64,000 nt of DNA. Origin: an uncultured bacterium. Its GTDB lineage: Bacteria > Chloroflexota > UBA5177 > JANWHV01. Position numbers and translations under genes: made by a program. This document shows, piece after piece, positions 1 to 64,000 of the stretch (its first letter is position 1; every line of letters starts with the position of its first letter). The stretch is taken from the NCBI GenBank assembly GCA_963729625.1, contig CAVSOU010000010.1:1024001-1088000 (forward strand), written 5' to 3'. The notes beneath the pieces were generated by a model. The model did no database searches, had not been told where the DNA came from, and saw only the letters and a program-made list of their open reading frames with translations.

Positions 1-407
1 AGTCGGGCCACGGCTACCTGTTGCGAGCGCTTCATTTGGGAGGAGTAGGCGGCCAGATTCAGACCCTGTCGCCATGCGCGGCGTACGGCGGAGCCGCCGT
101 AAATGGCCAGTTCCTGTATATTCCGTGCGACGACCAGTTGCGTCAGCTCAGGCTTGCCTCAGGGTCGCGCCTTGTCGTCGGCTGGCAAGCGCCCGCGGCT
201 GTCACTGGTTCACCGGTAGTCGGAGGACAGACAGTCTATAGTCTCAACCCAGGCGCCGGCACGCTTTATGCTCTCAACGCCGCTACAGGTGAGGTACGCG
301 CCACGGTCGGAGTGGGCGTCGCATCGCGCTTCGCCACTCCGGCGCTCTCGGGGAACACCGTGTTTGTCGGTACCATGCAGGGAATCGTCGCAATAAGCAT
401 ACGCTGA
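1..407 (+). CDS. PQQ-like beta-propeller repeat protein, C-terminal part (5' truncated by window edge)
   Basis: Blade-like motifs (GTLYALNAATGEVR, FATPALSGNTVFVGT, GSPVVGGQTVY); stop at 407. Confidence 0.7.
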   Translation, partial: SGHGYLLRALHLGGVGGQIQTLSPCAAYGGAAVNGQFLYIPCDDQLRQLRLASGSRLVVGWQAPAAVTGSPVVGGQTVYSLNPGAGTLYALNAATGEVRATVGVGVASRFATPALSGNTVFVGTMQGIVAISIR

Positions 408-452
408 GCACCAGCCTCGACCATCCTCTCCTCTCAACCTTCGTGCCCGACC

Positions 453-956
453 TCAGTCAATAAGCACTGGTCTGTCGGTGAAGCGCACCAGATAGTTGTC
501 GGAGCTGCCGGTCCCTTCAAGCAGGAGAACCATCAGCGTGGCGGGCTTGTCGATCGCGAGCGGCACGCCGTGCCACACACCTTTTCGAAGCTTGGCTCCC
601 TGACCCTGTCGGATGCGAAACACGTGAAACTGGTCAAGCGCCGGAAGCCGCTCGGGATCGTCCAGGTGGTCGGGTGGCCCGACGTACACCAAGCAGTCTT
701 CGATAAGAGGCACCAACGTTTCCTCGCTGCGGAGATGCCTTTCGGCCCAATCAAACGAGAGCGGGCGGGGTTGAAGCTGCAGGAAGCCCACACCGTTAGG
801 ACGTGTATCCGCCTCCAGCAATGTTGTTTCTCCCCACCAATTCCAACCGGTCCCGCCTGCATCAGCTTCCCGGCTGGGTATCTCGACCACCGTGCCAAAC
901 GGCGCAAACGCACTGGGAGTCAAGGTCTCCACCTGCAGGTGCAGTTGTTCGTTCAT
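453..956 (-). CDS. Ureidoglycolate lyase (AllA)-like cupin protein
   Basis: Start MNEQLHL with GGAGG upstream; motifs LTPSAFAPFG, ERH..SEE, GVWH typical of the AllA family. Confidence 0.75.
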   Translation of the reverse strand: MNEQLHLQVETLTPSAFAPFGTVVEIPSREADAGGTGWNWWGETTLLEADTRPNGVGFLQLQPRPLSFDWAERHLRSEETLVPLIEDCLVYVGPPDHLDDPERLPALDQFHVFRIRQGQGAKLRKGVWHGVPLAIDKPATLMVLLLEGTGSSDNYLVRFTDRPVLID

Positions 957-1053
957 GCAATCTCCTCCACTTCGCCGCAGGGTAAGCAACGACCGCCGGT
1001 TCTCATGCGCCGGGACCGCCGCCACGCAGCATTCGGGTCTCCGGCGGCCCGGC

Positions 1054-2088
1054 TCACGCGTTCCGTTTGCGAGGCGGCCGGACGGGGCCGCTGCCAACCC
1101 CCAAACGCTCGATCGCAGCCTGGATCTCGTCGAGGTCCTCCTCAGTGAGAGTGACGGTCGCGCCGCCGATCCAACCATCGATCTGATCCGCCGTGCGCGA
1201 GCCCACAATCGCCCCCGTCACACCTCGCCAGGCGAGGATCCACGCCAGTGCGACCGAGGTCACGTTCGTCCCGTGCCGCGCTGCGATGGGCTTGAGGCTG
1301 TCACGCAGCGCGAGATTGCGACTCAGCCTCGGCTCGCCGAACTCCTCGGCGAGATCGGCCTGCCACTTGCGCCAGTCGTAGGAGTCCATCAGCTCGACCC
1401 GCTCCGCGGAGAATGAATCGGTGAGCAGCCCGGACCGCAGCGGACTGTAGCAGATAACACCTGTCTCGTGATCCGCGCACCAGTCGAGCAGCTGCTGTCC
1501 GGCGTCGCGGGCGAGCAGTGAGAAGGGAGGCTGCAGCGAATCGACGTGCCGGATCGCCTCGCACCGCTCGAGCAGGCCGACGTCGAAGTTCGAGACAGCC
1601 GGCGCCCGCACTTTGCCCTCGTCGACGAGCTTTCCCAGCTCCGCCCACGACTCCTCCACCGGCGTCCCGGTCTTGTCCGGCCAGTGGAACTGCACGAGGT
1701 CGAGCCGCTCGATGGCGAGCCGGCGCAGCGATGCTTCGCACTCAAGCCGGATCGACGCGGGCCGGAGGTTGTTTTGCGGCTCGCCATAGGGGTCGGAATT
1801 TGACCAGCGGAGGCCGCACTTCGAGAAGACGTACGGCCGCTCGTCCGCAGGTATTCCCCTGAGGGCCCGGCCCACTATCTCCTCGGAATGGCCGCGCCCG
1901 TAGATGGGGGCAGTGTCGATCCAGTTGACGCCGCATTCAATCGCGTGGCGGATCGCTCGGACCGACGTGGCGTCGTCCTGCGGGCCCCAGCTGTACTTCC
2001 AATTTGGGCCGCCAAACACCCACGTGCCCGCTCCGAGCACCGTGATGTTCATGCCGCTGCGGCCCAATGCACGGGTTGGCAGGGTCAT
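1054..2088 (-). CDS. Aldo/keto reductase
   Basis: GxGTW, IDTAPIYGRGHSE, SKCG, HWPD, SNF, YSPL motifs. Confidence 0.95.
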   Translation of the reverse strand: MTLPTRALGRSGMNITVLGAGTWVFGGPNWKYSWGPQDDATSVRAIRHAIECGVNWIDTAPIYGRGHSEEIVGRALRGIPADERPYVFSKCGLRWSNSDPYGEPQNNLRPASIRLECEASLRRLAIERLDLVQFHWPDKTGTPVEESWAELGKLVDEGKVRAPAVSNFDVGLLERCEAIRHVDSLQPPFSLLARDAGQQLLDWCADHETGVICYSPLRSGLLTDSFSAERVELMDSYDWRKWQADLAEEFGEPRLSRNLALRDSLKPIAARHGTNVTSVALAWILAWRGVTGAIVGSRTADQIDGWIGGATVTLTEEDLDEIQAAIERLGVGSGPVRPPRKRNA

Positions 2089-2891
2089 GTCGCACCTCCT
2101 GTAGCTACGTCTCGCCGGAAGCTCTGCACCATGAACTCGATGAGCTCCGGCAGGGATATCTCGCTGAGACTCTTGTCCACCGTCACCCGGCCATGCTGTA
2201 TCACGTTGATGCGGTCGCAGATTTCGAAGAGGTGTGTGTAGTTGTGGTCGATGACGATGATCGAGATATTCGTCTTTTTCGATAGACTCTTGATGAGGTT
2301 GATGATCAGTGACGTTTCCTTGGCTCCCATGGCCGCCAGCGGCTCGTCGAGCAACAGGATCTTGATGTTTTCCTGCCGCACCGCTCGCGCCACGGCAATG
2401 GCCTGCCGCTGGCCACCGGACAGCCTCGCAACCGGCGTATCGACGGACGGGACGTCGACTCCGATGTCGTCCAGGTAACGGCGCGCGGCGACGCGCATCG
2501 ATCGATTGCCAAGGAACCGGAACCAGCCGCCGCGGGTGTGCTCGCGGTTGAGAAACAGATTGTGGTACACGCTCAGCTCGCCGACCAGCGCCAGGTCCTG
2601 GAACACCGTCTCGATGCCGTGCTGGCGTGCATGCTGGACGGAACGAAACCGGACCTCCTCGCCCTCCAGGTAGATCCGACCTCGGTCCTGTCTGTACAGG
2701 CCAGTCAGAATCTTGACCAGCGTGGATTTGCCGGCGCCGTTGTCGCCGACCAGCCCCAAAACCTCACCGCGCCGCAGCTGCACGTCCACGCTCTGCAGCG
2801 CGACCACGGGACCGAAGCTCATCGCGATGTCCTCGGTCCGCAGAACCTCCTGCACGCCAGCTTGTCCGTTGCTCAGCCCATTCGCCGTCAT
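2085..2891 (-). CDS. Sugar ABC transporter ATP-binding protein (single domain)
   Basis: Walker A GDNGAGKST, signature LSGGQRQ, Walker B LLLDEP. Confidence 0.95.
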   Translation of the reverse strand: MTANGLSNGQAGVQEVLRTEDIAMSFGPVVALQSVDVQLRRGEVLGLVGDNGAGKSTLVKILTGLYRQDRGRIYLEGEEVRFRSVQHARQHGIETVFQDLALVGELSVYHNLFLNREHTRGGWFRFLGNRSMRVAARRYLDDIGVDVPSVDTPVARLSGGQRQAIAVARAVRQENIKILLLDEPLAAMGAKETSLIINLIKSLSKKTNISIIVIDHNYTHLFEICDRINVIQHGRVTVDKSLSEISLPELIEFMVQSFRRDVATGGAT

Positions 2892-3970
2892 CGGCGCTTC
2901 CTTACCTTTCTGCGCCGCGGGAAGATCGAGAAGACCTGGCTGACCGCTCGCGCAAACGACCCGCGCGGCCCTTGCGCGGAAGCTGCCCGCTCGATCTGCA
3001 CGTTTAGGACCATTGCGAGCAGGATCGCTACGCCGGTGACCAGCTCGAGCGCAAAGGAGCTGGTGCCGAGGATGAGGAACCCGTCCTTGATACTACCCAG
3101 CACGAACGCCCCGATGACTGCGCCAACCATGGTCCCGCGCCCGCCGGTAAGCGCGGTGCCGCCGATCACCGCTGAGGTCACGCCGAAGAATGTGAAGCTC
3201 AGGCCATCAGTGGCGGGGTCGAGGCTGCCGAGGTGATAACCGTCGAGGATACCCATGAATCCGCCCACCAGCGCGCACAGCACGAAGCACCAGATCTTGG
3301 TGTAGTCGACCCTGATGCCCGACTCCCTGGCCGACTCCGTGTTTCCTCCCACGGCCACGATGTGCAGGCCGAAGGTCGTGCGTCGCAGTATCACGTGCAG
3401 CAGTGCTGCGAAGCCGAGCGCCCAGAAGGCCTCGGACCAGGACCATAATCCCAGGACGTTGGCCAACGCGCCCGAGCCGACAGGATTTGTCGGCGCCCCG
3501 TTCGAATAGATGAGGACCACGCCCGTAAGTGCGAAGGACATTGCCAGGGTGGCGATGAACGACGGCACCCGAAGCTTGACCGTGGCCAGGCCGTTGATGA
3601 ACCCCAGGCCACAGCAGACCAACAGCGAGAGGACGATGCATGGCAAAACGGGAAGACCAGTATTGCTCCAGTACGTGGCAAAAAAGGGCGACACGATGTA
3701 CATCTCGCCTACCGACAGATCGATCTCGCCCAGGATCAGGACCGGCACTTCGGCGAGCGCGAACATGGCAAACGGCGCGACGAACTGGGACATCACCAGG
3801 GCGTTGTCAGTCGTGAAGAAGTTCGGGGACTCGATGGTGAAGAAGATCACCAGTGCGACCGCGACCAGCGCGCCGACCAGCTCGCTCAAGTGCTGGTCGA
3901 TGAACCGCCGCGTACCCGATGTGGGTACGCGGCGGTTCACCTCGCGCGGCGCTAGGGTGTTCGCACTCAT
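2888..3970 (-). CDS. Sugar ABC transporter permease (RbsC-like)
   Basis: Multiple TM helices; IDLSVG, GGNxESARESGI, VIGGTALTGGRG motifs. Confidence 0.95.
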   Translation of the reverse strand: MSANTLAPREVNRRVPTSGTRRFIDQHLSELVGALVAVALVIFFTIESPNFFTTDNALVMSQFVAPFAMFALAEVPVLILGEIDLSVGEMYIVSPFFATYWSNTGLPVLPCIVLSLLVCCGLGFINGLATVKLRVPSFIATLAMSFALTGVVLIYSNGAPTNPVGSGALANVLGLWSWSEAFWALGFAALLHVILRRTTFGLHIVAVGGNTESARESGIRVDYTKIWCFVLCALVGGFMGILDGYHLGSLDPATDGLSFTFFGVTSAVIGGTALTGGRGTMVGAVIGAFVLGSIKDGFLILGTSSFALELVTGVAILLAMVLNVQIERAASAQGPRGSFARAVSQVFSIFPRRRKVRKRR

Positions 3971-4015
3971 ATCCTAGATACCCCAGTACCGAACATTATA
4001 CAGACTCCAAACGGG

Positions 4016-5119
4016 CTACGGATGGCTGATCGTGGCCGGCCGAGTGAACACCACCGGCGTCGGGCTCGAGCCTTCCCAGGTATCCTTGTTCTTCAGATAG
4101 GCCCCAACATTGTCCTTGGTCACATACTTGAAGCCGGTGTTGTAGTCGGTGGGCGTGATCAGTCCGCCCGTGACGTTGTAGAGGAACAGCTGGTAGACCG
4201 ACATGGACCCCTGCAGGTAGGCTTGCTGATCGACCGTGAATGCCAGGCTACCCGCTTGGATGTTCTGCAACACGGGAAGGCCGACGTCAAAGGCAGAGCC
4301 GCCGACACCCTTGGCGGCGAGGTTCAGCTTCTGGATCGTCTTCGCCACGGCGACTCCGTTGCTGCCGCCAGTCGAGAACATCCACTTGACGCTCTGGTGC
4401 CCCTGATACCAGGCCTGGATCGACGCGAGGGCTGGCCCCTCAGTGGCGCCGACGCCTACCTGCACTGCGTTGACGCCGGCCGCCTTCAACACGCTCGCGG
4501 CGCCGTTCCAGCGCGGCTGCTCGTTCAGGGAGCCTATGACGCTAGTCATGCAGCCGACCAGGTCGCCCTTCTTGACGTACGTGAGTATCTTGTTTCCCAC
4601 GGCCACGCCGGCGCTGTAGAGGTCCTGACCGATGTAGGAGAATACGTTACTGCCGGCGCCGGCCGGAGCCTGGGCATTGTAGCCTACGACGGGAATTCCC
4701 TTGTCCAGTGCATTGTTCGTCACGGCGTTGAACGCCTTGGGGTCCACTATGCAGCACGCGATGCCATCGACTTTGTTGGCGATGGCAACGTTGAAGGCGT
4801 TGACCATCTCGGGGATGAGGCCGTTCTGCGAGCCGGTCCAGGTGTAGGTGCAGCCGAGCAGGTCGCACATATCGGTCGCCCCGGCGCGAACGGCGTTGAA
4901 GAAGACGTCGGCCGTCACATGACAGACAAATGCAAACTTGTAGGCAGGGTACGCGGGCCAGGGATTCTTGGTCGCGATGGACGACGCCGCCTCAACAGGG
5001 TCCGCGAGAGACCCGAGGAAGGGGAGACCGGCGGCCGCGATACCGGCATTGCGCAGGAAACGACGCCTGGAGTGCGCGTACTTCACTGGATTGATTTCGG
5101 GCTGTGTATATTTGGCCAT
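4016..5119 (-). CDS. Sugar ABC transporter substrate-binding protein with Tat signal
   Basis: SRRRFL twin-arginine signal; RbsB-like motifs (YIGQD, TVDQQAYLQG). Confidence 0.9.
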   Translation of the reverse strand: MAKYTQPEINPVKYAHSRRRFLRNAGIAAAGLPFLGSLADPVEAASSIATKNPWPAYPAYKFAFVCHVTADVFFNAVRAGATDMCDLLGCTYTWTGSQNGLIPEMVNAFNVAIANKVDGIACCIVDPKAFNAVTNNALDKGIPVVGYNAQAPAGAGSNVFSYIGQDLYSAGVAVGNKILTYVKKGDLVGCMTSVIGSLNEQPRWNGAASVLKAAGVNAVQVGVGATEGPALASIQAWYQGHQSVKWMFSTGGSNGVAVAKTIQKLNLAAKGVGGSAFDVGLPVLQNIQAGSLAFTVDQQAYLQGSMSVYQLFLYNVTGGLITPTDYNTGFKYVTKDNVGAYLKNKDTWEGSSPTPVVFTRPATISHP

Positions 5120-5271
5120 GTCAGGTCCCTTTCTTCGCCATTCCGGCATAAGGACTCTTTGTACGTTGGCCCTGGTCTGCCCAGCCGTCTAGAGCCTCCC
5201 GCGGTCGCACGATGCGCACGCTCGCATCGCGCTTTGCCGCCCTGGCCCCCATGGCGCTGAGCCGTCCTCGC

Positions 5272-5283
5272 TCACCTCCTTTC
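5272..5283 (-). promoter_or_regulatory. Orphan perfect Shine-Dalgarno (GAAAGGAGGTGA) in the 5' leader of the ABC operon
   Basis: + strand TCACCTCCTTTC matches the typical 16S 3' end; nearest ATG (5252) is about 22 nt from GGAGG. Confidence 0.5.
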
Positions 5284-5291
5284 GATATAAT

Positions 5292-5305
5292 CATGTCATT
5301 ACAGG
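5292..5305. promoter_or_regulatory. GntR-type operator 1 (CATGTCATTACAGG)
   Basis: Copy of the palindrome CCTGTAATTACAGG, 16 nt downstream of the minus-strand -10. Confidence 0.8.
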
Positions 5306-5321
5306 ATCCGAAAACGCCCAT

Positions 5322-5350
5322 AGTTTAGCATGTGCTGACCGTTCAGTCAA
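5322..5350 (-). promoter_or_regulatory. Sigma70-type promoter of the ABC/AKR operon
   Basis: TTGACT (5350-5345), 17 bp, extended -10 TGC-TAAACT (5327-5322). Confidence 0.7.
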
Positions 5351-5550
5351 CGACCGCGAGAAGTTCGTCCACTCGTTGCAAGTGGTCCGCGTTGCGGCCT
5401 CCGAACACGTCCCAAAAAACAGCAGGGATGTGCTGCGAATATCCTGTAGTATACGCCTTGGCGCCGGACCGCGAATGCACAGCCACGATCCCCCCTCCGC
5501 TTGCGGTCTGAATGCCTTGACGCCAATCGAGACCTGGGGCCGCCGTGGAG

Positions 5551-5579
5551 TTGACACGGCGACCATGCTGTGCTACGGT
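5551..5579 (+). promoter_or_regulatory. Sigma70-type promoter of the kduD operon
   Basis: TTGACA, 17 bp, extended -10 TGC-TACGGT. Confidence 0.7.
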
Positions 5580-5596
5580 ACCCACGTTGTGTCCAT

Positions 5597-5610
5597 CCTG
5601 TCATTACAGG
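5597..5610. promoter_or_regulatory. GntR-type operator 2 (CCTGTCATTACAGG)
   Basis: 13/14 match to the perfect palindrome; 17 nt downstream of the -10. Confidence 0.85.
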
Positions 5611-5817
5611 GTTACAGCAGCACGCCTTTGTCACATGTATAGGCGTGGGGCGGTGTGCACCGCCGTCAGACGGTTCCGGACAGGCCCGTTGATCGCGGCA
5701 CCGAGATCTCGATGCCGCGGCGATCGGCGCATCAAGAGAATCCTCGGTAGGCGATGATGCGCCGAGAGCCCTTGCGATATCCTCATCAATGGACGTACGC
5801 GGACTTGGAGGCAAACC

Positions 5818-6579
5818 ATGATACGAGATCGTTTCAGCCTGGACGGACAGGTCGCGATCGTTACCGGCGCCAGCACAGGCTTGGGACAGGGGATGTCTTG
5901 TGCACTGGCCGAGGCAGGCGCGAATGTAGTTGGAGTGGATTATGTAGAGATGACCGAGACTGAGAAGCGCGTCGCTGCGGTTGGCAGGCGATTTCTCGGC
6001 ATCGTGGCTGATCTGCTGTCGATCGACCCAATTGCGATGATTGTCGACAAGACGGTTGGCGCTTTCGGCAAGATCAACATACTTGTGAACAACGCGGGAA
6101 TCATACGACGCGAGGATCTGATCAACTTTGGCGAGAAGGACTGGGATGACGTTATGAGCCTGAATCTGAAGACGGTGTTCTTCTTCAGTCAGGCTGTTGC
6201 CAAGCAGTACATCAAGCAGGGAACAGGGGGCAAGATCATTAACATAGCGTCGATGCTTTCTTTCCAGGGAGGGATCAGGGTTCCTTCGTACACGGCCAGC
6301 AAGAGCGGTGTACTGGGAATCACGCGAACAATGGCGAACGAATGGGCGAAGCACGGTATCAATGCAAATGCAATCGCGCCAGGATACATGGCGACAAACA
6401 ATACGGCTCCGCTGAGAGCAGATAAAGACCGAAGCGCTGCAATCCTCGACAGAATACCCGCGGGCAGGTGGGGCTTGCCCGACGACTTGATGGGGCCCGT
6501 CGTCTTCCTGGCCTCGAGCGCCTCGGATTATGTTAACGGGTACACGCTGGCAGTCGACGGCGGTTGGCTTGCAAGGTGA
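5818..6579 (+). CDS. kduD: 2-dehydro-3-deoxy-D-gluconate 5-dehydrogenase
   Basis: SDR TGASTGLG, KduD signature IASMLSFQGGIRVPSYTASKSG, C-terminus GYTLAVDGGWLAR. Confidence 0.95.
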   Translation: MIRDRFSLDGQVAIVTGASTGLGQGMSCALAEAGANVVGVDYVEMTETEKRVAAVGRRFLGIVADLLSIDPIAMIVDKTVGAFGKINILVNNAGIIRREDLINFGEKDWDDVMSLNLKTVFFFSQAVAKQYIKQGTGGKIINIASMLSFQGGIRVPSYTASKSGVLGITRTMANEWAKHGINANAIAPGYMATNNTAPLRADKDRSAAILDRIPAGRWGLPDDLMGPVVFLASSASDYVNGYTLAVDGGWLAR

Positions 6580-6596
6580 ACACGAGGTAACTGGAG

Positions 6597-7394
6597 ATGA
6601 ATGATCTGCGAGGCGGGGCGCCATTCCGGCTAGACGAAAGAGTGGCTCTCGTCACAGGCGCTGGTTCAGGCATTGGCGCCGAGATAGCACGCGTCTACGC
6701 GCAACAGGGTGCAAGCGTGGTTATCGGCGACGTCAACGAGGAGCGAGGCCGGTCCGTCGCCGAAGAGATCGCGCGGGCGTCGGGTGCCGCCTGCGTCTTT
6801 AAGCACCTGGATGTGACGGACGTGGCCTCGTCGCAGCGCGCCGTGCAGGCCTGCGTGGACTCCTTTGGCGGTCTGAATATTCTTGTCAATAACGCTGGAG
6901 TCGGCTACGTAGGAGACGCGCTGGAAACCGACGAGCAGGAGTTTGCCCGACTGATGGCAGTCAACGTCACCGGAGTCTACAACTGTTCCAAGGCTGCCCT
7001 TGCCTGGATGGTTGCCCACGGTGGTGGCGTCGTGGTCAACATTGCATCCGTCGCCGGGCAAGTGGGAGTGAAACGCCGCTTTGCATACGGCGCCTCCAAG
7101 GGCGCGGTGATTGCGATGACCAAGAGCATGGCGGTGGACTTTGTCGACCGGGGCATACGCGTCAACTGCATATGCCCCGGCACCGTGTACACGCCCTTCG
7201 TGGAGTCGTATCTCGACCGGTTCCACGCTCACAATCGCGAGGAGACGCTTGCGGGCCTCAACGCTCGACAGCCCTTGGGCCGCATGGGTAGGCCGGCTGA
7301 GATTGCCCACATGGCCCTCTACCTCGCGTCCGAGGAGTCGGCATACGCCACGGGCTCGGCAATGGTGCTTGACGGAGGCTTGACCGCTCAGTAG
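6597..7394 (+). CDS. SDR oxidoreductase, 2-keto-3-deoxy-L-fuconate dehydrogenase-like
   Basis: TGAGSGIG, RFAYGASKG, NCICPGTV, ARQPLGRMG motifs. Confidence 0.85.
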   Translation: MNDLRGGAPFRLDERVALVTGAGSGIGAEIARVYAQQGASVVIGDVNEERGRSVAEEIARASGAACVFKHLDVTDVASSQRAVQACVDSFGGLNILVNNAGVGYVGDALETDEQEFARLMAVNVTGVYNCSKAALAWMVAHGGGVVVNIASVAGQVGVKRRFAYGASKGAVIAMTKSMAVDFVDRGIRVNCICPGTVYTPFVESYLDRFHAHNREETLAGLNARQPLGRMGRPAEIAHMALYLASEESAYATGSAMVLDGGLTAQ

Positions 7395-7472
7395 AATCTC
7401 GCGCTCCCTCGCTGGTAGCCGAGCTCCAAAATACATCGCAGCCGTTCGTGGCTGTGGAGGGAACGCAGCGTC

Positions 7473-8735
7473 GTGAGACTTGCACTTCCTTACGGACGGG
7501 AAGGCCTGATTGTCGATCTGCCCGACAGGAACGTCGACGTCGTGGAGCCATATCACACGCCGGCCCTGCAAGATGAAACCGCGGCCATCGTGTCGGCGCT
7601 TCGCCAGCCGTTGGATAGGCAGCCTCTCCGGGCGATGGTCTCACCGGGTGATCGCGTGGTCCTCGTGGTCAACGACGGCACCCGGCCAATGCCTTCGGCT
7701 CGCGTGCTGCCCCCTATCCTGGCGGAGCTGGCACACGTGCCGCCCGACCAGATCTCGGTGCTGGTCGCCACCGGCACGCACCGCGCCAACAGCGCCGTCG
7801 AGCTGGCGGAGATGCTGGGGCCCGGTATTGTCGCACACTACAAGGTAGTCAACCATGATGCTCGCGATCCGTACCAACTTGAGTATTTGGGCTGTAGCTC
7901 GCGCGGGCATCCCATCTGGATTGACAAACACTACCTCAACGCCGACGTGAAGATTCTCACCGGCTTCATCGAGCCCCATTTCTTCGCTGGATTCTCCGGT
8001 GGCCCAAAACTGGTCATGCCGGGGCTCGCGGGTTTGGAGACCGTGTCGGCAAACCACGCACCGGACATGATCGCTGATCCGAACGCGACTTTCGGTGTCC
8101 TCGAGAACAATCCAATTCATGAGGAGCAGCGCGAGATCGCGCTGCTGACTTCACCGACGTTCAGTGTGAACGTGGCCCTCAACCGGCGCCGCGAGATTAC
8201 TGGAGTGTGGGCTGGCGAGATGGTCGCCGTCCACGCGGCAGGAGTGGAGTTCGTACGCCGTGCAACGAGCCGGATCCTTTCTCACCCGTATGACGTCGTG
8301 TTGACAACCAACAGCGGATACCCACTTGACCAGAATCTCTACCAAAGCGTTAAGGGAATGGCTGCGGCAGCTCCCGCAGTGAGCGCGGACGGTGCTATCG
8401 TGCTGTGCGCGGAGTGCAGCGATGGGCTGCCGGACTTTGGCATCTTTGCTACTCTCCTGCGCGAGGCGCCTGACGCGGAGACGCTGCTGGCGCGCGTGCA
8501 GGCAGCGCAACCGCCGTTGCCCGATGGCTGGCAGGGCCAGATTCTGGGGCGCATACTGCGGCACGCCAGGGTTCACCTGTATTCGCGGCTGCCGGAATCC
8601 GTCGTGCAGCAGACTTTGCTCCTGCCATGCTCAGACGCTGGTGCGCGCGTGCGCGAACTGCTCGCCGCGTCAGGGCCGGAAGCAAGCCTGCTTGTCTTGC
8701 CGGAAGGACCGCAAACGATTGTTACCGTCGGATAA
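7473..8735 (+). CDS. larA: Nickel-pincer-dependent lactate racemase family protein
   Basis: LarA motifs DGTRP, ATGTHR, EPHFFAGFSGGPK, NH, YQSVK, DGW. Confidence 0.9.
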   Translation: MRLALPYGREGLIVDLPDRNVDVVEPYHTPALQDETAAIVSALRQPLDRQPLRAMVSPGDRVVLVVNDGTRPMPSARVLPPILAELAHVPPDQISVLVATGTHRANSAVELAEMLGPGIVAHYKVVNHDARDPYQLEYLGCSSRGHPIWIDKHYLNADVKILTGFIEPHFFAGFSGGPKLVMPGLAGLETVSANHAPDMIADPNATFGVLENNPIHEEQREIALLTSPTFSVNVALNRRREITGVWAGEMVAVHAAGVEFVRRATSRILSHPYDVVLTTNSGYPLDQNLYQSVKGMAAAAPAVSADGAIVLCAECSDGLPDFGIFATLLREAPDAETLLARVQAAQPPLPDGWQGQILGRILRHARVHLYSRLPESVVQQTLLLPCSDAGARVRELLAASGPEASLLVLPEGPQTIVTVG

Positions 8736-8841
8736 CGGCACCGCACGGCGGCCAACGGGCAGGTTCGCGCCCCGCGATGCAGCACGGCACGACCGGCTTC
8801 GCGGAACCAGCGTGCTGCCTGCCCTGCCTTGTTCGGCGTTG

Positions 8842-8870
8842 TTGACGGCCTGAGGTGGGAAGGCTATACT
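8842..8870 (+). promoter_or_regulatory. Sigma70-type promoter of eda-kduI
   Basis: TTGACG, 17 bp, TATACT. Confidence 0.8.
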
Positions 8871-8887
8871 CGGTGTGTCTCTTGAAG

Positions 8888-8901
8888 CCTGTAATTACAG
8901 G
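8888..8901. promoter_or_regulatory. GntR-type operator 3 (CCTGTAATTACAGG, perfect palindrome)
   Basis: Perfect 14-bp inverted repeat 17 nt downstream of the -10. Confidence 0.85.
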
Positions 8902-9015
8902 ATGATAGCATGTCGCCCAACATCGGGCCAGCCTGGAAACCGGGCTTGCCGGCGTGGTGCGAGTGGTACGTCGAGAGTGAACGTAGCGGGTCGCTAATGA
9001 AGGAATATTGGTGAA

Positions 9016-9657
9016 ATGAACGAGGTGCTGCACGCAATTAGCCAGATAGGCCTGGTGCCGGTGATCAAGGTCGACAGGGCGGAAGATGCCGTGCCGCTTG
9101 CACGTGCGCTGGTCGAAGGTGGGCTGCCGGTAGCCGAGATTACCTTCCGGACCGCGGCAGCCAGAGAGGCAATTCGCAACATTGCGGCGGGCCTTCCCGA
9201 GATGATCCTGGGCGCCGGCACCGTGCTGACCGTGCAGCAGGCCGAGCAGGCTGTGGAAGCCGGAGCAAAATACATCGTGTCGCCCGGATTCGATCCGTCA
9301 GTCGTCGATTGGTGCCTGGCGCGAGACGTCGCGGTCACCCCTGGGGTCGCCACGCCTACGGAAGTGATCATGGCGCTGGGTAAAGGCCTGCATAACCTCA
9401 AATTCTTCCCAGCCGAGGAACTGGGCGGTATCCGGATGCTCAAGGCCCTCGCGGGTCCGTTCGGCGACGTGCGCTTTATCCCTACCGGTGGGATCACCGC
9501 CTCGAGTCTTCCCGACTACCTCCGACTGCCCAACGTGTTTGCGGTGGGGGGAAGCTGGATGGTAAGCGCGGCGCTGATCGGCGCCGGCAAGTTCGACGAG
9601 ATCAAGCGTCTCGCCGGGGAGGCCCGGCAGATCGTCGCCACGGTCCGGGGAACATGA
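9016..9657 (+). CDS. eda: KDPG/KHG aldolase
   Basis: EITFRT, GAGTV, PGVATPTE, KFFPA, PTGG motifs. Confidence 0.95.
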   Translation: MNEVLHAISQIGLVPVIKVDRAEDAVPLARALVEGGLPVAEITFRTAAAREAIRNIAAGLPEMILGAGTVLTVQQAEQAVEAGAKYIVSPGFDPSVVDWCLARDVAVTPGVATPTEVIMALGKGLHNLKFFPAEELGGIRMLKALAGPFGDVRFIPTGGITASSLPDYLRLPNVFAVGGSWMVSAALIGAGKFDEIKRLAGEARQIVATVRGT

Positions 9658-9755
9658 GGGCCAGTAGTGCAACGCGGACTTTCTCCTGGGGTGAGCCCAC
9701 GCTGTGTCGCCAGCTATGAAACCGTTCGCAACCACGTGCAAAGAATGGGGTAGCC

Positions 9756-10583
9756 ATGGAAAGCAGAAACTCCGTAAACCCTAGGGATGTGCGGGCCTAT
9801 GACACGCAAAGGCTGCGCGAGGCATTCCTGATTCAAGGTCTTTTCGCAAAGGGCGAGACCACGATGGTCTACAGCCATGACGACAGGATCATAGTGGGCG
9901 CTGTCTGCCCCACATCCCCGGTAGTGCTCGAAGCCGGCGAGGCGATACGAGCCGACTACTTCCTCGAGAGACGGGAGATGGGGATCATCAATATCGGGGA
10001 CAAGGGTGCGGTTACCGTGGACGGCGTACGGCACACGCTGAACCAGAAGGATGGCCTGTTCATCGGTAAGGGTTCGAAGCTCATCGAGTTCTCGAGCCAC
10101 GATCCGAACAGTCCTGCCAAGTTCTACTTCAACAGCGCACCCGCACACGCAACCTATCCGACGGCAAGAATAGAGATCGGCCAGGCCGAGTCTGAAAAGC
10201 TCGGGTCCCTTGAGGGCGCGAATCAACGCACGATCTACAGGTACATCCATTTGCGCGGTGTCAGAAGCTGCCAGCTGGTCATGGGCATGACCATTCTCGA
10301 GCCGGGCAGCGTGTGGAACACCATGCCATGTCACACGCATGACCGCAGGATGGAGGCGTATTTGTATTTTGGCATGCCGGAAGACGGCGTGGTGTTTCAC
10401 TACATGGGTGAGCCGCCGGAGACAAGGCACATCGTCGTCAGGAACGAAGAAGCGGTCATATCGCCAAGTTGGTCGATTCATTCCGGTTGCGGCACGAAAA
10501 ACTATACGTTCATATGGGGCATGGTTGGCGAGAACCAGGTGTTTGCCGATCAGGATTTCGTGCCGATGAAGGATCTACGGTAG
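9756..10583 (+). CDS. kduI: 5-dehydro-4-deoxy-D-glucuronate isomerase
   Basis: YFLERREMGIINIG, WNTMPCHTHDRRME, SPSWSIHSG motifs. Confidence 0.97.
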   Translation: MESRNSVNPRDVRAYDTQRLREAFLIQGLFAKGETTMVYSHDDRIIVGAVCPTSPVVLEAGEAIRADYFLERREMGIINIGDKGAVTVDGVRHTLNQKDGLFIGKGSKLIEFSSHDPNSPAKFYFNSAPAHATYPTARIEIGQAESEKLGSLEGANQRTIYRYIHLRGVRSCQLVMGMTILEPGSVWNTMPCHTHDRRMEAYLYFGMPEDGVVFHYMGEPPETRHIVVRNEEAVISPSWSIHSGCGTKNYTFIWGMVGENQVFADQDFVPMKDLR

Positions 10584-10675
10584 GCCCTTCACATCCGAAG
10601 GCTTTCCCGGCCTCGGCAACCGCCTGCCAGCTGAAGTGAGCGACTCTCACACCATGGCTGCCAAGTTGGCCTCGG

Positions 10676-12205
10676 CTACGCCCACCGCCGGAACGTGCCT
10701 GCCAGTTCCTCCTGCCAAAGCCTATAGGCGTGAGAGAGGGTGGCGTAGATCGCCGTGACCTCGGTCCGCGGTCTGGCCGGCTCTCCCTGACGCTCGGACG
10801 TTGCGCTCGCCACGGCCGCTAGATCGCCGAAAAGGCCAACTGCATGGCCGGCAATCAGTGCGCTGCCCCAGGTGGCGAATTCAGCGCGCTTGAGTCGTTG
10901 ATACGGCACACCAAGCACGTCGGCCTTGATCTGATTCCACACATTGCTGCGTGCGCCGCCACCGATCACGCGAGCCTCGACGAGACTGAGGTCCGGTATC
11001 AGGCCGCGCAGGATGCTCAGGTAGATACTATACTCAAACGCCACGCTCTCTAGAAGCGCGCGGGTGAAGTAGTCTCGAGTGTGCCCCCAAGAGAACCCGG
11101 CCCACGCGCCGCGCATGGCCGGCTCCGCCGGGCAGATCCGCCCGCCCAGGTGGGGGGAGAAGCGGAGCCCATCGGCTCCAGGCGGTATCGCCGCCGCTCC
11201 GGCGATCATCCGGTCGTAAAGGCTGTCGCCCGCGTCCGTTCCGTCATGAGCATAGAGCTGATCGCGAAGCCAATGCAGCGCAAGCCCGCCACCGCCGACA
11301 TAGGCCAACGGATGCCAGAGTCCGGGCAAGACAGACCGCATGCACAGAAGCGTGCGGTGCTCGACATCGGCGACAAAGCGATCCGTGCACCCCGCCAGCA
11401 CGGCCGCGGTACCAGCCGTATCCAGCAACATGCCGGGCATCACCACGCCGGCGCCAAGGGCGCCCGCTGCCGTGTCTCCGGCGCCGGCGGCGATCGGCGT
11501 CCCCGGAGTGAGCCCGAAGTCACGGGACGACTGCTCCGTCACCTCCCCGACGAGGTCCCATGGTGTGACGATACGCGGTAGCTTGTCCCGATCGACGCCC
11601 AGCAGCCCAATGAGCTCATCCGACCACGTGCCCGCGCGTCCATCGCTCAGCGCGGAGAAGTGCAGGAACGTGTGATCGATAAAGGCCTCTTCGGCTTTGA
11701 GACCCGCCATTCTGCCGGCCACAAAGGCGGCGGGCATGAGAAACCTGGCGATCTTCCGGTACTGGTCAGGCCGCTCATTCCGCCACCACATCATCTTGGG
11801 ACCGTGATCGCACGTCGGCGGGCAGCCGGTAAGGCGCGTGATCACGTCGCCATGCTGGCGGTCCAGGGATTCGATGTAGGGTTGGCAGCGCATGTCCAGC
11901 CAGGAATCAAAGCCGGTCGCCGCCCGAAAGTGCTCGTCGATGGAGCCCAGGCCCGCCATCTGGCTGTCGCAAGCAATTGCTTTGACGTCGCGCGCATCGA
12001 TGCCGCTTTCGACGAGGCACTCGCGCACGGCTCTTGCCGCCGTCCGGTAGAAGTCCTCGCTGTCCTGCTCTACGACTCCGGGCTGCGGATGGTGGATCGG
12101 CACTCCGACGCCGGCTTCGGCCACGAGCGTACCGTCCTCACAGTAAAGTGCGGCCTTTGTCGCGCTCGTGCCCAGGTCGACGCCGACCAGGTAGCTGCGG
12201 CTCAT
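10676..12205 (-). CDS. FGGY-family carbohydrate kinase (xylulokinase-like)
   Basis: GVDLGTS, WLDMR, GAGDT, GGGARS, ADVLG motifs. Confidence 0.9.
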   Translation of the reverse strand: MSRSYLVGVDLGTSATKAALYCEDGTLVAEAGVGVPIHHPQPGVVEQDSEDFYRTAARAVRECLVESGIDARDVKAIACDSQMAGLGSIDEHFRAATGFDSWLDMRCQPYIESLDRQHGDVITRLTGCPPTCDHGPKMMWWRNERPDQYRKIARFLMPAAFVAGRMAGLKAEEAFIDHTFLHFSALSDGRAGTWSDELIGLLGVDRDKLPRIVTPWDLVGEVTEQSSRDFGLTPGTPIAAGAGDTAAGALGAGVVMPGMLLDTAGTAAVLAGCTDRFVADVEHRTLLCMRSVLPGLWHPLAYVGGGGLALHWLRDQLYAHDGTDAGDSLYDRMIAGAAAIPPGADGLRFSPHLGGRICPAEPAMRGAWAGFSWGHTRDYFTRALLESVAFEYSIYLSILRGLIPDLSLVEARVIGGGARSNVWNQIKADVLGVPYQRLKRAEFATWGSALIAGHAVGLFGDLAAVASATSERQGEPARPRTEVTAIYATLSHAYRLWQEELAGTFRRWA

Positions 12206-12206
12206 G

Positions 12207-13532
12207 CTAGATCTCGTCAATTCTGAGCTCAAAGACCCTGCAGACCAACCCCATGTTGACCAGGTTGTGGCCGGTCAACAGAAGCGAGTGGTGCGACGGG
12301 AGTCCTGCCATGAGCTTGTGACCGTCGCGCACGCGAATCACCGCGCCGTTCAGGCAATCGGATCCTGGATACTGTGCATAGCCGGTAAGCGCACCCTCCG
12401 CCACCGTCATGGCGTTGAAGCTGGAGTCCAGCTTGGCCAGAGTCAAGTCACCCACTGGCAAACGAGCGTCGATCGCGGTTGCGTTATTGTCGACGATTGC
12501 CAGGACCTTCTTCTTGAGACGCCATTCGGTCGAGAAGGACTGAGGGAGCACGCCGAGGTAGCCGCAGTGGGCGGCCAGCACATGGTTGTCCGGCTCGTCG
12601 ACCAGCGGGAAGTGAGGAATACGCTCATGCTTGAGGGCCGACTGACCCATCAGAAACGGGTAAAGGTTGGTCATCATTATCGGCACGCCGAGTGACCGGT
12701 CGAGAATGTGCTTCGTCAGCATGGAGACGGTATCGCCCTCACATCCCCAGATCAGGTTGCGCTCCTCGTAGAGCATGTTCCAGGCCAGGCATGGAGTCGT
12801 GTCGGAGAAGTGCGATTCGTTGAGGCAGTTGATGCCGACCGCCTGAATGCTGGGATCCAGGTCGAGCTCTCGTCGCACGGCAATATAGAGCTTGAGCGCG
12901 CTCAGCACTGATTGCCTGGGCATTCGCGCGATCGGCAGTTTGGACTTCCAGTGCGACCAGACTTCCTCGGCTTCACGGTCGTCAACGGCCTGCGCTGCTG
13001 CACCGAGCGCCTGGAAGCTCTTCTTGACGACGGTGACCCCGAACTTCTCGTGCATGCGCTGGGCACATTCGTCTTCCCACCAATAGAAGCGCTTGAAAAT
13101 ACTGGGCTGAAAGCCTGCCTCGCCTGGTTTGTCCTGAAACGCCAGGAACTTGGCCTGATGCAGTTCACGTTTCGCGACCAGTGCCCGACACACGATCTGT
13201 GCTTGCTCCAGGTTGTAGGGCGCGATGGTATCGACTCCTTCGGTCCTCAGGTAGCTCGCGATCTCCCAGTCCCACATTGCCATGGTGCCGAACTCGGATG
13301 TCATAATCAGGATGGGCAGGTCGAGCGCCTTGAAATGAGCCAGCTGACGATATGCGTCGCCGAGCATTTGGGGAAATACCACGGCGTCCACAACGGGAAT
13401 GGCGTCGCCAAGCGCGACGGGCTCGAGGATCTCGGCCTCTTCGCGAAAGAGAACCCTCAGACGCTTGACCTGGGCAGCGAATTCGTCGTCCCACTCGGGC
13501 CTGAGATGGAGCGGAACCAGGCGCGCTTTCAT
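12207..13532 (-). CDS. Divergent L-fucose/L-arabinose isomerase-like protein
   Basis: INCL, PCLA, CEGD, AHCG and C-terminal SHH motifs resemble FucI/AraA metal ligands. Confidence 0.65.
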   Translation of the reverse strand: MKARLVPLHLRPEWDDEFAAQVKRLRVLFREEAEILEPVALGDAIPVVDAVVFPQMLGDAYRQLAHFKALDLPILIMTSEFGTMAMWDWEIASYLRTEGVDTIAPYNLEQAQIVCRALVAKRELHQAKFLAFQDKPGEAGFQPSIFKRFYWWEDECAQRMHEKFGVTVVKKSFQALGAAAQAVDDREAEEVWSHWKSKLPIARMPRQSVLSALKLYIAVRRELDLDPSIQAVGINCLNESHFSDTTPCLAWNMLYEERNLIWGCEGDTVSMLTKHILDRSLGVPIMMTNLYPFLMGQSALKHERIPHFPLVDEPDNHVLAAHCGYLGVLPQSFSTEWRLKKKVLAIVDNNATAIDARLPVGDLTLAKLDSSFNAMTVAEGALTGYAQYPGSDCLNGAVIRVRDGHKLMAGLPSHHSLLLTGHNLVNMGLVCRVFELRIDEI

Positions 13533-13624
13533 CGTGTTGCATCTCCCTCGACAGCTTGCGCACGTTGCGATTACCGAATTGTACTACTACACGCCGCGGT
13601 CGTTCCGAGCTACCCTCATGTACC

Positions 13625-13638
13625 CCTGTAATTACAGC
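13625..13638. promoter_or_regulatory. GntR-type operator 4 (CCTGTAATTACAGC)
   Basis: 13/14 palindrome match; 17 nt downstream of the minus-strand -10. Confidence 0.85.
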
Positions 13639-13655
13639 CTCGCCAGGTCGCCGGT

Positions 13656-13684
13656 ACGATAGCACAGGGCCACCCCATTGTCAA
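13656..13684 (-). promoter_or_regulatory. Sigma70-type promoter of the isomerase-like/kinase operon
   Basis: TTGACA (13684-13679), 17 bp, TGC-TATCGT. Confidence 0.75.
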
Positions 13685-13708
13685 CACATCATGGTCGAAG
13701 ACCAGCCC

Positions 13709-13738
13709 TTGACAGTGCTGCTACCCCTGGACTAGTAT
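13709..13738 (+). promoter_or_regulatory. Sigma70-type promoter of the Zn-dehydrogenase operon
   Basis: TTGACA, 18 bp, TAGTAT. Confidence 0.65.
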
Positions 13739-13749
13739 CATTCCGACTG

Positions 13750-13763
13750 CATGTCATTACCGG
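13750..13763. promoter_or_regulatory. GntR-type operator 5 (CATGTCATTACCGG)
   Basis: Core TGTCATTAC conserved; just downstream of the promoter. Confidence 0.7.
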
Positions 13764-13892
13764 ATTACAACCCACGTCTTGCGGAGGCCACGAGGAGGAT
13801 TCGGTGCTCCCCACGCTCGAGCCACTGTGTCGGCGCGACGCCGCGGGCGTGTTCCGGCCGGCCCAAGACGGCCGAATGAAGGAGGCAACGCT

Positions 13893-14936
13893 ATGAAGGC
13901 TGTCGCTGTGCTGGAGCCAGGCAAGGTCGCGCTAGTAGACATTCCCGTGCCGAAGCCCAGTCCGTACGAGGCTCTGGTCAAAAGCGAGGCGGCATTTGTC
14001 TGCAACGCGACGGACCGCAAGATCGTCCAGGGGCACGCCGCCTCGCTCGGCCTCGGCCCTGATTCCTATCCCCTCATACTCGGCCACGAGACGGTCGGTA
14101 CAGTTGTCGAGGTTGGTGCCAAGGTCACCTCGTTCAAGGTGGGCGATCGCATCCTCGGGGGGCTCTTCTTTTCGCCGCAGGGCTACGGTTCGGGCTGGGG
14201 AGGGGATTCCGAGTACGTCCTCGCTGCCGACCATACGGCGATGGCGGCCGACGGGGTGGCAGACGAAGAGCATGGCTGGAACGACGTCTTCAAGATCATG
14301 AAGAAGGTCCCAGAGGATATCCCGGTCGAAGCCGCAGGCCTTCTTGCAACCTGGCGCGAGGTGTACGCCGGCTTCTCCGATTTTAGCCTCAAGCCGAACG
14401 ACGACATTCTCATATTCGGCGCTGGACCAGTAGGCCTGTCCTTTTGCCGCTTCGCCAAGCTACTCGGGCTCGGGTGGGTTGGTGTCGTGGATCCGCTTCC
14501 ATTCAAGCGCGAGAAAGCCCTTGCTCTTGGCGCGGACGTCGTCTTTGCTCCCGGGGATGCAGCGATCGCCAGTCTTGAGAAGGCGCGTGGAAAGCCCTTG
14601 GATGCCGTTATCGACGCGGTGGGCTCGGAGCAGGTCATCAACGCCGGCCTACCACTGATCAAGCTTGCGGGTTCGGTCTGCGTCTATGGCGTCTTGCCGG
14701 GCGACAGCCTTGCTCTTGACAAGGCAGTCGCCCCAAAGAACTTCAATGTTCTCGTGCATCAATGGCCGACCCGTGACGCCGAGGCGGCCGCTCAGGAGCC
14801 GCTGGTGGAATGGATCAGGTCGGGGATGATCAGACACCAGGATTTCCAGACAGGCGAATTCGCACTGTCGGAAATCGAAGCGGCGCTGGCGGCAACAGCG
14901 CTCCCGACCTCGATCAAGACCATGTTGCGCTTCTGA
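13893..14936 (+). CDS. Zinc-binding (MDR) dehydrogenase
   Basis: AGGAGG RBS; CNATD, GHE, GAGPVG; lacks the 4-Cys structural Zn loop. Confidence 0.9.
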   Translation: MKAVAVLEPGKVALVDIPVPKPSPYEALVKSEAAFVCNATDRKIVQGHAASLGLGPDSYPLILGHETVGTVVEVGAKVTSFKVGDRILGGLFFSPQGYGSGWGGDSEYVLAADHTAMAADGVADEEHGWNDVFKIMKKVPEDIPVEAAGLLATWREVYAGFSDFSLKPNDDILIFGAGPVGLSFCRFAKLLGLGWVGVVDPLPFKREKALALGADVVFAPGDAAIASLEKARGKPLDAVIDAVGSEQVINAGLPLIKLAGSVCVYGVLPGDSLALDKAVAPKNFNVLVHQWPTRDAEAAAQEPLVEWIRSGMIRHQDFQTGEFALSEIEAALAATALPTSIKTMLRF

Positions 14937-15022
14937 CGGGCCCTGCCCCAACAGTGCTATCTTGCTTTTGAGCCGCGATCTCCCCAGGCGGGGAGGCGAT
15001 CCAGTAATGACGAGGTGATGAC

Positions 15023-16468
15023 ATGAAGAATGGTCGCGTGCGCGTCGGTCTGGCCGGCGCGATACATCCGAACATGCCCGGTGACGATGCCGCCTTGTAC
15101 GCACGAATGATAGCCGCTTTCGTCGAGATAGCCTGCGCGGAAGACTTCGACCTCTCGGTGTTCCAGAAGCCGCTCAGGAGCGAGGCCGACGGAGAGGAGG
15201 CGAGGGCCTTCATGGATGGCGAAGGTGCGGACTTCGTGCTGCTCTTCAACGCAAGCCTGCCCTACGGCCGCGTGATACTTCCCCTCGCCAGGGTACGAGG
15301 CCACATTGGCCTGTGGTCGGTGCCCGAGCCTACCACCTCTGGGGTGCTGCAGCTCAACTCGTTCTGCGGGACGAACATGCTCGGTGCGATCATCGCCAAC
15401 TACCTGCGCGAGTATGACATCCCCTTCAAGTGGTTCTATGGCATGCCCGACGAACCGAGATTCCGCGAGCGGCTCTCGGTAACCCTCGCCGCAATGCGAG
15501 CGATGAAGACGCTACGGACCGCGAGGATCGCGCAGATCGGCGGCCTTGCCGATGGCTTCGAAGACCTCTACATCGACGAGCGCGTCCTGGAGAAGAAATT
15601 CGGGACTCGATTGCAGACCCGGCACACGGTTGAGGAGATCGTGGCGCGAGCCGAAAAGCTTGACGCTGCCGCGGTCAAGGCGGAGATCGGGAGAATCGGT
15701 AAGGAAGGCAGCCTCGACCTTCGTGTCGTCAACCCGGGACACGCGGAAAAGTCGGCGAGAGTCTACCTTGCGCTCAAGGAATTCGCGCAGGAGAACGACT
15801 ACGACTCTCTTGCTCTTTCGTGTTGGGCCCGTTTCCAGAAGGTCTACGGCGTGGCGGTCTGCGCCGCCATGAGCCGGCTCAACGAGGAAGGGATTGCCAC
15901 GCCGTGTGAGGCCGACGTAACGAGCGCGGTGATGATGCTCGCGCTCAACGCGATGAACGGCAAGAAAGCCGCACTAAGCGACCTCGTGGCCTTTGACGAA
16001 TCGGACCAGAGCCTGAGCCTGTGGCACTGCGGAGTGGCTCCGGCGAGCTGGGCCGATTCAAGCGGTGTCCGCTGGGAGAATCACTTCAACATTGGGCACT
16101 ACGAGGGCTGCACATGGTGCGGAGACGGGCTGGTAGCCGATATGAGGTTCAAAGCCGGGCCAGTCACCGTCGCCACACTTGACAACGACTTCGACAACAT
16201 GCTCGTCCTTTCGGGCCAGATCGCGGCTGGCAAGCACGGATACGCCGGCTCTGGTGGGTGGGTGAAGGACCTCCGATTGAACGGAGAATGCGTGAGCATC
16301 GAGGATCTGATGAACACGATCGTCGTGGGAAGAGTGAACCACCACTACCCGAGCGCGTTCGGCGACCTTACAAACGAGCTCAACGAGTTTGCGGCATGGA
16401 AGGGGATCAGCCTCGTCGAGCGAGTGCCGTACAAGCCCTATGTGCAGGTGTCGAAGCGATCGAAGTGA
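15023..16468 (+). CDS. L-fucose/L-arabinose isomerase family protein
   Basis: LNSFCG, CW, CEAD, WHCG, NHH motifs. Confidence 0.85.
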   Translation: MKNGRVRVGLAGAIHPNMPGDDAALYARMIAAFVEIACAEDFDLSVFQKPLRSEADGEEARAFMDGEGADFVLLFNASLPYGRVILPLARVRGHIGLWSVPEPTTSGVLQLNSFCGTNMLGAIIANYLREYDIPFKWFYGMPDEPRFRERLSVTLAAMRAMKTLRTARIAQIGGLADGFEDLYIDERVLEKKFGTRLQTRHTVEEIVARAEKLDAAAVKAEIGRIGKEGSLDLRVVNPGHAEKSARVYLALKEFAQENDYDSLALSCWARFQKVYGVAVCAAMSRLNEEGIATPCEADVTSAVMMLALNAMNGKKAALSDLVAFDESDQSLSLWHCGVAPASWADSSGVRWENHFNIGHYEGCTWCGDGLVADMRFKAGPVTVATLDNDFDNMLVLSGQIAAGKHGYAGSGGWVKDLRLNGECVSIEDLMNTIVVGRVNHHYPSAFGDLTNELNEFAAWKGISLVERVPYKPYVQVSKRSK

Positions 16469-16485
16469 CCGAAACGGCAACGCCA

Positions 16486-16655
16486 GAGACTGTCTGCCTC
16501 GCAGCCGCTTGGGGCCAGGTGTCGAGTCCGACTCGGAGGTCCGCGCGGCGATGCCGGCCACGCCGGCGGTTGCCGCGCACGTCCTCCGAAGAGATCGACC
16601 GAACAACCTGCCGGTGGACGCGATGCCATCGTCGGTGACAAGGGACGGCAGTCTC
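16486..16655. ncRNA. Candidate 170-nt rod-like structured RNA
   Basis: Six nested complementary segments: GAGACTGTC/GGCAGTCTC, CAGGT/ACCTG, GTCGA/TCGAC, TCGGAGG/CCTCCGA, GCGCGGCGAT/GTTGCCGCGC, GCCGGC/GCCGGC. Confidence 0.3.
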
Positions 16656-16713
16656 GGACTGACCAGCCTTTGCCGGGCGATTTGAGAGCGTGCCGCGGGC
16701 GTCTCAGGAAGCG

Positions 16714-16742
16714 TTGACATGCGTCTAACGCCGTGCTACCAT
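16714..16742 (+). promoter_or_regulatory. Sigma70-type promoter of the Gfo/Idh/MocA operon
   Basis: TTGACA, 17 bp, TGC-TACCAT. Confidence 0.75.
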
Positions 16743-16766
16743 ACGGCCGTTATCGGGGTAAGTATT

Positions 16767-16780
16767 CTTGTAATTACAGG
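16767..16780. promoter_or_regulatory. GntR-type operator 6 (CTTGTAATTACAGG)
   Basis: 13/14 palindrome match downstream of the promoter. Confidence 0.85.
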
Positions 16781-16889
16781 GTGCTTGAATGGCGGGACGC
16801 TACTGTTAGAATCCCGCTGGCTCACATGAAGGTCGAAAGTCAACGGCTACGCGCAATCTCGTTGCGCGCGGCCAGGAGAAAGAGCAGGC

Positions 16890-17924
16890 ATGAAGTTACT
16901 CAGAATCGCCATGGTCGGTGCGGGGCGCGCAGGCACCGTGCACGCGGAGAACCTTGTTGAGAGCACGCCACGTGCCGTCGTGGTTGCCGTGGTCGATGAG
17001 AATCGAGCCGCCGCGGACAAGATGGCATCGCAAACGGGTACTGACTCAATACACGCGTCACTGGCAGATGCGCTGGAGCGGACCGAGTTCGACGCTGTGG
17101 TCATTACAGCACCGACGTTCGTCCACCGAAGCCTCGTCGAACAAGCCGCGGCGGCAGGAAAGCACATATTCTGTGAGAAACCGATGGCGCTGAACGTTGC
17201 GGATTGTGACGCGATGATCGATGCGGCTAACCGAGCCAACGTTGTGCTTCAGATCGGATTCATGCGCCGATTCCAACCTGAATTCGTCGATGCCAAGCGA
17301 CGGATTGACGAGGGCGCGATCGGCGAGCCCATGCTTGTCAAGTCATTGACCCGTGGGCCCGGTCTCCCGCCGGCCTGGGCGCGGGATCTGCGGACATCGA
17401 ACGGCATGCTGGCGGAAGTCAATAGCCACGATTTCGACTGCGTTCGGTGGCTGGTCGGCTCGCCCATCGAGCGCGTCTATACAGAAGTGACAAACCGCAA
17501 GGGCCCTGAACGGGGCGTCGACGACCCGAGCTTCTATGACAATGCGGTGGTTACCCTGCGCTTTGCCAACGGCGCGATCGGCACAATCGACGGCACGTGC
17601 CCGGCGGACTACGGCTACGATGCACGCGTCGAGGTGCTTGGTTCGAAGGGACTGCTCATTATCGGGTCGGTCCAGGAGAGAGCAGTTCTCGAGATACGGG
17701 ACCGTGAAATCGGCGGGGTTACGCCCACCTATCGCACCTGGCCGGAACGTTTTCGCGAGGGCTACCGGGCCGAGATGCGCGCCTTCGTGTCCGCCGCGCT
17801 TGACGGGATTCCTCCACTGGTTAGCGGTGACGATGGGCGACATGCCGTCCGTGCCGTGGTGGCCGCAAACCAGTCGTGGCAGGAGCAGAGACCGATTACT
17901 CTGACACAGGAGGCGGGCTCGTGA
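16890..17924 (+). CDS. Gfo/Idh/MocA oxidoreductase (inositol 2-dehydrogenase-like)
   Basis: GAGRAG, CEKP, GFMRRF, HDFD, YGYD motifs. Confidence 0.92.
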   Translation: MKLLRIAMVGAGRAGTVHAENLVESTPRAVVVAVVDENRAAADKMASQTGTDSIHASLADALERTEFDAVVITAPTFVHRSLVEQAAAAGKHIFCEKPMALNVADCDAMIDAANRANVVLQIGFMRRFQPEFVDAKRRIDEGAIGEPMLVKSLTRGPGLPPAWARDLRTSNGMLAEVNSHDFDCVRWLVGSPIERVYTEVTNRKGPERGVDDPSFYDNAVVTLRFANGAIGTIDGTCPADYGYDARVEVLGSKGLLIIGSVQERAVLEIRDREIGGVTPTYRTWPERFREGYRAEMRAFVSAALDGIPPLVSGDDGRHAVRAVVAANQSWQEQRPITLTQEAGS

Positions 17925-18970
17925 AAGCGGTCGTCTATCACGGGCCTGGCGATTTGCGCTTGGAGGAGCGGCCCCGGCCCGATCCAGGACCAGGGGAGGC
18001 GTTATTGCAGATCAAGGCGTGCGGCATCTGTGGCACTGACTTGCGTATCGCTGCCGGCGTGCATAGGGCGTATCCTGCAGGTGTAATGCGGGTGCCCGGC
18101 CACGAGATTGCCGGAGTCGTGGCAGCGCGAGGCGCGGGTGTGAATCTGACCGAAGGAGTGCCGGTCTTTGTCGCGCCGAATGTCGGGTGCGGGCGCTGCG
18201 CATCATGTCGAGCCGGTCGGGTCAATCTGTGCTCGACGCCGGCGGCGCTTGGCATCACCCTGGACGGCGGGTTCGCGGAATACGTCCTGCTTCGCGCCGA
18301 CTTGATTGCACAGGGTAATCTCCTGGCAGCGCCGGACACGCGAGATTTTGGCGCTCTCGCCCTCGTGGAGCCGCTCGCGTGCGTGCTGCGCGGATCGCGC
18401 GCGTGCGAAATCGCCGCGGGTCAGCTCGTGCTCATAAGTGGCGCCGGACCGATCGGGCTGCTCCATTTGCGCGTGGCGAAGTTGCGCGCCCCACGCGCCG
18501 TCGTGGTGAGCGAGCCGAACGCGCGGCGACGGACGGAGGCCACGAGGTGGGGAGCCGACTATGTCGTAGACCCCACAACCGGGGACCTGCCTGGGCTCAT
18601 CGCCGATATCTCCAATGGCGCTGGAGCAGATGCCATCGTCGTCGCGGTGCCTGCGCCGGAGGCCCAGAAAGCAGCGATCGAGCTTGCCGCCGTAGGAGGC
18701 CATGTCAACTTCTTCGGTGGGCTGCCGCGGGATCGCTCGCAGGTTACAATCGATGCGAATCTCATTCACTACAGGGAGCTAACCGTTACCGGCACGACGG
18801 CAAACACTACGCAAGACTGCGTCGAGGCTCTGGAGCTTGTTGCGACGGGGCAGATCGATCTGGAGCCGCTGATCAGCGCTCGCTACCCGTTGTCAGATTT
18901 TCAAGATGCGCTCGAAGCAGCCGGGTCCGGTCGCAGCCTGAAGGTCGTGTTCGAGCCGGAGCGTGCATGA
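17921..18970 (+). CDS. Zinc-dependent polyol dehydrogenase (L-iditol 2-dehydrogenase-like)
   Basis: CGTD, GHE, CGRCASC..C, EPLAC, GAGPIG. Confidence 0.92.
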   Translation: MKAVVYHGPGDLRLEERPRPDPGPGEALLQIKACGICGTDLRIAAGVHRAYPAGVMRVPGHEIAGVVAARGAGVNLTEGVPVFVAPNVGCGRCASCRAGRVNLCSTPAALGITLDGGFAEYVLLRADLIAQGNLLAAPDTRDFGALALVEPLACVLRGSRACEIAAGQLVLISGAGPIGLLHLRVAKLRAPRAVVVSEPNARRRTEATRWGADYVVDPTTGDLPGLIADISNGAGADAIVVAVPAPEAQKAAIELAAVGGHVNFFGGLPRDRSQVTIDANLIHYRELTVTGTTANTTQDCVEALELVATGQIDLEPLISARYPLSDFQDALEAAGSGRSLKVVFEPERA

Positions 18971-19956
18971 TGAGCGATACGTCAAACCAGCCGCTTAAGC
19001 GGTGCGTGGTGTTGGTGACGCCGCGGTCCTTTGGCGCGGACGACCCAGGGCTGCGCCGGGCGCTGGAGGAAGCGGTTGGGGAAGTTCGTTACAACGGCCG
19101 TGGCCGGCCTCTGAAGTCGGCCGAGCTGCAGGTCGAGATACCTGAAGTCGATGGTTTGCTGGCTGGCCTTGACGAGATCGATGCCGCGGTGCTCGCTGCC
19201 GCGCCAAGATTGCGAGTCATTGCCCGGTACGGCACGGGGACAAGCAATGTAGACCTCCGATCAGCTAAAGAACATGGTGTGACGGTGACGAATACGCCGG
19301 ACGCCAACACCGAAGCGGTTGCTGAGCTGACGATCGGCCTGATATTCGACCTCGCACGCTCGATTAGCAGGGCCGATCGGGCTGCCCGATCGGGCACGTG
19401 GAAGGGTATGCGGGGAATCGAGCTGACCGGCAAGACCCTGGGCATCGTAGGGCTCGGCCGGATCGGACGATCCGTAGCTCGGAGAGCGGTGGCCCTTGGT
19501 TGCACGGTCATGGCGTACGACCCAAATCCCGATCTGTCGTTCCCCGGCGCTGACGACATTCACCTGGCGTCGCTCCATGATGTCCTCGCCGAAGCCCACA
19601 TACTGAGCCTGCATGCGCCACTCACCGATCGCACCAGGGGAATGGTGAACCGCGACCTGCTGGCGATGATGCGCGACGACGCGATTCTGGTGAACACGTC
19701 GCGCGGCGAGTTGATCGTCGAACACGACCTCGTGCAGGCGCTTGACGCGGGGCGACTGCGTGGCGCGGCGCTCGATGCGTGGTCTGAAGAACCTCCTCGT
19801 CCCGACAACCCTTTGTTGCACCGTGAGGACGTCGTGGTGACACCGCATATGGGCGCCCACACGGCCGAGGCCGCGTCGGCCATGGGGCGTTGCTCGCTGC
19901 ATGACCTGCTTGCCGTTCTCGCGGGCGAGCCGCCGCTTCATCCGGTTGTCCCGTGA
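18967..19956 (+). CDS. D-2-hydroxyacid/phosphoglycerate dehydrogenase family protein
   Basis: GLGRIG, NTSRG, ALD..EEP, TPHMG. Confidence 0.92.
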   Translation: MMSDTSNQPLKRCVVLVTPRSFGADDPGLRRALEEAVGEVRYNGRGRPLKSAELQVEIPEVDGLLAGLDEIDAAVLAAAPRLRVIARYGTGTSNVDLRSAKEHGVTVTNTPDANTEAVAELTIGLIFDLARSISRADRAARSGTWKGMRGIELTGKTLGIVGLGRIGRSVARRAVALGCTVMAYDPNPDLSFPGADDIHLASLHDVLAEAHILSLHAPLTDRTRGMVNRDLLAMMRDDAILVNTSRGELIVEHDLVQALDAGRLRGAALDAWSEEPPRPDNPLLHREDVVVTPHMGAHTAEAASAMGRCSLHDLLAVLAGEPPLHPVVP

Positions 19957-19998
19957 ATGTGGATGCAGAGCATGCCATCTTTTGAGAGGAACTCCACT

Positions 19999-20970
19999 AT
20001 GAACCGGCAATTCACTTTTATCGGCGTCACTACCACGAAATCTTCGATCATGCAGATCTTCCCCCGCTGGAGGGACTTATTGGGGCTGGGCGCGGACGTC
20101 GGGATAGTCGGTTGGGACCTGCCAATTCACGCCGACGCCGAGCTGTACAGAGCTACGGTACGGCGGCTAAAGGATGACCCACGTAATCTCGGCGCGCTGG
20201 TGACAACGCACAAGCTCGACCTGTATCAGGCGAGCCGCGATCTTCTCGACGATGTAGACCACTACGCGCGTCTGTGCAACGAGGTGTCGTGCTTGGCCAA
20301 ACGAGAAGGGCGCTTGCTTGGTTGGGCCAAAGACCCCATATCTTCCGGTCGCTCGCTCGAAGACATCCTTGGCAGTGGCTACTTTGGCAGGACGGGGGGG
20401 CATGTTCTCTGCTTCGGCGCCGGGGGCTCGGGGGTCGCGATCACGCTGCATCTGATGTCGCGCCCCAACGCGGCGGATCGACCGGCGCATATTGTCGTCA
20501 CGAACAGAAGTCTGGGCCGGCTAACCGCCTTGCAGGTACTGCATCAGCAGATCAATTCCGACGTCTCGGTAGAGTACGTGCAGAGCGCCGATCCATCGAC
20601 CAACGATCGGCTGGTCACGGCACTGCCCCCAGGGTCGCTTGTGATTAACGCGACTGGAATGGGCAAGGACACGCCCGGCTCACCCGTGACGGACGACGTG
20701 CGGTTCCCGGAGCATGGCATCGCCTGGGAGCTGAACTATCGTGGAGAGCTGCCATTTCTGTTTCAGGCGTGGGCCCAGCGACAAACGCGTGACGTGCGTG
20801 TCGAGGACGGCTGGCAGTATTTTATCTACGGGTGGACCTGCGTCATGGAGGAGGTGTTCGAGCGCAAGTTTGGCGCCGAGGACCTGCGTGAGCTTGCGCG
20901 AGCCGCGTCATTCGCGCGACCCGAGCTGCCCACAAACGTTCCAGGCGCCACTCAGGTGTCAACGAATTGA
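19999..20970 (+). CDS. Shikimate dehydrogenase-like protein
   Basis: VTTHK, GAGGSG, NRS, INATGMG, DG motifs. Confidence 0.8.
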   Translation: MNRQFTFIGVTTTKSSIMQIFPRWRDLLGLGADVGIVGWDLPIHADAELYRATVRRLKDDPRNLGALVTTHKLDLYQASRDLLDDVDHYARLCNEVSCLAKREGRLLGWAKDPISSGRSLEDILGSGYFGRTGGHVLCFGAGGSGVAITLHLMSRPNAADRPAHIVVTNRSLGRLTALQVLHQQINSDVSVEYVQSADPSTNDRLVTALPPGSLVINATGMGKDTPGSPVTDDVRFPEHGIAWELNYRGELPFLFQAWAQRQTRDVRVEDGWQYFIYGWTCVMEEVFERKFGAEDLRELARAASFARPELPTNVPGATQVSTN

Positions 20971-20995
20971 CGTTCGGCCAGGAAGCCCATATAAT
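20967..20995 (+). promoter_or_regulatory. Sigma70-type promoter of the gntR-pgi unit
   Basis: TTGACG, 17 bp, TATAAT. Confidence 0.85.
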
Positions 20996-21017
20996 CTTCC
21001 TACACAGGCTCTGCACT

Positions 21018-21031
21018 CTTGTCATTACAGG
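21018..21031. promoter_or_regulatory. GntR-type operator 7 (CTTGTCATTACAGG), autoregulatory position
   Basis: Between the promoter and RBS of the GntR gene. Confidence 0.8.
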
Positions 21032-21048
21032 TTGCGAGGATTGAGCGG

Positions 21049-21849
21049 ATGGCGGTGGACGTGTCAATCCGGCGAGATGTCCCAATACCGTACTACTATC
21101 AGCTGATTCAGGTGCTCCAGGGCGAAATCCAGGCGGGATCGTGGCCGGTGAATGCCGCCATCCCATCCGAGCACGAGCTATGCCGGATGTTTAGCGTGAG
21201 CCGGACCGTTGTCAGGCAAGCGCTCGGCGAACTCGTTACCAAGGGGTTGCTGTACCGCGTGAAGGGCAAGGGCACCTTCGTTGCACCTGCCAAATTGAAC
21301 GAAGCCTTCATACAGCGTTCGGACGGTTTCTACCGCGAGATGACGAGCCGCGGATTCTCAGTACGGTCATCGGTCCTGGAGCAGCGTGTTGTAGAGCCGC
21401 CGCCAAACGTCCAGGATTACCTCCGGCTCGCTGGGACCAGTCCTACGATCAAGATCGAGCGCCTGCGTTTCGTGGACGAGGAGCCGATGCAGATCGCGAC
21501 GACATACATTCCCTACGACCTGTGTCCGGATCTCGTCGCGGCCGACCTGACGACCGGCTCGCTGTACGAGCTGCTGCGCACGCGCTACGGGCTAGCCGTC
21601 GCGTCAGGCAGGCGCGTGCTGGAGGCAGTCCCGGCGCAGCGACCGATCAGCACGTTGCTCGGCGTCAGCAAGGGCGCGCCGCTATTCAAGATGGAGAGCA
21701 TCAGCTACCTGCGAGACGGTGAGCCGCTTGAGTACTATGTCGCGTGGCATCGTGGTGATCGCAGCAAGTTCGAGATTGAGATGATCGTCGGCGCGGATGC
21801 TTCAAGAGCACCATTGGCGGCACGTGCCATTCTGACCAAGCCTGATTGA
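21049..21849 (+). CDS. GntR family regulator (HutC/UTRA subfamily)
   Basis: PSEHEL, VSRTVVRQAL, GKGTFV wHTH; UTRA-like C-terminus (SLYELL, RGDR). Confidence 0.95.
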   Translation: MAVDVSIRRDVPIPYYYQLIQVLQGEIQAGSWPVNAAIPSEHELCRMFSVSRTVVRQALGELVTKGLLYRVKGKGTFVAPAKLNEAFIQRSDGFYREMTSRGFSVRSSVLEQRVVEPPPNVQDYLRLAGTSPTIKIERLRFVDEEPMQIATTYIPYDLCPDLVAADLTTGSLYELLRTRYGLAVASGRRVLEAVPAQRPISTLLGVSKGAPLFKMESISYLRDGEPLEYYVAWHRGDRSKFEIEMIVGADASRAPLAARAILTKPD

Positions 21850-21877
21850 CGTAGCCAACGATGTTGAGGATCGTTCG

Positions 21878-22468
21878 ATGACTGATCGCCCCTACAGCTT
21901 CGGCGTCTCGCTCCCGGGTGGCCGGCCCAGCCGGAATTCACGTCATATCGAGCGCCGCCTCTCCTCGATGCGCGGACAATACGAAGACCACGAGGCCTAC
22001 GCGTCGATGCTGCGAGCAGACGACTGTTTACTGTATGAAGTGTATGAGCTCGAGCGACCGGCCGAACTCGGGGAAGTCTTGCACGGCGTCTCGATCGTGC
22101 ATCCGGGCAGGGTCGGCGAAGAATACTTCATGACGAAGGGCCACTTCCACGCGGTACTCGAAACGGCGGAAGTGTACCACTGCATTAGCGGAGGCGGTGC
22201 CATGGTGATGGAGACACCGGAAGGGGACTGGGCAGTCGAGCCGATGAGTGCAGGCACAATCCTCTACGTTCCACCCCGCTGGGCCCACCGTTCCGTAAAC
22301 ACCAGCCCCGACACCGATCTGATAACGGTGTTCGCCTACCCGGGCAACGCCGGCCATGACTATGGCAGCATTGAGCGGCAGGGGTTCCGCAAACTCGTTG
22401 TTGCGCGTGATGGCCAGCCGGTCACTATTGATAATCCCCGATGGATAGCGCCGGCGGGACGATCGTAA
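21878..22468 (+). CDS. Cupin-type (archaeal-like) glucose-6-phosphate isomerase
   Basis: EYFMTKGHFH, AEVY, WAHRSVNT, AGHDYG signature. Confidence 0.9.
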   Translation: MTDRPYSFGVSLPGGRPSRNSRHIERRLSSMRGQYEDHEAYASMLRADDCLLYEVYELERPAELGEVLHGVSIVHPGRVGEEYFMTKGHFHAVLETAEVYHCISGGGAMVMETPEGDWAVEPMSAGTILYVPPRWAHRSVNTSPDTDLITVFAYPGNAGHDYGSIERQGFRKLVVARDGQPVTIDNPRWIAPAGRS

Positions 22469-22830
22469 GCGCCCCGATTGTCCAAAGATCGAAACGGGCA
22501 ACGGCCGCGCGGGCTTGGTCCCGTCTCTGAGCGGGATTGCCCTGACTACCGCATCTGGCTCGATGCGGGCCGTTGTTTAGGCGAACCAGGCGACAACCGA
22601 TCTCAGGGGCCACGCGTCAGCGCATTGGCAGCGGCCCCTGCGCGGGCGTATCATCACGGCGTCGCCTTAGTGTCCATCGTGGACCGTTCCAGGATTGGTA
22701 GCCCTCCGCGCACAGCTGGCAGGCACACAACCCTGCCGCTGGGCTTTTCTGTGCCTGCGCCAGTCGTCGCACGCTGGAGCGCCGTGCGAATGGGAGTGCG
22801 GGTGCCCTACTTTCAGGGATTGGCATTGAA

Positions 22831-24072
22831 GTGCTGACGATCAGATACGTTTCAAGGCTGCGCAATGGCGGTGCGGTTCCTCAGGTCCTGCTCTCACAGG
22901 TGTTTATAAACATCGGCCTCGGCACCTTCGGTGTCCTGTACAATCTCTACCTCACCGCGGTTGGTCAATCGCTGGCCTTTATTGGCACATTCAATGCCCT
23001 GAGCCTTCTGGCCCTGGGGGCGAGCGCCATTCCCATCGGCGCCGCGACACGTGCCGTAGGCCACCGACGCACGCTCAGCGCCGGCGCTGTGCTGCTGGTC
23101 GTGGTCCAGCTGGTGTTGGCGACCAGCACCGCGCCTACGCCCTTGCTGCTCGCTGGGGTAATGTGGGGGATTGCCCAGGCCTTGAGTACCGTGCCGGTGG
23201 CGCCGCTGATCAGTGAAAGTGTTCCGGGTACACAGCGCGTTATCGCGTTCGGCAGGCTGTACGCCGCATGGTCGCTTGCCGCCGTGGTGGGAAGCGTATT
23301 GGGCGGTATTCTTCCGGGAGCTCTTGCCGCTGTGCTGTCGCTGGGGCCGTCGAACGGGACCGCCGCATATCGCGGCGCTTTGCTGATCACGACGGTCATC
23401 ACGTTGCTGGGCTGGCCGCTCCTGCTGGTGCCGATGGCGACTCCAGTACAGCGCACCAGCCAGGTCCAGGTAGACGAGTCCATGGGCGCAGCCTGGGCTC
23501 TCCGCTCAGTAGGGCGCACGGCCGGAGCCGTGGCAGTCACAATGGCCCTATACAGCTTTGCATGTGGTTTGGTGGCTCCGTTCATGAATGTGTACTTCGC
23601 GGAGCGGCTGCACGAACCAACCGCACTTATTGGCGTGCTATTCGCGGCAGCCTCGCTCCTGGGAGTGGTCGGCAGCCTGCTCGGTCCCCGGGTGAGTTGG
23701 CGCCTGGGAAACGTCCGAGGTGTGGCGGTGATGCGCCTCGCCATCGTCCCCTGCCTCCTCGCCCTCACCCTTGGCACACTGCTCCCGCTCCTGGCGATGG
23801 CAGGCTTCGTGCTGCGCTCCGGGCTCGTGTTCACCGCTGGCGCGCTCGACGCGCACTTCACGCTCGCCGCGGTCCCCGCCCGGCGTCGAGCTCTGCTCTC
23901 CGGCCTGCGCACGGGCACCTACAACCTCTTCTTCGCGCTCGGCACGTGGGGTGCTGGGCATCTGATCCCCGACCTCGGGTACCCCGTCCTGTTTATCTGG
24001 AGTGCCACTATCACCACCGTGGGCGGCCTGCTCTTCCTCGCAGTGTTTAGCCTGCCTCGTGTAGCACGCTGA
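22831..24072 (+). CDS. MFS transporter
   Basis: About 12 hydrophobic helices; VLYNLYL and PFMNVYF motifs. Confidence 0.85.
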   Translation: MLTIRYVSRLRNGGAVPQVLLSQVFINIGLGTFGVLYNLYLTAVGQSLAFIGTFNALSLLALGASAIPIGAATRAVGHRRTLSAGAVLLVVVQLVLATSTAPTPLLLAGVMWGIAQALSTVPVAPLISESVPGTQRVIAFGRLYAAWSLAAVVGSVLGGILPGALAAVLSLGPSNGTAAYRGALLITTVITLLGWPLLLVPMATPVQRTSQVQVDESMGAAWALRSVGRTAGAVAVTMALYSFACGLVAPFMNVYFAERLHEPTALIGVLFAAASLLGVVGSLLGPRVSWRLGNVRGVAVMRLAIVPCLLALTLGTLLPLLAMAGFVLRSGLVFTAGALDAHFTLAAVPARRRALLSGLRTGTYNLFFALGTWGAGHLIPDLGYPVLFIWSATITTVGGLLFLAVFSLPRVAR

Positions 24073-24327
24073 CGCTCACACATGAGCAGCCCGAACGAGA
24101 CGACAAAGCCGTATGCAGTACATGGCGACGTACTCGACGATCGTGAACGCATCGATTGCCATCGGCCCTTGCTGGGCACGTTCCTGTTGAGTGTCTCCGG
24201 CCCTGCGCTTGCGTTTGCGGTGGCCGCGATCCTCATCTTTTTCCGGAGCATGTTGCTCCTGGTGTCCGAATCCGCCGGAGATGCGCGGCCAGCCGCATCG
24301 GCGCGATGCTGGCGCCGGGTTGATCAG

Positions 24328-26989
24328 TCAGGACGCCTTGAAGATCGTAATGCTGCCGGAATGGTCGGTCTCCGGAACGCCGCCGTTGACGACAACCACC
24401 AGTCCGAGTCGCTCATCGACGGCCACTGCAACGGGCTGAGTGCCGACGTGCACTGCGCGAACCACCCGGCCGGTAGAAGCGCTGAGAACGCTGACGGTGT
24501 CGCTGCCCTGATTCGCCACATAGACTCGGCCGCGCATGCTGTCGAGCGCGGCGGCGCTCGGCAATGTGCCCACTCTCACGACGCTCAGGAGTTTGCCGAG
24601 CGTGGCGTCCAGAACGGCGACCGTGCCATCAGCGGGATCCAGGACGAATGCATGTCTGCTGCGAAAGTCGACGAGGATCGATCGTGACGTGGAGCCAATG
24701 TGGGCCGGCGATCGAAGCCGGGCTCCCTCGATCAGCGCGACATCGCCACCGAGCGACACCAGCGCGCCGTCCCTATCCGCCGCCACCGCCCACGGCAGTG
24801 CATCACCCAAGTGGATAGACGCGAGGAGCTTCCCGCTGTGGCCGTCCAGCGTCAGCAAGCTGCTGGGACTCACTTGGTCCAGGACGTAGACGCGGCTACC
24901 GTCATCGCTCACGGAAACAGCATACGGATCGCCAGAGACTACGCAGCCGACAATCGCCAACGTGGCCGCGTCAAACGTACAGGTACGCCGGCCGGCGATC
25001 ACAATCAGCCGATTCGTGGGTGCATCGACAGCTAGCGCGTAGGGAGCGCCGCCGTTAGTCATGCCGCTAACCGATATGGCTTTCCCGGCAGACCGTCCGG
25101 TCCGACTATCGTACACACCGATTGTATTGCCGACCCCGTTGGCCACAAACAAACGATGAGTAGCTGCGTCGATCGCCATCATCCAGGGTGCGGCGCCGGT
25201 AGGCTGGTCGGAAGACAGGCGCCGGGTGGTGAGGTCGATAGCCTGCAGCCGATTCTGCCCTGAAATAGCAACGAAGGCAAGTCCTCTGGTAGAGTCCACG
25301 GCCAGAAGCCCGGCATTCCCGGACGGAGCGTGCGTGCCGGCAAGCGGAGCGTGGGCGAGCTGCACGAAGCAAGTGGATGCGCATGCGGCCGGGACAGCGG
25401 TTCTGGTCGCCGTGGCGGTCGGCCGGCGCGTTGCCGTCGCCGTGGCGGTCGGCCGGCGCGTTGCCGTCACCGTGGCGGTCGGTCGGCGCGTTACCGTCGC
25501 CGTGGCGGTCGGCCGGCGCGTTATCCGTCGCCGTGGCGGTCGGACGGCGCGTTGCTGTCACCGTGGCGGTCGGCCTCATTGTCGGGGTCGCCGTGAGCGT
25601 TGGGGTGCTTCTCGCCGTGGGGGTGCGGGCAACGATGGCGGGCGTACGCGACCCAGCTCCGCCTGTGGCCGGTACCGCCAGCGCGCGCATGATGTAGATA
25701 CGGACACCGCCGACGCGGGCACTGCGCGACCCTAAAGCGGTGATGCTGTTCCATCCTAAAGGCGCGGACCTGGGTACCTGGAATGTGAGGGCTGCGAATC
25801 GGCCGCTGGAGTCGACAGTGGCTGCTTGCACAAATGCGCCATCGAAACGGACTATCACAATTTCCTTTGCGGCAAAATGAGTCCCGCTGACCGCGATCCG
25901 ACCACCGCGCCGGGCACTTGCAGGATGCACAGATAGTGCGGGATTCACCACAGCGGTGAGCAGGAGGGTCGCTACGGCTGATCGACGACTGTGGCTTCCA
26001 GTTGCCGTCACCCTGTGACGCCCTACCCCGAAGTCGGCGCGGATGCTCATCGAGAACCTACCGGCCTCGTCGCTCGTCACACCGGCGACCGGCATGCGGT
26101 CGACGGTGATCACGACGCGCTCCCTAGCGGCAAACCCGGCGCCCGCCAAGGTGGTATGGCCACCCACTTCTAGCGAACCGGGATTCAGCGCCACGTGAGC
26201 CGGCAAACCGACGATGGTCAGAACAGCAGCTGCCGTGTTGCCGCTTACACTCCCGGTTGCCGATACCTCGTGCAATCCCGGCTGTAGCCCAGCCGGCGCG
26301 CGCACCGCAGCCGTCTCGAAACTTCCGGACATGTCGGCGATCGCAGTACTGACGACGACGCCATCGAGCGCGACGGTAAGGGTCTCTCGTGGCATGAAGC
26401 CGCTACCCGAGGCGACAAAGGTCGAGCCAGGCGTGCAGCTTGGGGGACTGACGTCAAGCACCACGGCAGGAGCCGCTCGCAAAACCACGAGCGCTGCACC
26501 CGTAGCAGTCCGGCCACTTGACATGCCGATCAGCCTGATCGAGTACGTGCCGGGAGCCGCTCCTGCCGGCACCCTGAAGGCGTAGCCATCGAGCCTGCCG
26601 GCCGCATCCGCCAGGCCATAGCCGGTGAATCGATCCGAAAAGCTCAGCAGGAGTCGCTCGCCCGGGCTAAATCCGCTCCCTGTTACCACCAGCACGTCGC
26701 CCGCACGCACGACGGGCGGGGTCAATGTCACGGTCGTGACGTATGGTGCTACCGGCGTCGCGGTTGGCGCCGGCGTGATCGTAGGGCTAATCGTCACCGT
26801 ATTCTCACTCAATGGCATGTAGGGATCCTGGCGAGTAGGCGATTGCGCTCCCACCAAAACCGTGGCAGGCTGTGCACGTACGCTCGAAGACGTCGCAAAC
26901 GGCAGGGGACCGATAGTGGTTATGGCAATAGACCATGCAACTGCAATGGCAACGGTACGTGTGAGCAGGGATCGTGCTCGAATCGCCAT
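24328..26989 (-). pseudogene. Secreted Ig/IPT-like repeat + Thr/Pro linker + YVTN beta-propeller protein, split by a +1 frameshift near 25524 (about 886 aa if restored)
   Basis: ORF 25106..27055 (signal peptide, repeated GxGFxPxE modules) and ORF 24328..25470 (YVANQGSDTVSV blades) join in frame if one base is removed from a 31-nt copy of a 30-bp repeat. Confidence 0.75.
25406..25575. repeat. 30-bp tandem repeat (about 5.5 copies) encoding TATATRRPTA-like units
   Basis: Unit CGTGGCGGTCGGCCGGCGCGTTGCCGTCGC starting at 25411, 25441, 25471, 25501 (31 nt), 25532, 25562 (partial). Confidence 0.9.
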
Positions 26990-27191
26990 GTTACCGCGCA
27001 CCTTTGGTGTTCTCTGATCCATGAACATACCGGTCAAGACTCTCCAGGCCAGCACGCCAACCGCATCATACCTCCACGTCGGCAGTGCCTGCCATAGTCA
27101 TTCAAGTGTCAGGCGGTGGCGCGAGCGGGAAGTAGGCCCTCGTATGATGTTACGCGCCGGCACATGCCGGCAACGTGTTTGAGGTGCGCAC

Positions 27192-30100
27192 GTGAATCTG
27201 CGAGTAGGCTCCGATGTCGGGCCCTACACCATCGAGAGCGTCGTCGGCGCCGGCAGTTCGGCTACGGTGTATCGGGCACGGCATCGGCTTCACCAACGGG
27301 TCGACGCGCTGAAAGTCTTTCATGACGCGGTGGCGGCCGATGCGAGCTTTCAGGCGCGCTTCTATGGCGTGGCAGAGGAGCTGGCCCGGCTCAAGCATCC
27401 GAACATCGTGCAGCTCTTTGACGTGCAGGCCGGCGACAAGTTCGCTCTGGCGATGGAGTTCGTCTCCGGCGGCACAGCACTCGATCTCCTTCGGCGGTAT
27501 CCGCCCGGGACGCTTCCGCTACCGGTGGTGCTCAAGCTGACAACGGAGACTGCCGATGCGCTCGAGCACGCACACAGGAATGGCATATGCCACGGAGACA
27601 TCGACCCAGGGAGTATCCTGCTCAGCACATCTGGAGCCGGCAGCGCGGTAACCTACACGGCGAAGCTCCGTGATTTCGGTCTGGCACAGCTCGTATCCGG
27701 AACTCAAGCCTCTTCAAAGCAACTCTTGCCAAGCTCGCTCACCTATATGGCGCCTGAGCATTTCAATGGCGCGCCATGCGACGCCCAAAGCGATTTGTAT
27801 TCACTTGGGGTGGTACTTTACCAGCTGGTCGTAGGTGAGCCACCGTTTGAGCCGGTTTCCTGGCGTGTAGCCAAGCAGCAGCATCTATTCGCCGACGTTC
27901 CGCGTCCATCCGATCGGCGCGATGCCGTGCCGCCCGCGCTCGACGCGATTATTCTGCGCCTTCTGGCAAAGCAACCCGAGGGTCGATATCCATCGGCAGA
28001 TCACGTTGCGGTGGGACTTCGACGGGCGCGCCTGGAGCTGACGAAGCACACCAGAATCGTCGCCGCGCCCCAGATCGTCGCGCCGATTGAGAATTCGCCG
28101 CCCGTGCCTGCCGCGATCCCTCCGAATCAGACGACTTCCGCGCCTACCGGTCCAGCCGATGGTCGGGAGACCAACGTTCAGATGGTTTCCATTGACCTCG
28201 AGCCGCAAGCGCTGGGAGGCAGTGCGGTGTCCGCGGAGACTCCTGGGGTTGCCTCGGACACCCCGAAGACCGAAATCGCCACCCCGAGGGCCATGGGCTC
28301 GGCAGACCAACGCGCCCTTGAAGCAACGTTCCCAAGCCCCGGCAGATCCGACATGTCCATTGCCCGTCCAGACGTGCACGCGCAGACCGCGCTCCTCACG
28401 AATGCTGGTCCCGCTGCCGCGACATCGGAGCCAGATGCGGACGGCGTTGGCCCTGATACAGCAGTGACCAGGCTGACTGTAGCCGCGGCGTCCGCAGCAC
28501 ACCGAGATCGCCTCCCGATGTTGTACAAAGTGGCCCTGGCAGTGGGGTTCGTCCTGCTTCTGCTTGCTCTCCTGCTGCAGCGACTGATGCCAGCCGGTCC
28601 CTCTCTGAGCCAACCGCCAGACGCATCTTTCGGTGCCCACCTGATCGGGGCCATTCCTGCTGCGGAGCAGCTGATGACCTTCAGCAACAGCGGAGGAGCG
28701 AGCCTGTCGTTTCATCTGAGCATCGCACCTGCCGGTCAGAAAGAATTCACGGTCAAGCCTCAGGATTCGCACCTCTGCGGCATGACCGCCCTTCGGCAGG
28801 CAGGCCTGATTGCGGCTCATAGTAGCTGCACGCTTGTGGTGAGCTTCCTCCCCAGATCGACAGGCCAAGCCGTAGCGTACTTGCTCGTGCTCAGCAACGC
28901 CGGCGAGCGCACGGTCCGGCTCAGCGGCTCCGGTGTTGGCACGTTGGCCGTTCGGTATGATGCCGCGGAGCTGATCGCGCCAACTCGCGCGCTCCCGTCC
29001 AGTGCCAAGGTTCAGTTCACGCTGGTAAACCGGAGCGTTGCCGTGCTGGCGATCAAAGCATCCACGAGTCACACGCGCGACTTCAGTATTGTCGCCGGCC
29101 GCGGCCAATGTCTGATGCGCCGACAAGGGGACTCCTGCACGTTGGCACTCCTCTTCCGGCCTCGCGTGAGCGGCCGACGGACAGGTACGCTCGTGCTGGA
29201 AGAGAAATTCGCCCTTGCAATGCAGACCATAACCAAGATCGAACGCCTTGATTTACGCGGTGACGGCGCGGTGTTCACAACGGCGTCGGACGGCAGTGCG
29301 ATGGCTAGCGGCCTCCGTTTTGGTCGGGGCGATGTAGGCACCAGTAGCCTGCGTGCATTCACCATGACTGTCGCCGGCATCACGAGGCTACCCAAGCTCA
29401 CAGGAAGTATCACCGGCGCCAAGGACTTCTCCATAGCTGCTATGTCCTGCGGCTGGATCTCCTCGCGGACGGCCTCCTGCACTGTGCGTGTCCGATTCCT
29501 TCCCACCTTTGGCCTCGGCACAACATCCTCCCACGTCGCGCGGACTGCTGAGCTGCGGCTGGCGGTACCCGCCCTGGGATGGGCGTATGCCGTCCCGTTG
29601 CAAGGACAGTTAGCCTTACCGCTAGCCGACTTTGGCAGCCCATCGACGATTGCACTTCCAGCGGCACGTGTGGGGACGACCACAACGCCGTCGACCATCA
29701 CCGTCGCAAACAGAGGAACCGCCCCATTACTCGTGGCCAGAATCACTCATTCCACAACTGACAGTTTCGCAGTGAAGAGTGATTGCGTGGGCCGCCACGT
29801 TTTGCCAGGCAGATCCTGCCGAATCGAAGTCGACTTTAGGCCGCAGCACGCCGGGCTCGCCAGGTTCAACCTTGTCGTCGCGACCAATGACCCCGACCTC
29901 GAGCGACGTACTGCGTCGTTCACGTTCAATGGAATCGGAGTGCAGCTGCTGACGAAATTGCCCCCGGTAATTGACCTTGGAGGAGTACACGAGCGTGCCA
30001 CTGTGCGTCGAACGAAGACCTTCACAATCGCGGGGATTGGCGGCGACTTCACTGTGACCCCGCACGCCGGTGGCGGCGACGGCCCCGACTACCACGCCAG

Positions 30101-31382
30101 CGTCAGCTGTGAAAAGCCTGACAGGGAGCTTGTACGCCGTTGTGTGTTTGCAGTCGCCTTTCACTCGCTCTCGCCCGGGCGAGTAGGCACGCAGCGGATC
30201 GCGTACTCAATATCCGCTCATGGACTGGTTGTGCTGCGCACTGTTGTGACAGCCACTGCGCTCGTGCCCCGCATACAGGTAACGCCTGTCCAACTGCAGT
30301 TCTCCCCGGTGGCGGTAGGGCGCGCAGGTATACCGAACATCGTGACAGTCAAGAACGTTGGAAGCGACGTGTTGCGCGTTGCGACACTAAACGTGACTGG
30401 TGACGCTGTCCAGTTCGAAGTGAACGACGCGCCTTGCCATCATCCTCTCGAACCGCGAAACTCGTGCTCGGTCAGCATTCAGTTCGCGCCCAAGTCTCAG
30501 GGCCTGCACAGAGCGGCGCTGGAAATTACGAGCACGGCGCTCGGTGGTCCGGTAGTTGTCGGCCTTGTGGCAAGCGCCATGCCGCCCACTCAGACTCCAA
30601 CACAGACGCGCACGCCGACTGCAACGAGCACTCCGATAAAGACGCCGACACCGGCCCCCACTGCGACCAAAGCACCGACACTGGCTCCAACTGCAACCAA
30701 GGCGCCGACACAGGCTCCAACTGCGACCAAAGCACCGACACAGGCTCCAACTGCGACCAAGGCGCCGACACTGGCTCCGACCGCGACCAAAGCGCCGACA
30801 CTGGCTCCGACCGCGACCAAGACGCCGGCGCCGACAAAGGCTCCGACGTTCGCGGCCACTGTGACTGCGTCGCCGTCGCGAACCAGTACACCCATATCCA
30901 CACCCACGATCCGGCCGGCGGCGACACCTCGGGCCACCAGGGCGGCGCAACCGGCGACCCGTGTGCCGTCACCAACGGCTCAACCCGCTACGATCGCGCC
31001 CACGGCGAAGCGGAGCACCGGCGCGAACGGAAATGCCATCGCCACTCCACACAGTATTGTCGTACGAGTGGACCCGAATCCGGTTGCGTTCAGGCCGCAG
31101 CGAGTCGGCACCCGCAGCGCGCCAATGCTGGTGTTAATCGACAACACGGGCATAACGCCCATCTACCTGGGACAAGTGACAATCTCTGGGGCAGATACCG
31201 AGGACTTTGCAGTCCAGCGCGATCTCTGCAGTTCCAGCACCACGCCGCTTGCGCACAATGTGCCCTGCAGCCTGTACGTCGTCTTCACGCCGATCGTGCG
31301 CGGCCACCGCAGCGCCACATTGTATGTTCCGGGAGCTCAGCAGCAAATGAAGCTCGTGGTCCTCGAGGGAACAGCGCTGTAG
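27192..31382 (+). CDS. Transmembrane Ser/Thr kinase-like protein with multiple ASH/choice-of-anchor-D-like Ig domains
   Basis: Hanks kinase fold (HPNIV, DFG, YMAPE, SDLYSLG); one TM helix (VALAVGFVLLLLALLL); repeats of the type NxGxxPL...C...SCxxxVxFxP; Pro/Thr linker. Confidence 0.85.
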   Translation: MNLRVGSDVGPYTIESVVGAGSSATVYRARHRLHQRVDALKVFHDAVAADASFQARFYGVAEELARLKHPNIVQLFDVQAGDKFALAMEFVSGGTALDLLRRYPPGTLPLPVVLKLTTETADALEHAHRNGICHGDIDPGSILLSTSGAGSAVTYTAKLRDFGLAQLVSGTQASSKQLLPSSLTYMAPEHFNGAPCDAQSDLYSLGVVLYQLVVGEPPFEPVSWRVAKQQHLFADVPRPSDRRDAVPPALDAIILRLLAKQPEGRYPSADHVAVGLRRARLELTKHTRIVAAPQIVAPIENSPPVPAAIPPNQTTSAPTGPADGRETNVQMVSIDLEPQALGGSAVSAETPGVASDTPKTEIATPRAMGSADQRALEATFPSPGRSDMSIARPDVHAQTALLTNAGPAAATSEPDADGVGPDTAVTRLTVAAASAAHRDRLPMLYKVALAVGFVLLLLALLLQRLMPAGPSLSQPPDASFGAHLIGAIPAAEQLMTFSNSGGASLSFHLSIAPAGQKEFTVKPQDSHLCGMTALRQAGLIAAHSSCTLVVSFLPRSTGQAVAYLLVLSNAGERTVRLSGSGVGTLAVRYDAAELIAPTRALPSSAKVQFTLVNRSVAVLAIKASTSHTRDFSIVAGRGQCLMRRQGDSCTLALLFRPRVSGRRTGTLVLEEKFALAMQTITKIERLDLRGDGAVFTTASDGSAMASGLRFGRGDVGTSSLRAFTMTVAGITRLPKLTGSITGAKDFSIAAMSCGWISSRTASCTVRVRFLPTFGLGTTSSHVARTAELRLAVPALGWAYAVPLQGQLALPLADFGSPSTIALPAARVGTTTTPSTITVANRGTAPLLVARITHSTTDSFAVKSDCVGRHVLPGRSCRIEVDFRPQHAGLARFNLVVATNDPDLERRTASFTFNGIGVQLLTKLPPVIDLGGVHERATVRRTKTFTIAGIGGDFTVTPHAGGGDGPDYHASVSCEKPDRELVRRCVFAVAFHSLSPGRVGTQRIAYSISAHGLVVLRTVVTATALVPRIQVTPVQLQFSPVAVGRAGIPNIVTVKNVGSDVLRVATLNVTGDAVQFEVNDAPCHHPLEPRNSCSVSIQFAPKSQGLHRAALEITSTALGGPVVVGLVASAMPPTQTPTQTRTPTATSTPIKTPTPAPTATKAPTLAPTATKAPTQAPTATKAPTQAPTATKAPTLAPTATKAPTLAPTATKTPAPTKAPTFAATVTASPSRTSTPISTPTIRPAATPRATRAAQPATRVPSPTAQPATIAPTAKRSTGANGNAIATPHSIVVRVDPNPVAFRPQRVGTRSAPMLVLIDNTGITPIYLGQVTISGADTEDFAVQRDLCSSSTTPLAHNVPCSLYVVFTPIVRGHRSATLYVPGAQQQMKLVVLEGTAL
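30654..30830. repeat. 30-bp tandem repeat (about 6 copies) encoding APTATKAPT(L/Q)
   Basis: GCTCCAACTGCGACCAAAGCACCGACACTG-like units, in frame. Confidence 0.9.
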
Positions 31383-31436
31383 GCCTTGCTTGGCCAGCCC
31401 GAAGCCACCGGGTTACTTATATGCCGATCATCTGAA

Positions 31437-32156
31437 TCAATTGCAGCCCCCGCCAGGTCCATGGCAGGTCCATGTCTTGCTCGGCACTGGAGCGAATCGA
31501 GCCACTGCAGAAGATGGGATTCTGCCGTTTGCCAGTGTAATCCAACGCCCCAGCACCTTCAGCTGGAGCACGAATCCCGGCAGCGGCGCGGCAAGTGCAT
31601 CAGCGGATGGCACCAACGTGATTGCGCCTCCAACGGCAACCACAACGCGTGTGTTGATCGGAGCCCTTTCGAAGCTTCCCTCGCCCACGACGACAGGCCG
31701 TCCGACAAACCTGGCAGTAAATCCTAGGCGCAGTCGGGGCACAACGGCGTACGCAGGAATGCCATCCAGCCTGACCGTCATCTGAGCCGCATCGGAGGCG
31801 ACCAAGCTACCGGTGCTCTGAACGGAAGCAAGCGTGTCCGTGAGTGACACCGGCTCGACCGTCAGTGTCGCCAAGACATCCTGACCGACAGCCGTCGGAA
31901 GGTAAGCTAGGCCGCCATCGGGGCGCAGGACCGCTATTACCGGCAGGCGCGTCTCGTTGGTAATTGTGACGCGACCACCCAAGGTGCGACCCCAATTCGG
32001 GTTGACAACTTCAGCCAAGCATCCACTCGTCAGCGAGCACGCCGGCAAACTGGCGGCATGTGCCGGACTGCTCAACGGCGGGACAGCGTCGGGCAGCGCA
32101 ACAGACGCGATCGACGCGACGCACGCGATTTGGAGAAGTAAGGACCGTGCCCTCAT
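31437..32156 (-). CDS. Secreted hypothetical protein
   Basis: N-terminal signal peptide (..AHA-AS); Cys pairs near both ends; GAAGGGA RBS. Confidence 0.6.
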   Translation of the reverse strand: MRARSLLLQIACVASIASVALPDAVPPLSSPAHAASLPACSLTSGCLAEVVNPNWGRTLGGRVTITNETRLPVIAVLRPDGGLAYLPTAVGQDVLATLTVEPVSLTDTLASVQSTGSLVASDAAQMTVRLDGIPAYAVVPRLRLGFTARFVGRPVVVGEGSFERAPINTRVVVAVGGAITLVPSADALAAPLPGFVLQLKVLGRWITLANGRIPSSAVARFAPVPSKTWTCHGPGGGCN

Positions 32157-32462
32157 CTGTGTCCCTTCGACGAAAGATAGCCGTATACCAGGGCTCCACG
32201 CATCACAGCGGCCGCCACAACTGTTGCTCGCTCGCGCAGTCAGCTGTGCCTCACGGAGAGTCTAGCACCGCGCGACCGGCTCTGTCGATCAGCCTACCTG
32301 GCTACTCATGTCTGCAGACATGAATCTGCATTGCGCGGCCGAAAGTACGGACAGGCCCGTGCAGTTCCATGTTGGCAGTCAGGTATGCCGTGCCCCTCTA
32401 CGTCCCGTAATGCCCCCCCTTACTACTATATATTGTGCTAGGCCGCAATGGCTTACTACATC

Positions 32463-32491
32463 TAGACGTAATACTACAGTTGCCGTATACT
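32463..32491 (+). promoter_or_regulatory. Sigma70-type promoter with TACTAC direct repeats
   Basis: TAGACG, 17 bp, TATACT; TACTAC at 32421, 32454, 32472. Confidence 0.5.
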
Positions 32492-32569
32492 TAGCTTGGC
32501 AAGGAAGCGCCGGCGTCCACGGCTGCCGTGGGTTCGCGTCGGCGCCACCCGCCAGGCAGGAGAACGGCC

Positions 32570-32818
32570 ATGAGCGTGAACGAACTTATTGCAGTCCTGG
32601 ACCAGCACGGCTTCGAGCTCGAGTATGAGCACGAGCCGCTATGGGCGCCACCGTGCCGCTGGTATGTACGGCGAGTGGCACAGGCACAGGCGGTCGCCTG
32701 GGGCAAGGACCGTGATGAGGCTAGCATGGTCCGGCACATCCTTCAGTCGCTTCGGATCGCATCCGACCCGATTCAACCGGCACTCCAGACGCCGTACCCT
32801 CGCGCCCAGGCCGGCTGA
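32570..32818 (+). CDS. Small hypothetical protein (82 aa)
   Basis: AGGAG RBS 7 nt before ATG; upstream promoter; globular-looking composition. Confidence 0.6.
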   Translation: MSVNELIAVLDQHGFELEYEHEPLWAPPCRWYVRRVAQAQAVAWGKDRDEASMVRHILQSLRIASDPIQPALQTPYPRAQAG

Positions 32819-33242
32819 ACCCTATAGCTCGTTCATCCCCCTGCAGTATTTAGCCGGTCTCTCCGCCGTCGCGGGCGGCACGCCGGAGCTGCTCGTCGAC
32901 GGCTACAGTGATCGGTCTATCTATCCTATCCGTGCACGCGTACCGTGACCTTGCGTGCCCCAACCCACTACGCTGGCAGGAGCTTGGGGCCCGGCAGCCG
33001 CGCGACGCGATAGAGCGTGACTCGCGCTGAGCGAAAGCAGTGGATCTATCCGCGACCCGAACTTGCCATTGCTACCTCACGTGCCATTGGTATCGTCTGC
33101 GCACCTTCCCACAGACTGTAGCGGCGGTACCCGCCTGACAGATTGCGTACCGTGAATCCGTTCCGGGCCTGCAAGCGGACGGCCGCCAGGGCACACACAC
33201 ATTCACTTGGACTAATCATGCCGCAGGCCGTATCGTCAACGT

Positions 33243-34373
33243 ATGCGGATTAACAAGGCGCTCAGGCCTATCGCGGCCCCCTTGCAGGCCGGATCGGCAC
33301 ACACCGGCGACACCGTATCGGCCGCGGCTGCACGGCATTCTGCCGGACACGGCGGCCCCACCCGGACCAGACGTGAAGTGTTCGAGCGAATCGCGCCGGG
33401 TCTTGCGCTGTGTGCGGGTCTTGCCGGCATCGCAACCGGCCTTGGACACCTGGCGCCTGTGGTCGGGGCAGCCGTGATCGCCATTCTGCTCGGCATCGTG
33501 CTACGTAACACGCTTGACGTACCGGCACGGTGCGCGCCCGGCGTTCGAGTCTCAAGCAAGCTGGTGTTGCAGGTGGCCATCGCGGTGCTCGGTAGCAGCT
33601 TGAGCTTGCACCAGGTGTGGGCGACCGGCACCGGCTCACTCGCCGTACTGCTTGGCACGTTGATAGTTGGGATCCCCGTGATTTTGCTGCTTGGGCGTCT
33701 CCTCGGCGTCGGCAAGACCCTGACCCGTCTCATCGGGGTCGGTACCGGCATCTGCGGCGCCTCGGCTATTGGAGCGCTGGCGCCGATCCTCGGGGCAGAG
33801 GAAGGAGCTATCGCCTATGCCATCGCCACCATCTTCCTCTTCAACGTGGCCGGAGTACTGCTCTTCCCGCCCCTGGGCCGGCTGTTTGGCTTCTCCGCGC
33901 ACGGGTTCGGCCTTTGGGCCGGTACCGCCATCAATGACACGTCATCGGTTGTGGCCGCGGGCTACAGCTTCAGCACCGGCGCCGGCTCCTATGCAGTCAT
34001 CGTCAAGCTAACGCGCACGCTGATGATTGTGCCCGTGAGCTTAGTCTTTGCCGCGGTGGCAGCGCGGGAGCGGCGATTGCATCCATCGGGCGACAGTTTG
34101 CTGGCCGAACGAGCTCGTATGCCGCGGTTCATCTTCTGGTTTCTGGTGGCAAGCGCACTCAATACAGCGGGCGTGTTTGGCGCCTGGGGACCGCATGTGT
34201 TACCTGCGCTCGGCCAATTTCTCATCGTGGTCGCCCTGGCCGGGGTGGGCCTCTCCGCTGATCTGCGGGCCATGGCCCGGACTGGCTTCCGGCCCATCCT
34301 GCTCGGGTTAGCAGGATGGATGTGCGTGGCCACGCTGAGCCTGATGTTCCAGCACATCGCCGGCGCGGTGTGA
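33243..34373 (+). CDS. YeiH/PSE (putative sulfate exporter) family membrane protein
   Basis: GTGICGASAI, WAGTAINDTSSVVA, VKLTRTL motifs; true start may lie further downstream. Confidence 0.92.
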   Translation: MRINKALRPIAAPLQAGSAHTGDTVSAAAARHSAGHGGPTRTRREVFERIAPGLALCAGLAGIATGLGHLAPVVGAAVIAILLGIVLRNTLDVPARCAPGVRVSSKLVLQVAIAVLGSSLSLHQVWATGTGSLAVLLGTLIVGIPVILLLGRLLGVGKTLTRLIGVGTGICGASAIGALAPILGAEEGAIAYAIATIFLFNVAGVLLFPPLGRLFGFSAHGFGLWAGTAINDTSSVVAAGYSFSTGAGSYAVIVKLTRTLMIVPVSLVFAAVAARERRLHPSGDSLLAERARMPRFIFWFLVASALNTAGVFGAWGPHVLPALGQFLIVVALAGVGLSADLRAMARTGFRPILLGLAGWMCVATLSLMFQHIAGAV

Positions 34374-34615
34374 CGCATTCATGGGGCCGCCGTTCATGAG
34401 GCAACAAGCTACGCAGCGGAATTGGCAAAGGCCCTGGACACGGCGCTGGGAGCCGGCATTACAGTCAGAGCATCGGCCCACCTTACCATCGGCGGCACGT
34501 CGAAGCAAAGCACTTCGCATCGGCGGGTCGTCGCAGCGCAGCTTCGCCTTGGCAACAGCGCCAGAGCCATGGCCAGCAAATCGCGCACGACGGGGCTATC
34601 CAGCCTTGCGTCTGG

Positions 34616-34840
34616 CTACGTCGACGGCTTCGCCAGCAGTGCAGCGACTTTATCATTCTGGTTTGGGAACAGGTCGACCGGCACCGCTGCCTTGCCGTTG
34701 GCCGTACAGACTATATAGCGCGCACAGCCCATGAAGTTCCCTCTGCAGTACCGATTTCGCAGCATGTCGGACAGGGCGGGCATGTTCGCCATTCTGCCGC
34801 CAAAGAACAGGCAACCAGAGATCTTATCGCAATCAGCCAT
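34616..34840 (-). CDS. Small Cys-rich hypothetical protein (74 aa)
   Basis: GGAGGA RBS; pattern C-x5-C-xFF...YC-x6-CARY...PxDLFPNQ. Confidence 0.75.
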   Translation of the reverse strand: MADCDKISGCLFFGGRMANMPALSDMLRNRYCRGNFMGCARYIVCTANGKAAVPVDLFPNQNDKVAALLAKPST

Positions 34841-34942
34841 CGAATCCTCCCTCCTAACGAAGAGATCATAATCTCGACGATATGGTTGCGATAGGACCCG
34901 TTTGGGCCATGGATCCGCGATAGTCACGTTGTAATGTCCGGA

Positions 34943-35209
34943 TTAGAGCTCCGTCAACATGCTGATGCTGTTGCCGATCACTCGCCGCGCTTCCGCCGGA
35001 GGCAACGCCAAGCACTCGTCGAGCCCCGTTGCCACGATGGCTGCAGCCACTTTCTCAAGTGCGGCGCGCGCGGCCATCACCTGCACGAGAATTTGATCGC
35101 ACGGCCGATGATCGCCGACCATCTTGGCGATACCGCGCACCTGTCCCTCGATTCGCGCGAGGCGGTCCTGGACCGCCTGCGCGGCATCCGTGTCCAACTG
35201 TGTATCCAC
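34943..35209 (-). CDS. CsoR/RcnR-family repressor, CstR-like (Cys-only fingerprint)
   Basis: RLARIEGQVRGI, C.QIL.Q..A, ..GLDEC; the copper-ligand His is replaced by Gly. Confidence 0.9.
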   Translation of the reverse strand: MDTQLDTDAAQAVQDRLARIEGQVRGIAKMVGDHRPCDQILVQVMAARAALEKVAAAIVATGLDECLALPPAEARRVIGNSISMLTEL

Positions 35210-35243
35210 GGGCGTTCCTCTCGCTCTTTACCAACACTATATC

Positions 35244-35259
35244 CCATACCCCCGTATGG
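35244..35259. promoter_or_regulatory. CsoR/CstR-type operator (CCATACCCCCGTATGG)
   Basis: Inverted repeat CCATAC/GTATGG flanking a C-tract, upstream of the repressor gene. Confidence 0.75.
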
Positions 35260-35431
35260 TCTCAAGCACCGATCGGCACCTGCATGCAAGGCAATAGGTT
35301 TATCTCTCGCGCTTCAGCATCAGTTGCTTCGGCCCTTCGAGCAGCAAGATCGCTCCGGACAGGCTGGTATGGGGATGACGCGGAACGGGATGGCGGAAGG
35401 GCCGCATGCCCCACATGGTCATGGCATTCGG

Positions 35432-35447
35432 CCCTACCGGGGTATGG
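35432..35447. promoter_or_regulatory. CsoR/CstR-type operator (CCCTACCGGGGTATGG)
   Basis: Reverse complement CCATACCCCGGTAGGG matches the first operator at 14/16; upstream of tusA. Confidence 0.7.
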
Positions 35448-35534
35448 TAGCCATGCGCGATAATCGGTGCGTCAATCTCGCGCAAGGCCTGTCATTCCGC
35501 TTGCGGTGCAGCACGAAACGAAAGAAGGACGAAG

Positions 35535-35789
35535 ATGGCAACGGACCTCCTGCAAGGCATTCGAGTCGACAAAGTGGTGGACGCCCGCGGCACCTCGTGC
35601 CCTGGCCCGATCTTGGCCGCGAAGAAGGGCATGGCGGACGTGGCGATCGGCGGCGTCATGGAAGTGCTGGCCACCGACCGTGGCACGCAGAAGGATCTGC
35701 CTGCCTGGGCCAAGAAGATGGGCCATGAGTTTCTCGGTGTAGTGGAGGACGCCGGAACCTGGAAGCTCTACGTCAAGAAGCTGAAGTAG
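35535..35789 (+). CDS. tusA: Sulfurtransferase TusA family protein
   Basis: DARGTSCPGP motif; D..AWAKKMGHE. Confidence 0.93.
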   Translation: MATDLLQGIRVDKVVDARGTSCPGPILAAKKGMADVAIGGVMEVLATDRGTQKDLPAWAKKMGHEFLGVVEDAGTWKLYVKKLK

Positions 35790-36212
35790 ATGGCTGCTCC
35801 GGCAACCGCGGCGACCGCGCCAACGATATTGGTATTCTCCACGAACAACATCTCGGACCCCGGCATCGATCTGGCCGGCAGCGCGCACCTGCACTACTCG
35901 CCGAACGTCATGGTGATCAGCCTGCCGTGCACGAGCGGGATCAAGCCAAGCTGGATCCTGCACGCCATGCAGCAGGGCTGCGACGGCGTATTCATCGCCG
36001 CGGACGGAGACGAATGCGCGTATCTTCCCGACTGCTCGACGCGTGCCTCGCGTATCGTGACCGAGGCTCAGGCGTTGCTCAGGGAGCATGGGTACGAGGC
36101 GCGGCGCGTCCGCATGGGCGCCATCTGCTCGGTCTGCGCCGATCCGTTTGCTGCCTATATGCGCGAGTTCTCAGAGTCATTGGCAGAACTAGTGCCTTCC
36201 GGGAAGGAATAG
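35790..36212 (+). CDS. mvhD: MvhD-like iron-sulfur subunit with an atypical Cys pattern
   Basis: DLAG..LHYSPNV.VI.LPC, GCDGVFI, LL.EHG.E.RR typical of MvhD. Confidence 0.85.
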   Translation: MAAPATAATAPTILVFSTNNISDPGIDLAGSAHLHYSPNVMVISLPCTSGIKPSWILHAMQQGCDGVFIAADGDECAYLPDCSTRASRIVTEAQALLREHGYEARRVRMGAICSVCADPFAAYMREFSESLAELVPSGKE

Positions 36213-36215
36213 CCC

Positions 36216-38912
36216 ATGGACTATGACGCCCTGGTGGTCGGAGCCGGGATCGGCGGCATGGAATCGGCACTGAAGCTCGGCGACATGGGCTACAGCGTGT
36301 TGCTGATCGAGAAGGAAGCCAGCGTGGGCGGCAAGATGATCCTGCTCAGCAAGGTCTTCCCTACGCTGGACTGCGCCAGCTGCATTTCCACGCCGAAGAT
36401 GGGCGCCGCCATCCATCACCCCAACATAACAGTGCTCACTCACTCCGAAGTGGATCAGATCCGGCGAGATGATAGCGGCCACTTTCGAGCAAAGATCCGC
36501 CGGAAGCCAAGCTTCGTAGATGAGGCTTTGTGCACGGGCTGCCGCGACTGCGAGATGGCCTGCAGCGTATCAGCGCCCGACCAGTTCAACGCCGGTATGG
36601 TGTCGCGCCGCGCAGCCTACATCGCATTCCCGCAGGCGGTACCGAAGAAAGCGGTGATCGAACGAGCAGGCACCTCACCCTGCACCTTTGAATGTCCTGC
36701 CGGCATCAAGGCGCACGGCTACGTCTCCCTGGTGCGCAGCGGCGAATACGAGAAGGCCTTCGCCCTCGTGCTCGAAGCCACTCCCCTGGTCGGAAGCTTG
36801 GGCCGTGCCTGCTACGCGCCCTGCGAGAGCGCCTGCAGCCGGTCAAGACTTGAAGGACCACTCGCTATCCGGCGCTTGAAGCGCTTCATCGCCGACACGC
36901 ATTACTGCGGGCGCGCGGAAACTTTGGTGTCAGCGCCGCCGCCGAATGGCAAGCGGGTAGCGGTCGTCGGCTCCGGCCCCGCTGGCCTGACTGCGGCCTG
37001 GCAATTGGCGCGGCAAGGCCACGGCGTGAAGATCTTTGAAGCCGCGCCGGAGCCCGGCGGCATGTTGCGCCTGGCCATCCCCGACTACCGGTTGCCGAGC
37101 ACGGTCGTCGAGCAGGATATCGCGAATGTGACCGCCATCGGTGTGGAGATCGCCACGAATACGCGCGTGGAGAATCTGGAGGATCTCAAAACCCAGGGTT
37201 ACGACGCCATCCTGCTGGCGACCGGCACACCTCGCGCCGTCGGCTTGCAGGCTCCCGGCGGCGATCTGCCGGGCATCACCAGCGCCCTCGCCTTCCTTCG
37301 TGCCGTCAAGCTCGGCGAACCCATGGATTATCACGGCAAGACCGTGACCGTGATCGGCGGCGGCAACGTAGCTATCGACGCCGCGCGCAGCGCCCGCAGA
37401 CTGGGCGCGGCGGCTGTGCACATGGTCAGCTTGGAATCGCGGCCGGAAATGCCCGCGCACACATTCGAGGTTGAGGAGGCGCTGGCGGAAGGCATCGTCC
37501 TGCACAACTCCTGGGGCGTCCGGCAGTTCCGCGGCGAGAACGCGGTGGAAGGCCTCGAGCTGCGCCGCTGCACGACCGTATTCGACGCCGATCGACGCTT
37601 CAACCCTCAGTATGACGAGAGCACATTCCGGGATCTCCCCAGCGATGTGGTGATCCTGGCTGTAGGCATGAGCGCGGATACGATTGCCTTCGCCTCGTCG
37701 CTTGGGATTAACCGGAACAAGACGCTTCAGGCAGATCCAGGCACCTTGCAGACAACTTTGCCCTACGTCTTTGCGGCCGGCGACGTGGTGTCCGGTCCGT
37801 CGATGATTACCAGTGCGGTCGGCCAAGGCCGGCGTGCTGCCTTTATGATCGACCGCTGGCTGCAGGGCCGAGAGCTGGACGTCAAGGCCTTCGAGACGAT
37901 GCTGCCCGTCGTGGAGCAGATTGACGTGCTGCGGCGGCAAGTCCATTTCGCGCGTCGCGAGCCGCTCCCCGGGGTTGCGGTTGAAGGCGCACCGTCCGAC
38001 ATGGCGGAGCTGGAACCTCCGCTCACCGAGGAGGAAGCGCGCTACAGCGCCGGACGCTGTCTGGACTGCGGCATCTGCTCGGAGTGCCATCAGTGCCTGG
38101 ATGCCTGCCCCGCGGGCGCCATCGACCTGAACATGCCTGAACGCGAGTTCGAGGCCGAGGTGGGCACGGTGGTGCTCGCCACCGGGTTCAGTCTCTTCCC
38201 GGCTGACCTCAAGCCACAGTACGGCTTCGGAAGATTCAAGAACGTGATCACCGGCATGCAGATGGACCGCCTGCTGGCACCCACCCGCCCCTACAACTCC
38301 GTGCTGCGGCCGGGTGACGGCAAGGTGCCCGATCGCATCGGCTTCATCATGTGCACCGGCTCGCGCGACAAGACGGTGGGCAACCCCCTCTGTTCCAAAA
38401 TATGTTGCATGTATTCGATCAAGCAGAATCAGCTGATTATGGGCGCCCTGCCGCTGGCGGACGTCACCGTGCACTACATCGACATGCGCGCGGTGGGGAA
38501 TGGGTACGACGAGTTCTACGAGCAGGCCCGTGCCATGGGCGCCAACTTCATCAAGGGGCGGGTAGCCGGGATCACGGAGAAGGAAGATGGCAACCTGATC
38601 CTGCGCTACGAGGACGTCGACAATGGCGGCGTCCTGGCAGAGGCCGAATACGACCTCGTCGTACTGGCGGTGGGCGTGCAGCCGAATCTGGATATTCGCC
38701 GGCTCTTCCCGGGCTCGGATCTGGCCCCGGACGAGTTCGGGTATGTCGACGAACCCGACGAGGATCTCAATCCCGGCTGGACGGGGACGCCGGGCCTCTA
38801 TGTGGCCGGCGCCGCGTCAGGCGCAAAGGATATCCCGGATTCCATTTTGCATGCGGGGGCGGCCGTAGCGCAAGCGGCGGCGCATCTGGAAAGGGCGAGG
38901 GTGCGCGCATGA
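36216..38912 (+). CDS. hdrA: HdrA-like flavoprotein with inserted GltD-like NAD(P)H module (HdrL-type)
   Basis: GAGIGG, FPTLDCASC, ferredoxin motifs, PCTFECPA/GRACYAPCESAC, GSGPAG, GGGNVAIDAAR, CTGSRD, CSKICC. Confidence 0.9.
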   Translation: MDYDALVVGAGIGGMESALKLGDMGYSVLLIEKEASVGGKMILLSKVFPTLDCASCISTPKMGAAIHHPNITVLTHSEVDQIRRDDSGHFRAKIRRKPSFVDEALCTGCRDCEMACSVSAPDQFNAGMVSRRAAYIAFPQAVPKKAVIERAGTSPCTFECPAGIKAHGYVSLVRSGEYEKAFALVLEATPLVGSLGRACYAPCESACSRSRLEGPLAIRRLKRFIADTHYCGRAETLVSAPPPNGKRVAVVGSGPAGLTAAWQLARQGHGVKIFEAAPEPGGMLRLAIPDYRLPSTVVEQDIANVTAIGVEIATNTRVENLEDLKTQGYDAILLATGTPRAVGLQAPGGDLPGITSALAFLRAVKLGEPMDYHGKTVTVIGGGNVAIDAARSARRLGAAAVHMVSLESRPEMPAHTFEVEEALAEGIVLHNSWGVRQFRGENAVEGLELRRCTTVFDADRRFNPQYDESTFRDLPSDVVILAVGMSADTIAFASSLGINRNKTLQADPGTLQTTLPYVFAAGDVVSGPSMITSAVGQGRRAAFMIDRWLQGRELDVKAFETMLPVVEQIDVLRRQVHFARREPLPGVAVEGAPSDMAELEPPLTEEEARYSAGRCLDCGICSECHQCLDACPAGAIDLNMPEREFEAEVGTVVLATGFSLFPADLKPQYGFGRFKNVITGMQMDRLLAPTRPYNSVLRPGDGKVPDRIGFIMCTGSRDKTVGNPLCSKICCMYSIKQNQLIMGALPLADVTVHYIDMRAVGNGYDEFYEQARAMGANFIKGRVAGITEKEDGNLILRYEDVDNGGVLAEAEYDLVVLAVGVQPNLDIRRLFPGSDLAPDEFGYVDEPDEDLNPGWTGTPGLYVAGAASGAKDIPDSILHAGAAVAQAAAHLERARVRA

Positions 38913-40648
38913 GCGGCAAGAGGATAGGCGTCTACGTCTGTCACTGCGGCGGTAACATCTCCGATTACGTGGACACTGATCAGGTAGTGGCCGAAGCCCT
39001 GGCGGAGGAGGACGTGGTGATTGCCAGGTCCGCCATGTTCACGTGCTCGGACGCCACCCAGCAGGAGATTGTCAACGACATCCAGGAGCACCAGCTCGAC
39101 GGCCTGGTCGTGGCTTCCTGCTCGCCCAAGCTGCACACCTTCACCTTTCGCGAAGTCGCCAGACGTGCCGGTCTGAATCCCTTCCAGTACACCCAGGTGA
39201 ATATCCGCGAGCAGTGCTCGTGGGCGCACACGGACGACAAGGATGGGGCTACCTGCAAGGCGGGCTGCCTGGTGCGGGCAGGGATCGGCCGCACGCGGTT
39301 ATCGGAGCCATTGGAGCCGCTCGTGGTGCAAACGGAAGGGAGCGTCCTGGTGGTCGGTGGCGGCGTCGCTGGACTGCGCGCGGCCATTGGTCTGGCCGAG
39401 ATCGGGCTCTCGGTGGTCCTGGTGGAAAAGGAGCCCCGGCTTGGCGGCTGGGTCGGCGCTTTCGGCGACATGTATCCGCATGGCAAGAACGGCAGAGCCC
39501 TGATCGAGCATCTCGTGGCGGAGATTCGCAAGCGGCCGGAGATCACTATCTTCACCAATGCCGAGGTGGTGAATAAGTCGGGCACGCTGGGCAACTACAA
39601 CGCAACCATCGACGTACACGGAGAGTCGCCGGCATCGATTGAGGTGCAGGTGGGCGCGATTGTCGTCGCTACCGGCTTCGACGCCTACACGCCTGAAGCA
39701 GGCGAATACGGCTACGGCATCGATGGCGTGGTCACGCTGCCCGAGTTTAAGAAGCTGACCGACCAGTCGCAAGGCCCATTGATGCGTCACGGCAAGCCGA
39801 TTAAGTCCATCGTCTACATCTACTGCGTCGGTAGCCGGCAGGGCTCGAACGGCAGCCCGGGTAACCCTGGCTGCTCGCGCTACTGCTGCACTGCCGCCGT
39901 GCATGCCTCGCTGACCGTGGCGGCCAAGGACATCAACGCGCGCCAGTACCACCTGTACCGCGATATGCGCACCTACGGCAGGTACGAGACACTCTACAGC
40001 GAGTCGCGCGAGAATGGATCGCTCTATCTTAAGTTTGCCGACGACACGCCGCCGACGGTAAGTCGGGACAGCAGTACCGGCAGGCTCACCGTAACGGTAA
40101 GAGATCTCCTGACCGGTGGTGAAGAGATCGCCATTCCGGCAGAGCTTGTGGTCCTGGTCACCGGCATGATGCCGCGCCCCGTCGAGGAACTCGTCGATGT
40201 GCTCAAGCTTCCGCTGGGCAAAGACGGCTTCTTCCATGAGATTCACCCCAAGCTACGGCCGGTCGAGACCGTGGTTGACGGCGTCTTAATCTGCGGCACC
40301 TGTCAAGGACCCAAGAACGCGGCTGAAAGCGTGGCCTCCGCACTGGCCGCGGTGACCCAAAGCGCGGCAATGCTGAAGAAAGGGTATGCCGAGCTGGATC
40401 CACAGGTCGCGCGCGTCAATGCCGAGGTTTGTATCTGGTGCGGCAAATGTCAGGAGGCCTGCCCGTATGGCGCGGTAGGCCTGCTCCATCTCGACGGCAG
40501 AGATAGTGCCGTGGTCGACGCTGCCGGCTGCAAGGGCTGCGGCGGCTGCGTGCCTGTCTGCCCGAACGATGCCATCGACCTCCTGGGTTACAGCGATGCC
40601 CAGGTCAGGGCCATGATCGATGGACTGCTGAAGGAGCGCGTGTCATGA
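38909..40648 (+). CDS. hdrA: HdrA-like FAD/Fe-S subunit with C-terminal 2x[4Fe-4S] domain
   Basis: CHCGGNI, NIREQCSWAH, GGGVAG, CVGSR, CSRYCC, HPKLRPVE, two CxxCxxCxxxCP. Confidence 0.92.
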   Translation: MSGKRIGVYVCHCGGNISDYVDTDQVVAEALAEEDVVIARSAMFTCSDATQQEIVNDIQEHQLDGLVVASCSPKLHTFTFREVARRAGLNPFQYTQVNIREQCSWAHTDDKDGATCKAGCLVRAGIGRTRLSEPLEPLVVQTEGSVLVVGGGVAGLRAAIGLAEIGLSVVLVEKEPRLGGWVGAFGDMYPHGKNGRALIEHLVAEIRKRPEITIFTNAEVVNKSGTLGNYNATIDVHGESPASIEVQVGAIVVATGFDAYTPEAGEYGYGIDGVVTLPEFKKLTDQSQGPLMRHGKPIKSIVYIYCVGSRQGSNGSPGNPGCSRYCCTAAVHASLTVAAKDINARQYHLYRDMRTYGRYETLYSESRENGSLYLKFADDTPPTVSRDSSTGRLTVTVRDLLTGGEEIAIPAELVVLVTGMMPRPVEELVDVLKLPLGKDGFFHEIHPKLRPVETVVDGVLICGTCQGPKNAAESVASALAAVTQSAAMLKKGYAELDPQVARVNAEVCIWCGKCQEACPYGAVGLLHLDGRDSAVVDAAGCKGCGGCVPVCPNDAIDLLGYSDAQVRAMIDGLLKERVS

Positions 40649-40893
40649 GCACGACGAGCCGGGATGTGCGCGAAATCATCCGCGAGGAGCCCCTGATGCG
40701 GGACCGCATCCTGCAGGTGCTGGAAGCGGGGCCGAAGACCGTGCCGGAGATCGCGGCGGCGATCGGCTACCCGGACCACGAGGTCATGTATTGGGTGATG
40801 GGGATGCGCAAGTACGGCCAGGTGACTCCGCTCCCCGACGCCACCGACGAGGGGTTCTACCAATACCAGGCGGTGGAGGGGAACCGGATATGA
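40645..40893 (+). CDS. Small winged-helix protein within the hdr-like operon
   Basis: GPKTVPEIAAAIG...MGMRKYG; start and stop overlap both neighbours. Confidence 0.75.
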   Translation: MSTTSRDVREIIREEPLMRDRILQVLEAGPKTVPEIAAAIGYPDHEVMYWVMGMRKYGQVTPLPDATDEGFYQYQAVEGNRI

Positions 40894-41195
40894 CCACGCT
40901 GCTGAACCCCGACCTGGCGCGGCAGATCTGGCCGGGCGATGAGCTGAATGCCGATGCCTGCATGAACTGCGGCGTGTGCGGCGCCGTCTGCCCGATGGGC
41001 ATCGCACTGCTGCCCAGAAGGCTGTTCCGGTACGTGCTTCTGGGCATGGAGGACCGCGTGCTGCAGGAGACGGAGAATGTGTTCTCGTGTCTGTTGTGCA
41101 GACTGTGCGAGGTCAATTGCCCGGCGGACGTCCATATCGCGGAGAACATGCGTGCCGTGCGCCACTATATCAACACGCACGCTGTCAGAAGCTAG
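40890..41195 (+). CDS. HdrC-like 2x[4Fe-4S] protein
   Basis: CMNCGVCGAVCP and CLLCRLCEVNCP. Confidence 0.9.
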   Translation: MTTLLNPDLARQIWPGDELNADACMNCGVCGAVCPMGIALLPRRLFRYVLLGMEDRVLQETENVFSCLLCRLCEVNCPADVHIAENMRAVRHYINTHAVRS

Positions 41196-41205
41196 GAGAG
41201 TGCCA

Positions 41206-42174
41206 ATGCCACTACCGCCGGGCGACATCATAGGCATCCTGTCGGATAACCTGCGTCTGCGTAGGTCGGTGCTGCCGATCTCTACCCGGAGCGTCACGCG
41301 GTGGGCGCGTGGGCTGAACCTGCCACGCGGCGGAGAGACCGTTCTCTATACCGGGCAGATGTACCAGCTTATCCCCTACATCGAGCAGATGGTGCAGATG
41401 CAGGAGCGGGTGGCAGATACATGGCTGGCTGGCTTCACCCGGCTGGGCCGGCGCCTGAATAAAGTGGTCAACATCACGGCGTTCATGGGCCGCCCAGGCG
41501 CGGATGCGCGGGCGGCCAACGACGGCGTCTTGCACAACGTGGTTTCGCTGCTCCGGCAAGCGGGAGTCGCCTTCGGCTATCTCTTCGAGGACGACCTCTA
41601 TTCCGGGGCACTTGCCTACGACCTGGGCACCGACGAAGCTTTTGGCATGCAGGCGCGACGAGTGGCTCGCATGCTCAAGAAGCATGGCGTGCGAAACGTG
41701 ATCACAGTCGACCCGCACACGACCAATATGCTTCGCTCCGTCTATCCGAGGTTCGTCAAAGGATTCGACGTGAGCGTGCGCAGCTACCTGGAAGTGCTGG
41801 CGGACAAGGGCATGCGGCCGCAGACATCGCTCTCCAGCCGGTTGGCGATTCACGATTCCTGTGTCTATGCCCGATACGAGGGTGTGATAGGGCAACCCCG
41901 CGCGCTGCTGGAGCAAGCCGGTGTCACCATCGTCGAGCCGGATAATGCCGGCCGCTTCACCTGGTGTTGCGGTGGCCCATTGGAGTCTCTGTACCCGCGT
42001 AAATCATTGGCCACCGCCCAGAAGCGCGTGGAACAGCTCCGTCAGGCCGCACCGGAGGCGGTGACGATGTGTCCCCTGTGCCTGGTGAATCTGCAAAAGG
42101 CGGCGGGCCACACACTGCGCCTCACAGACATCTCCGAGCACCTGCGACGGGCGTATACAGCTCAAGCCATCTGA
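41206..42174 (+). CDS. HdrB/HdrD-like CCG-domain Fe-S protein
   Basis: C-terminal HDSC, CCGG, CPLC; N-terminal CCG domain degenerate (DDLYSG, VDPH). Confidence 0.87.
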   Translation: MPLPPGDIIGILSDNLRLRRSVLPISTRSVTRWARGLNLPRGGETVLYTGQMYQLIPYIEQMVQMQERVADTWLAGFTRLGRRLNKVVNITAFMGRPGADARAANDGVLHNVVSLLRQAGVAFGYLFEDDLYSGALAYDLGTDEAFGMQARRVARMLKKHGVRNVITVDPHTTNMLRSVYPRFVKGFDVSVRSYLEVLADKGMRPQTSLSSRLAIHDSCVYARYEGVIGQPRALLEQAGVTIVEPDNAGRFTWCCGGPLESLYPRKSLATAQKRVEQLRQAAPEAVTMCPLCLVNLQKAAGHTLRLTDISEHLRRAYTAQAI

Positions 42175-42191
42175 AGTCGAAGGAGAAGAAG

Positions 42192-42668
42192 GTGCGCACA
42201 GACAAGAAGACATTGATCGTCTTCAGCGGCGACCTCGACCGAGCGCTCGCGGCATTCATGATTGCCAACGGCGCCGCCGCTATGGGTGACGAAGTAACCA
42301 TGTTTTTCACCTTTTGGGGCCTGAATATCCTGCGCAAGGCCAAGAAGGTGAAGGCCAAAAAGACGTTCCTGCAGGCAATGTTCGGCTGGATGATGCCCCG
42401 CGGCCCCAGCCGGCTGGGCCTCTCCAAGATGAACTTCGGCGGCATGGGCGCCATGATGATGAAGAAGGTGATGAAGGGGCAGAACATCATGTCGCTCGAG
42501 GACCTGCTCGCTGCGGCGAAGGACCAGGGCGTCAAGCTGGTGGCCTGCACCATGTCGATGGATGTGATGGGCATCAAGGAAGAGGAGTTGATCGACGGCC
42601 TGGAGTTCGCCGGCGTGGCCAGCTACCTTGGCGAGGCGGACGAGGCCAACGTCAACCTGTTCATCTAG
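42192..42668 (+). CDS. DsrE2/DsrE-F-like sulfur carrier
   Basis: FSGDLD, FFTFWGL, ACTMSMDVMG, GVASYL. Confidence 0.93.
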   Translation: MRTDKKTLIVFSGDLDRALAAFMIANGAAAMGDEVTMFFTFWGLNILRKAKKVKAKKTFLQAMFGWMMPRGPSRLGLSKMNFGGMGAMMMKKVMKGQNIMSLEDLLAAAKDQGVKLVACTMSMDVMGIKEEELIDGLEFAGVASYLGEADEANVNLFI

Positions 42669-42728
42669 TCGCGCAGCGCAAGCGTCGACGCCAGCATATT
42701 TGCGGCACGAGGGCAGGGAAGCACACAC

Positions 42729-43040
42729 CTACTTCATCGAGGTGTTCTCGTAGAAGCTCGCGCTGGGACAATGGCAGCCAATGGTCGGAAGCACAACCTC
42801 GTCGCCGGGACCTAACGTAGCAACCTGCCAGGTGCCGTCGACGAGTCGCGATCTGACTTCGACAGACACGCGGTCCGTGGCGATCAGCGCGTAGGTGCCC
42901 AGGCTCGTCAGGGCGCGATACATCCCGAACTTATCGCCCTGGTCGTAGTCGACCGTCTTGGGCGAGAGGGCCTCCACGACGACGCGGGGATGGCGGATAA
43001 ACTGGTGGGCTCCGCGAACACACGGCGGGGCGTTCAGCAT
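42729..43040 (-). pseudogene. Uma2 (DUF820) endonuclease, C-terminal fragment
   Basis: P.VVVEALSP.T..YD.GDK...Y motif present; no N-terminal half in frame. Confidence 0.65.
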
Positions 43041-43181
43041 GAAGAATGGCCTGCTCGACCGCGAGCTGTGGCCTTTGCCAAGGGTAGTGCATGTTCGGTA
43101 GGCTGGATGACGTCAGCCTGAAGGAGGATAGCCGGACTGCTGTGAGCCTGCAGCATGAGCGTGGCGGGAGGAATTGCACAG

Positions 43182-43637
43182 ATGGACGATGCTGAGAAGA
43201 CGTGGCATACCAAGTGTGCCAAAGAACTTTTCAACCACTCTTGGGATCTCCTTGACCAGGCTAGCCGCACCGATCAGGAAGACCACGACCTTCTCCACGC
43301 CGCGTTCGCCTCGCGCTATCATTGGGGCGTCGTCGGCACCGAGGAGAACTGGATCCTTGGCGACGCGCACATCGCCCGTGTCGCCGCCCACCTGGGCCAC
43401 AGCGCGTTGTCCCTGCATTACGCAGCTCGGGCCCTCGACGACACGTACGCGCGTGGCTGGCGAGACTACCGTCTCGCATCGGCCCATGAGACGATGGCGC
43501 GGGCACACAGCGCCGCGGGGAACTCGGTCGAGCGTGACCGCCACCTTGCGCTTGCCCGCGATGCTCTCGATCTCGTCGACGACCCAGAGGATCGAGAGAT
43601 CATCGCCGGGCAGATTGACTCGGTCCCTGTGGGCTGA
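43182..43637 (+). CDS. Hypothetical helical (TPR-like) protein
   Basis: GGAGG RBS; FNHSWDLL, HAAFASRYHW, AHETMARA. Confidence 0.8.
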   Translation: MDDAEKTWHTKCAKELFNHSWDLLDQASRTDQEDHDLLHAAFASRYHWGVVGTEENWILGDAHIARVAAHLGHSALSLHYAARALDDTYARGWRDYRLASAHETMARAHSAAGNSVERDRHLALARDALDLVDDPEDREIIAGQIDSVPVG

Positions 43638-43739
43638 ACCGCAGCGAGACCTTCCGGGCAATGGACACGCATGCGAGAGCGCCAGCGTGCTTCGGAGGCC
43701 CGAGCGGGCCGCTGCCCGACTACCTCTTCCATCCGCTGT

Positions 43740-44399
43740 TTAGCTGGAGCAGCTTCCGTCGCCACGGCTCCGGCCGCCGCGTCCCGACTTGGCGCCGTCG
43801 AACGCCTCTCGTGCCTCGTGGGCCAACCAGTAGAGCAATGCCAGGGCGGCGACACTATCCGCCCACCACCAACCAAATGCGACATTTGCCACCAGCCCAA
43901 GCAGCAGGGTGCACGCCATATACGCACAGGTGATCGAGCAGGCTGCATCCCCGCGCAAGGCGGCGCTGTCGAGTAGGTCGGCAATCCGTCGCTTGCGCCG
44001 CGCCAAGATGGGCATGCCGATGACCGCGGCGATGGCAACCGCTATCCCGGCGAAAGAGCGACCGGGCTCGGTGTGCGTAACCAGTGCCGCTACTGCGCTG
44101 ATCGCGACGTAAATGCAGAGTAAAGCCAACGCCACTCCCGTGATCCAGGCGGAGCGGTGCTCCGCGCGTTCGACCTCTTGCAAGAGGCCGCCGCGCGCCT
44201 CGGTCCGCAGGCGCCAGAGCAGCACCCCGCCAGATGCCAGTTCGATCACGCTGTCGACGCCAAAGGCGGTGAGCAGCACGCTGCGGGCAAGTAGCCCTGC
44301 GCCGATGGCGACGGCGGCCTCCACCACCATCCAGGCAATGGCGACCTGTTCCACACGTACACCCGAGCGTGCCGCACTCGCACGTCTACGCTCGTCCAA
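43740..44399 (-). CDS. Cation (CDF/TMEM163-like) transporter
   Basis: FGVDSVIE, SAALRGDA, WWWADSVAAL; about 6 TM; start uncertain. Confidence 0.85.
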   Translation of the reverse strand: MDERRRASAARSGVRVEQVAIAWMVVEAAVAIGAGLLARSVLLTAFGVDSVIELASGGVLLWRLRTEARGGLLQEVERAEHRSAWITGVALALLCIYVAISAVAALVTHTEPGRSFAGIAVAIAAVIGMPILARRKRRIADLLDSAALRGDAACSITCAYMACTLLLGLVANVAFGWWWADSVAALALLYWLAHEAREAFDGAKSGRGGRSRGDGSCSS

Positions 44400-44489
44400 A
44401 TCAGGCGGCGTGACAACGTCGGGGGTAGCCGTTGTTGTGATTTCCTCCCCAGTGAGTGCTTGCTCGGCGCGCGCGGCAGCCCAGTGACC

Positions 44490-45467
44490 TCAAGCTGCTT
44501 CAGGCTGGCCGATTCCCACGAGCAGACCGTTATCGGCTATGGCCGGGCTGGTAGTTACAAAGAGCACGACGCCGGCTACCGGGCTCGCAATTGTAGCGAT
44601 CGGCTCTCCCCACAGGTCGACCATGTCGCCAAGTGAATCTCCGGCGCTGAGCCGGTCACCCGCCCGAATAGCCTTGCGGAAGAAGCCGCCTCGCTCGGCG
44701 CGCACCCATGCGAAACCTCGGACGAGCGTCTGCGGCGTGGATAGCTGCTCCGGCTCACCCTCGAGCATGTCCAGCCGCTGCAGCACGCGCCGCAACCCGC
44801 GCAAGTGGAGCGCCACGGCTTCCTGCGTAAGCTGGCCTATACCGCCGGCCTCCGCGATCACGGCCGGTATGCCGACTTCAGCCGCGGCAATGTCGGTGCT
44901 GCCCGATACGGCTCCGCCTGCCGGCGGTTCCACGATGACATAGGGCAGGCCGAACGTGGTGGCCAGATCCAGTGCCTTGTCGTCGACTTCAGGCCGACCG
45001 CATTGATGCATCAAGCTAAACGGCATCAGCTCTTCTACCAGATCGCCGCAGTGCAGGTCGATGAAGTAATCGCCCTGGCGAATGACCGAGTGGAAGAAAT
45101 GATAGGCAAGTACGTCCGAAAAACTGCCGTCTGGATTTCCTGGAAAGGCACGGTTTGGGTTCTTGCCGTCGCGCGGGCAAACGAAAGGTGTGCGTTGCCA
45201 GAAAGCTGGAAGGTTGACAACAGGTACGCCGACGATCCTTCCGCGAACCTTTCCCGGATCGGCCTGGCGACAGAAGCGCATCAGCGCATCAATCGGCGGG
45301 TATTCGGCACCGTGTATTCCGGCGATCACACACAGCGTGGGACCGTCCTGCGCTCCCGCAATCGCGAAGTACGGCCATTCGTAGTCGGCGAGCATCGGGG
45401 CGTCGAAGGCGAGCAGGCGGCGTTCGGTGTGGCCGGGCGCCGGGAAGACGATTGACCTATCCGTCAT
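44490..45467 (-). CDS. Succinylglutamate desuccinylase/aspartoacylase family protein
   Basis: GIHGAE, NPNRAFPG, IDLHCGD, EAGG; C-terminal biotinyl-like domain. Confidence 0.92.
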   Translation of the reverse strand: MTDRSIVFPAPGHTERRLLAFDAPMLADYEWPYFAIAGAQDGPTLCVIAGIHGAEYPPIDALMRFCRQADPGKVRGRIVGVPVVNLPAFWQRTPFVCPRDGKNPNRAFPGNPDGSFSDVLAYHFFHSVIRQGDYFIDLHCGDLVEELMPFSLMHQCGRPEVDDKALDLATTFGLPYVIVEPPAGGAVSGSTDIAAAEVGIPAVIAEAGGIGQLTQEAVALHLRGLRRVLQRLDMLEGEPEQLSTPQTLVRGFAWVRAERGGFFRKAIRAGDRLSAGDSLGDMVDLWGEPIATIASPVAGVVLFVTTSPAIADNGLLVGIGQPEAA

Positions 45468-46477
45468 GCTGAGCTCCCATCTTGAGAGTATAGGTGACAG
45501 GCAACTGACCGGCCGTGCGAGACGCGCCGCTGCGCCGGGTACTCTTCCTTGCAAACCGGCATCACATGCGGGCAACGAGGATGAAAATGACAACCGCTCG
45601 GTCGATTGACCGGACTGGGCAGATCACCTTCCAGCGAGGGTGTGGTCGCCTTCTGCCGTGGAACAAGCTTGGGCACTGCTCGGAGCAGCGCCTGTGCGTA
45701 GGGGTGCAGTGGCTCGCGAAACAGCTCGTCCGTCGGCGCCAGCTCCACGATCTTGCCCAGGTACATGACCGCGACACGCTGGCTAATATGGTGCACCACG
45801 CCAAGGTTGTGCGCGATGAACAGATAGGTCAGGCCAAGCTCGTCCTGCAGGCGCATCAGCAGGTTCAGGACCTGCGCCTGGACGGAGACGTCGAGCGCGG
45901 AAACGGCTTCATCGGCAACGATGAAGTCCGGGCCAACCGCGAGTGCCCGCGCTATTCCGACCCGTTGCCGCTGCCCGCCGCTGAACTGGTGCGGCTTGCG
46001 CTCAGCCATCTCGCGCGAGAGTCCGACCATCTCCATCAGGGCGCCCACTCGCTCCGTCCGCTCCGCGGGTGGACAGACCTTATGGACCTTCAGCACTTCC
46101 TCGAGCATCTGGCGAACCTTCATGCTGGGGTTGAGTGACGAGTAGGGATCCTGGAAGACTACCTGGATCTTGGTGCGCAGCTCACGCGTGGCACGAGCAT
46201 CATGGGAAATGATATTGACGCCATTGTGAAAGATCTCCCCCCGCGTGGGCTCATAGAGCCGCAGCAGCAGCCGTCCAAACGTGCTCTTGCCGCAGCCGCT
46301 CTCGCCTACCAGCCCAACGGTCTCGCCGCGGTTGATAGTGAGGGAGACGTCGTCTACGGCCTTTAGCGTCGGGCGCGGCATCCTGCGCAGCCGTCGCACC
46401 AGGCTCTCGGCCAACACGAACTCCTTGGAGACGCCGCGAGCCTCAAGCAGGGGGTTAGTGGCCGCGATGTCAGTCAC
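45464..46477 (-). CDS. Peptide ABC transporter ATP-binding protein (DppF/OppF-like)
   Basis: GESGCGKST, FSGGQRQR, ADEAVSALD, HPY, C-terminal Cys motif. Confidence 0.95.
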   Translation of the reverse strand: MTDIAATNPLLEARGVSKEFVLAESLVRRLRRMPRPTLKAVDDVSLTINRGETVGLVGESGCGKSTFGRLLLRLYEPTRGEIFHNGVNIISHDARATRELRTKIQVVFQDPYSSLNPSMKVRQMLEEVLKVHKVCPPAERTERVGALMEMVGLSREMAERKPHQFSGGQRQRVGIARALAVGPDFIVADEAVSALDVSVQAQVLNLLMRLQDELGLTYLFIAHNLGVVHHISQRVAVMYLGKIVELAPTDELFREPLHPYAQALLRAVPKLVPRQKATTPSLEGDLPSPVNRPSGCHFHPRCPHVMPVCKEEYPAQRRVSHGRSVACHLYSQDGSSA

Positions 46478-47499
46478 TCGGTTCCTCCACCTCTTGGTGC
46501 CGGCGGCAGCGTGACACGTGTTGTCCTCCTACACTCAGCAGCTCGGTCTTCCATGTACGGCACGCTTCCTCCTGAAGGGGACAGCGATCGAAGAACCGGC
46601 AACCCGCCGGCGGATCCACCAGGTCCGGCGGCGCGCCCGAGATCGGGGTCAGATACCGCGATCTCGTCTCTCTGATCCGGCAACGAACGGAGCAAGCCGA
46701 CGGTATAGGGATGTTTCGGTCGGGTTAAGAGCGTCACCGTATCGGCCATCTCGACGATTTGCCCGGCGTACATCACCGCCACGCGCGTGCAGGTCCCCGC
46801 GATTACGCCCAGGTCGTGGCTGACGAGGATCATGCTCATGCCGAGCTCGCGTTGAAGCCCGAGCAGCAGGCTAAGGATCTGGTCCTGAATCGTCACATCG
46901 AGCGCAGTGGTAGGCTCGTCCGCCAGCAGAATCCGCGGCTTGGAAGCCAGGGCGATCGCGATGAGCACTCGCTGCCGCATCCCGCCGCTGAACTGATGGG
47001 GGTAGTCGTCGACGCGCTGCTCGGCCATCGGTATGCGAACGTGACCAAGCAGCTCCACGACAGCACGGTGCCGCTCAGGGCGACGCAGGGAAGTATGGGC
47101 TTGCAGCGCTTCCTCGATCTGGGCTCCCACGCTCATCACGGGATTGAGCGAGCTCATGGGATCCTGGAAAATCATGGAGATTTGCGCTCCGCGCACCTTC
47201 TGCATGGCCGACTTGGAGAGCTTAACGAGATTCCGGCCTGCATACTGTACGGTTCCGACCGTAGACGCGGGTGGGATCGGCAGCAAGCCAATCAATGAGC
47301 GACACGTTACGCTCTTCCCGCAGCCACTTTCCCCGACGATACCGAACGTCTCACCAGGATAAAGGTCGAACGTGACGCCGTCGACAGCACGCAAGACCCC
47401 GCGTGGCGTCGCGAAGTAGGTGTACAGATCGCGCACGCTGAGGAGCGGCTCGCCTGCCGAATGCTGCACCTGGATATCCGTATCCACCGCAATCGACAT
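46470..47499 (-). CDS. Peptide ABC transporter ATP-binding protein (DppD/OppD-like), apparent frameshift near 46665
   Basis: GESGCGKS, FSGGMRQR, HPY; the expected tail ISGAPPDL..PPAGCRF.DRC lies in another frame and stops at 46470. Confidence 0.9.
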
Positions 47500-47518
47500 A
47501 TCTGCGTTCCTTACGTTC

Positions 47519-48403
47519 TCACTGCGCGGGCCGGAGCACGTCCGCAAGGCCGTCACCCAGTAAGCTAAGCGACACTCCGACCGCGACGATGGCGAGGCCG
47601 GGAATTGTCGGCACCCACCACGCCGTCACCATGTAGTTCTGTCCGTCGGCGATCATGGTTCCCCATTCGGGGCTCGGCTCCGGCACGCCTAAACCCAGAT
47701 ACCCAAGAGCGGCACCGAGCAAAATGTTACCCACCGCATCGGCCATGGCGAAGATCAGGGCTGCCGAAAACACGTTCGGCAGGATATGTCTCAGCATGAT
47801 GCGCATGTTGCCGAAGCCGAGCGCGCGAGCCGCCAGCACATACTCCTGTTGCTTTGCGACCAGCGTCTCTCCCCGAATAATCCGCGCGTAGGAGACCCAG
47901 CCGACCGCCCAGATGGCAATGAAGAGATTCAGCAGGCCCGCACCGAGTGCGGCGACGATCGCCAGTACCAGCACAAAGAACGGGAAGGCAAAAAACACGT
48001 CAACGATTCGCATCAGAACTGCATCCAGCTTACCGCCGAAATACCCCGAGATCAGGCCTATGATCGTGCCGACGATAATGGTGACGCCCGTCCCGCCAAA
48101 TCCGATGAGCAGGTCGACGCGGCCGCCGTACAGGAGCCTGCTCAGTATGTCACGCCCGTACGGCGCATCCGTTCCCAGTGGGTGTCCAGGCGAGAACGGC
48201 GCTGCACCCTGATTCAAGATATCCTGAGCGACTGGGTCATACTGCGTGAACAGTGGCGCGCCCAGGCAGGCAATGACGATAAGGACAAGCAGCACGGCAC
48301 CGGCCAACAATGGCCAGTTTCGTATACGGCGCCGTTTGCGTCCTGCTTTCTTTTCGAGGCGCAGGGCGAGCAGTGTGCCGGGATTGGTTGCCTCGACGGC
48401 CAT
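47519..48403 (-). CDS. Peptide ABC transporter permease (DppC-like)
   Basis: HPLGTD, GRDILSR, EYVLAARALG, RHILPN, PEWG. Confidence 0.95.
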   Translation of the reverse strand: MAVEATNPGTLLALRLEKKAGRKRRRIRNWPLLAGAVLLVLIVIACLGAPLFTQYDPVAQDILNQGAAPFSPGHPLGTDAPYGRDILSRLLYGGRVDLLIGFGGTGVTIIVGTIIGLISGYFGGKLDAVLMRIVDVFFAFPFFVLVLAIVAALGAGLLNLFIAIWAVGWVSYARIIRGETLVAKQQEYVLAARALGFGNMRIMLRHILPNVFSAALIFAMADAVGNILLGAALGYLGLGVPEPSPEWGTMIADGQNYMVTAWWVPTIPGLAIVAVGVSLSLLGDGLADVLRPAQ

Positions 48404-48417
48404 ACGCTCCTCCTGCC

Positions 48418-49359
48418 TCAGGCCAGGCTCACGCGCGGATCCAGCAACGCATACGCTACGTCAGTCAGCAGGTTTATCACGACGACAAAGATGGCGATGA
48501 GCAAGACGATCCCTTGAACTACCGCATAGTCACGTTGCAGAATGGCCGAGATCAGCAGGTTCCCGACACCTCCGACGGCGAATATGTCCTCAATGATCAC
48601 GGTACTGCCCATGAGAAACGCGATGTTGATGCCAAAGATGGTAACGGTCGGGAGCAACGCATTGCGCAAGATGTGACGGGTCATGATGCGCCAGCCGGCC
48701 AGCCCTTTCGCACGGGCGGTGTCGACGTAGTCCGCAGTCATGACCGACAGGATGCTGTTCCGCAGCGAGCGAATCAGCACGGCGGAGAAGCCAAGGGCGA
48801 TCGTCAGCGCCGGCAGAAACAGGTGGTAGACACGGTCTGTAAAATTGTCGCCAAACCCGCTGACTGGAAACAGCCGAAAGTGCACGCTCAGGATGAGCTG
48901 AAGAATGATGCCGACCCAGAACGATGGCATCGCCAGCGTCACGATAAAACTACTGCGAATGGCCTGATCGACGATCCCGTCGCGGTACACTGCCGACGCA
49001 ACGGCGAGCGGCAAAGAGATGAGCAACGCCAGCAAGGACGCGTAGATCACCAGCCAGACGGTAGGAGGGAGCCGGTCGAGTATGACGCTTGTCACGGATT
49101 GCTGGTAGTAGATCGAGTCGCCAAGGTTGCCGTGCGCCAGGTTGCCCATGAAAATGAGGTACTGCTGCCAGATCGGCTGGTCAAGGCCGAGCGCGCTGCG
49201 CAGCTGTTTCGCTAGCTGAGGCGTATAGTGGTTTCCCAGTATCGCGACAACCGGATCTCCTGGGATGAGTCGGATCAGGAAGAAGGCGATAATCGTGATG
49301 CCGAGCACGACAGGGATCATTTGAAGCAGGCGACGGCCCACGAAGCTGAACCTGCTCAT
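48418..49359 (-). CDS. Peptide ABC transporter permease (DppB-like)
   Basis: PGDP, GLDQP, DYVDTARAKG, RNALLP, QRDY, DPR. Confidence 0.95.
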   Translation of the reverse strand: MSRFSFVGRRLLQMIPVVLGITIIAFFLIRLIPGDPVVAILGNHYTPQLAKQLRSALGLDQPIWQQYLIFMGNLAHGNLGDSIYYQQSVTSVILDRLPPTVWLVIYASLLALLISLPLAVASAVYRDGIVDQAIRSSFIVTLAMPSFWVGIILQLILSVHFRLFPVSGFGDNFTDRVYHLFLPALTIALGFSAVLIRSLRNSILSVMTADYVDTARAKGLAGWRIMTRHILRNALLPTVTIFGINIAFLMGSTVIIEDIFAVGGVGNLLISAILQRDYAVVQGIVLLIAIFVVVINLLTDVAYALLDPRVSLA

Positions 49360-50462
49360 AGAGGCTCCCTACCGCTTCGCCCGGCAGTGCGTTTTGCGGC
49401 TGACTGTCGTGCTTCCCCTGGTTGCTCAGCCCATTGGGCTCCTTCCACGTCGGCCCTGCCGGCTTCCTCGTTTGCGGAAGTAGAAAGTCGTTCAAGCAAT
49501 GGCCGCAAAGCAGCCACGCTCGCCGGTTCCGGCGCATGGAGATATTCGATCGCCGGCACATCCGGCGAGACATGAAGCACGATCGTTTCGCTGCCACTGG
49601 CATAGATGATCGCTTCGGCCGTGCTGAGTACGGCGTTCACACGTTCAACGTCGGAAAGAACAGCGCAGAGCGGAGGTTGTTCAGGAGCTGCATGAGCGAT
49701 CACCCCCTGGAGCATCGTGGGCATGAATTCGCTGAACGTGCTGATCAGTCCCAGACGGCGGCCCCGAGGCAGATCTTGCATTCGCTTCACCGTGCCCTGA
49801 TGCACGACAAAAGTGAGTCCCAGTACAGGCGGGTGCTGTCGGGGCAGCACGAGTTGTACCTCCTTGACCCGATTTGCCAGGGTCAGGATGACGTCGGCCG
49901 TGCAAACGCACTCCCGCTCGCCTGCAACGCCGGACCGCAGGCGCTCAATCGTATACGGCATGATCTCGGGAGCCAGATCACCTAGCATCGTCCGAAGCTC
50001 GTGCGCGTATACCTCGGTAGCATGGCCGAAGACACCAATGAGCGCGATGACCGGACATCGCCGATGTCTTGAGGCAAGTCGAGCCGTGACCATTTGGCTG
50101 ATCTCTGTCGGCGTAAATGATCGCTTCAGCGCCTGCCCGACCATGCCATCTACGAGGCGCCGTAACTCTTGAATGCTCGCACCGGCACGCAGGTCCGCGC
50201 TGTTATTCCCGACGTAGGTGCCCATGCCAGGGCGCACTGATATCAGTCCCTTGCTCTTCAGAGCCCGGTACACATGACTGACGGTGACGTGGGCGACGCC
50301 TTCCGCCGCGGCAAGCTCACGCACGGATGGTAACTGCTCTCCCGGTTTGAGAGCGCCGGAGGCGATTCCATACTCGATCTGCCCTGCGAGTTGAGCGCTG
50401 ACAGAAACAGGCAAATCGCGATCGAGAGAGATCTGCAACGCCAAGGCGCACGACCTTCGCAT
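49356..50462 (-). CDS. GntR family regulator with a long alpha/beta C-terminal domain
   Basis: GEQLPSVRELA, TVSHVY, GMGTYV wHTH; C-terminus is neither UTRA nor FCD; start uncertain. Confidence 0.88.
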   Translation of the reverse strand: MRRSCALALQISLDRDLPVSVSAQLAGQIEYGIASGALKPGEQLPSVRELAAAEGVAHVTVSHVYRALKSKGLISVRPGMGTYVGNNSADLRAGASIQELRRLVDGMVGQALKRSFTPTEISQMVTARLASRHRRCPVIALIGVFGHATEVYAHELRTMLGDLAPEIMPYTIERLRSGVAGERECVCTADVILTLANRVKEVQLVLPRQHPPVLGLTFVVHQGTVKRMQDLPRGRRLGLISTFSEFMPTMLQGVIAHAAPEQPPLCAVLSDVERVNAVLSTAEAIIYASGSETIVLHVSPDVPAIEYLHAPEPASVAALRPLLERLSTSANEEAGRADVEGAQWAEQPGEARQSAAKRTAGRSGREPL

Positions 50463-50572
50463 ACATGTCTAGGTTCGTGGCGCCTTCGACGCTGCAGGCA
50501 TGCCGGCACAGCCACGACGAAGGCGCCACACAGGGCCGCTGCCTCCGACCGACCTGTCAGAGGCAATCACGG

Positions 50573-52150
50573 CTACGACTTGGTCACTCCCTGAAGGTTG
50601 AAGTACCCGAGCGGATTCTCGCTGAAACCGTGAACTTTCTTGTTTACCGCATTCACGAATGGGTTGTAGTAGAGGGCAAAGAACGGCTGATCCTGAGCCC
50701 AGAGCTCCTGGATCTTGTAGTAGAGGTTCTGGCGCGTCGCGCTGTCGTTGGTCTGCTCCGCCTGCCGTGAAAGGCTGGCCATCTGCGGATTGTTGTACCA
50801 GGTATAGAAGGAGTGGCCGCCAATCGCGGGATCTACGGCGAAAGACACAATCTCATCCGGATCCGGAATGTCGTTGGTCCAGAGGCTTTGAATGGCGTGG
50901 TGCTTGCCGGCATTCCGCAGTCCGTTTAGCGTGTTCGGATCCACCTGCACCAGGTTCACCTTGACTCCCAGCGGCGCGACCTCGCTCTGGAAAATCTGTG
51001 CCTCCTCGTTGTAGATGGTGTTGCCGCTGTAGACCTCCATGGTCATCGTGAAGCCATGCGGCACGGATGACTGCGATAGGAGCTTCTTGGCAAGCGTCAG
51101 GTCATATGTGGGCGTCGGGATGCTGGCATCGTAGTCGATCGCCCCTGCAGGCAGGAACGAGTTGGCGACCGTTCCATGCCCGTACAGTATCGCTTTTACC
51201 ATCGCCGCGCGGTCGATGGCGTGGCTCAGAGCCTGGCGCACCTTCAAGTCGTCGAACGGCTTGATCGAGTCATTTAGCACGAAGTAATTCGTCTCCGTGG
51301 ACGGATTGATCTGAACGTCCACCGCCGTATTGGACTGACCTTGCGCGATCAGGTTGTACGGCAGCACGTTGTCGACGTCCAATGCGCCGGTCTCCACCTG
51401 GAGGAACCGCGTGTTATCGTTGGGGATAGTCAGGTACTTGATGTACTGCATGGGATACTTGGCGGCGTCAAAGTAGTTCGGGTTCTTCTTGAAAAGCACA
51501 TACTGCCCGCGCTTCCACTCCTGGAGCATGTACGGACCGGTGCCGATCGGGTGCGATGCCATAACGTTGGCACCGACCTTCTTGAAGTACGCTTCCGGGT
51601 AGATTCCGGTGTCGAAGAGTGCCAGATCGGAGAGCAGCGGCGCCCACGGATGGGTCAACGACACGACCACGGTGGACGGATCGGGCGTGGTAATGCCCTT
51701 GATCGCGCTCAGGGTCCAGCTCCAATCTTGTTTGGGGTCCCGAGCCCGGTCAAGGCTGAACTTCACATCCGCGGCGGTTAGCGTGGTGCCGTCGTGGAAC
51801 AATACGTTGGGCCGCAGGTGGAATGTATAGACCTTTCCGTTCTTGCTGACATCCCAGCTCGTGGCCAGGTCCGGCCGTATGGTCTTTCCATCGGGCGCGA
51901 TGCTTAACAGTTGATCGAAGAAGTTGACGAGCGTCCAGATCTCCGAATTATTCGTGTAACCGGCGGGATCGACGGTCTTCGCTTCAAAGGCCCAGCCGAT
52001 ATTCAGGGTGTTGCTCGCGGTTGGGCCTGCATCCGCGGCGTGCACCCGCATCTCCTTAGGGGCCATCCCGCCCAGCGCAAGTGTAGCCAACAGAATGCCC
52101 GCGCCCAGCCAACGCACGTAAGGAATACGGCGATTCAGATCCATCAGCAC
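50573..52150 (-). CDS. Peptide ABC transporter substrate-binding protein (family 5), copy 1
   Basis: PDLATSW, FHDG, DVKFSL, PIGTGPY, VRQALSHAID. Confidence 0.95.
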   Translation of the reverse strand: MLMDLNRRIPYVRWLGAGILLATLALGGMAPKEMRVHAADAGPTASNTLNIGWAFEAKTVDPAGYTNNSEIWTLVNFFDQLLSIAPDGKTIRPDLATSWDVSKNGKVYTFHLRPNVLFHDGTTLTAADVKFSLDRARDPKQDWSWTLSAIKGITTPDPSTVVVSLTHPWAPLLSDLALFDTGIYPEAYFKKVGANVMASHPIGTGPYMLQEWKRGQYVLFKKNPNYFDAAKYPMQYIKYLTIPNDNTRFLQVETGALDVDNVLPYNLIAQGQSNTAVDVQINPSTETNYFVLNDSIKPFDDLKVRQALSHAIDRAAMVKAILYGHGTVANSFLPAGAIDYDASIPTPTYDLTLAKKLLSQSSVPHGFTMTMEVYSGNTIYNEEAQIFQSEVAPLGVKVNLVQVDPNTLNGLRNAGKHHAIQSLWTNDIPDPDEIVSFAVDPAIGGHSFYTWYNNPQMASLSRQAEQTNDSATRQNLYYKIQELWAQDQPFFALYYNPFVNAVNKKVHGFSENPLGYFNLQGVTKS

Positions 52151-52323
52151 ACCTCTCTGTTGTGAGCACTAGTCACGACACGTACGCGCCGCGCCAAGAC
52201 GCCGCGCCTGCTCCTCCGACTGGTTGACTTGCCTCGCGACTTGACATGGCCTCCTTTCCGAGGTTTGCGTGGCCGGGCCGAGCGATATCGAAGCGTCTCA
52301 GGGCCACAGCGGGTTCACAGGTA

Positions 52324-53892
52324 TCACGACTTGGTCACGCCCTGAAGGTTGAAGTAGCCGAGCGGATTCTCGCTGAAGCCGTGCACCTTCTTGCCTACCG
52401 CGTTTACCCACGGGTTGTAGAAGAGCGCGAGCATCGGCTGATTGGCCGCCCAGATCTCCTGGATCTGGTAGTACAGCTTCTGGCGTGTGGCGCTGTCGTT
52501 CGATTGCTCGGCCTGATGGGAGAGCGCCGCCAGATGCGGGTTGTTGTACCACGTATAGAACGAGTAGCCGCCGCTGGAGTAATCCACCGCGTACGAGACG
52601 ATCTCGTCGGGATCCGGAATGTCGTTGGTCCAGACGTCGATGTCGGAGTGGAATTTGCCGGTGTTCCGCAGCTGATCGAGAGCGTTCTGCTCCACCTGCG
52701 TGACGTGCGCGGTAATGCCGAGAGGCGCCAGCTCGCTCTGGATGATCTGGGCTACCTCGTTGTAGACGGAATTCCCGCTCGGCACTTCGATGGTCATGCT
52801 GAAGCCGTGCGGGACGGAAGATGCTGCCAGCAGCTTCCTGGCCAGTGTCAGGTCGTGTGAGGGTACGGGAATGGACGGATCCCAATCGATAGCGCCGGCA
52901 GGCATGAAGGAATTGGCCGCCTTGCCGTGACCATAGAGCACTGCCTTGACGATGGCGGCCCGGTCGATGGCGTGGCTGATGGCCAGGCGTACATTCGCCT
53001 CGTTAAGCGGCTTCACCTGTGTGTTTATGGTCAGGTAGGTGATCTCGGTGCCGGGATTGATCTGCACTTGCACCGCGGCGTTGGTCTGAACCTGGGCGAT
53101 CAGGTTGTAGGGCAGCACGGTATCCACGTCCAAGGCGCCCGTTTGCACCTCGAGAAGCCGCGTGTTGTCATTCGATATCAGCTCGTATTTCACGTAAGGC
53201 ATGGGATACGCGGCAGCATTGAAGTAGTCGGGATTCTTCTTGAAGAGCACGTACTGGCCGCGCTTCCACTGGTCGAGCATGTAGGGCCCGGTACCGATCG
53301 GATGCGTGGCCAGGCCCTTCGCGCCAACCTGCTTGAAGTAGGCTTCGGGGTAGATGCCGGTGTCGAACAGCGAAAGGTCCGAGAGCAGGGGCGCCCACGG
53401 ATGGATGAGCGTGATCACTACGGTCGAGGGGTCGGGGGCCGCGACATTCTTGATTGCGGCAAGTGTCCAACCCCACTGTGCCTTGGGGTCTCTGGCGCGG
53501 TCCAGGTCGAACTTGACATCTTGGGCCGTCAGCTTGGCGCCGTTCTGGAACACCACGTTTGGTCTCAGATGGAACGTATAGACCAGGCCACCCGTGCCTA
53601 CGCTCCAGCTCGTGGCAAGGTCGGGCACCAGAGTGTTGCCGTCAGGTGCGACCCGGAGCAGCTGATCGTAGATGTTGACCAGGGTCCAGATCTCCGGATT
53701 GTTGTCGTAGCCCACCGGATCCAGACCGGTGGCCTCAAATGACCAACCAATACTGAGCGTGTTGCTCTGCGTCGGACCCGAATCCGCGGCATGAACACGG
53801 GCACTGCCGGTGTGGCCGCCGAATCCAACCACACAAAGGAGCGTTGCGGCAACGAGTCTGCCCGCCAGACGAATGCGACGACCTCTAGTCAT
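52324..53892 (-). CDS. Peptide ABC transporter substrate-binding protein (family 5), copy 2
   Basis: Same motifs; C-terminus identical to copy 1 (KKVHGFSENPLGYFNLQGVTKS). Confidence 0.95.
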   Translation of the reverse strand: MTRGRRIRLAGRLVAATLLCVVGFGGHTGSARVHAADSGPTQSNTLSIGWSFEATGLDPVGYDNNPEIWTLVNIYDQLLRVAPDGNTLVPDLATSWSVGTGGLVYTFHLRPNVVFQNGAKLTAQDVKFDLDRARDPKAQWGWTLAAIKNVAAPDPSTVVITLIHPWAPLLSDLSLFDTGIYPEAYFKQVGAKGLATHPIGTGPYMLDQWKRGQYVLFKKNPDYFNAAAYPMPYVKYELISNDNTRLLEVQTGALDVDTVLPYNLIAQVQTNAAVQVQINPGTEITYLTINTQVKPLNEANVRLAISHAIDRAAIVKAVLYGHGKAANSFMPAGAIDWDPSIPVPSHDLTLARKLLAASSVPHGFSMTIEVPSGNSVYNEVAQIIQSELAPLGITAHVTQVEQNALDQLRNTGKFHSDIDVWTNDIPDPDEIVSYAVDYSSGGYSFYTWYNNPHLAALSHQAEQSNDSATRQKLYYQIQEIWAANQPMLALFYNPWVNAVGKKVHGFSENPLGYFNLQGVTKS

Positions 53893-54266
53893 AATTCCGC
53901 CTTTCTGAGTTGCATGTGTGTTGGCAATCTCGCTCTCACATTGGAGCCGGAAAGCCACGACGAGCCGGTAGCCGACACTCAGGTTTCTCGCGCGCACCTC
54001 TCTTTCACGCATAGGTCGATACTGCCCATAAGTCGATCGAGGAATGGAGCCTGCCTGCGCTGGACGGCCCCGATACACACCTGTACTCGTTTAGCGGGAT
54101 CGCGTGCGGCTCTGCTAGCGCGATCAGTTTCGCAGGTTCAGCCGCGCACCATGGGACGTATATGTGGCCCGCTTCGCCGGGTGCGGACTCGAAGCCGGTG
54201 CGCCGTGCACGACAATGTTATGGCGTTATATAACAGTAGTTGAGCTGCGGCGTCAAGAGCACGCGC

Positions 54267-55691
54267 TCAAAGTGATGATGCGGCTCTGACCTGCAGCGGG
54301 GGTTTCATCGCGTGCCAGGTATGGTTACGCTCGTACGCGTAGGCGAGGCGAAACAGGGTGTTCTCGGCAAATGGGCGTCCCGTAAGCTGAAAGCCGATTG
54401 GCAACCCTGACGTCGAAAAGCCACAGGGTACGGTGAGTGCCGGCAAACCGGTCACGTTTGCAGGAACCATATATTTCACCGCCGCGGTCATTGGATCTTC
54501 GCCGCCCTCGCCGGGGACAAGTGCGATGTCGACGGGATAGGTAGTGCTGGGCAACGTCGGCGAGATCAGCGCGTCAAGCCCGTGCGACTCGAAGAGACGC
54601 CGCGTGGCGTCCTTGAGCACGCTTCGGGCGCGCTGTGCAGTGATGTACTGTGTCGCGGGAAGCAGCTCGCCCAGCTCAAACATCATCCGCGTGTTGGCGT
54701 CCAGATCGGCCGCGTGCGCCCGGAGGACGTGTCGCGCGTTTGCGCTTGCCTCGGCAAACAGAATTGTGGTGCCCACCGTCTCCATCAGGTCCAGCTCGGG
54801 TTGGACAACCTCCACTATGTGCACGCCGTGCCGGGACAACTCTTCGATGACAGCCTCCACTGCCTGCCGGACCTCCAGCCGTACTTGCTCGCGGAAGAAG
54901 TAACGGCGCTCCACGCCAACGGTCAGTCCGGCAACGCTACCTTCCAGGCTCGCGGCATAATCTTCACGCGGCACGTGAATACTGCCTGAATCGTCGGGAT
55001 CGTACCCTGCCAGCACCTGCAGCAGGATGGCACAGTCTTTGACCGTGCGCGTTATCGGACCCGCGTGATCCATAGAATCGCTCACCGGCACGATTCCGGA
55101 CCGGCCGACAAGGCCAAACGTGGGCTTCATGCCGACCAGGCCGTTGAGCGAAGCGGGCTCGCGAATTGACCCTCCGGTGTCCGTGCCCAGCGCTCCAAAC
55201 GCCGAACGCGCGGCGACAGCAGCACCCGACCCGGCGCTGGACCCGCCTGGATAGCCATCTTCCAGCCAGGGAGTGCGAGTGGGCGGTTCATTGACGCCGT
55301 AGGCAAACTCGTGCGTGACGGTTTTGCCGATTACAATCATCCCGGCCTCATGCAGTCGCTGGACGGCCATCGCGTCAAATGCCGGTATGAAGCCCGCGAG
55401 TGCTCGCGATCCTGCTTCTGTTGGGATGCCTCGCGTGTAGTACAGATCCTTCACGCCGATTGGGATTCCGTGCAGCGGACCCTCTGCGCGACCTGCCGCA
55501 CGTTCCCTATCGGCCTCTGCCGCAACCTCTCGAGCCTGGTCCGCAAGCACCAGCGCATAGGCATGTATGATCGGTTCGGTCTCCGCAATTCTGTCCAGGG
55601 TATCCTCTACTAGCTCGACCGCGGATACGGACCGCTGTTCGAGCAGCGCGCTCGCCTCGTCGATCGTGAGATCGACAATTCTCGACTTCAT
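54267..55691 (-). CDS. Amidase signature family protein (GatA/AtzE-like)
   Basis: GVKD, GGSSAGS, GTDTGGSIR Ser-cisSer-Lys triad motifs. Confidence 0.95.
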   Translation of the reverse strand: MKSRIVDLTIDEASALLEQRSVSAVELVEDTLDRIAETEPIIHAYALVLADQAREVAAEADRERAAGRAEGPLHGIPIGVKDLYYTRGIPTEAGSRALAGFIPAFDAMAVQRLHEAGMIVIGKTVTHEFAYGVNEPPTRTPWLEDGYPGGSSAGSGAAVAARSAFGALGTDTGGSIREPASLNGLVGMKPTFGLVGRSGIVPVSDSMDHAGPITRTVKDCAILLQVLAGYDPDDSGSIHVPREDYAASLEGSVAGLTVGVERRYFFREQVRLEVRQAVEAVIEELSRHGVHIVEVVQPELDLMETVGTTILFAEASANARHVLRAHAADLDANTRMMFELGELLPATQYITAQRARSVLKDATRRLFESHGLDALISPTLPSTTYPVDIALVPGEGGEDPMTAAVKYMVPANVTGLPALTVPCGFSTSGLPIGFQLTGRPFAENTLFRLAYAYERNHTWHAMKPPLQVRAASSL

Positions 55692-55957
55692 CGAACCGGC
55701 TCGCGGCCGGCCTCCTTTGCTTGCTGCGTCTGTGTCGAGTGCCGATCGGCCGGCCAGCGGGGATCGAACTGCAGTGCAGGCTGAACGTGCGCGAGATCGA
55801 GCTGATCCAGCATGTCCATGCAGGCAAACTGGCTCGTCAGCGATTTCGCCAGCGACTCAAGATCCTCGGGCGGAAGGCTCAAGCCGGCAGCTTCGGCCAG
55901 GGCATTGATCGCCTCGGAGCTCAATTGCTCTGTATCAGACGGTCGGGTGTAGGGCAT
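55688..55957 (-). CDS. Small amidase partner protein (GatC/AtzG-like)
   Basis: GGAGG RBS; LAEAAGL.L..E and QPALQFDP motifs; overlaps the amidase start. Confidence 0.65.
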   Translation of the reverse strand: MPYTRPSDTEQLSSEAINALAEAAGLSLPPEDLESLAKSLTSQFACMDMLDQLDLAHVQPALQFDPRWPADRHSTQTQQAKEAGREPVR

Positions 55958-56972
55958 GGCTCGCCTCCCGCAACGCATCCAGCCTGTCGAGGTTGCTCCA
56001 CGACATGGCAATATTGCCAACTTCCAGTTGATGAACCATCCGCACAAGCTCGCGGGTCAAGGGCATGGGCAGGCCATATGAAGCTCCAATGTCTGCGGCC
56101 AGGCCGATTTGTTCGTCTACCTCGGTCTTCCGATGACGGACCGCAAGATCGCGCCAGATACCGCTCTTGGCCTTCAAATCCCGACGGCGCCGGGCCACCA
56201 GCGCATCCAGAGAGCGATCGATCGCCGCCGCATCGCGGTGCTCCGGCGGGTAGTAGAGCGACGGCTCGACATTGTCGAACGGCTCCACGCGCACACCCTC
56301 GCGCGCGGCCACCGAGTAGATCTCGCTCGCCAGCTCGACCATCAAGAGGCGATAGCGGTCGATGACGTCTGCCATCGTTTCATCCGCCAGTGCCGTGGCA
56401 AACAGCATGTTGGCGTAGCCCATCTTTCCCCACAGGTAGCCCCAGATGTTATCGGTGACTGTCGCCGTTCCCCAGGCGGACAACATGGCTTGCAGCGATT
56501 GAACGCGCGGTGATATCAAGCCGCTCAACTCGCCCAGGTACAGGCTTCCGACCCCGCCATATGCGATCACGCCGGGCTCGAGATAGTCGGCCGAGAAGTT
56601 CACGAAACTGCCGATGGTGCGCTCCGGCCCGATACTTCCGGCGATGATCCGCTCGCACAGGCCGTTCTGGAGAGAAACGACCATGGCATCTGGAGCCAGC
56701 AAATGGGCGAATGCGTTCAATGCCGCCTTCGTATGCTGTGATTTGACCGCCAGCAACACGATATCCAGGCTGCCGGACAAGTCCTCCGGCAGACATGCAT
56801 CCGCGGGCACGGTAAAGGTCTCGGCAAAGCCGCGTATCGTAAGGCCGTGCTGGCCCATCGCCGCCACGTGATCCCGGTCCTGGTCGACGAGCTTCACCGC
56901 GTTGCCGCCGCGTGTAAGATAGGCGCCAATCGTGCCGCCGATGGCGCCCGCGCCCACCACTGTTACAGTCAT
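55935..56972 (-). CDS. Ketopantoate reductase (PanE/ApbA) family protein
   Basis: GAGAIGG, LAVKS, SLQNG, WGK, RKTEVD. Confidence 0.9.
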   Translation of the reverse strand: MTVTVVGAGAIGGTIGAYLTRGGNAVKLVDQDRDHVAAMGQHGLTIRGFAETFTVPADACLPEDLSGSLDIVLLAVKSQHTKAALNAFAHLLAPDAMVVSLQNGLCERIIAGSIGPERTIGSFVNFSADYLEPGVIAYGGVGSLYLGELSGLISPRVQSLQAMLSAWGTATVTDNIWGYLWGKMGYANMLFATALADETMADVIDRYRLLMVELASEIYSVAAREGVRVEPFDNVEPSLYYPPEHRDAAAIDRSLDALVARRRRDLKAKSGIWRDLAVRHRKTEVDEQIGLAADIGASYGLPMPLTRELVRMVHQLEVGNIAMSWSNLDRLDALREASHALHPTV

Positions 56973-58345
56973 GCAATCTCTCCTGCAGTGCGCCAGAAAT
57001 CGGCCCATACCGCGAGGCCGTCCCATAGCCGTGACAGCCGAAAGAATTCGTTGGGCGCGTGGAAGTCCTCATCCGCGGTTGAGAACGAGAAGAATACCGT
57101 GTCCATGCTCAGCTCGCGCCGGAACGTGTCGCTCACCGGTATGGTGCCGCCGCTCAGGACGGTTACCGGCTCCTGGCCATAGCGTCGCCGAAGGGCCATG
57201 CGAGCGATCCGCAGTGCCGGATGCCCTGGATCGATTCGGTAGGCCGGTGCGGCGCCCGGGTGCGGGACAATCGACAGGGTCACGCCCGGCGGTGTCTGTG
57301 CACGCAGGTGTGCGGTCAATCGGTGCAGGATTTGCTCGGGATCCTGACCTGGCACAAGCCGGCAGGACAACTTCGCGTGCGCGGTGGCGGGAATGACCGT
57401 CTTCGAGCCCGGGCCCTGGTATCCGCCATAGAGGCCGTTTGCCTCCACGGTAGGTCGAAGCCATTGACGCTCAAGCGTGCCGAAGCCCTCCTCGCCGTAC
57501 AGCGCCGGAGCTCCAATCGCCTGGCGGTACGCTTCGTCCTCGTAACCCAATGCCGCGATCTGCTCGCGTTCGGCCCGGCTTGGCTCCATAACGCCGTCGT
57601 AGAAGCCCTCGACAGCGACAGAGCCGTCGGCACGATGCAGGCCGGCGATAAGTGAGGCGACCGCATGCAACGGATTCTGCACCGCACCACCGTGCCTGCC
57701 TGAATGCAGATCGGATCGCGTCCCGCGTACTTCGACGTCGAGCGTGACGATGCCGCGGCTGCCCACGGTGACCGACGGCTCGGTGATACGCCACATGGCG
57801 CCATCGGCACTGAGCGCGTAATCCGCCGCGAGGCGGCCCGCCTCCTGCCGGACCAGATCGTCCAGGTGCGCGCTGCCGATCTCCTCCTCTCCTTCGATGA
57901 GCAGCTTCACGTTGATCGGCAGCCGCCCATGCGTGGCGAAGAACGCCTCAGCAACCTTGATCGGGATGAACACCGATCCTTTGTCGTCGCTGGCGCCCCG
58001 CGCGTAGATTCGCTCGTTTCTGATTTCTGGCTCGAACGGCGGTGAAAGCCATTGGTCGACCGGGTCAGGCGGCTGAACGTCGTAGTGACCATAGACGAGC
58101 ACCGTGGGACGCCCTGGCGCGCCCAGCCACTCGGCATAGACGGCGGGGTGTCCGCCGGTGGCAAGCTGCTCCACGTTGAATGGACCTGCCTCCTTCAAGC
58201 GATCGCCGATCCAGTCCGCACCGGCCTGGACGTCCGCGAGACGCGCAGGATCGGTGCTGACGCTCGGGATGCGCAGGAAGTCCAGCAACTGATCCAGGAT
58301 TTGATTTCGATGCTTTTCCAGATATGCTTCTGCGGTCTCTTGCAT
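56969..58345 (-). CDS. M20 family dipeptidase
   Basis: YGHYDVQP, RGASDDKG, EGEEE, DLHSG, HAPNE. Confidence 0.95.
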   Translation of the reverse strand: MQETAEAYLEKHRNQILDQLLDFLRIPSVSTDPARLADVQAGADWIGDRLKEAGPFNVEQLATGGHPAVYAEWLGAPGRPTVLVYGHYDVQPPDPVDQWLSPPFEPEIRNERIYARGASDDKGSVFIPIKVAEAFFATHGRLPINVKLLIEGEEEIGSAHLDDLVRQEAGRLAADYALSADGAMWRITEPSVTVGSRGIVTLDVEVRGTRSDLHSGRHGGAVQNPLHAVASLIAGLHRADGSVAVEGFYDGVMEPSRAEREQIAALGYEDEAYRQAIGAPALYGEEGFGTLERQWLRPTVEANGLYGGYQGPGSKTVIPATAHAKLSCRLVPGQDPEQILHRLTAHLRAQTPPGVTLSIVPHPGAAPAYRIDPGHPALRIARMALRRRYGQEPVTVLSGGTIPVSDTFRRELSMDTVFFSFSTADEDFHAPNEFFRLSRLWDGLAVWADFWRTAGEIA

Positions 58346-58408
58346 GTTCCCCCAATCAGCCAGAAACCGGCGCCGCTTCCATAACCGGTCCGGCAGGCCA
58401 ACGCAACG

Positions 58409-59185
58409 CTAGAACATCGAGCTCCCGCCGTCGATACTCAACACCTGTCCGGTGCACCAGGCCGCGTAGTCGGACGCAAAGAACAGCACACCGTAGGCTA
58501 TGTCGTCTGCCGTGCCCAGCCGTTTCAGTGCAAGGCTCTCGACAAGTTGCCGCTGCCCGTCGGGGCCATACGACTCCCATTGCTTTTCCGTAGTCGGATT
58601 GCTTCGCACGAATCCCGGCGCGATGTTGTTGGCCGTGATGCCCCATGGTCCCAACTCCTGCGCGAGCTGGCGAGTCAAGCCAATTTGACCTGCCTTGGCG
58701 CTTGCGTACGCCTGGATGCCGGTGAGGCTGACGCTGCGACCTGCACCGGACGAGATGTTGACGATGCGGCCGTAGCGCCTGCTCTTCATCGACGGCGCGA
58801 CGGCGCGCGCCATGTAGAATGCGGCGTCCAGATTGACGCGAAAGATCGCGTGCCAGTCGTCGGCGCCCACGGTCTCGAGTGGACGGCCAGTTTGTCCCAG
58901 CACGCCGCCGGCATTGTTGACCAGGATATCCACACGCCCCGCGGTGGCCAGCACTTCGTCTACGAAGCCGCGCACTTCGCCCTCGACCGTGACATCGACC
59001 TTGCGAACCGCACACAGGCCGCCCGCGGCGGTGCAGGCCTGCGACGTCTCGGCAAGCTCGTCGTCGCGTACATCGCAGGCCCACACCGACGCGCCGTGCT
59101 TCGCAAGCTGTACGCTTATCGCCCGGCCGAATCCATGCGCGGCGCCGGTGACGATCGCCGCCCTGCCGCCAAAGCTAAAGTCCAT
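58409..59185 (-). CDS. SDR family oxidoreductase
   Basis: TGAAHGFG, NNAGG, YASAK, APG. Confidence 0.93.
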   Translation of the reverse strand: MDFSFGGRAAIVTGAAHGFGRAISVQLAKHGASVWACDVRDDELAETSQACTAAGGLCAVRKVDVTVEGEVRGFVDEVLATAGRVDILVNNAGGVLGQTGRPLETVGADDWHAIFRVNLDAAFYMARAVAPSMKSRRYGRIVNISSGAGRSVSLTGIQAYASAKAGQIGLTRQLAQELGPWGITANNIAPGFVRSNPTTEKQWESYGPDGQRQLVESLALKRLGTADDIAYGVLFFASDYAAWCTGQVLSIDGGSSMF

Positions 59186-59864
59186 TGATGACCTCGCGGG
59201 TTTCTTCGACGCCGATCTGCCAGAGTGCCAGCATCTTGTCGTCGGGCTTCTCGTAGGCGCCGCCGTAGTTTCCATCGCCGATCACATCTCGAACGCCCGC
59301 TGGCGGCAACCGGCGCAACCGCTCCAGGTCCGCCATCTGCTTCCGGCCGGCAGGGACTGGCGCCACGCGGGTCCAGGGAAAATTCTCCATCCAGGAACCA
59401 TGCGAAGCGGCTGGATCGATCTCCTGTACGGCTTTCCACGTCCGCGGCGCGTTCCACCAGTTGTGCAACACCACTGTCATTTCAGGATGATCAGCCACCC
59501 ATTCGCCTGCCAGCGACCCAGCTGGAATGTTGCCGCCATGCCCGTTTACCAGCACGATACGTCGGAATCCGTGGCCGGCCAGCGAGTCCAGTATGTCGCG
59601 CACGACCGCGAGATACGTTGAAACACGAAGGCTCACCGAGCCGGGGAACGACAGAAAATAGGGCGTGATGCCGTATGGTATAGCCGGGAACACCGGAACT
59701 CCAAGCGGCTCTGCTGCATCTACTGCGACGCGCTCGGCGAGAATAGCATCGGTTCCCAGACTGAGGTAGCCGTGCTGCTCCACACTGCCCAATGGGACCA
59801 CCCCCCGGTTGTCTCCACCCAAATAGCGCTCCAGCTGCATCCAGTTCAGTTCCGTGACTCTCAC
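59175..59864 (-). CDS. Creatininase family cyclic amidohydrolase
   Basis: GSVEQHG, GTD, NGHGGN, HGS..E; AGGAGG RBS before GTG. Confidence 0.93.
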   Translation of the reverse strand: MRVTELNWMQLERYLGGDNRGVVPLGSVEQHGYLSLGTDAILAERVAVDAAEPLGVPVFPAIPYGITPYFLSFPGSVSLRVSTYLAVVRDILDSLAGHGFRRIVLVNGHGGNIPAGSLAGEWVADHPEMTVVLHNWWNAPRTWKAVQEIDPAASHGSWMENFPWTRVAPVPAGRKQMADLERLRRLPPAGVRDVIGDGNYGGAYEKPDDKMLALWQIGVEETREVINGL

Positions 59865-60117
59865 TGTTTCCTCCTGATCTACTGCCCCAGGGTGGGGCGC
59901 GAGCAGCCCGGCCCGCACTTGCACGCCATTGCCTCGACCATGACAAGCATATCAGCCACGCCAAGCGACGTTGATCTCAGCTCCCGTCAGGTCTTCGAGC
60001 ACGCCCATGTCAAGCTGTATCATGCATGCGATTACATGCGCCCAGGATTGGAACTTCGCGGCGACGCGACGATCAGGTCCCTAGCGTGTTTCATCACCTG
60101 CGAGAAAGTGAGGGTTC

Positions 60118-61932
60118 ATGTCACGCCGACTGAGCCGAAGTGAGGTGCCGGTCGAGGAGACCTGGGACCTGTCTGATATCTACGAAACTCCCGACTTGTG
60201 GGTAGAAGACGCGGCGCATATTCGCGCGGATATCGATGCCCTTCTAGCCTATCGCGGGCGCCTCTCCGAAGGAGGCACGATCCTTCTACGCTGCCTTGAG
60301 GCCCAGGATGAACTGGCTGGGCGTCTGGACAGAGTGCGCATGTACCCCTACTTCGCGCTGAGTGCTGACGGCGAATGCCCTGAGAACCAGGCGATGGCCG
60401 CTCAGGCTGACACGCTTTCAGCACAGGCGAACGCGGCGCGGTCCTTCGTGATGAGCGAGCTACTTGCGCTGCCGGCAGGCACGATCGGGCGCTACCGGCG
60501 AGAGGTGCCGGGCCTGGCGCGCTACGATGCTTTGCTGGAGGAAATACTGGCCCGGCGACCGCATATCTTGCTGCCTGAAACTGAGAGGGTGTTGGCCGCA
60601 CTCGGCCAGACGTTGAAAGCGCCAGAGACGATCTGGAATGCGGCCACAGCCGTGGATATGGATTGCCCCGCGGCCCGTGATGCAGCCGGTGAGGAGTATC
60701 CAGTCTCGATCTCCGGCTTCGTGTTTGGGCACGCCTATTCCTCGGACCGTACACTGCGCGGTACGGCGTATGACGCACTGTCCGCTGGACTTGGCGGGGT
60801 GAAAGCCACGCTCGCAAACACCCTGGCAACGCACATCCAGCAGAATGTGGCCATGGCACGGCTACGCGGCTATGCTTCCGCGAGCGAAATGATCCTCGCC
60901 AGGCAGCAGGTGCCCGTGGACGTCTACAGCGCAGTACTCGACGTTGTGCACGACGCCATGGCCCCGCATGTGCGTCGGTTGGCTCGCCTCCGCGCTCGTC
61001 TCATCGGAGTGGAGCGGCTTGAGCGATACGATCTCGAAGCCCCGCTCGACACAAGCTATACGCCGGAGACGACGTTCGAAGAAGGCAAGCGTATTGTGCA
61101 GGACGCGCTGCGCATCCTCGGCGACGAGTACGGATCGCTGATCACCACGGCATTCCGTGATCGGTGGATCGACCGCGCCGACAACATCGGCAAGGGCAGC
61201 GGCGCCTACTGCTGGCCCGTCTATGGCGTTCATCCCTACGTCTTCACTACTTGGCGCAACACGCTGCGCAACGCGTTTACGCTCGCGCACGAGCTTGGCC
61301 ACGGCGGCCACTACACGGCAATTCTTCGGCACCAACCGATCAGCACGTTCAGACTCGAGCCACTCAGCCTTCTGCTGGAGGCGCCATCCACCGCGAATGA
61401 GCTGCTGCTTGCCGAGCACTTGTTGCGCGCCACCTCCGAACCGCAACTCCGTCGCTGGATCATTCTCCAGTCTCTGGGCACGTTCACGCACAACATGGTC
61501 ACACATTTGCTCGAAGGGCACTTTGAGCGGCGACTCTACGCGTTGGCCGAGGCGGGCATGCCCCTGACGCTGGCCACGATCATGGAGGTACAGGGTGATG
61601 TGTTTGAGCGCTTCTACGCCGGTACGGTCGCTATCGATGACAGGGCGCGGCTCTACTGGGCGCAGCAGCCGCATTTCTACATGAATCACTATTCGTACAC
61701 CTATGCCGCGGGCGTCGCCAGTGGCTATGCCGCCGTTCGCGCCATGTACTCCGAAGGCCAACCTGCCGTGGACCGCTGGCTCAACATGCTCACCGCCGGC
61801 AATTCGCTGCCTCCGATCGAGGCGTTACGCCGCGCCGGAATAGATATCACGAATCCAGACGTCCTGACGGAGGCGGCCAGCCGCTTTGGCACACTGATCG
61901 ACGAGCTCGCGCAGGGCTTTTCCCGCGACTAA
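60118..61932 (+). CDS. pepF: Oligoendopeptidase F (M3B)
   Basis: TWDLSDIY, WID..KGSGAY, TLAHELGH, EAPSTANE, HFY..YSYTYA. Confidence 0.93.
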   Translation: MSRRLSRSEVPVEETWDLSDIYETPDLWVEDAAHIRADIDALLAYRGRLSEGGTILLRCLEAQDELAGRLDRVRMYPYFALSADGECPENQAMAAQADTLSAQANAARSFVMSELLALPAGTIGRYRREVPGLARYDALLEEILARRPHILLPETERVLAALGQTLKAPETIWNAATAVDMDCPAARDAAGEEYPVSISGFVFGHAYSSDRTLRGTAYDALSAGLGGVKATLANTLATHIQQNVAMARLRGYASASEMILARQQVPVDVYSAVLDVVHDAMAPHVRRLARLRARLIGVERLERYDLEAPLDTSYTPETTFEEGKRIVQDALRILGDEYGSLITTAFRDRWIDRADNIGKGSGAYCWPVYGVHPYVFTTWRNTLRNAFTLAHELGHGGHYTAILRHQPISTFRLEPLSLLLEAPSTANELLLAEHLLRATSEPQLRRWIILQSLGTFTHNMVTHLLEGHFERRLYALAEAGMPLTLATIMEVQGDVFERFYAGTVAIDDRARLYWAQQPHFYMNHYSYTYAAGVASGYAAVRAMYSEGQPAVDRWLNMLTAGNSLPPIEALRRAGIDITNPDVLTEAASRFGTLIDELAQGFSRD

Positions 61933-61935
61933 CGT

Positions 61936-61965
61936 GGTACCACCCCGGAACCCGCAGGGTGGTCA
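61936..61965. terminator. Hairpin between convergent genes
   Basis: ACCACCC...GGGTGGT inverted repeat right after the pepF stop; no U-tract. Confidence 0.35.
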
Positions 61966-62015
61966 CCAATCGGCGATGGAGTGGATGGCCGGTGTCACCT
62001 TGATCCGTATTTGGC

Positions 62016-64000
62016 TCACGGATTGTCCACGGCCGCCTCGTTGGAGCCCACGGGCGACGGCACCACGGCCACTACCCGATGGTCTGCCGTGCGGATGATG
62101 GTCACGGCGTTGCCGCCGATGCTGGCCACGTACACGTATTTTCCGTCCGCCGTCACGTCGGGGCCGTGCGGCTGCGCCGCCACCGGCAGCGTTGCGATGA
62201 CGTTGCGGCGCGCGGCATCGATCACGCTGACCTGGTTGCCCAGCTGATCGGCCACATACACGGTGCGCCCGTCCGGCGTCACCACCAGCAAGGCCGGGCC
62301 CTTCCCTACCGGGACGGTCGCCACCACCCGCAGCGTGCGCTCGTCGATGACCGAGACATCGTTGGCGGTCTGATTAGCGACCCAGACCTCGTGGCGCGGC
62401 CCATCCACGGCCACGCCGTAGGCGCCCGGCGCGGTGATCACGGTCCGGACCGGTGTGAGTGTCGTGGTGTCCACGGTGTAGATCCAGGCGCCGCCGGCGC
62501 AGGCCACGAACACGGTCTTGCCGTCTTCCGCGATGTCGATGCCATGGGGCTCGAAGCAGGTACCGTCGGGGAATTCGATCTGTTTGCTCTTGCCTGTCGT
62601 CAAATCGAGCACGGAGAGATCGTTGGAGCGGAAGTTCGTCACGAAGGCCCGCCGTTGATCGGGTGTGAAGACCACGTGGGCGGGTCCCAGGCCTACCGCA
62701 AAGGTGCGTACCACGCGCATGTCGCGCAGATCGATCTGGGACACCGTGCCGGGGTCGGCCCCGAAGTTGGTCACGAAGGCATAGGGTGTGCCGTCCAGTA
62801 CATCGACGCCGTGGGCCTGCACACCGGTATGCAGGACCGGCCCGCCCAGCTTGCGTACGCCGTTCGAGCCCATCTCCGTCACCAGCACCGTGTAGGGCAG
62901 GGCGCGGGAGAGCGCTAGGTTGTACGCCTGGCCGAGGTTGGTTGAACGTGCCGGCAGGCCCGCTGGATTGGTCCCGGTCCGCGGCGTGAGTAAACGCATG
63001 GATCCGCTCAGCGGCACGTAGTACGTGACCTGGTTGAGTGTGACCCAGGCACCGGCACGCTCTGCCTGGATGGTGAGACCCCAGCGGCCGTTCATGGGTG
63101 CGAAGGCGTTGTGCACGGCCCAGCGCCCGCCGCCCTGCGGCGTGGCCGGCAAGGTCAGGACGCCCATGTCCATGTCCAGCGATTGCGAGAGCAGGCGTAC
63201 CGCGGCGGCTTGCCCAATGCCGGTGAGCGTGAAGCTGTTTGGTGCGCTGATCAGGCCGGGCGACACTGTGGTGTTCACGGTGGACTGGCCAGACTGGTCC
63301 AGGAAGGAGGCGCCCGGCCCCACCAGGAACGCCAACGATAGGTCGCGGAACTCGCTCGGGTCGTCACGCGTGCGCACGAGCACGTCGGCGCGCCACTGTC
63401 CATTCTGGGCCAGGTCGCCCGTGCCGTCATAGCCTCCGGCAGTGGGCGTGGTCTCCACGAAGGTGTAGCCCAGGGACGGTTGTGCCGGCACGCTCAGTCT
63501 GATGCGCACCTGCCCGTCGGTCACTGCGCGGCCTCGCTTCTCCACGATCACGCGGAACTTCGTGCTGCCCAGGGCCGGCGGTGTGATCGTCAGTGTCGCC
63601 CGCAGCACGCCTACTGTGGTACTCCCGCCTATCGCACCAGGCGTCGCCACAGTGGGAGCAGACGTCGCCGACGCAGTTGGCGTGCCAGCAGTTGGCGTCG
63701 GCGTGCTAAAGACCGCGACGGCGGGCGCTGTCTGCCCCATCAACGCCACGCAGAGCAGGACTCCGGTGCCGAGCAGTGGCTCGATGCGCAGGCGGGCGGC
63801 CAGCGATGTGTACCCGCGTGCTGCAGCCGGAGCATCAGATGGTAGCGTTCGCAGCCTGGGGCGTGTCAGGAACACATGCGAGGCGCTGAGCAGCATGATC
63901 GCGCCGATCAGCGCCAGCTTCGCCAACAAGAACCGTCCATAGAGGGTCCCGGTGAGGCGGTCCAGACTGTCCAGATGGACCTGCGCGTTGAACATGCCCG
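62016..64000 (-). CDS. CopD-like TM + YtkA/FixH-like domains + YVTN beta-propeller fusion (5' part outside window)
   Basis: TLYGRFLLAKL..L (CopD C-terminus), two Ig-like modules with G.W and MDMG, repeated (F/Y)VTN/VAN blades. Confidence 0.75.
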   Translation of the reverse strand, partial: GMFNAQVHLDSLDRLTGTLYGRFLLAKLALIGAIMLLSASHVFLTRPRLRTLPSDAPAAARGYTSLAARLRIEPLLGTGVLLCVALMGQTAPAVAVFSTPTPTAGTPTASATSAPTVATPGAIGGSTTVGVLRATLTITPPALGSTKFRVIVEKRGRAVTDGQVRIRLSVPAQPSLGYTFVETTPTAGGYDGTGDLAQNGQWRADVLVRTRDDPSEFRDLSLAFLVGPGASFLDQSGQSTVNTTVSPGLISAPNSFTLTGIGQAAAVRLLSQSLDMDMGVLTLPATPQGGGRWAVHNAFAPMNGRWGLTIQAERAGAWVTLNQVTYYVPLSGSMRLLTPRTGTNPAGLPARSTNLGQAYNLALSRALPYTVLVTEMGSNGVRKLGGPVLHTGVQAHGVDVLDGTPYAFVTNFGADPGTVSQIDLRDMRVVRTFAVGLGPAHVVFTPDQRRAFVTNFRSNDLSVLDLTTGKSKQIEFPDGTCFEPHGIDIAEDGKTVFVACAGGAWIYTVDTTTLTPVRTVITAPGAYGVAVDGPRHEVWVANQTANDVSVIDERTLRVVATVPVGKGPALLVVTPDGRTVYVADQLGNQVSVIDAARRNVIATLPVAAQPHGPDVTADGKYVYVASIGGNAVTIIRTADHRVVAVVPSPVGSNEAAVDNP

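Follow-up and report, generated by a model that had tools for sequence, protein, structure and literature searches.

We examined a 64,000-nucleotide stretch of DNA (henceforth the window) and found that eight translationally coupled genes on its forward strand (35535–42668), in the order tusA, mvhD, hdrL, hdrA2, wHTH, hdrC, hdrB-like and dsrE2, form a self-contained conserved unit. The core of this cluster (tusA, mvhD, two hdrA genes, the wHTH gene and an hdrC-like gene) was present at 30 other loci, a recurrence of gene order far beyond chance. We found no description of it in the literature searched; an initial annotation made from the sequence had proposed a self-contained operon for a candidate undescribed complex. 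We tentatively read the operon, at a little under an even chance, as the soluble form of a widespread and unnamed family of TusA-linked HdrA heterodimers that is built like Qmo and would act on sulfur bound to TusA and DsrE2.

The eight genes are as tightly packed as first described, with overlaps or gaps of 0–17 nt. The first gene, tusA (35535–35789, +), encodes 84 aa (Pfam TusA, 82 bits) and is followed at a 0-nt gap by mvhD (35790–36212, +; 140 aa; Pfam FlpD/MvhD, 105 bits), whose product is a [2Fe-2S] adaptor of the MvhD/FlpD type. After 3 nt comes hdrL (36216–38912, +; 898 aa), which shares a 4-nt overlap with hdrA2 (38909–40648, +; 579 aa). Overlaps of 4 nt also join hdrA2 to wHTH (40645–40893, +; 82 aa) and wHTH to hdrC (40890–41195, +; 101 aa), and gaps of 10 and 17 nt precede the hdrB-like gene (41206–42174, +; 322 aa) and dsrE2 (42192–42668, +; 158 aa; GTG start), respectively. 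In Pfam scans of 56 ORFs of the window, 13 of which have no Pfam match, genes for a hydrogenase, Fdh, Apr/Dsr, a Flx-like protein or a lipoate-binding protein were not detected, in agreement with the initial annotation. A gene for a YeiH-family membrane protein lies upstream (33243–34373, +; Pfam PF03601, 235 bits; TIGR00698, 124 bits, under the 232.6 cut-off) and had been suggested as the transporter of the system. This suggestion did not hold up, with no YeiH match at any of the 30 other loci, and we regard the gene as a neighbour of the operon rather than a demonstrated member of the system.

The two HdrA proteins carry complementary sets of domains. HdrL has an HdrA thioredoxin-reductase core, with FPTLDC at residues 48–53 and a CxGSRD..CSxxCC motif, and an NfnB/GltD-type NAD(P)H-FAD-2x[4Fe-4S] module (approximately residues 144–649) nested within the region of the inserted ferredoxin; an N-terminal domain and a C-terminal ferredoxin domain are both lacking. 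The nested module comprises Pfam Fer4_20 (residues 153–229) and Pyr_redox_2 (residues 247–538) and coincides with the NCBIfam GltD-type block PRK12771 (residues 144–649, 465 bits), with methanogen-HdrA models matching on both flanks. NfnB-like PDB chains (9bov, 9n5u, 8oh5, 4ylf and 5jca) align to HdrL from residues 150–154 to 550–627, and residues 616–896 match the HdrA chains 8rvv and 5odc at 344–350 bits. HdrA2 also has a thioredoxin-reductase core but lacks both FPTxDC and an inserted ferredoxin domain. It begins with an N-terminal cluster domain (CHCGGNI at residues 11–17; invariant C11, C13, C46 and C71) and ends in a 2x[4Fe-4S] ferredoxin domain (Pfam Fer4_21, residues 501–557); its residues 5–234 and 242–576 match the NCBIfam HdrA models with about 90 model positions skipped. 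Against methanogen HdrA (5odc), HdrL scores 344 bits and HdrA2 400 bits, versus 135 and 110 bits against sHdrA (6tjr, 349 aa). The motifs proved reciprocal among relatives, which upholds the claim of two complementary HdrAs: FPT[LM]DC occurs in 27 of 28 HdrL-type and 0 of 25 HdrA2-type proteins, and CxCGGN in all 24 cluster HdrA2-type and none of 28 HdrL-type proteins.

An HdrA phylogeny, one of the checks put forward with the initial annotation, resolved the HdrL-type and HdrA2-type proteins as two separate clades with SH-aLRT support of 100 (29 rows) and 97 (30 rows), each sister to a GltD-less form. The canonical HdrA of the same genome fell outside both. The GltD-bearing HdrA of two loci (L011 and L016) grouped with canonical HdrA, so the GltD insertion is not unique to this family. 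At two further loci (L073 and L077) the two HdrAs are fused in single ORFs of 1474 and 1507 aa. The NCBIfam matches of MvhD are to VhuD and to the HdrA2 C-terminal region. A second mvhD of the genome belongs to a canonical hdrCBA-mvhDGA locus, which lies apart from the operon on contig C7 and bears out the distinction from methanogen Hdr that had been drawn at the outset.

The wHTH gene, coupled translationally on both sides, is a marker gene of the family and was found at 30 of 30 other loci. Its product contains no cysteine. The AlphaFold2 model (pLDDT 90.4) matched SmtB/ArsR and MarR winged helices in Foldseek (TMq 0.6–0.69), and a profile search retrieved NmtR at E 0.003. The family of this protein comprises 498 representatives of 50%-identity clusters (E ≤ 1e-3) out of 1.84 billion. 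HdrC consists of one 2x[4Fe-4S] domain in Pfam, with two CxxCxxCxxxC motifs whose cysteines are invariant (C24, C27, C30, C34, C67, C70, C73 and C77). Methanogen HdrC models (144–198 positions) have a long C-terminal extension, whereas this 101-aa protein has none.

The HdrB-like protein has exactly one Pfam CCG match (residues 214–296). One intact CCG motif (C219, C254, C255, C289 and C292) and H171 were invariant in 14 of 14 aligned sequences, in all of which the N-terminal lobe has no conserved cysteine; the description of a minimal HdrC beside an HdrB-like protein with a single intact CCG domain was therefore accurate. In a PDB profile search the sole match was EtfD (9ojn, 8e-17), with no HdrB at E ≤ 1. 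A structural model (pLDDT 79.6) matched EtfD (2e-11), LutA (4e-7) and HdrB (5odc_B, 2e-6) in Foldseek. The closest solved relative of this subunit is thus mycobacterial EtfD, which is an ETF:menaquinone oxidoreductase, and C219, C254, C255, C289, C292 and H171 align to EtfD C637, C672, C673, C709, C712 and His583, respectively. The available text on EtfD calls its cluster D2 non-catalytic and names this His as the reason (PMC13083937). Because the HdrB-like protein keeps all six D2 ligands, its CCG site, judged by these residues, may be an electron port rather than a sulfur-reducing site. In addition, tusA is kept at the 16 loci where a QmoC-like protein is encoded and a CCG protein is absent, so sulfur chemistry shared by the whole family, if any, must take place away from the CCG. 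Both observations weaken the earlier proposal that the CCG domain reduces the persulfide. As an alternative site we would guess at the FPTLDC cysteine.

The two putative sulfur carriers differ in their conservation. TusA has a single cysteine, Cys22, in a CPGP motif, and among solved chains it is closest to 1pav, 1jdq and E. coli TusA (3lvj). The gene was linked to the hdr genes, as the first gene, at 30 of 30 other loci. The product of dsrE2 is a DsrE2B-type carrier of the DrsE_2 family with a single cysteine in ACTMS (Pfam PF13686, 226 bits; NCBIfam equivalog NF047629, SulfCarrDsrE2, 96.5 bits, under the 210 cut-off). Its closest solved chains are 3pnx (121 bits) and 2qs7 (67 bits), and it is encoded by the sole DrsE_2 gene found in the genome. 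DsrE2 was detected by tblastn at 16 of the 30 other loci (18 with partial Pfam matches), some of which end at contig edges. The claim that the sulfur carriers are conserved with the hdr genes consequently stood in full for tusA and for only about half of the loci in the case of dsrE2.

The 30 loci comprise 11 named metagenome-assembled genome (MAG) clusters, with at least four phylum labels, and 19 loci from a sample of 401 genomes that belong to the same phylum as the window, about 5% of which carried the cluster. The MAG labels of the carriers are Actinomycetota, Chloroflexota, Bacillota and Gemmatimonadota. HdrL-type and HdrA2-type genes were both present at 29 of the 30 loci; the exception, L113, is a remnant with neither. 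We distinguished three forms. The first, that of the window, is soluble and ends in HdrC and the HdrB-like protein; the second ends in a QmoC-like haem-b membrane anchor; the third has QmoC and lacks the GltD module. The QmoC homologues of the sister loci are full-length and score 198–204 bits against NCBIfam qmoC (cut-off 300). The seven that were examined have 3–7 predicted TM segments, and six of them have conserved His. Genes for Fe-S assembly proteins (NifU, NUBPL-type ParA and Nitro_FeMo-Co) adjoin L004 and L124, and a gene for a TehB-like methyltransferase adjoins L002.

Dsr or Apr was found in almost none of the carriers. There was no aprA above cut-off in the window's genome (best score 19.5 bits versus 642) or in 21 other carriers; dsrA was not detected above cut-off in the window's genome, which is 87% complete, and scored above cut-off in one of the 21 other carriers. 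No LbpA/GCV_H-family gene occurs in the window, and the two GCV_H matches of this 87%-complete genome lie on contigs C6 and C11. Neither the window nor the flanks that we scanned at other loci contained etf genes.

The genes that flank the cluster include candidate regulators. A CsoR/RcnR-family repressor gene (34943–35209, −; 88 aa; Pfam PF02583, 73 bits) is divergent from tusA. Its product has Cys37 and Cys66, has Gly rather than His at position 62, four residues ahead of Cys66, and scores far under the cut-offs of the NCBIfam RicR, RcnR and FrmR models. This pattern may be CstR-like; repressors of the CstR type combine a CsoR fold with two reactive cysteines and have no metal-ligand His. 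An operator-like 16-mer, CCATACCCCCGTATGG, lies beside the csoR-like start (35244–35259, +), and a second copy lies about 88 bp upstream of tusA (35432–35447, −); these are the only two matches in 64 kb to a motif that was itself derived from the same two sites. Expression here would probably be controlled by the divergent CsoR/CstR-like repressor through these two sites. At the same-genus locus L110 one related palindrome lies some 87 bp ahead of tusA and a second directly follows dsrE2 (4 strand-matches at 2 sites versus 0.36 expected), the latter preceding genes for OsmC, rhodanese and DUF302 proteins. Homologues of the CsoR-like protein occur near the cluster at just two distinct other loci (L002/L118 and L123). 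ArsR-type regulators with cysteines in ELCKAL and ACxLxR motifs are encoded directly upstream of tusA at L003, L004, L007 and L010 and, at L122, on the other strand at a distance of 1.5 kb upstream, where dsrE2 follows; L008 and L127 have one-Cys versions. Going by the cysteine fingerprints of CstR, SqrR and BigR, the CsoR-type and ArsR-type flanking regulators presumably represent the two known families of persulfide sensors.

In the mechanism that we propose, HdrL and HdrA2 would form the flavin core as two complementary paralogues, to which MvhD, the 82-aa winged-helix protein and the two-cluster HdrC would attach. The wire would terminate in the EtfD-like HdrB with its one noncubane cluster, replaced at sister loci by the QmoC-like haem-b quinone module. 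Electrons from NAD(P)H are predicted to enter at the GltD module of HdrL. The candidate substrate is sulfane sulfur carried on TusA, and on DsrE2 where present, and in the net reaction a protein persulfide, polysulfide or thiosulfonate would probably be reduced to sulfide. A second electron port would be the HdrC/HdrB arm here and quinone at the sister loci. Such an arrangement would have the geometry that flavin-based bifurcation or confurcation requires. The link to sulfur is suggested by the single cysteines of TusA and DsrE2, the paired cysteines of the ArsR-type and CsoR-like regulators and the rhodanese and OsmC neighbours of L110. A carrier-linked sulfur role has a precedent in print: the available text on HdrABC/HdrL of S. 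fumaroxidans (Sfum_0819–0824) reports detection only with sulfate and proposes reduction of DsrC (PMC5947623). The presence of dsrE2 at about half of the loci and of a CsoR-like gene near only two others counts against the proposed sulfur carriers and regulation. Simple NAD(P)H persulfide reductases exist, which leaves the need for so complex a machine unexplained and also counts against the proposal. A further objection is that the potential of a persulfide couple may, by our estimate, be too low for ferredoxin reduction from NAD(P)H. A bolder version, which we consider unlikely, is that the family is a new class of flavin-based bifurcating or confurcating enzyme, in which TusA-bound sulfane sulfur replaces ferredoxin or heterodisulfide as one arm, NAD(P)H enters via the nested NfnB-like module, and the other arm is quinone (QmoC forms) or the EtfD-like noncubane port.

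We weighed this proposal against four other explanations. The cluster could be a general electron-transfer or bifurcation hub that connects NAD(P)H and ferredoxin with a terminal port, which would be quinone in the QmoC forms and an ETF-like flavoprotein where the EtfD-like HdrB is present. Such a hub would carry out no sulfur chemistry itself, and TusA and DsrE2 would be accessories that serve, say, cluster repair, regulation or a different enzyme to which they deliver. The best match of the HdrB-like protein to EtfD, its 'non-catalytic' D2 ligands, the exchange of the terminal module for a QmoC homologue and the Fe-S assembly genes at L004 and L124 all favour such a hub, as does Qmo itself, which merely hands electrons to a separate reductase according to the available text of PMC10504309. 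However, tusA is the first gene at every other locus and adjoins mvhD translationally here, the loci encode no partner reductase, the scanned flanks contained no ETF genes, the regulators belong to ArsR and CsoR families with paired cysteines, and a rhodanese gene adjoins L110; on balance we doubt this explanation.

An oxidative direction, sHdr-like and assembled from non-orthologous parts, would have TusA/DsrE2-delivered sulfane sulfur oxidised and its electrons passed to NAD(P)+ and to quinone or another acceptor. The ArsR-type regulators, which we take to resemble sHdrR/SoxR-type repressors, are in its favour. The order hdrA-small ORF-hdrC-hdrB with tusA and dsrE2 also recalls shdrA-H-C2-B2 plus TusA/DsrE2, as given in the available text of PMC11094781. 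We nonetheless think it improbable: the locus has no LbpA or lipoate genes (the GCV_H matches are on other contigs), there is a single HdrB-like protein with one cluster, both HdrAs are of methanogen type and distant from sHdrA 6tjr, genes for an oxygen-adding or hydrolytic partner are missing, and no sulfite-handling gene was found in the conserved core. It is very improbable that the operon truly belongs to one of the characterised systems (sHdr, Apr-linked QmoABC, FlxABCD-HdrABC or MvhAGD-HdrABC). Every subunit has homologues there apart from TusA, DsrE2 and the winged-helix protein, but most of the defining features of sHdr, QmoABC and MvhAGD-HdrABC that we looked for were absent, aprA and dsrA were absent above cut-off from the 87%-complete genome (aprA in 0 and dsrA in 1 of the 21 carriers), and the canonical hdrCBA-mvhDGA locus is separate, its HdrA outside both cluster clades. 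Reduction of another chalcogen (selenium or tellurium species) carried on a TusA/YedF-like protein is the least probable, since YedF selenium-metabolism models match TusA weakly (28 bits versus cut-offs of 79–110) and score lower than TusA models, the scanned flanks contained no selenium genes, and DsrE2 and rhodanese point to sulfur, despite partial matches of HdrL, HdrC and the HdrB-like protein to NCBIfam NF045663 ('diclust_near_Sec') and the TehB-like methyltransferase gene beside L002.

HdrA-type complexes are common in bacteria without methane formation or CoM-S-S-CoB, and what they act on is an old question. The family described here is probably, to judge from its recurrence in several phyla, an as yet unnamed and widely distributed enzyme that serves sulfur metabolism in the cytoplasm, and it offers a concrete and testable substrate candidate, with tusA first at every locus examined, an NAD(P)H entry module of its own and a swappable terminal module. 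Recognition of the family also corrects an easy annotation error, as its genes currently carry the labels 'heterodisulfide reductase subunit A' or 'FAD-dependent oxidoreductase'. Many 'plain heterotrophs' would take part in cytoplasmic sulfur cycling or in defence against reactive sulfur if protein-bound sulfur is what the family handles. If the bifurcation reading is true, heterotrophs of soils and sediments from several phyla that lack Dsr or Apr would have a hidden way to conserve energy by reducing S0, polysulfide or thiosulfate, and the many orphan HdrA complexes of non-methanogens would gain a candidate for their physiological substrate.

We compared the family to known systems. Judged by gene content and sequence, its architecture is Qmo-like and is not that of sHdr, Apr-linked Qmo or Mvh-Hdr. 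Both HdrA cores and MvhD have their best sequence match in MvhAGD-HdrABC of methanogens (5odc), with which the HdrB fold is also shared. That system has a single full-length HdrA, whereas the HdrA domains are divided here between HdrL and HdrA2; its HdrB has two CCG motifs and two noncubane clusters, compared to one here, and it encodes the [NiFe] hydrogenase MvhAG, which is missing from the window. The sHdr gene sets, in the available text, are shdrC1B1AHC2B2 or shdrC1B1AHB3-etfAB-emo, with two HdrB-type units (PMC11094781). Our cluster resembles them in having TusA and DsrE2 at the locus, a small ORF between hdrA and hdrC-hdrB and ArsR-type regulators nearby (PMC11094781). It differs in having one hdrC and one single-cluster hdrB-like gene, no etfAB or emo, an MvhD and an NAD(P)H module, methanogen-type HdrAs (344–400 bits to 5odc versus 110–135 bits to 6tjr) and no LbpA at the locus, and the initial distinction from sHdr was thus well founded.

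HdrL and type III HdrA are similar to our HdrL in that a GltD-type NAD(P)H domain occupies the inserted-ferredoxin region with mvhD adjacent, a feature found here. From the available texts, HdrL-containing Hdr clusters occur in D. autotrophicum HRM2, in which HdrL and HdrA stand in tandem in one locus (PMC2702500), and type III HdrA occurs in archaea (PMC12054007). The parts of these sources available mention no TusA, DsrE2 or winged-helix gene in the HdrL clusters of sulfate reducers or with type III HdrA (PMC2702500, PMC5947623, PMC12054007), and their hosts are sulfate reducers or methane-cycling archaea, whereas the hosts here are without Dsr and Apr (dsrA in 1 of 21 carriers). With EtfD (9ojn) the HdrB-like protein shares the CCG region and the D2 ligand set and, like FadF and DgcB, the single-cluster EtfD relatives named in the same available text, it is without the D1 cysteines (PMC13083937). 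Unlike EtfD, it is soluble, with no membrane or haem domain and no ETF genes nearby, and its dicluster part is a separate 101-aa protein.

QmoABC is similar in having two distinct HdrA paralogues side by side, an MvhD-type module and an HdrC-type dicluster module; the likeness to QmoA and QmoB is one of architecture, true QmoA and QmoB sequences lying outside the comparison. In QmoB the MvhD-like domain is a C-terminal fusion, whereas MvhD (140 aa) has a gene of its own here, ahead of the two hdrA genes. QmoC is an HdrC-like dicluster fused to a haem-b membrane domain, whereas the window encodes a soluble 101-aa HdrC and an HdrB-like protein. QmoABC is linked to AprAB, whereas no aprA was found above cut-off in the window's genome and 21 other carriers. 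Moreover, the short HdrA here has a GltD/NfnB module, TusA is always first and a winged-helix gene is always present. The initial separation from Qmo therefore stood as regards the missing Apr link and gave way as regards the architecture, which is Qmo-like, with sister loci that end in a QmoC homologue. 'Type II' Qmo and QmoAB-HdrCB variants are on record in the available text, and they share with this family the alternative endings, a haem-b membrane subunit or a soluble HdrCB (PMC10504309).

The operon consists of eight plus-strand ORFs (window 35535-42668) that overlap by 4 nt or are separated by gaps of 0-17 nt. According to Pfam and NCBIfam, it encodes, in order, TusA (84 aa), MvhD/FlpD (140 aa), HdrL (898 aa), HdrA2 (579 aa), a winged-helix protein (82 aa) with a weak HTH_20 match, a two-cluster HdrC (101 aa), an HdrB-like protein (322 aa) with a single CCG match, and a DsrE2 carrier of the DrsE_2 family (158 aa). 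HdrL is an HdrA with a nested GltD/NfnB-type module: residues 144-649 match PRK12771 (465 bits) and include Fer4_20 and Pyr_redox_2, with matches to methanogen HdrA on either side. HdrA2 has an N-terminal cluster domain and a C-terminal two-cluster ferredoxin domain. FPTLDC occupies residues 48-53 of HdrL and CHCGGNI residues 11-17 of HdrA2. The ORFs, Pfam and NCBIfam bear out the initial annotation's description of these genes, domains and motifs. They also agree with its statement that the window lacks hydrogenase, Fdh, Dsr/Apr and lipoate-binding genes: none was found among the 56 ORFs scanned, 13 of which have no Pfam match.

On the 5' side, the operon is flanked by a YeiH-family gene (+), a Cys-rich hypothetical ORF (-) and a CsoR/RcnR-family gene (-). 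The Cys-rich ORF (34616-34927, -; 74-103 aa) lies directly 3' of the CsoR-like gene on the same strand and has no Pfam or NCBIfam match. In the Atlas, it lies closest to clusters of unnamed ~72-aa proteins (score 0.95), most of them from Thermodesulfobacteriota and Bacillota. We considered it as a member of the system and rejected it, as it does not recur at other loci. At the other end, a 103-aa Uma2-family ORF (putative restriction endonuclease; 42729-43040, -) abuts the end of dsrE2. It matches only positions 89-160 of the 172 in the profile and is probably a truncated gene. The remaining genes of the window are for transport and catabolism of sugars, peptides and amino acids, along with a large Ser/Thr protein kinase (27192-31382, +; 1396 aa) that has a long C-terminal array of Ig-like domains (ASH/HYDIN/DUF1573-type).

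As a gene cluster, the operon is real, well defined and widespread. Relatives of HdrL number in the thousands: of 8000 candidates scored, 7020 reach E ≤ 1e-3. The best 120, which are 891-1002 aa long, share 66-100% identity with HdrL and currently carry the label 'heterodisulfide reductase subunit A' or 'FAD-dependent oxidoreductase'. We took one genome per species and kept the best 80 of 594 stretches with HdrL relatives. Searches of these loci with the window proteins (tblastn) found the same cluster at 12 of the 80, representing 11 clusters since two loci (L012 and L015) are contigs of one metagenome-assembled genome (MAG). The MAGs are labelled Bacillota, Thermoleophilia, Gaiellales, Actinomycetes, Acidimicrobiaceae, Chloroflexia, Gemmatimonadetes and 'proteobacterium'. 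The other 68 loci have different HdrA contexts. Within the window's own phylum, the 82-aa winged-helix protein, used as a marker, matched 22 of 401 sampled genomes and 14 of 217 genera, including one of the four other genomes of the window's genus; three genomes (G079, G187 and G388) have two matches each. Twenty marker-based neighbourhoods were compared; L118, one of these, duplicates the L002 contig. The tblastn-based and marker-based sets combined comprise 30 other loci.

All 30 of these loci contain tusA, the winged-helix gene, an HdrC-like dicluster module and mvhD, the last being imperfect in two (frameshifted in L010 and partial in L113). Genes of the HdrL and HdrA2 types are both present at 29 loci, and L113 is a remnant without either. 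The operon is thus a conserved unit and no local accident. The expected conservation of the hdr genes with sulfur carriers holds throughout for tusA and in part for dsrE2, which tblastn detected at 16 of the 30 loci at ≥60% query coverage, several loci running into contig edges; partial Pfam matches add L115 and L125. The YeiH-family protein had been proposed as the transporter of the system; its gene occurs at none of the 30 other loci and we rejected it as a member. The remnant L113 (G348:C3:30000-49000) retains dsrE2-like, tusA, partial mvhD, winged-helix and QmoC-like genes at ~8800-10800, and both hdrA genes are missing. Frames are broken in tusA, mvhD and hdrL of L010 (6296-11508) and in hdrL of L124 (4931-7619), reflecting either assembly frameshifts or decaying copies. 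L010 also has a second, divergent pair of winged-helix and HdrC-like genes (16261-16740, -; 36% and 35% identity) 3 kb 3' of its main cluster.

The clusters fall into three forms that differ in the terminal module and in the GltD insert. Form A, the window type, ends in HdrC and the HdrB-like protein and comprises 13 other loci in which HdrB was detected plus L005, counted here though it is cut after hdrC. Form B comprises 12 loci and the remnant L113, the form B ending of L114, L116, L119 and L015 being deduced solely from a low-identity HdrC match and the absence of an HdrB match. Directly after the winged-helix gene, form B has a gene for a protein of 390-434 aa with an N-terminal two-cluster domain and a membrane domain. 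Pfam detects Fer4 families in eight of these terminal proteins (L001, L006, L008, L009, L109, L112, L115 and L117) and Nitrate_red_gam in that of L006. In form C (L125-L127), the ending is also QmoC-like, the GltD insert is absent, and the short and long HdrAs have 448-536 and 707-721 aa. Hydropathy predicts 5-7 transmembrane segments in six of seven QmoC-like proteins and three in that of L125, which is also the exception to the His residues conserved at equivalent positions in the other six. Against NCBIfam qmoC, the QmoC-like proteins of L109 and L126 give end-to-end alignments that score 204 and 198 bits and stay under the cut-off of 300. By tblastn, dsrE2 is present at 9 of 14 form A loci versus 4 of 12 form B loci. 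Four form B loci have a hemerythrin-domain gene and a PadR-family regulator directly 3' of the QmoC-like gene (L008:13136-14794, L109:11172-12348, L115:6357-7367 and L117:11137-12321); this pair may be an oxygen- or iron-sensing add-on.

The two HdrAs carry complementary motifs. FPT[LM]DC is present in 27 of 28 HdrL-type proteins, the exception (L124) being a truncated ORF, and in none of the 24 HdrA2-type proteins of the clusters, whereas CxCGGN is present in all 24 of the latter and in none of the 28 former. The flavin core common to both proteins was placed in a quick maximum-likelihood tree of 143 rows, with SH-aLRT as the sole support measure and midpoint rooting for display. In this tree, form A and form B cores of the HdrL type make up one clade (26 rows, support 99) to which form C is sister (29 rows, support 100). 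The HdrA2-type cores likewise form one clade (27 rows, support 100), again with form C as sister (30 rows, support 97). Forms A and B are interleaved, so either the terminal module was exchanged more than once or the tree lacks resolution there. The next relatives of the two clades are the first and second halves, respectively, of tandem or fused HdrAs (L017, L021, L063, L073, L077 and L065), several on long branches that make their exact placement unsure. Two loci encode HdrL-like and HdrA2-like proteins fused in single ORFs (L073:7001-11380, 1474 aa; L077:7001-11440, 1507 aa), followed by mvhD and with further hdrA and hdrC genes at the locus; tusA is absent. Such fusions are an argument for HdrL and HdrA2 working together; the two are a co-evolving pair. 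The canonical HdrA of the host genome (L081) lies outside the cluster clades and groups with L011 and L016. As these last two also carry a GltD insert, the insert is not unique to the cluster family, in line with the independent GltD insertions reported for archaeal HdrAs in the available text of PMC12054007.

The initial annotation assigned persulfide reduction to the CCG domain, a step that the ligand set of the HdrB-like subunit weakens. In 14 sequences, five Cys are invariant (C219, C254, C255, C289 and C292) and together form a single, complete CCG motif; no Cys is conserved in the N-terminal lobe, whose invariant motifs include D169-P-H171-T-T. Among solved proteins, the family profile matched only 9ojn at E ≤ 1 (8e-17), with no match to HdrB at that threshold. 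9ojn is EtfD of Mycobacterium smegmatis. It is also the best structural match to the AlphaFold2 model of the HdrB-like protein (pLDDT 79.6; E 2e-11, TMq 0.66), followed by LutA and then HdrB (5odc_B; E 2e-6, TMq 0.53). The noncubane cluster D2 of EtfD is described as bound by C637, C672, C673, C709, C712 and His583, with the His in place of the bridging cysteine of Hdr, 'making it non-catalytic', and the EtfD relatives FadF and DgcB as lacking the cysteines of the other cluster, D1 (PMC13083937, available sections). In a pairwise alignment, the window's DPHT pairs with C581-P-H583-C584 of EtfD and the five Cys with the D2 cysteines. Because the D2 ligands align and EtfD is the best match, the HdrB-like subunit looks like a single-cluster module of the EtfD-D2 type. 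This likeness is evidence against CCG persulfide reduction and not proof, since the 'non-catalytic' reading is itself drawn from structure.

The winged-helix family is small: of 1.84 billion, 498 representatives match at E ≤ 1e-3 and 225 at E ≤ 1e-10. The window's protein lacks Cys and is well conserved, with a mean column identity of 60% over 31 sequences, and its high-confidence model is a minimal winged helix (pLDDT 90.4). The closest folds are the DNA-binding domains of SmtB/ArsR and MarR, and the profile matches NmtR (E 0.003). The gene is translationally coupled on both sides and, whichever the form, sits between the gene for the long HdrA and that for the HdrC-type module. This coupling and placement suggest that the protein is an adaptor or a subunit present in stoichiometric amounts, but it could just as well be a dedicated regulator.

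Regulatory genes recur near the clusters. ArsR-family genes lie directly 5' of tusA (L003, L004, L007, L008 and L010), near it on the opposite strand (L005, L010 and L122), two genes upstream (L127) or downstream of the cluster (L001 and L124). The ArsR proteins of L003, L004, L007, L010 and L122 share a Cys in an 'ELCKAL' helix and another in 'ACxLxR', which we take to be the two-Cys pattern of SqrR/BigR-type persulfide sensors; those of L008 and L127 have only the 'ACxLxR' Cys. The window's CsoR-family protein has two Cys (Cys37 and Cys66), and the ligand position between them is not a His, presumably the CstR pattern. CsoR-like genes occur at two distinct other loci (L002/L118 and L123). 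The 325-bp divergent region of the window contains two copies of the operator-like sequence CCATACCCC(C/G)GTA(T/G)GG (35244-35259 and 35432-35447). These sites, with 6-nt arms, were found by eye and missed by an inverted-repeat finder, and a shuffle test on them is circular, the motif being derived from these two sites. In the same-genus relative (L110), related palindromes lie ~87 bp 5' of tusA and just after dsrE2, giving four strand-matches at two sites versus 0.36 expected, a count reached by no shuffle. The second palindrome precedes OsmC-like, rhodanese and DUF302 genes (L110:6525-7981, -), which are missing from the window. L002 has no match to the motif with up to three mismatches, despite a CsoR-like gene 3 kb upstream. 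In a scan for sigma-70 promoters and terminators, 33000-43300 yielded fewer matches than shuffled sequences and no site ahead of tusA. Among sequencing runs, three DNA runs from one study contain parts of this stretch (shares 0.34, 0.06 and 0.05), and no RNA run was listed. The ArsR and CsoR genes, the operator-like sites and the genes next to them in L110 all hint at control by reactive sulfur species, in a circumstantial but convergent way.

In the working that we propose, HdrL and HdrA2 would form a heterodimer that jointly has one copy of each HdrA domain. Electrons would pass from NAD(P)H to the GltD flavin and on through the nested clusters to the HdrL flavin, a route proposed likewise for archaeal type III HdrA (PMC12054007). 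MvhD and the ferredoxin domain of HdrA2 would be further ports, and HdrC would wire the flavin core to the terminal module, a putative second electron outlet or inlet. Because TusA is the sole non-redox protein in every form, the substrate would be TusA-bound sulfane sulfur and the more likely direction its reduction to sulfide, with DsrE2 as a possible second carrier linked more often to form A. If sulfur were reduced elsewhere than at the CCG cluster, the invariant FPTLDC cysteine beside the flavin would be a candidate site, which we propose purely by inference. The whole reading, an NAD(P)H-fed HdrL/HdrA2 complex that reduces TusA-bound sulfane sulfur, has in our estimate a little short of an even chance of being right, and bifurcation specifically is far less probable. 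The core of the earlier reading, an undescribed Hdr-type complex linked to NAD(P)H and sulfur carriers, stands, but its CCG chemistry and the role of YeiH are weakened.

Judged by sequence, the operon is no member of the characterised systems. HdrL and HdrA2 match methanogen HdrA (5odc) at 344 and 400 bits versus 135 and 110 bits for sHdrA (6tjr), and the presence of one HdrC and one HdrB-like gene also counts against membership. In the host genome, the only GCV_H family matches sit on other contigs. The two (C6:12761-13111 and C11:146669-147019) have identical scores (134 bits) and open-frame lengths (188 aa) and may be a duplicated assembly stretch; the assembly contamination estimate is 5.24%. 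The host genome (87% complete) has no aprA or dsrA above cut-off, and YeeE/YedE was not found in it; among 21 other carriers, none has aprA and one has dsrA above cut-off. A complete canonical locus lies on another host contig (C7:354680-361140; L081:8680-15140), with the order hdrC-hdrB(two CCG)-hdrA(664 aa)-mvhD-mvhG-mvhA-hycI, hypF/hypD/hypE-like genes 5' and a second [NiFe] hydrogenase with a HoxU-like subunit 3'. The organism therefore possesses a methanogen-style Mvh-Hdr besides the window cluster, which is an addition to it and no degenerate copy.

Parts of the cluster have precedents. HdrL was defined in D. autotrophicum as an HdrA/GltD fusion adjoining MvhD (PMC2702500), S. fumaroxidans has an HdrABC/HdrL complex that was detected solely in the presence of sulfate (PMC5947623), and GltD-bearing 'type III' and tandem 'type II' HdrAs are catalogued for methane-cycling archaea (PMC12054007). 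The available portions of these three papers make no mention of TusA, DsrE2 or a winged-helix gene alongside such HdrAs, and an HdrA preprint (10.1101/2024.09.26.615249) contains no TusA, DsrE or GltD. Literature searches on HdrA/QmoC with TusA, DsrE2 and MvhD, with most subscription journals outside their coverage, found no description of the cluster, and a wider search returned only sHdr, Acidithiobacillus and methanogen papers. The cluster belongs within the HdrA/Qmo kind, and its link to carrier-bound sulfur is persuasive but unproven. Like Qmo, it combines two HdrA paralogues with an MvhD module and an HdrC-type module and ends in a membrane haem-b subunit or a soluble HdrCB. Because forms A, B and C share these components with such endings, the build of the family is Qmo-like, and the available text of PMC10504309 describes the same pair of alternative endings for the Qmo of Gram-negative versus Gram-positive sulfate reducers.
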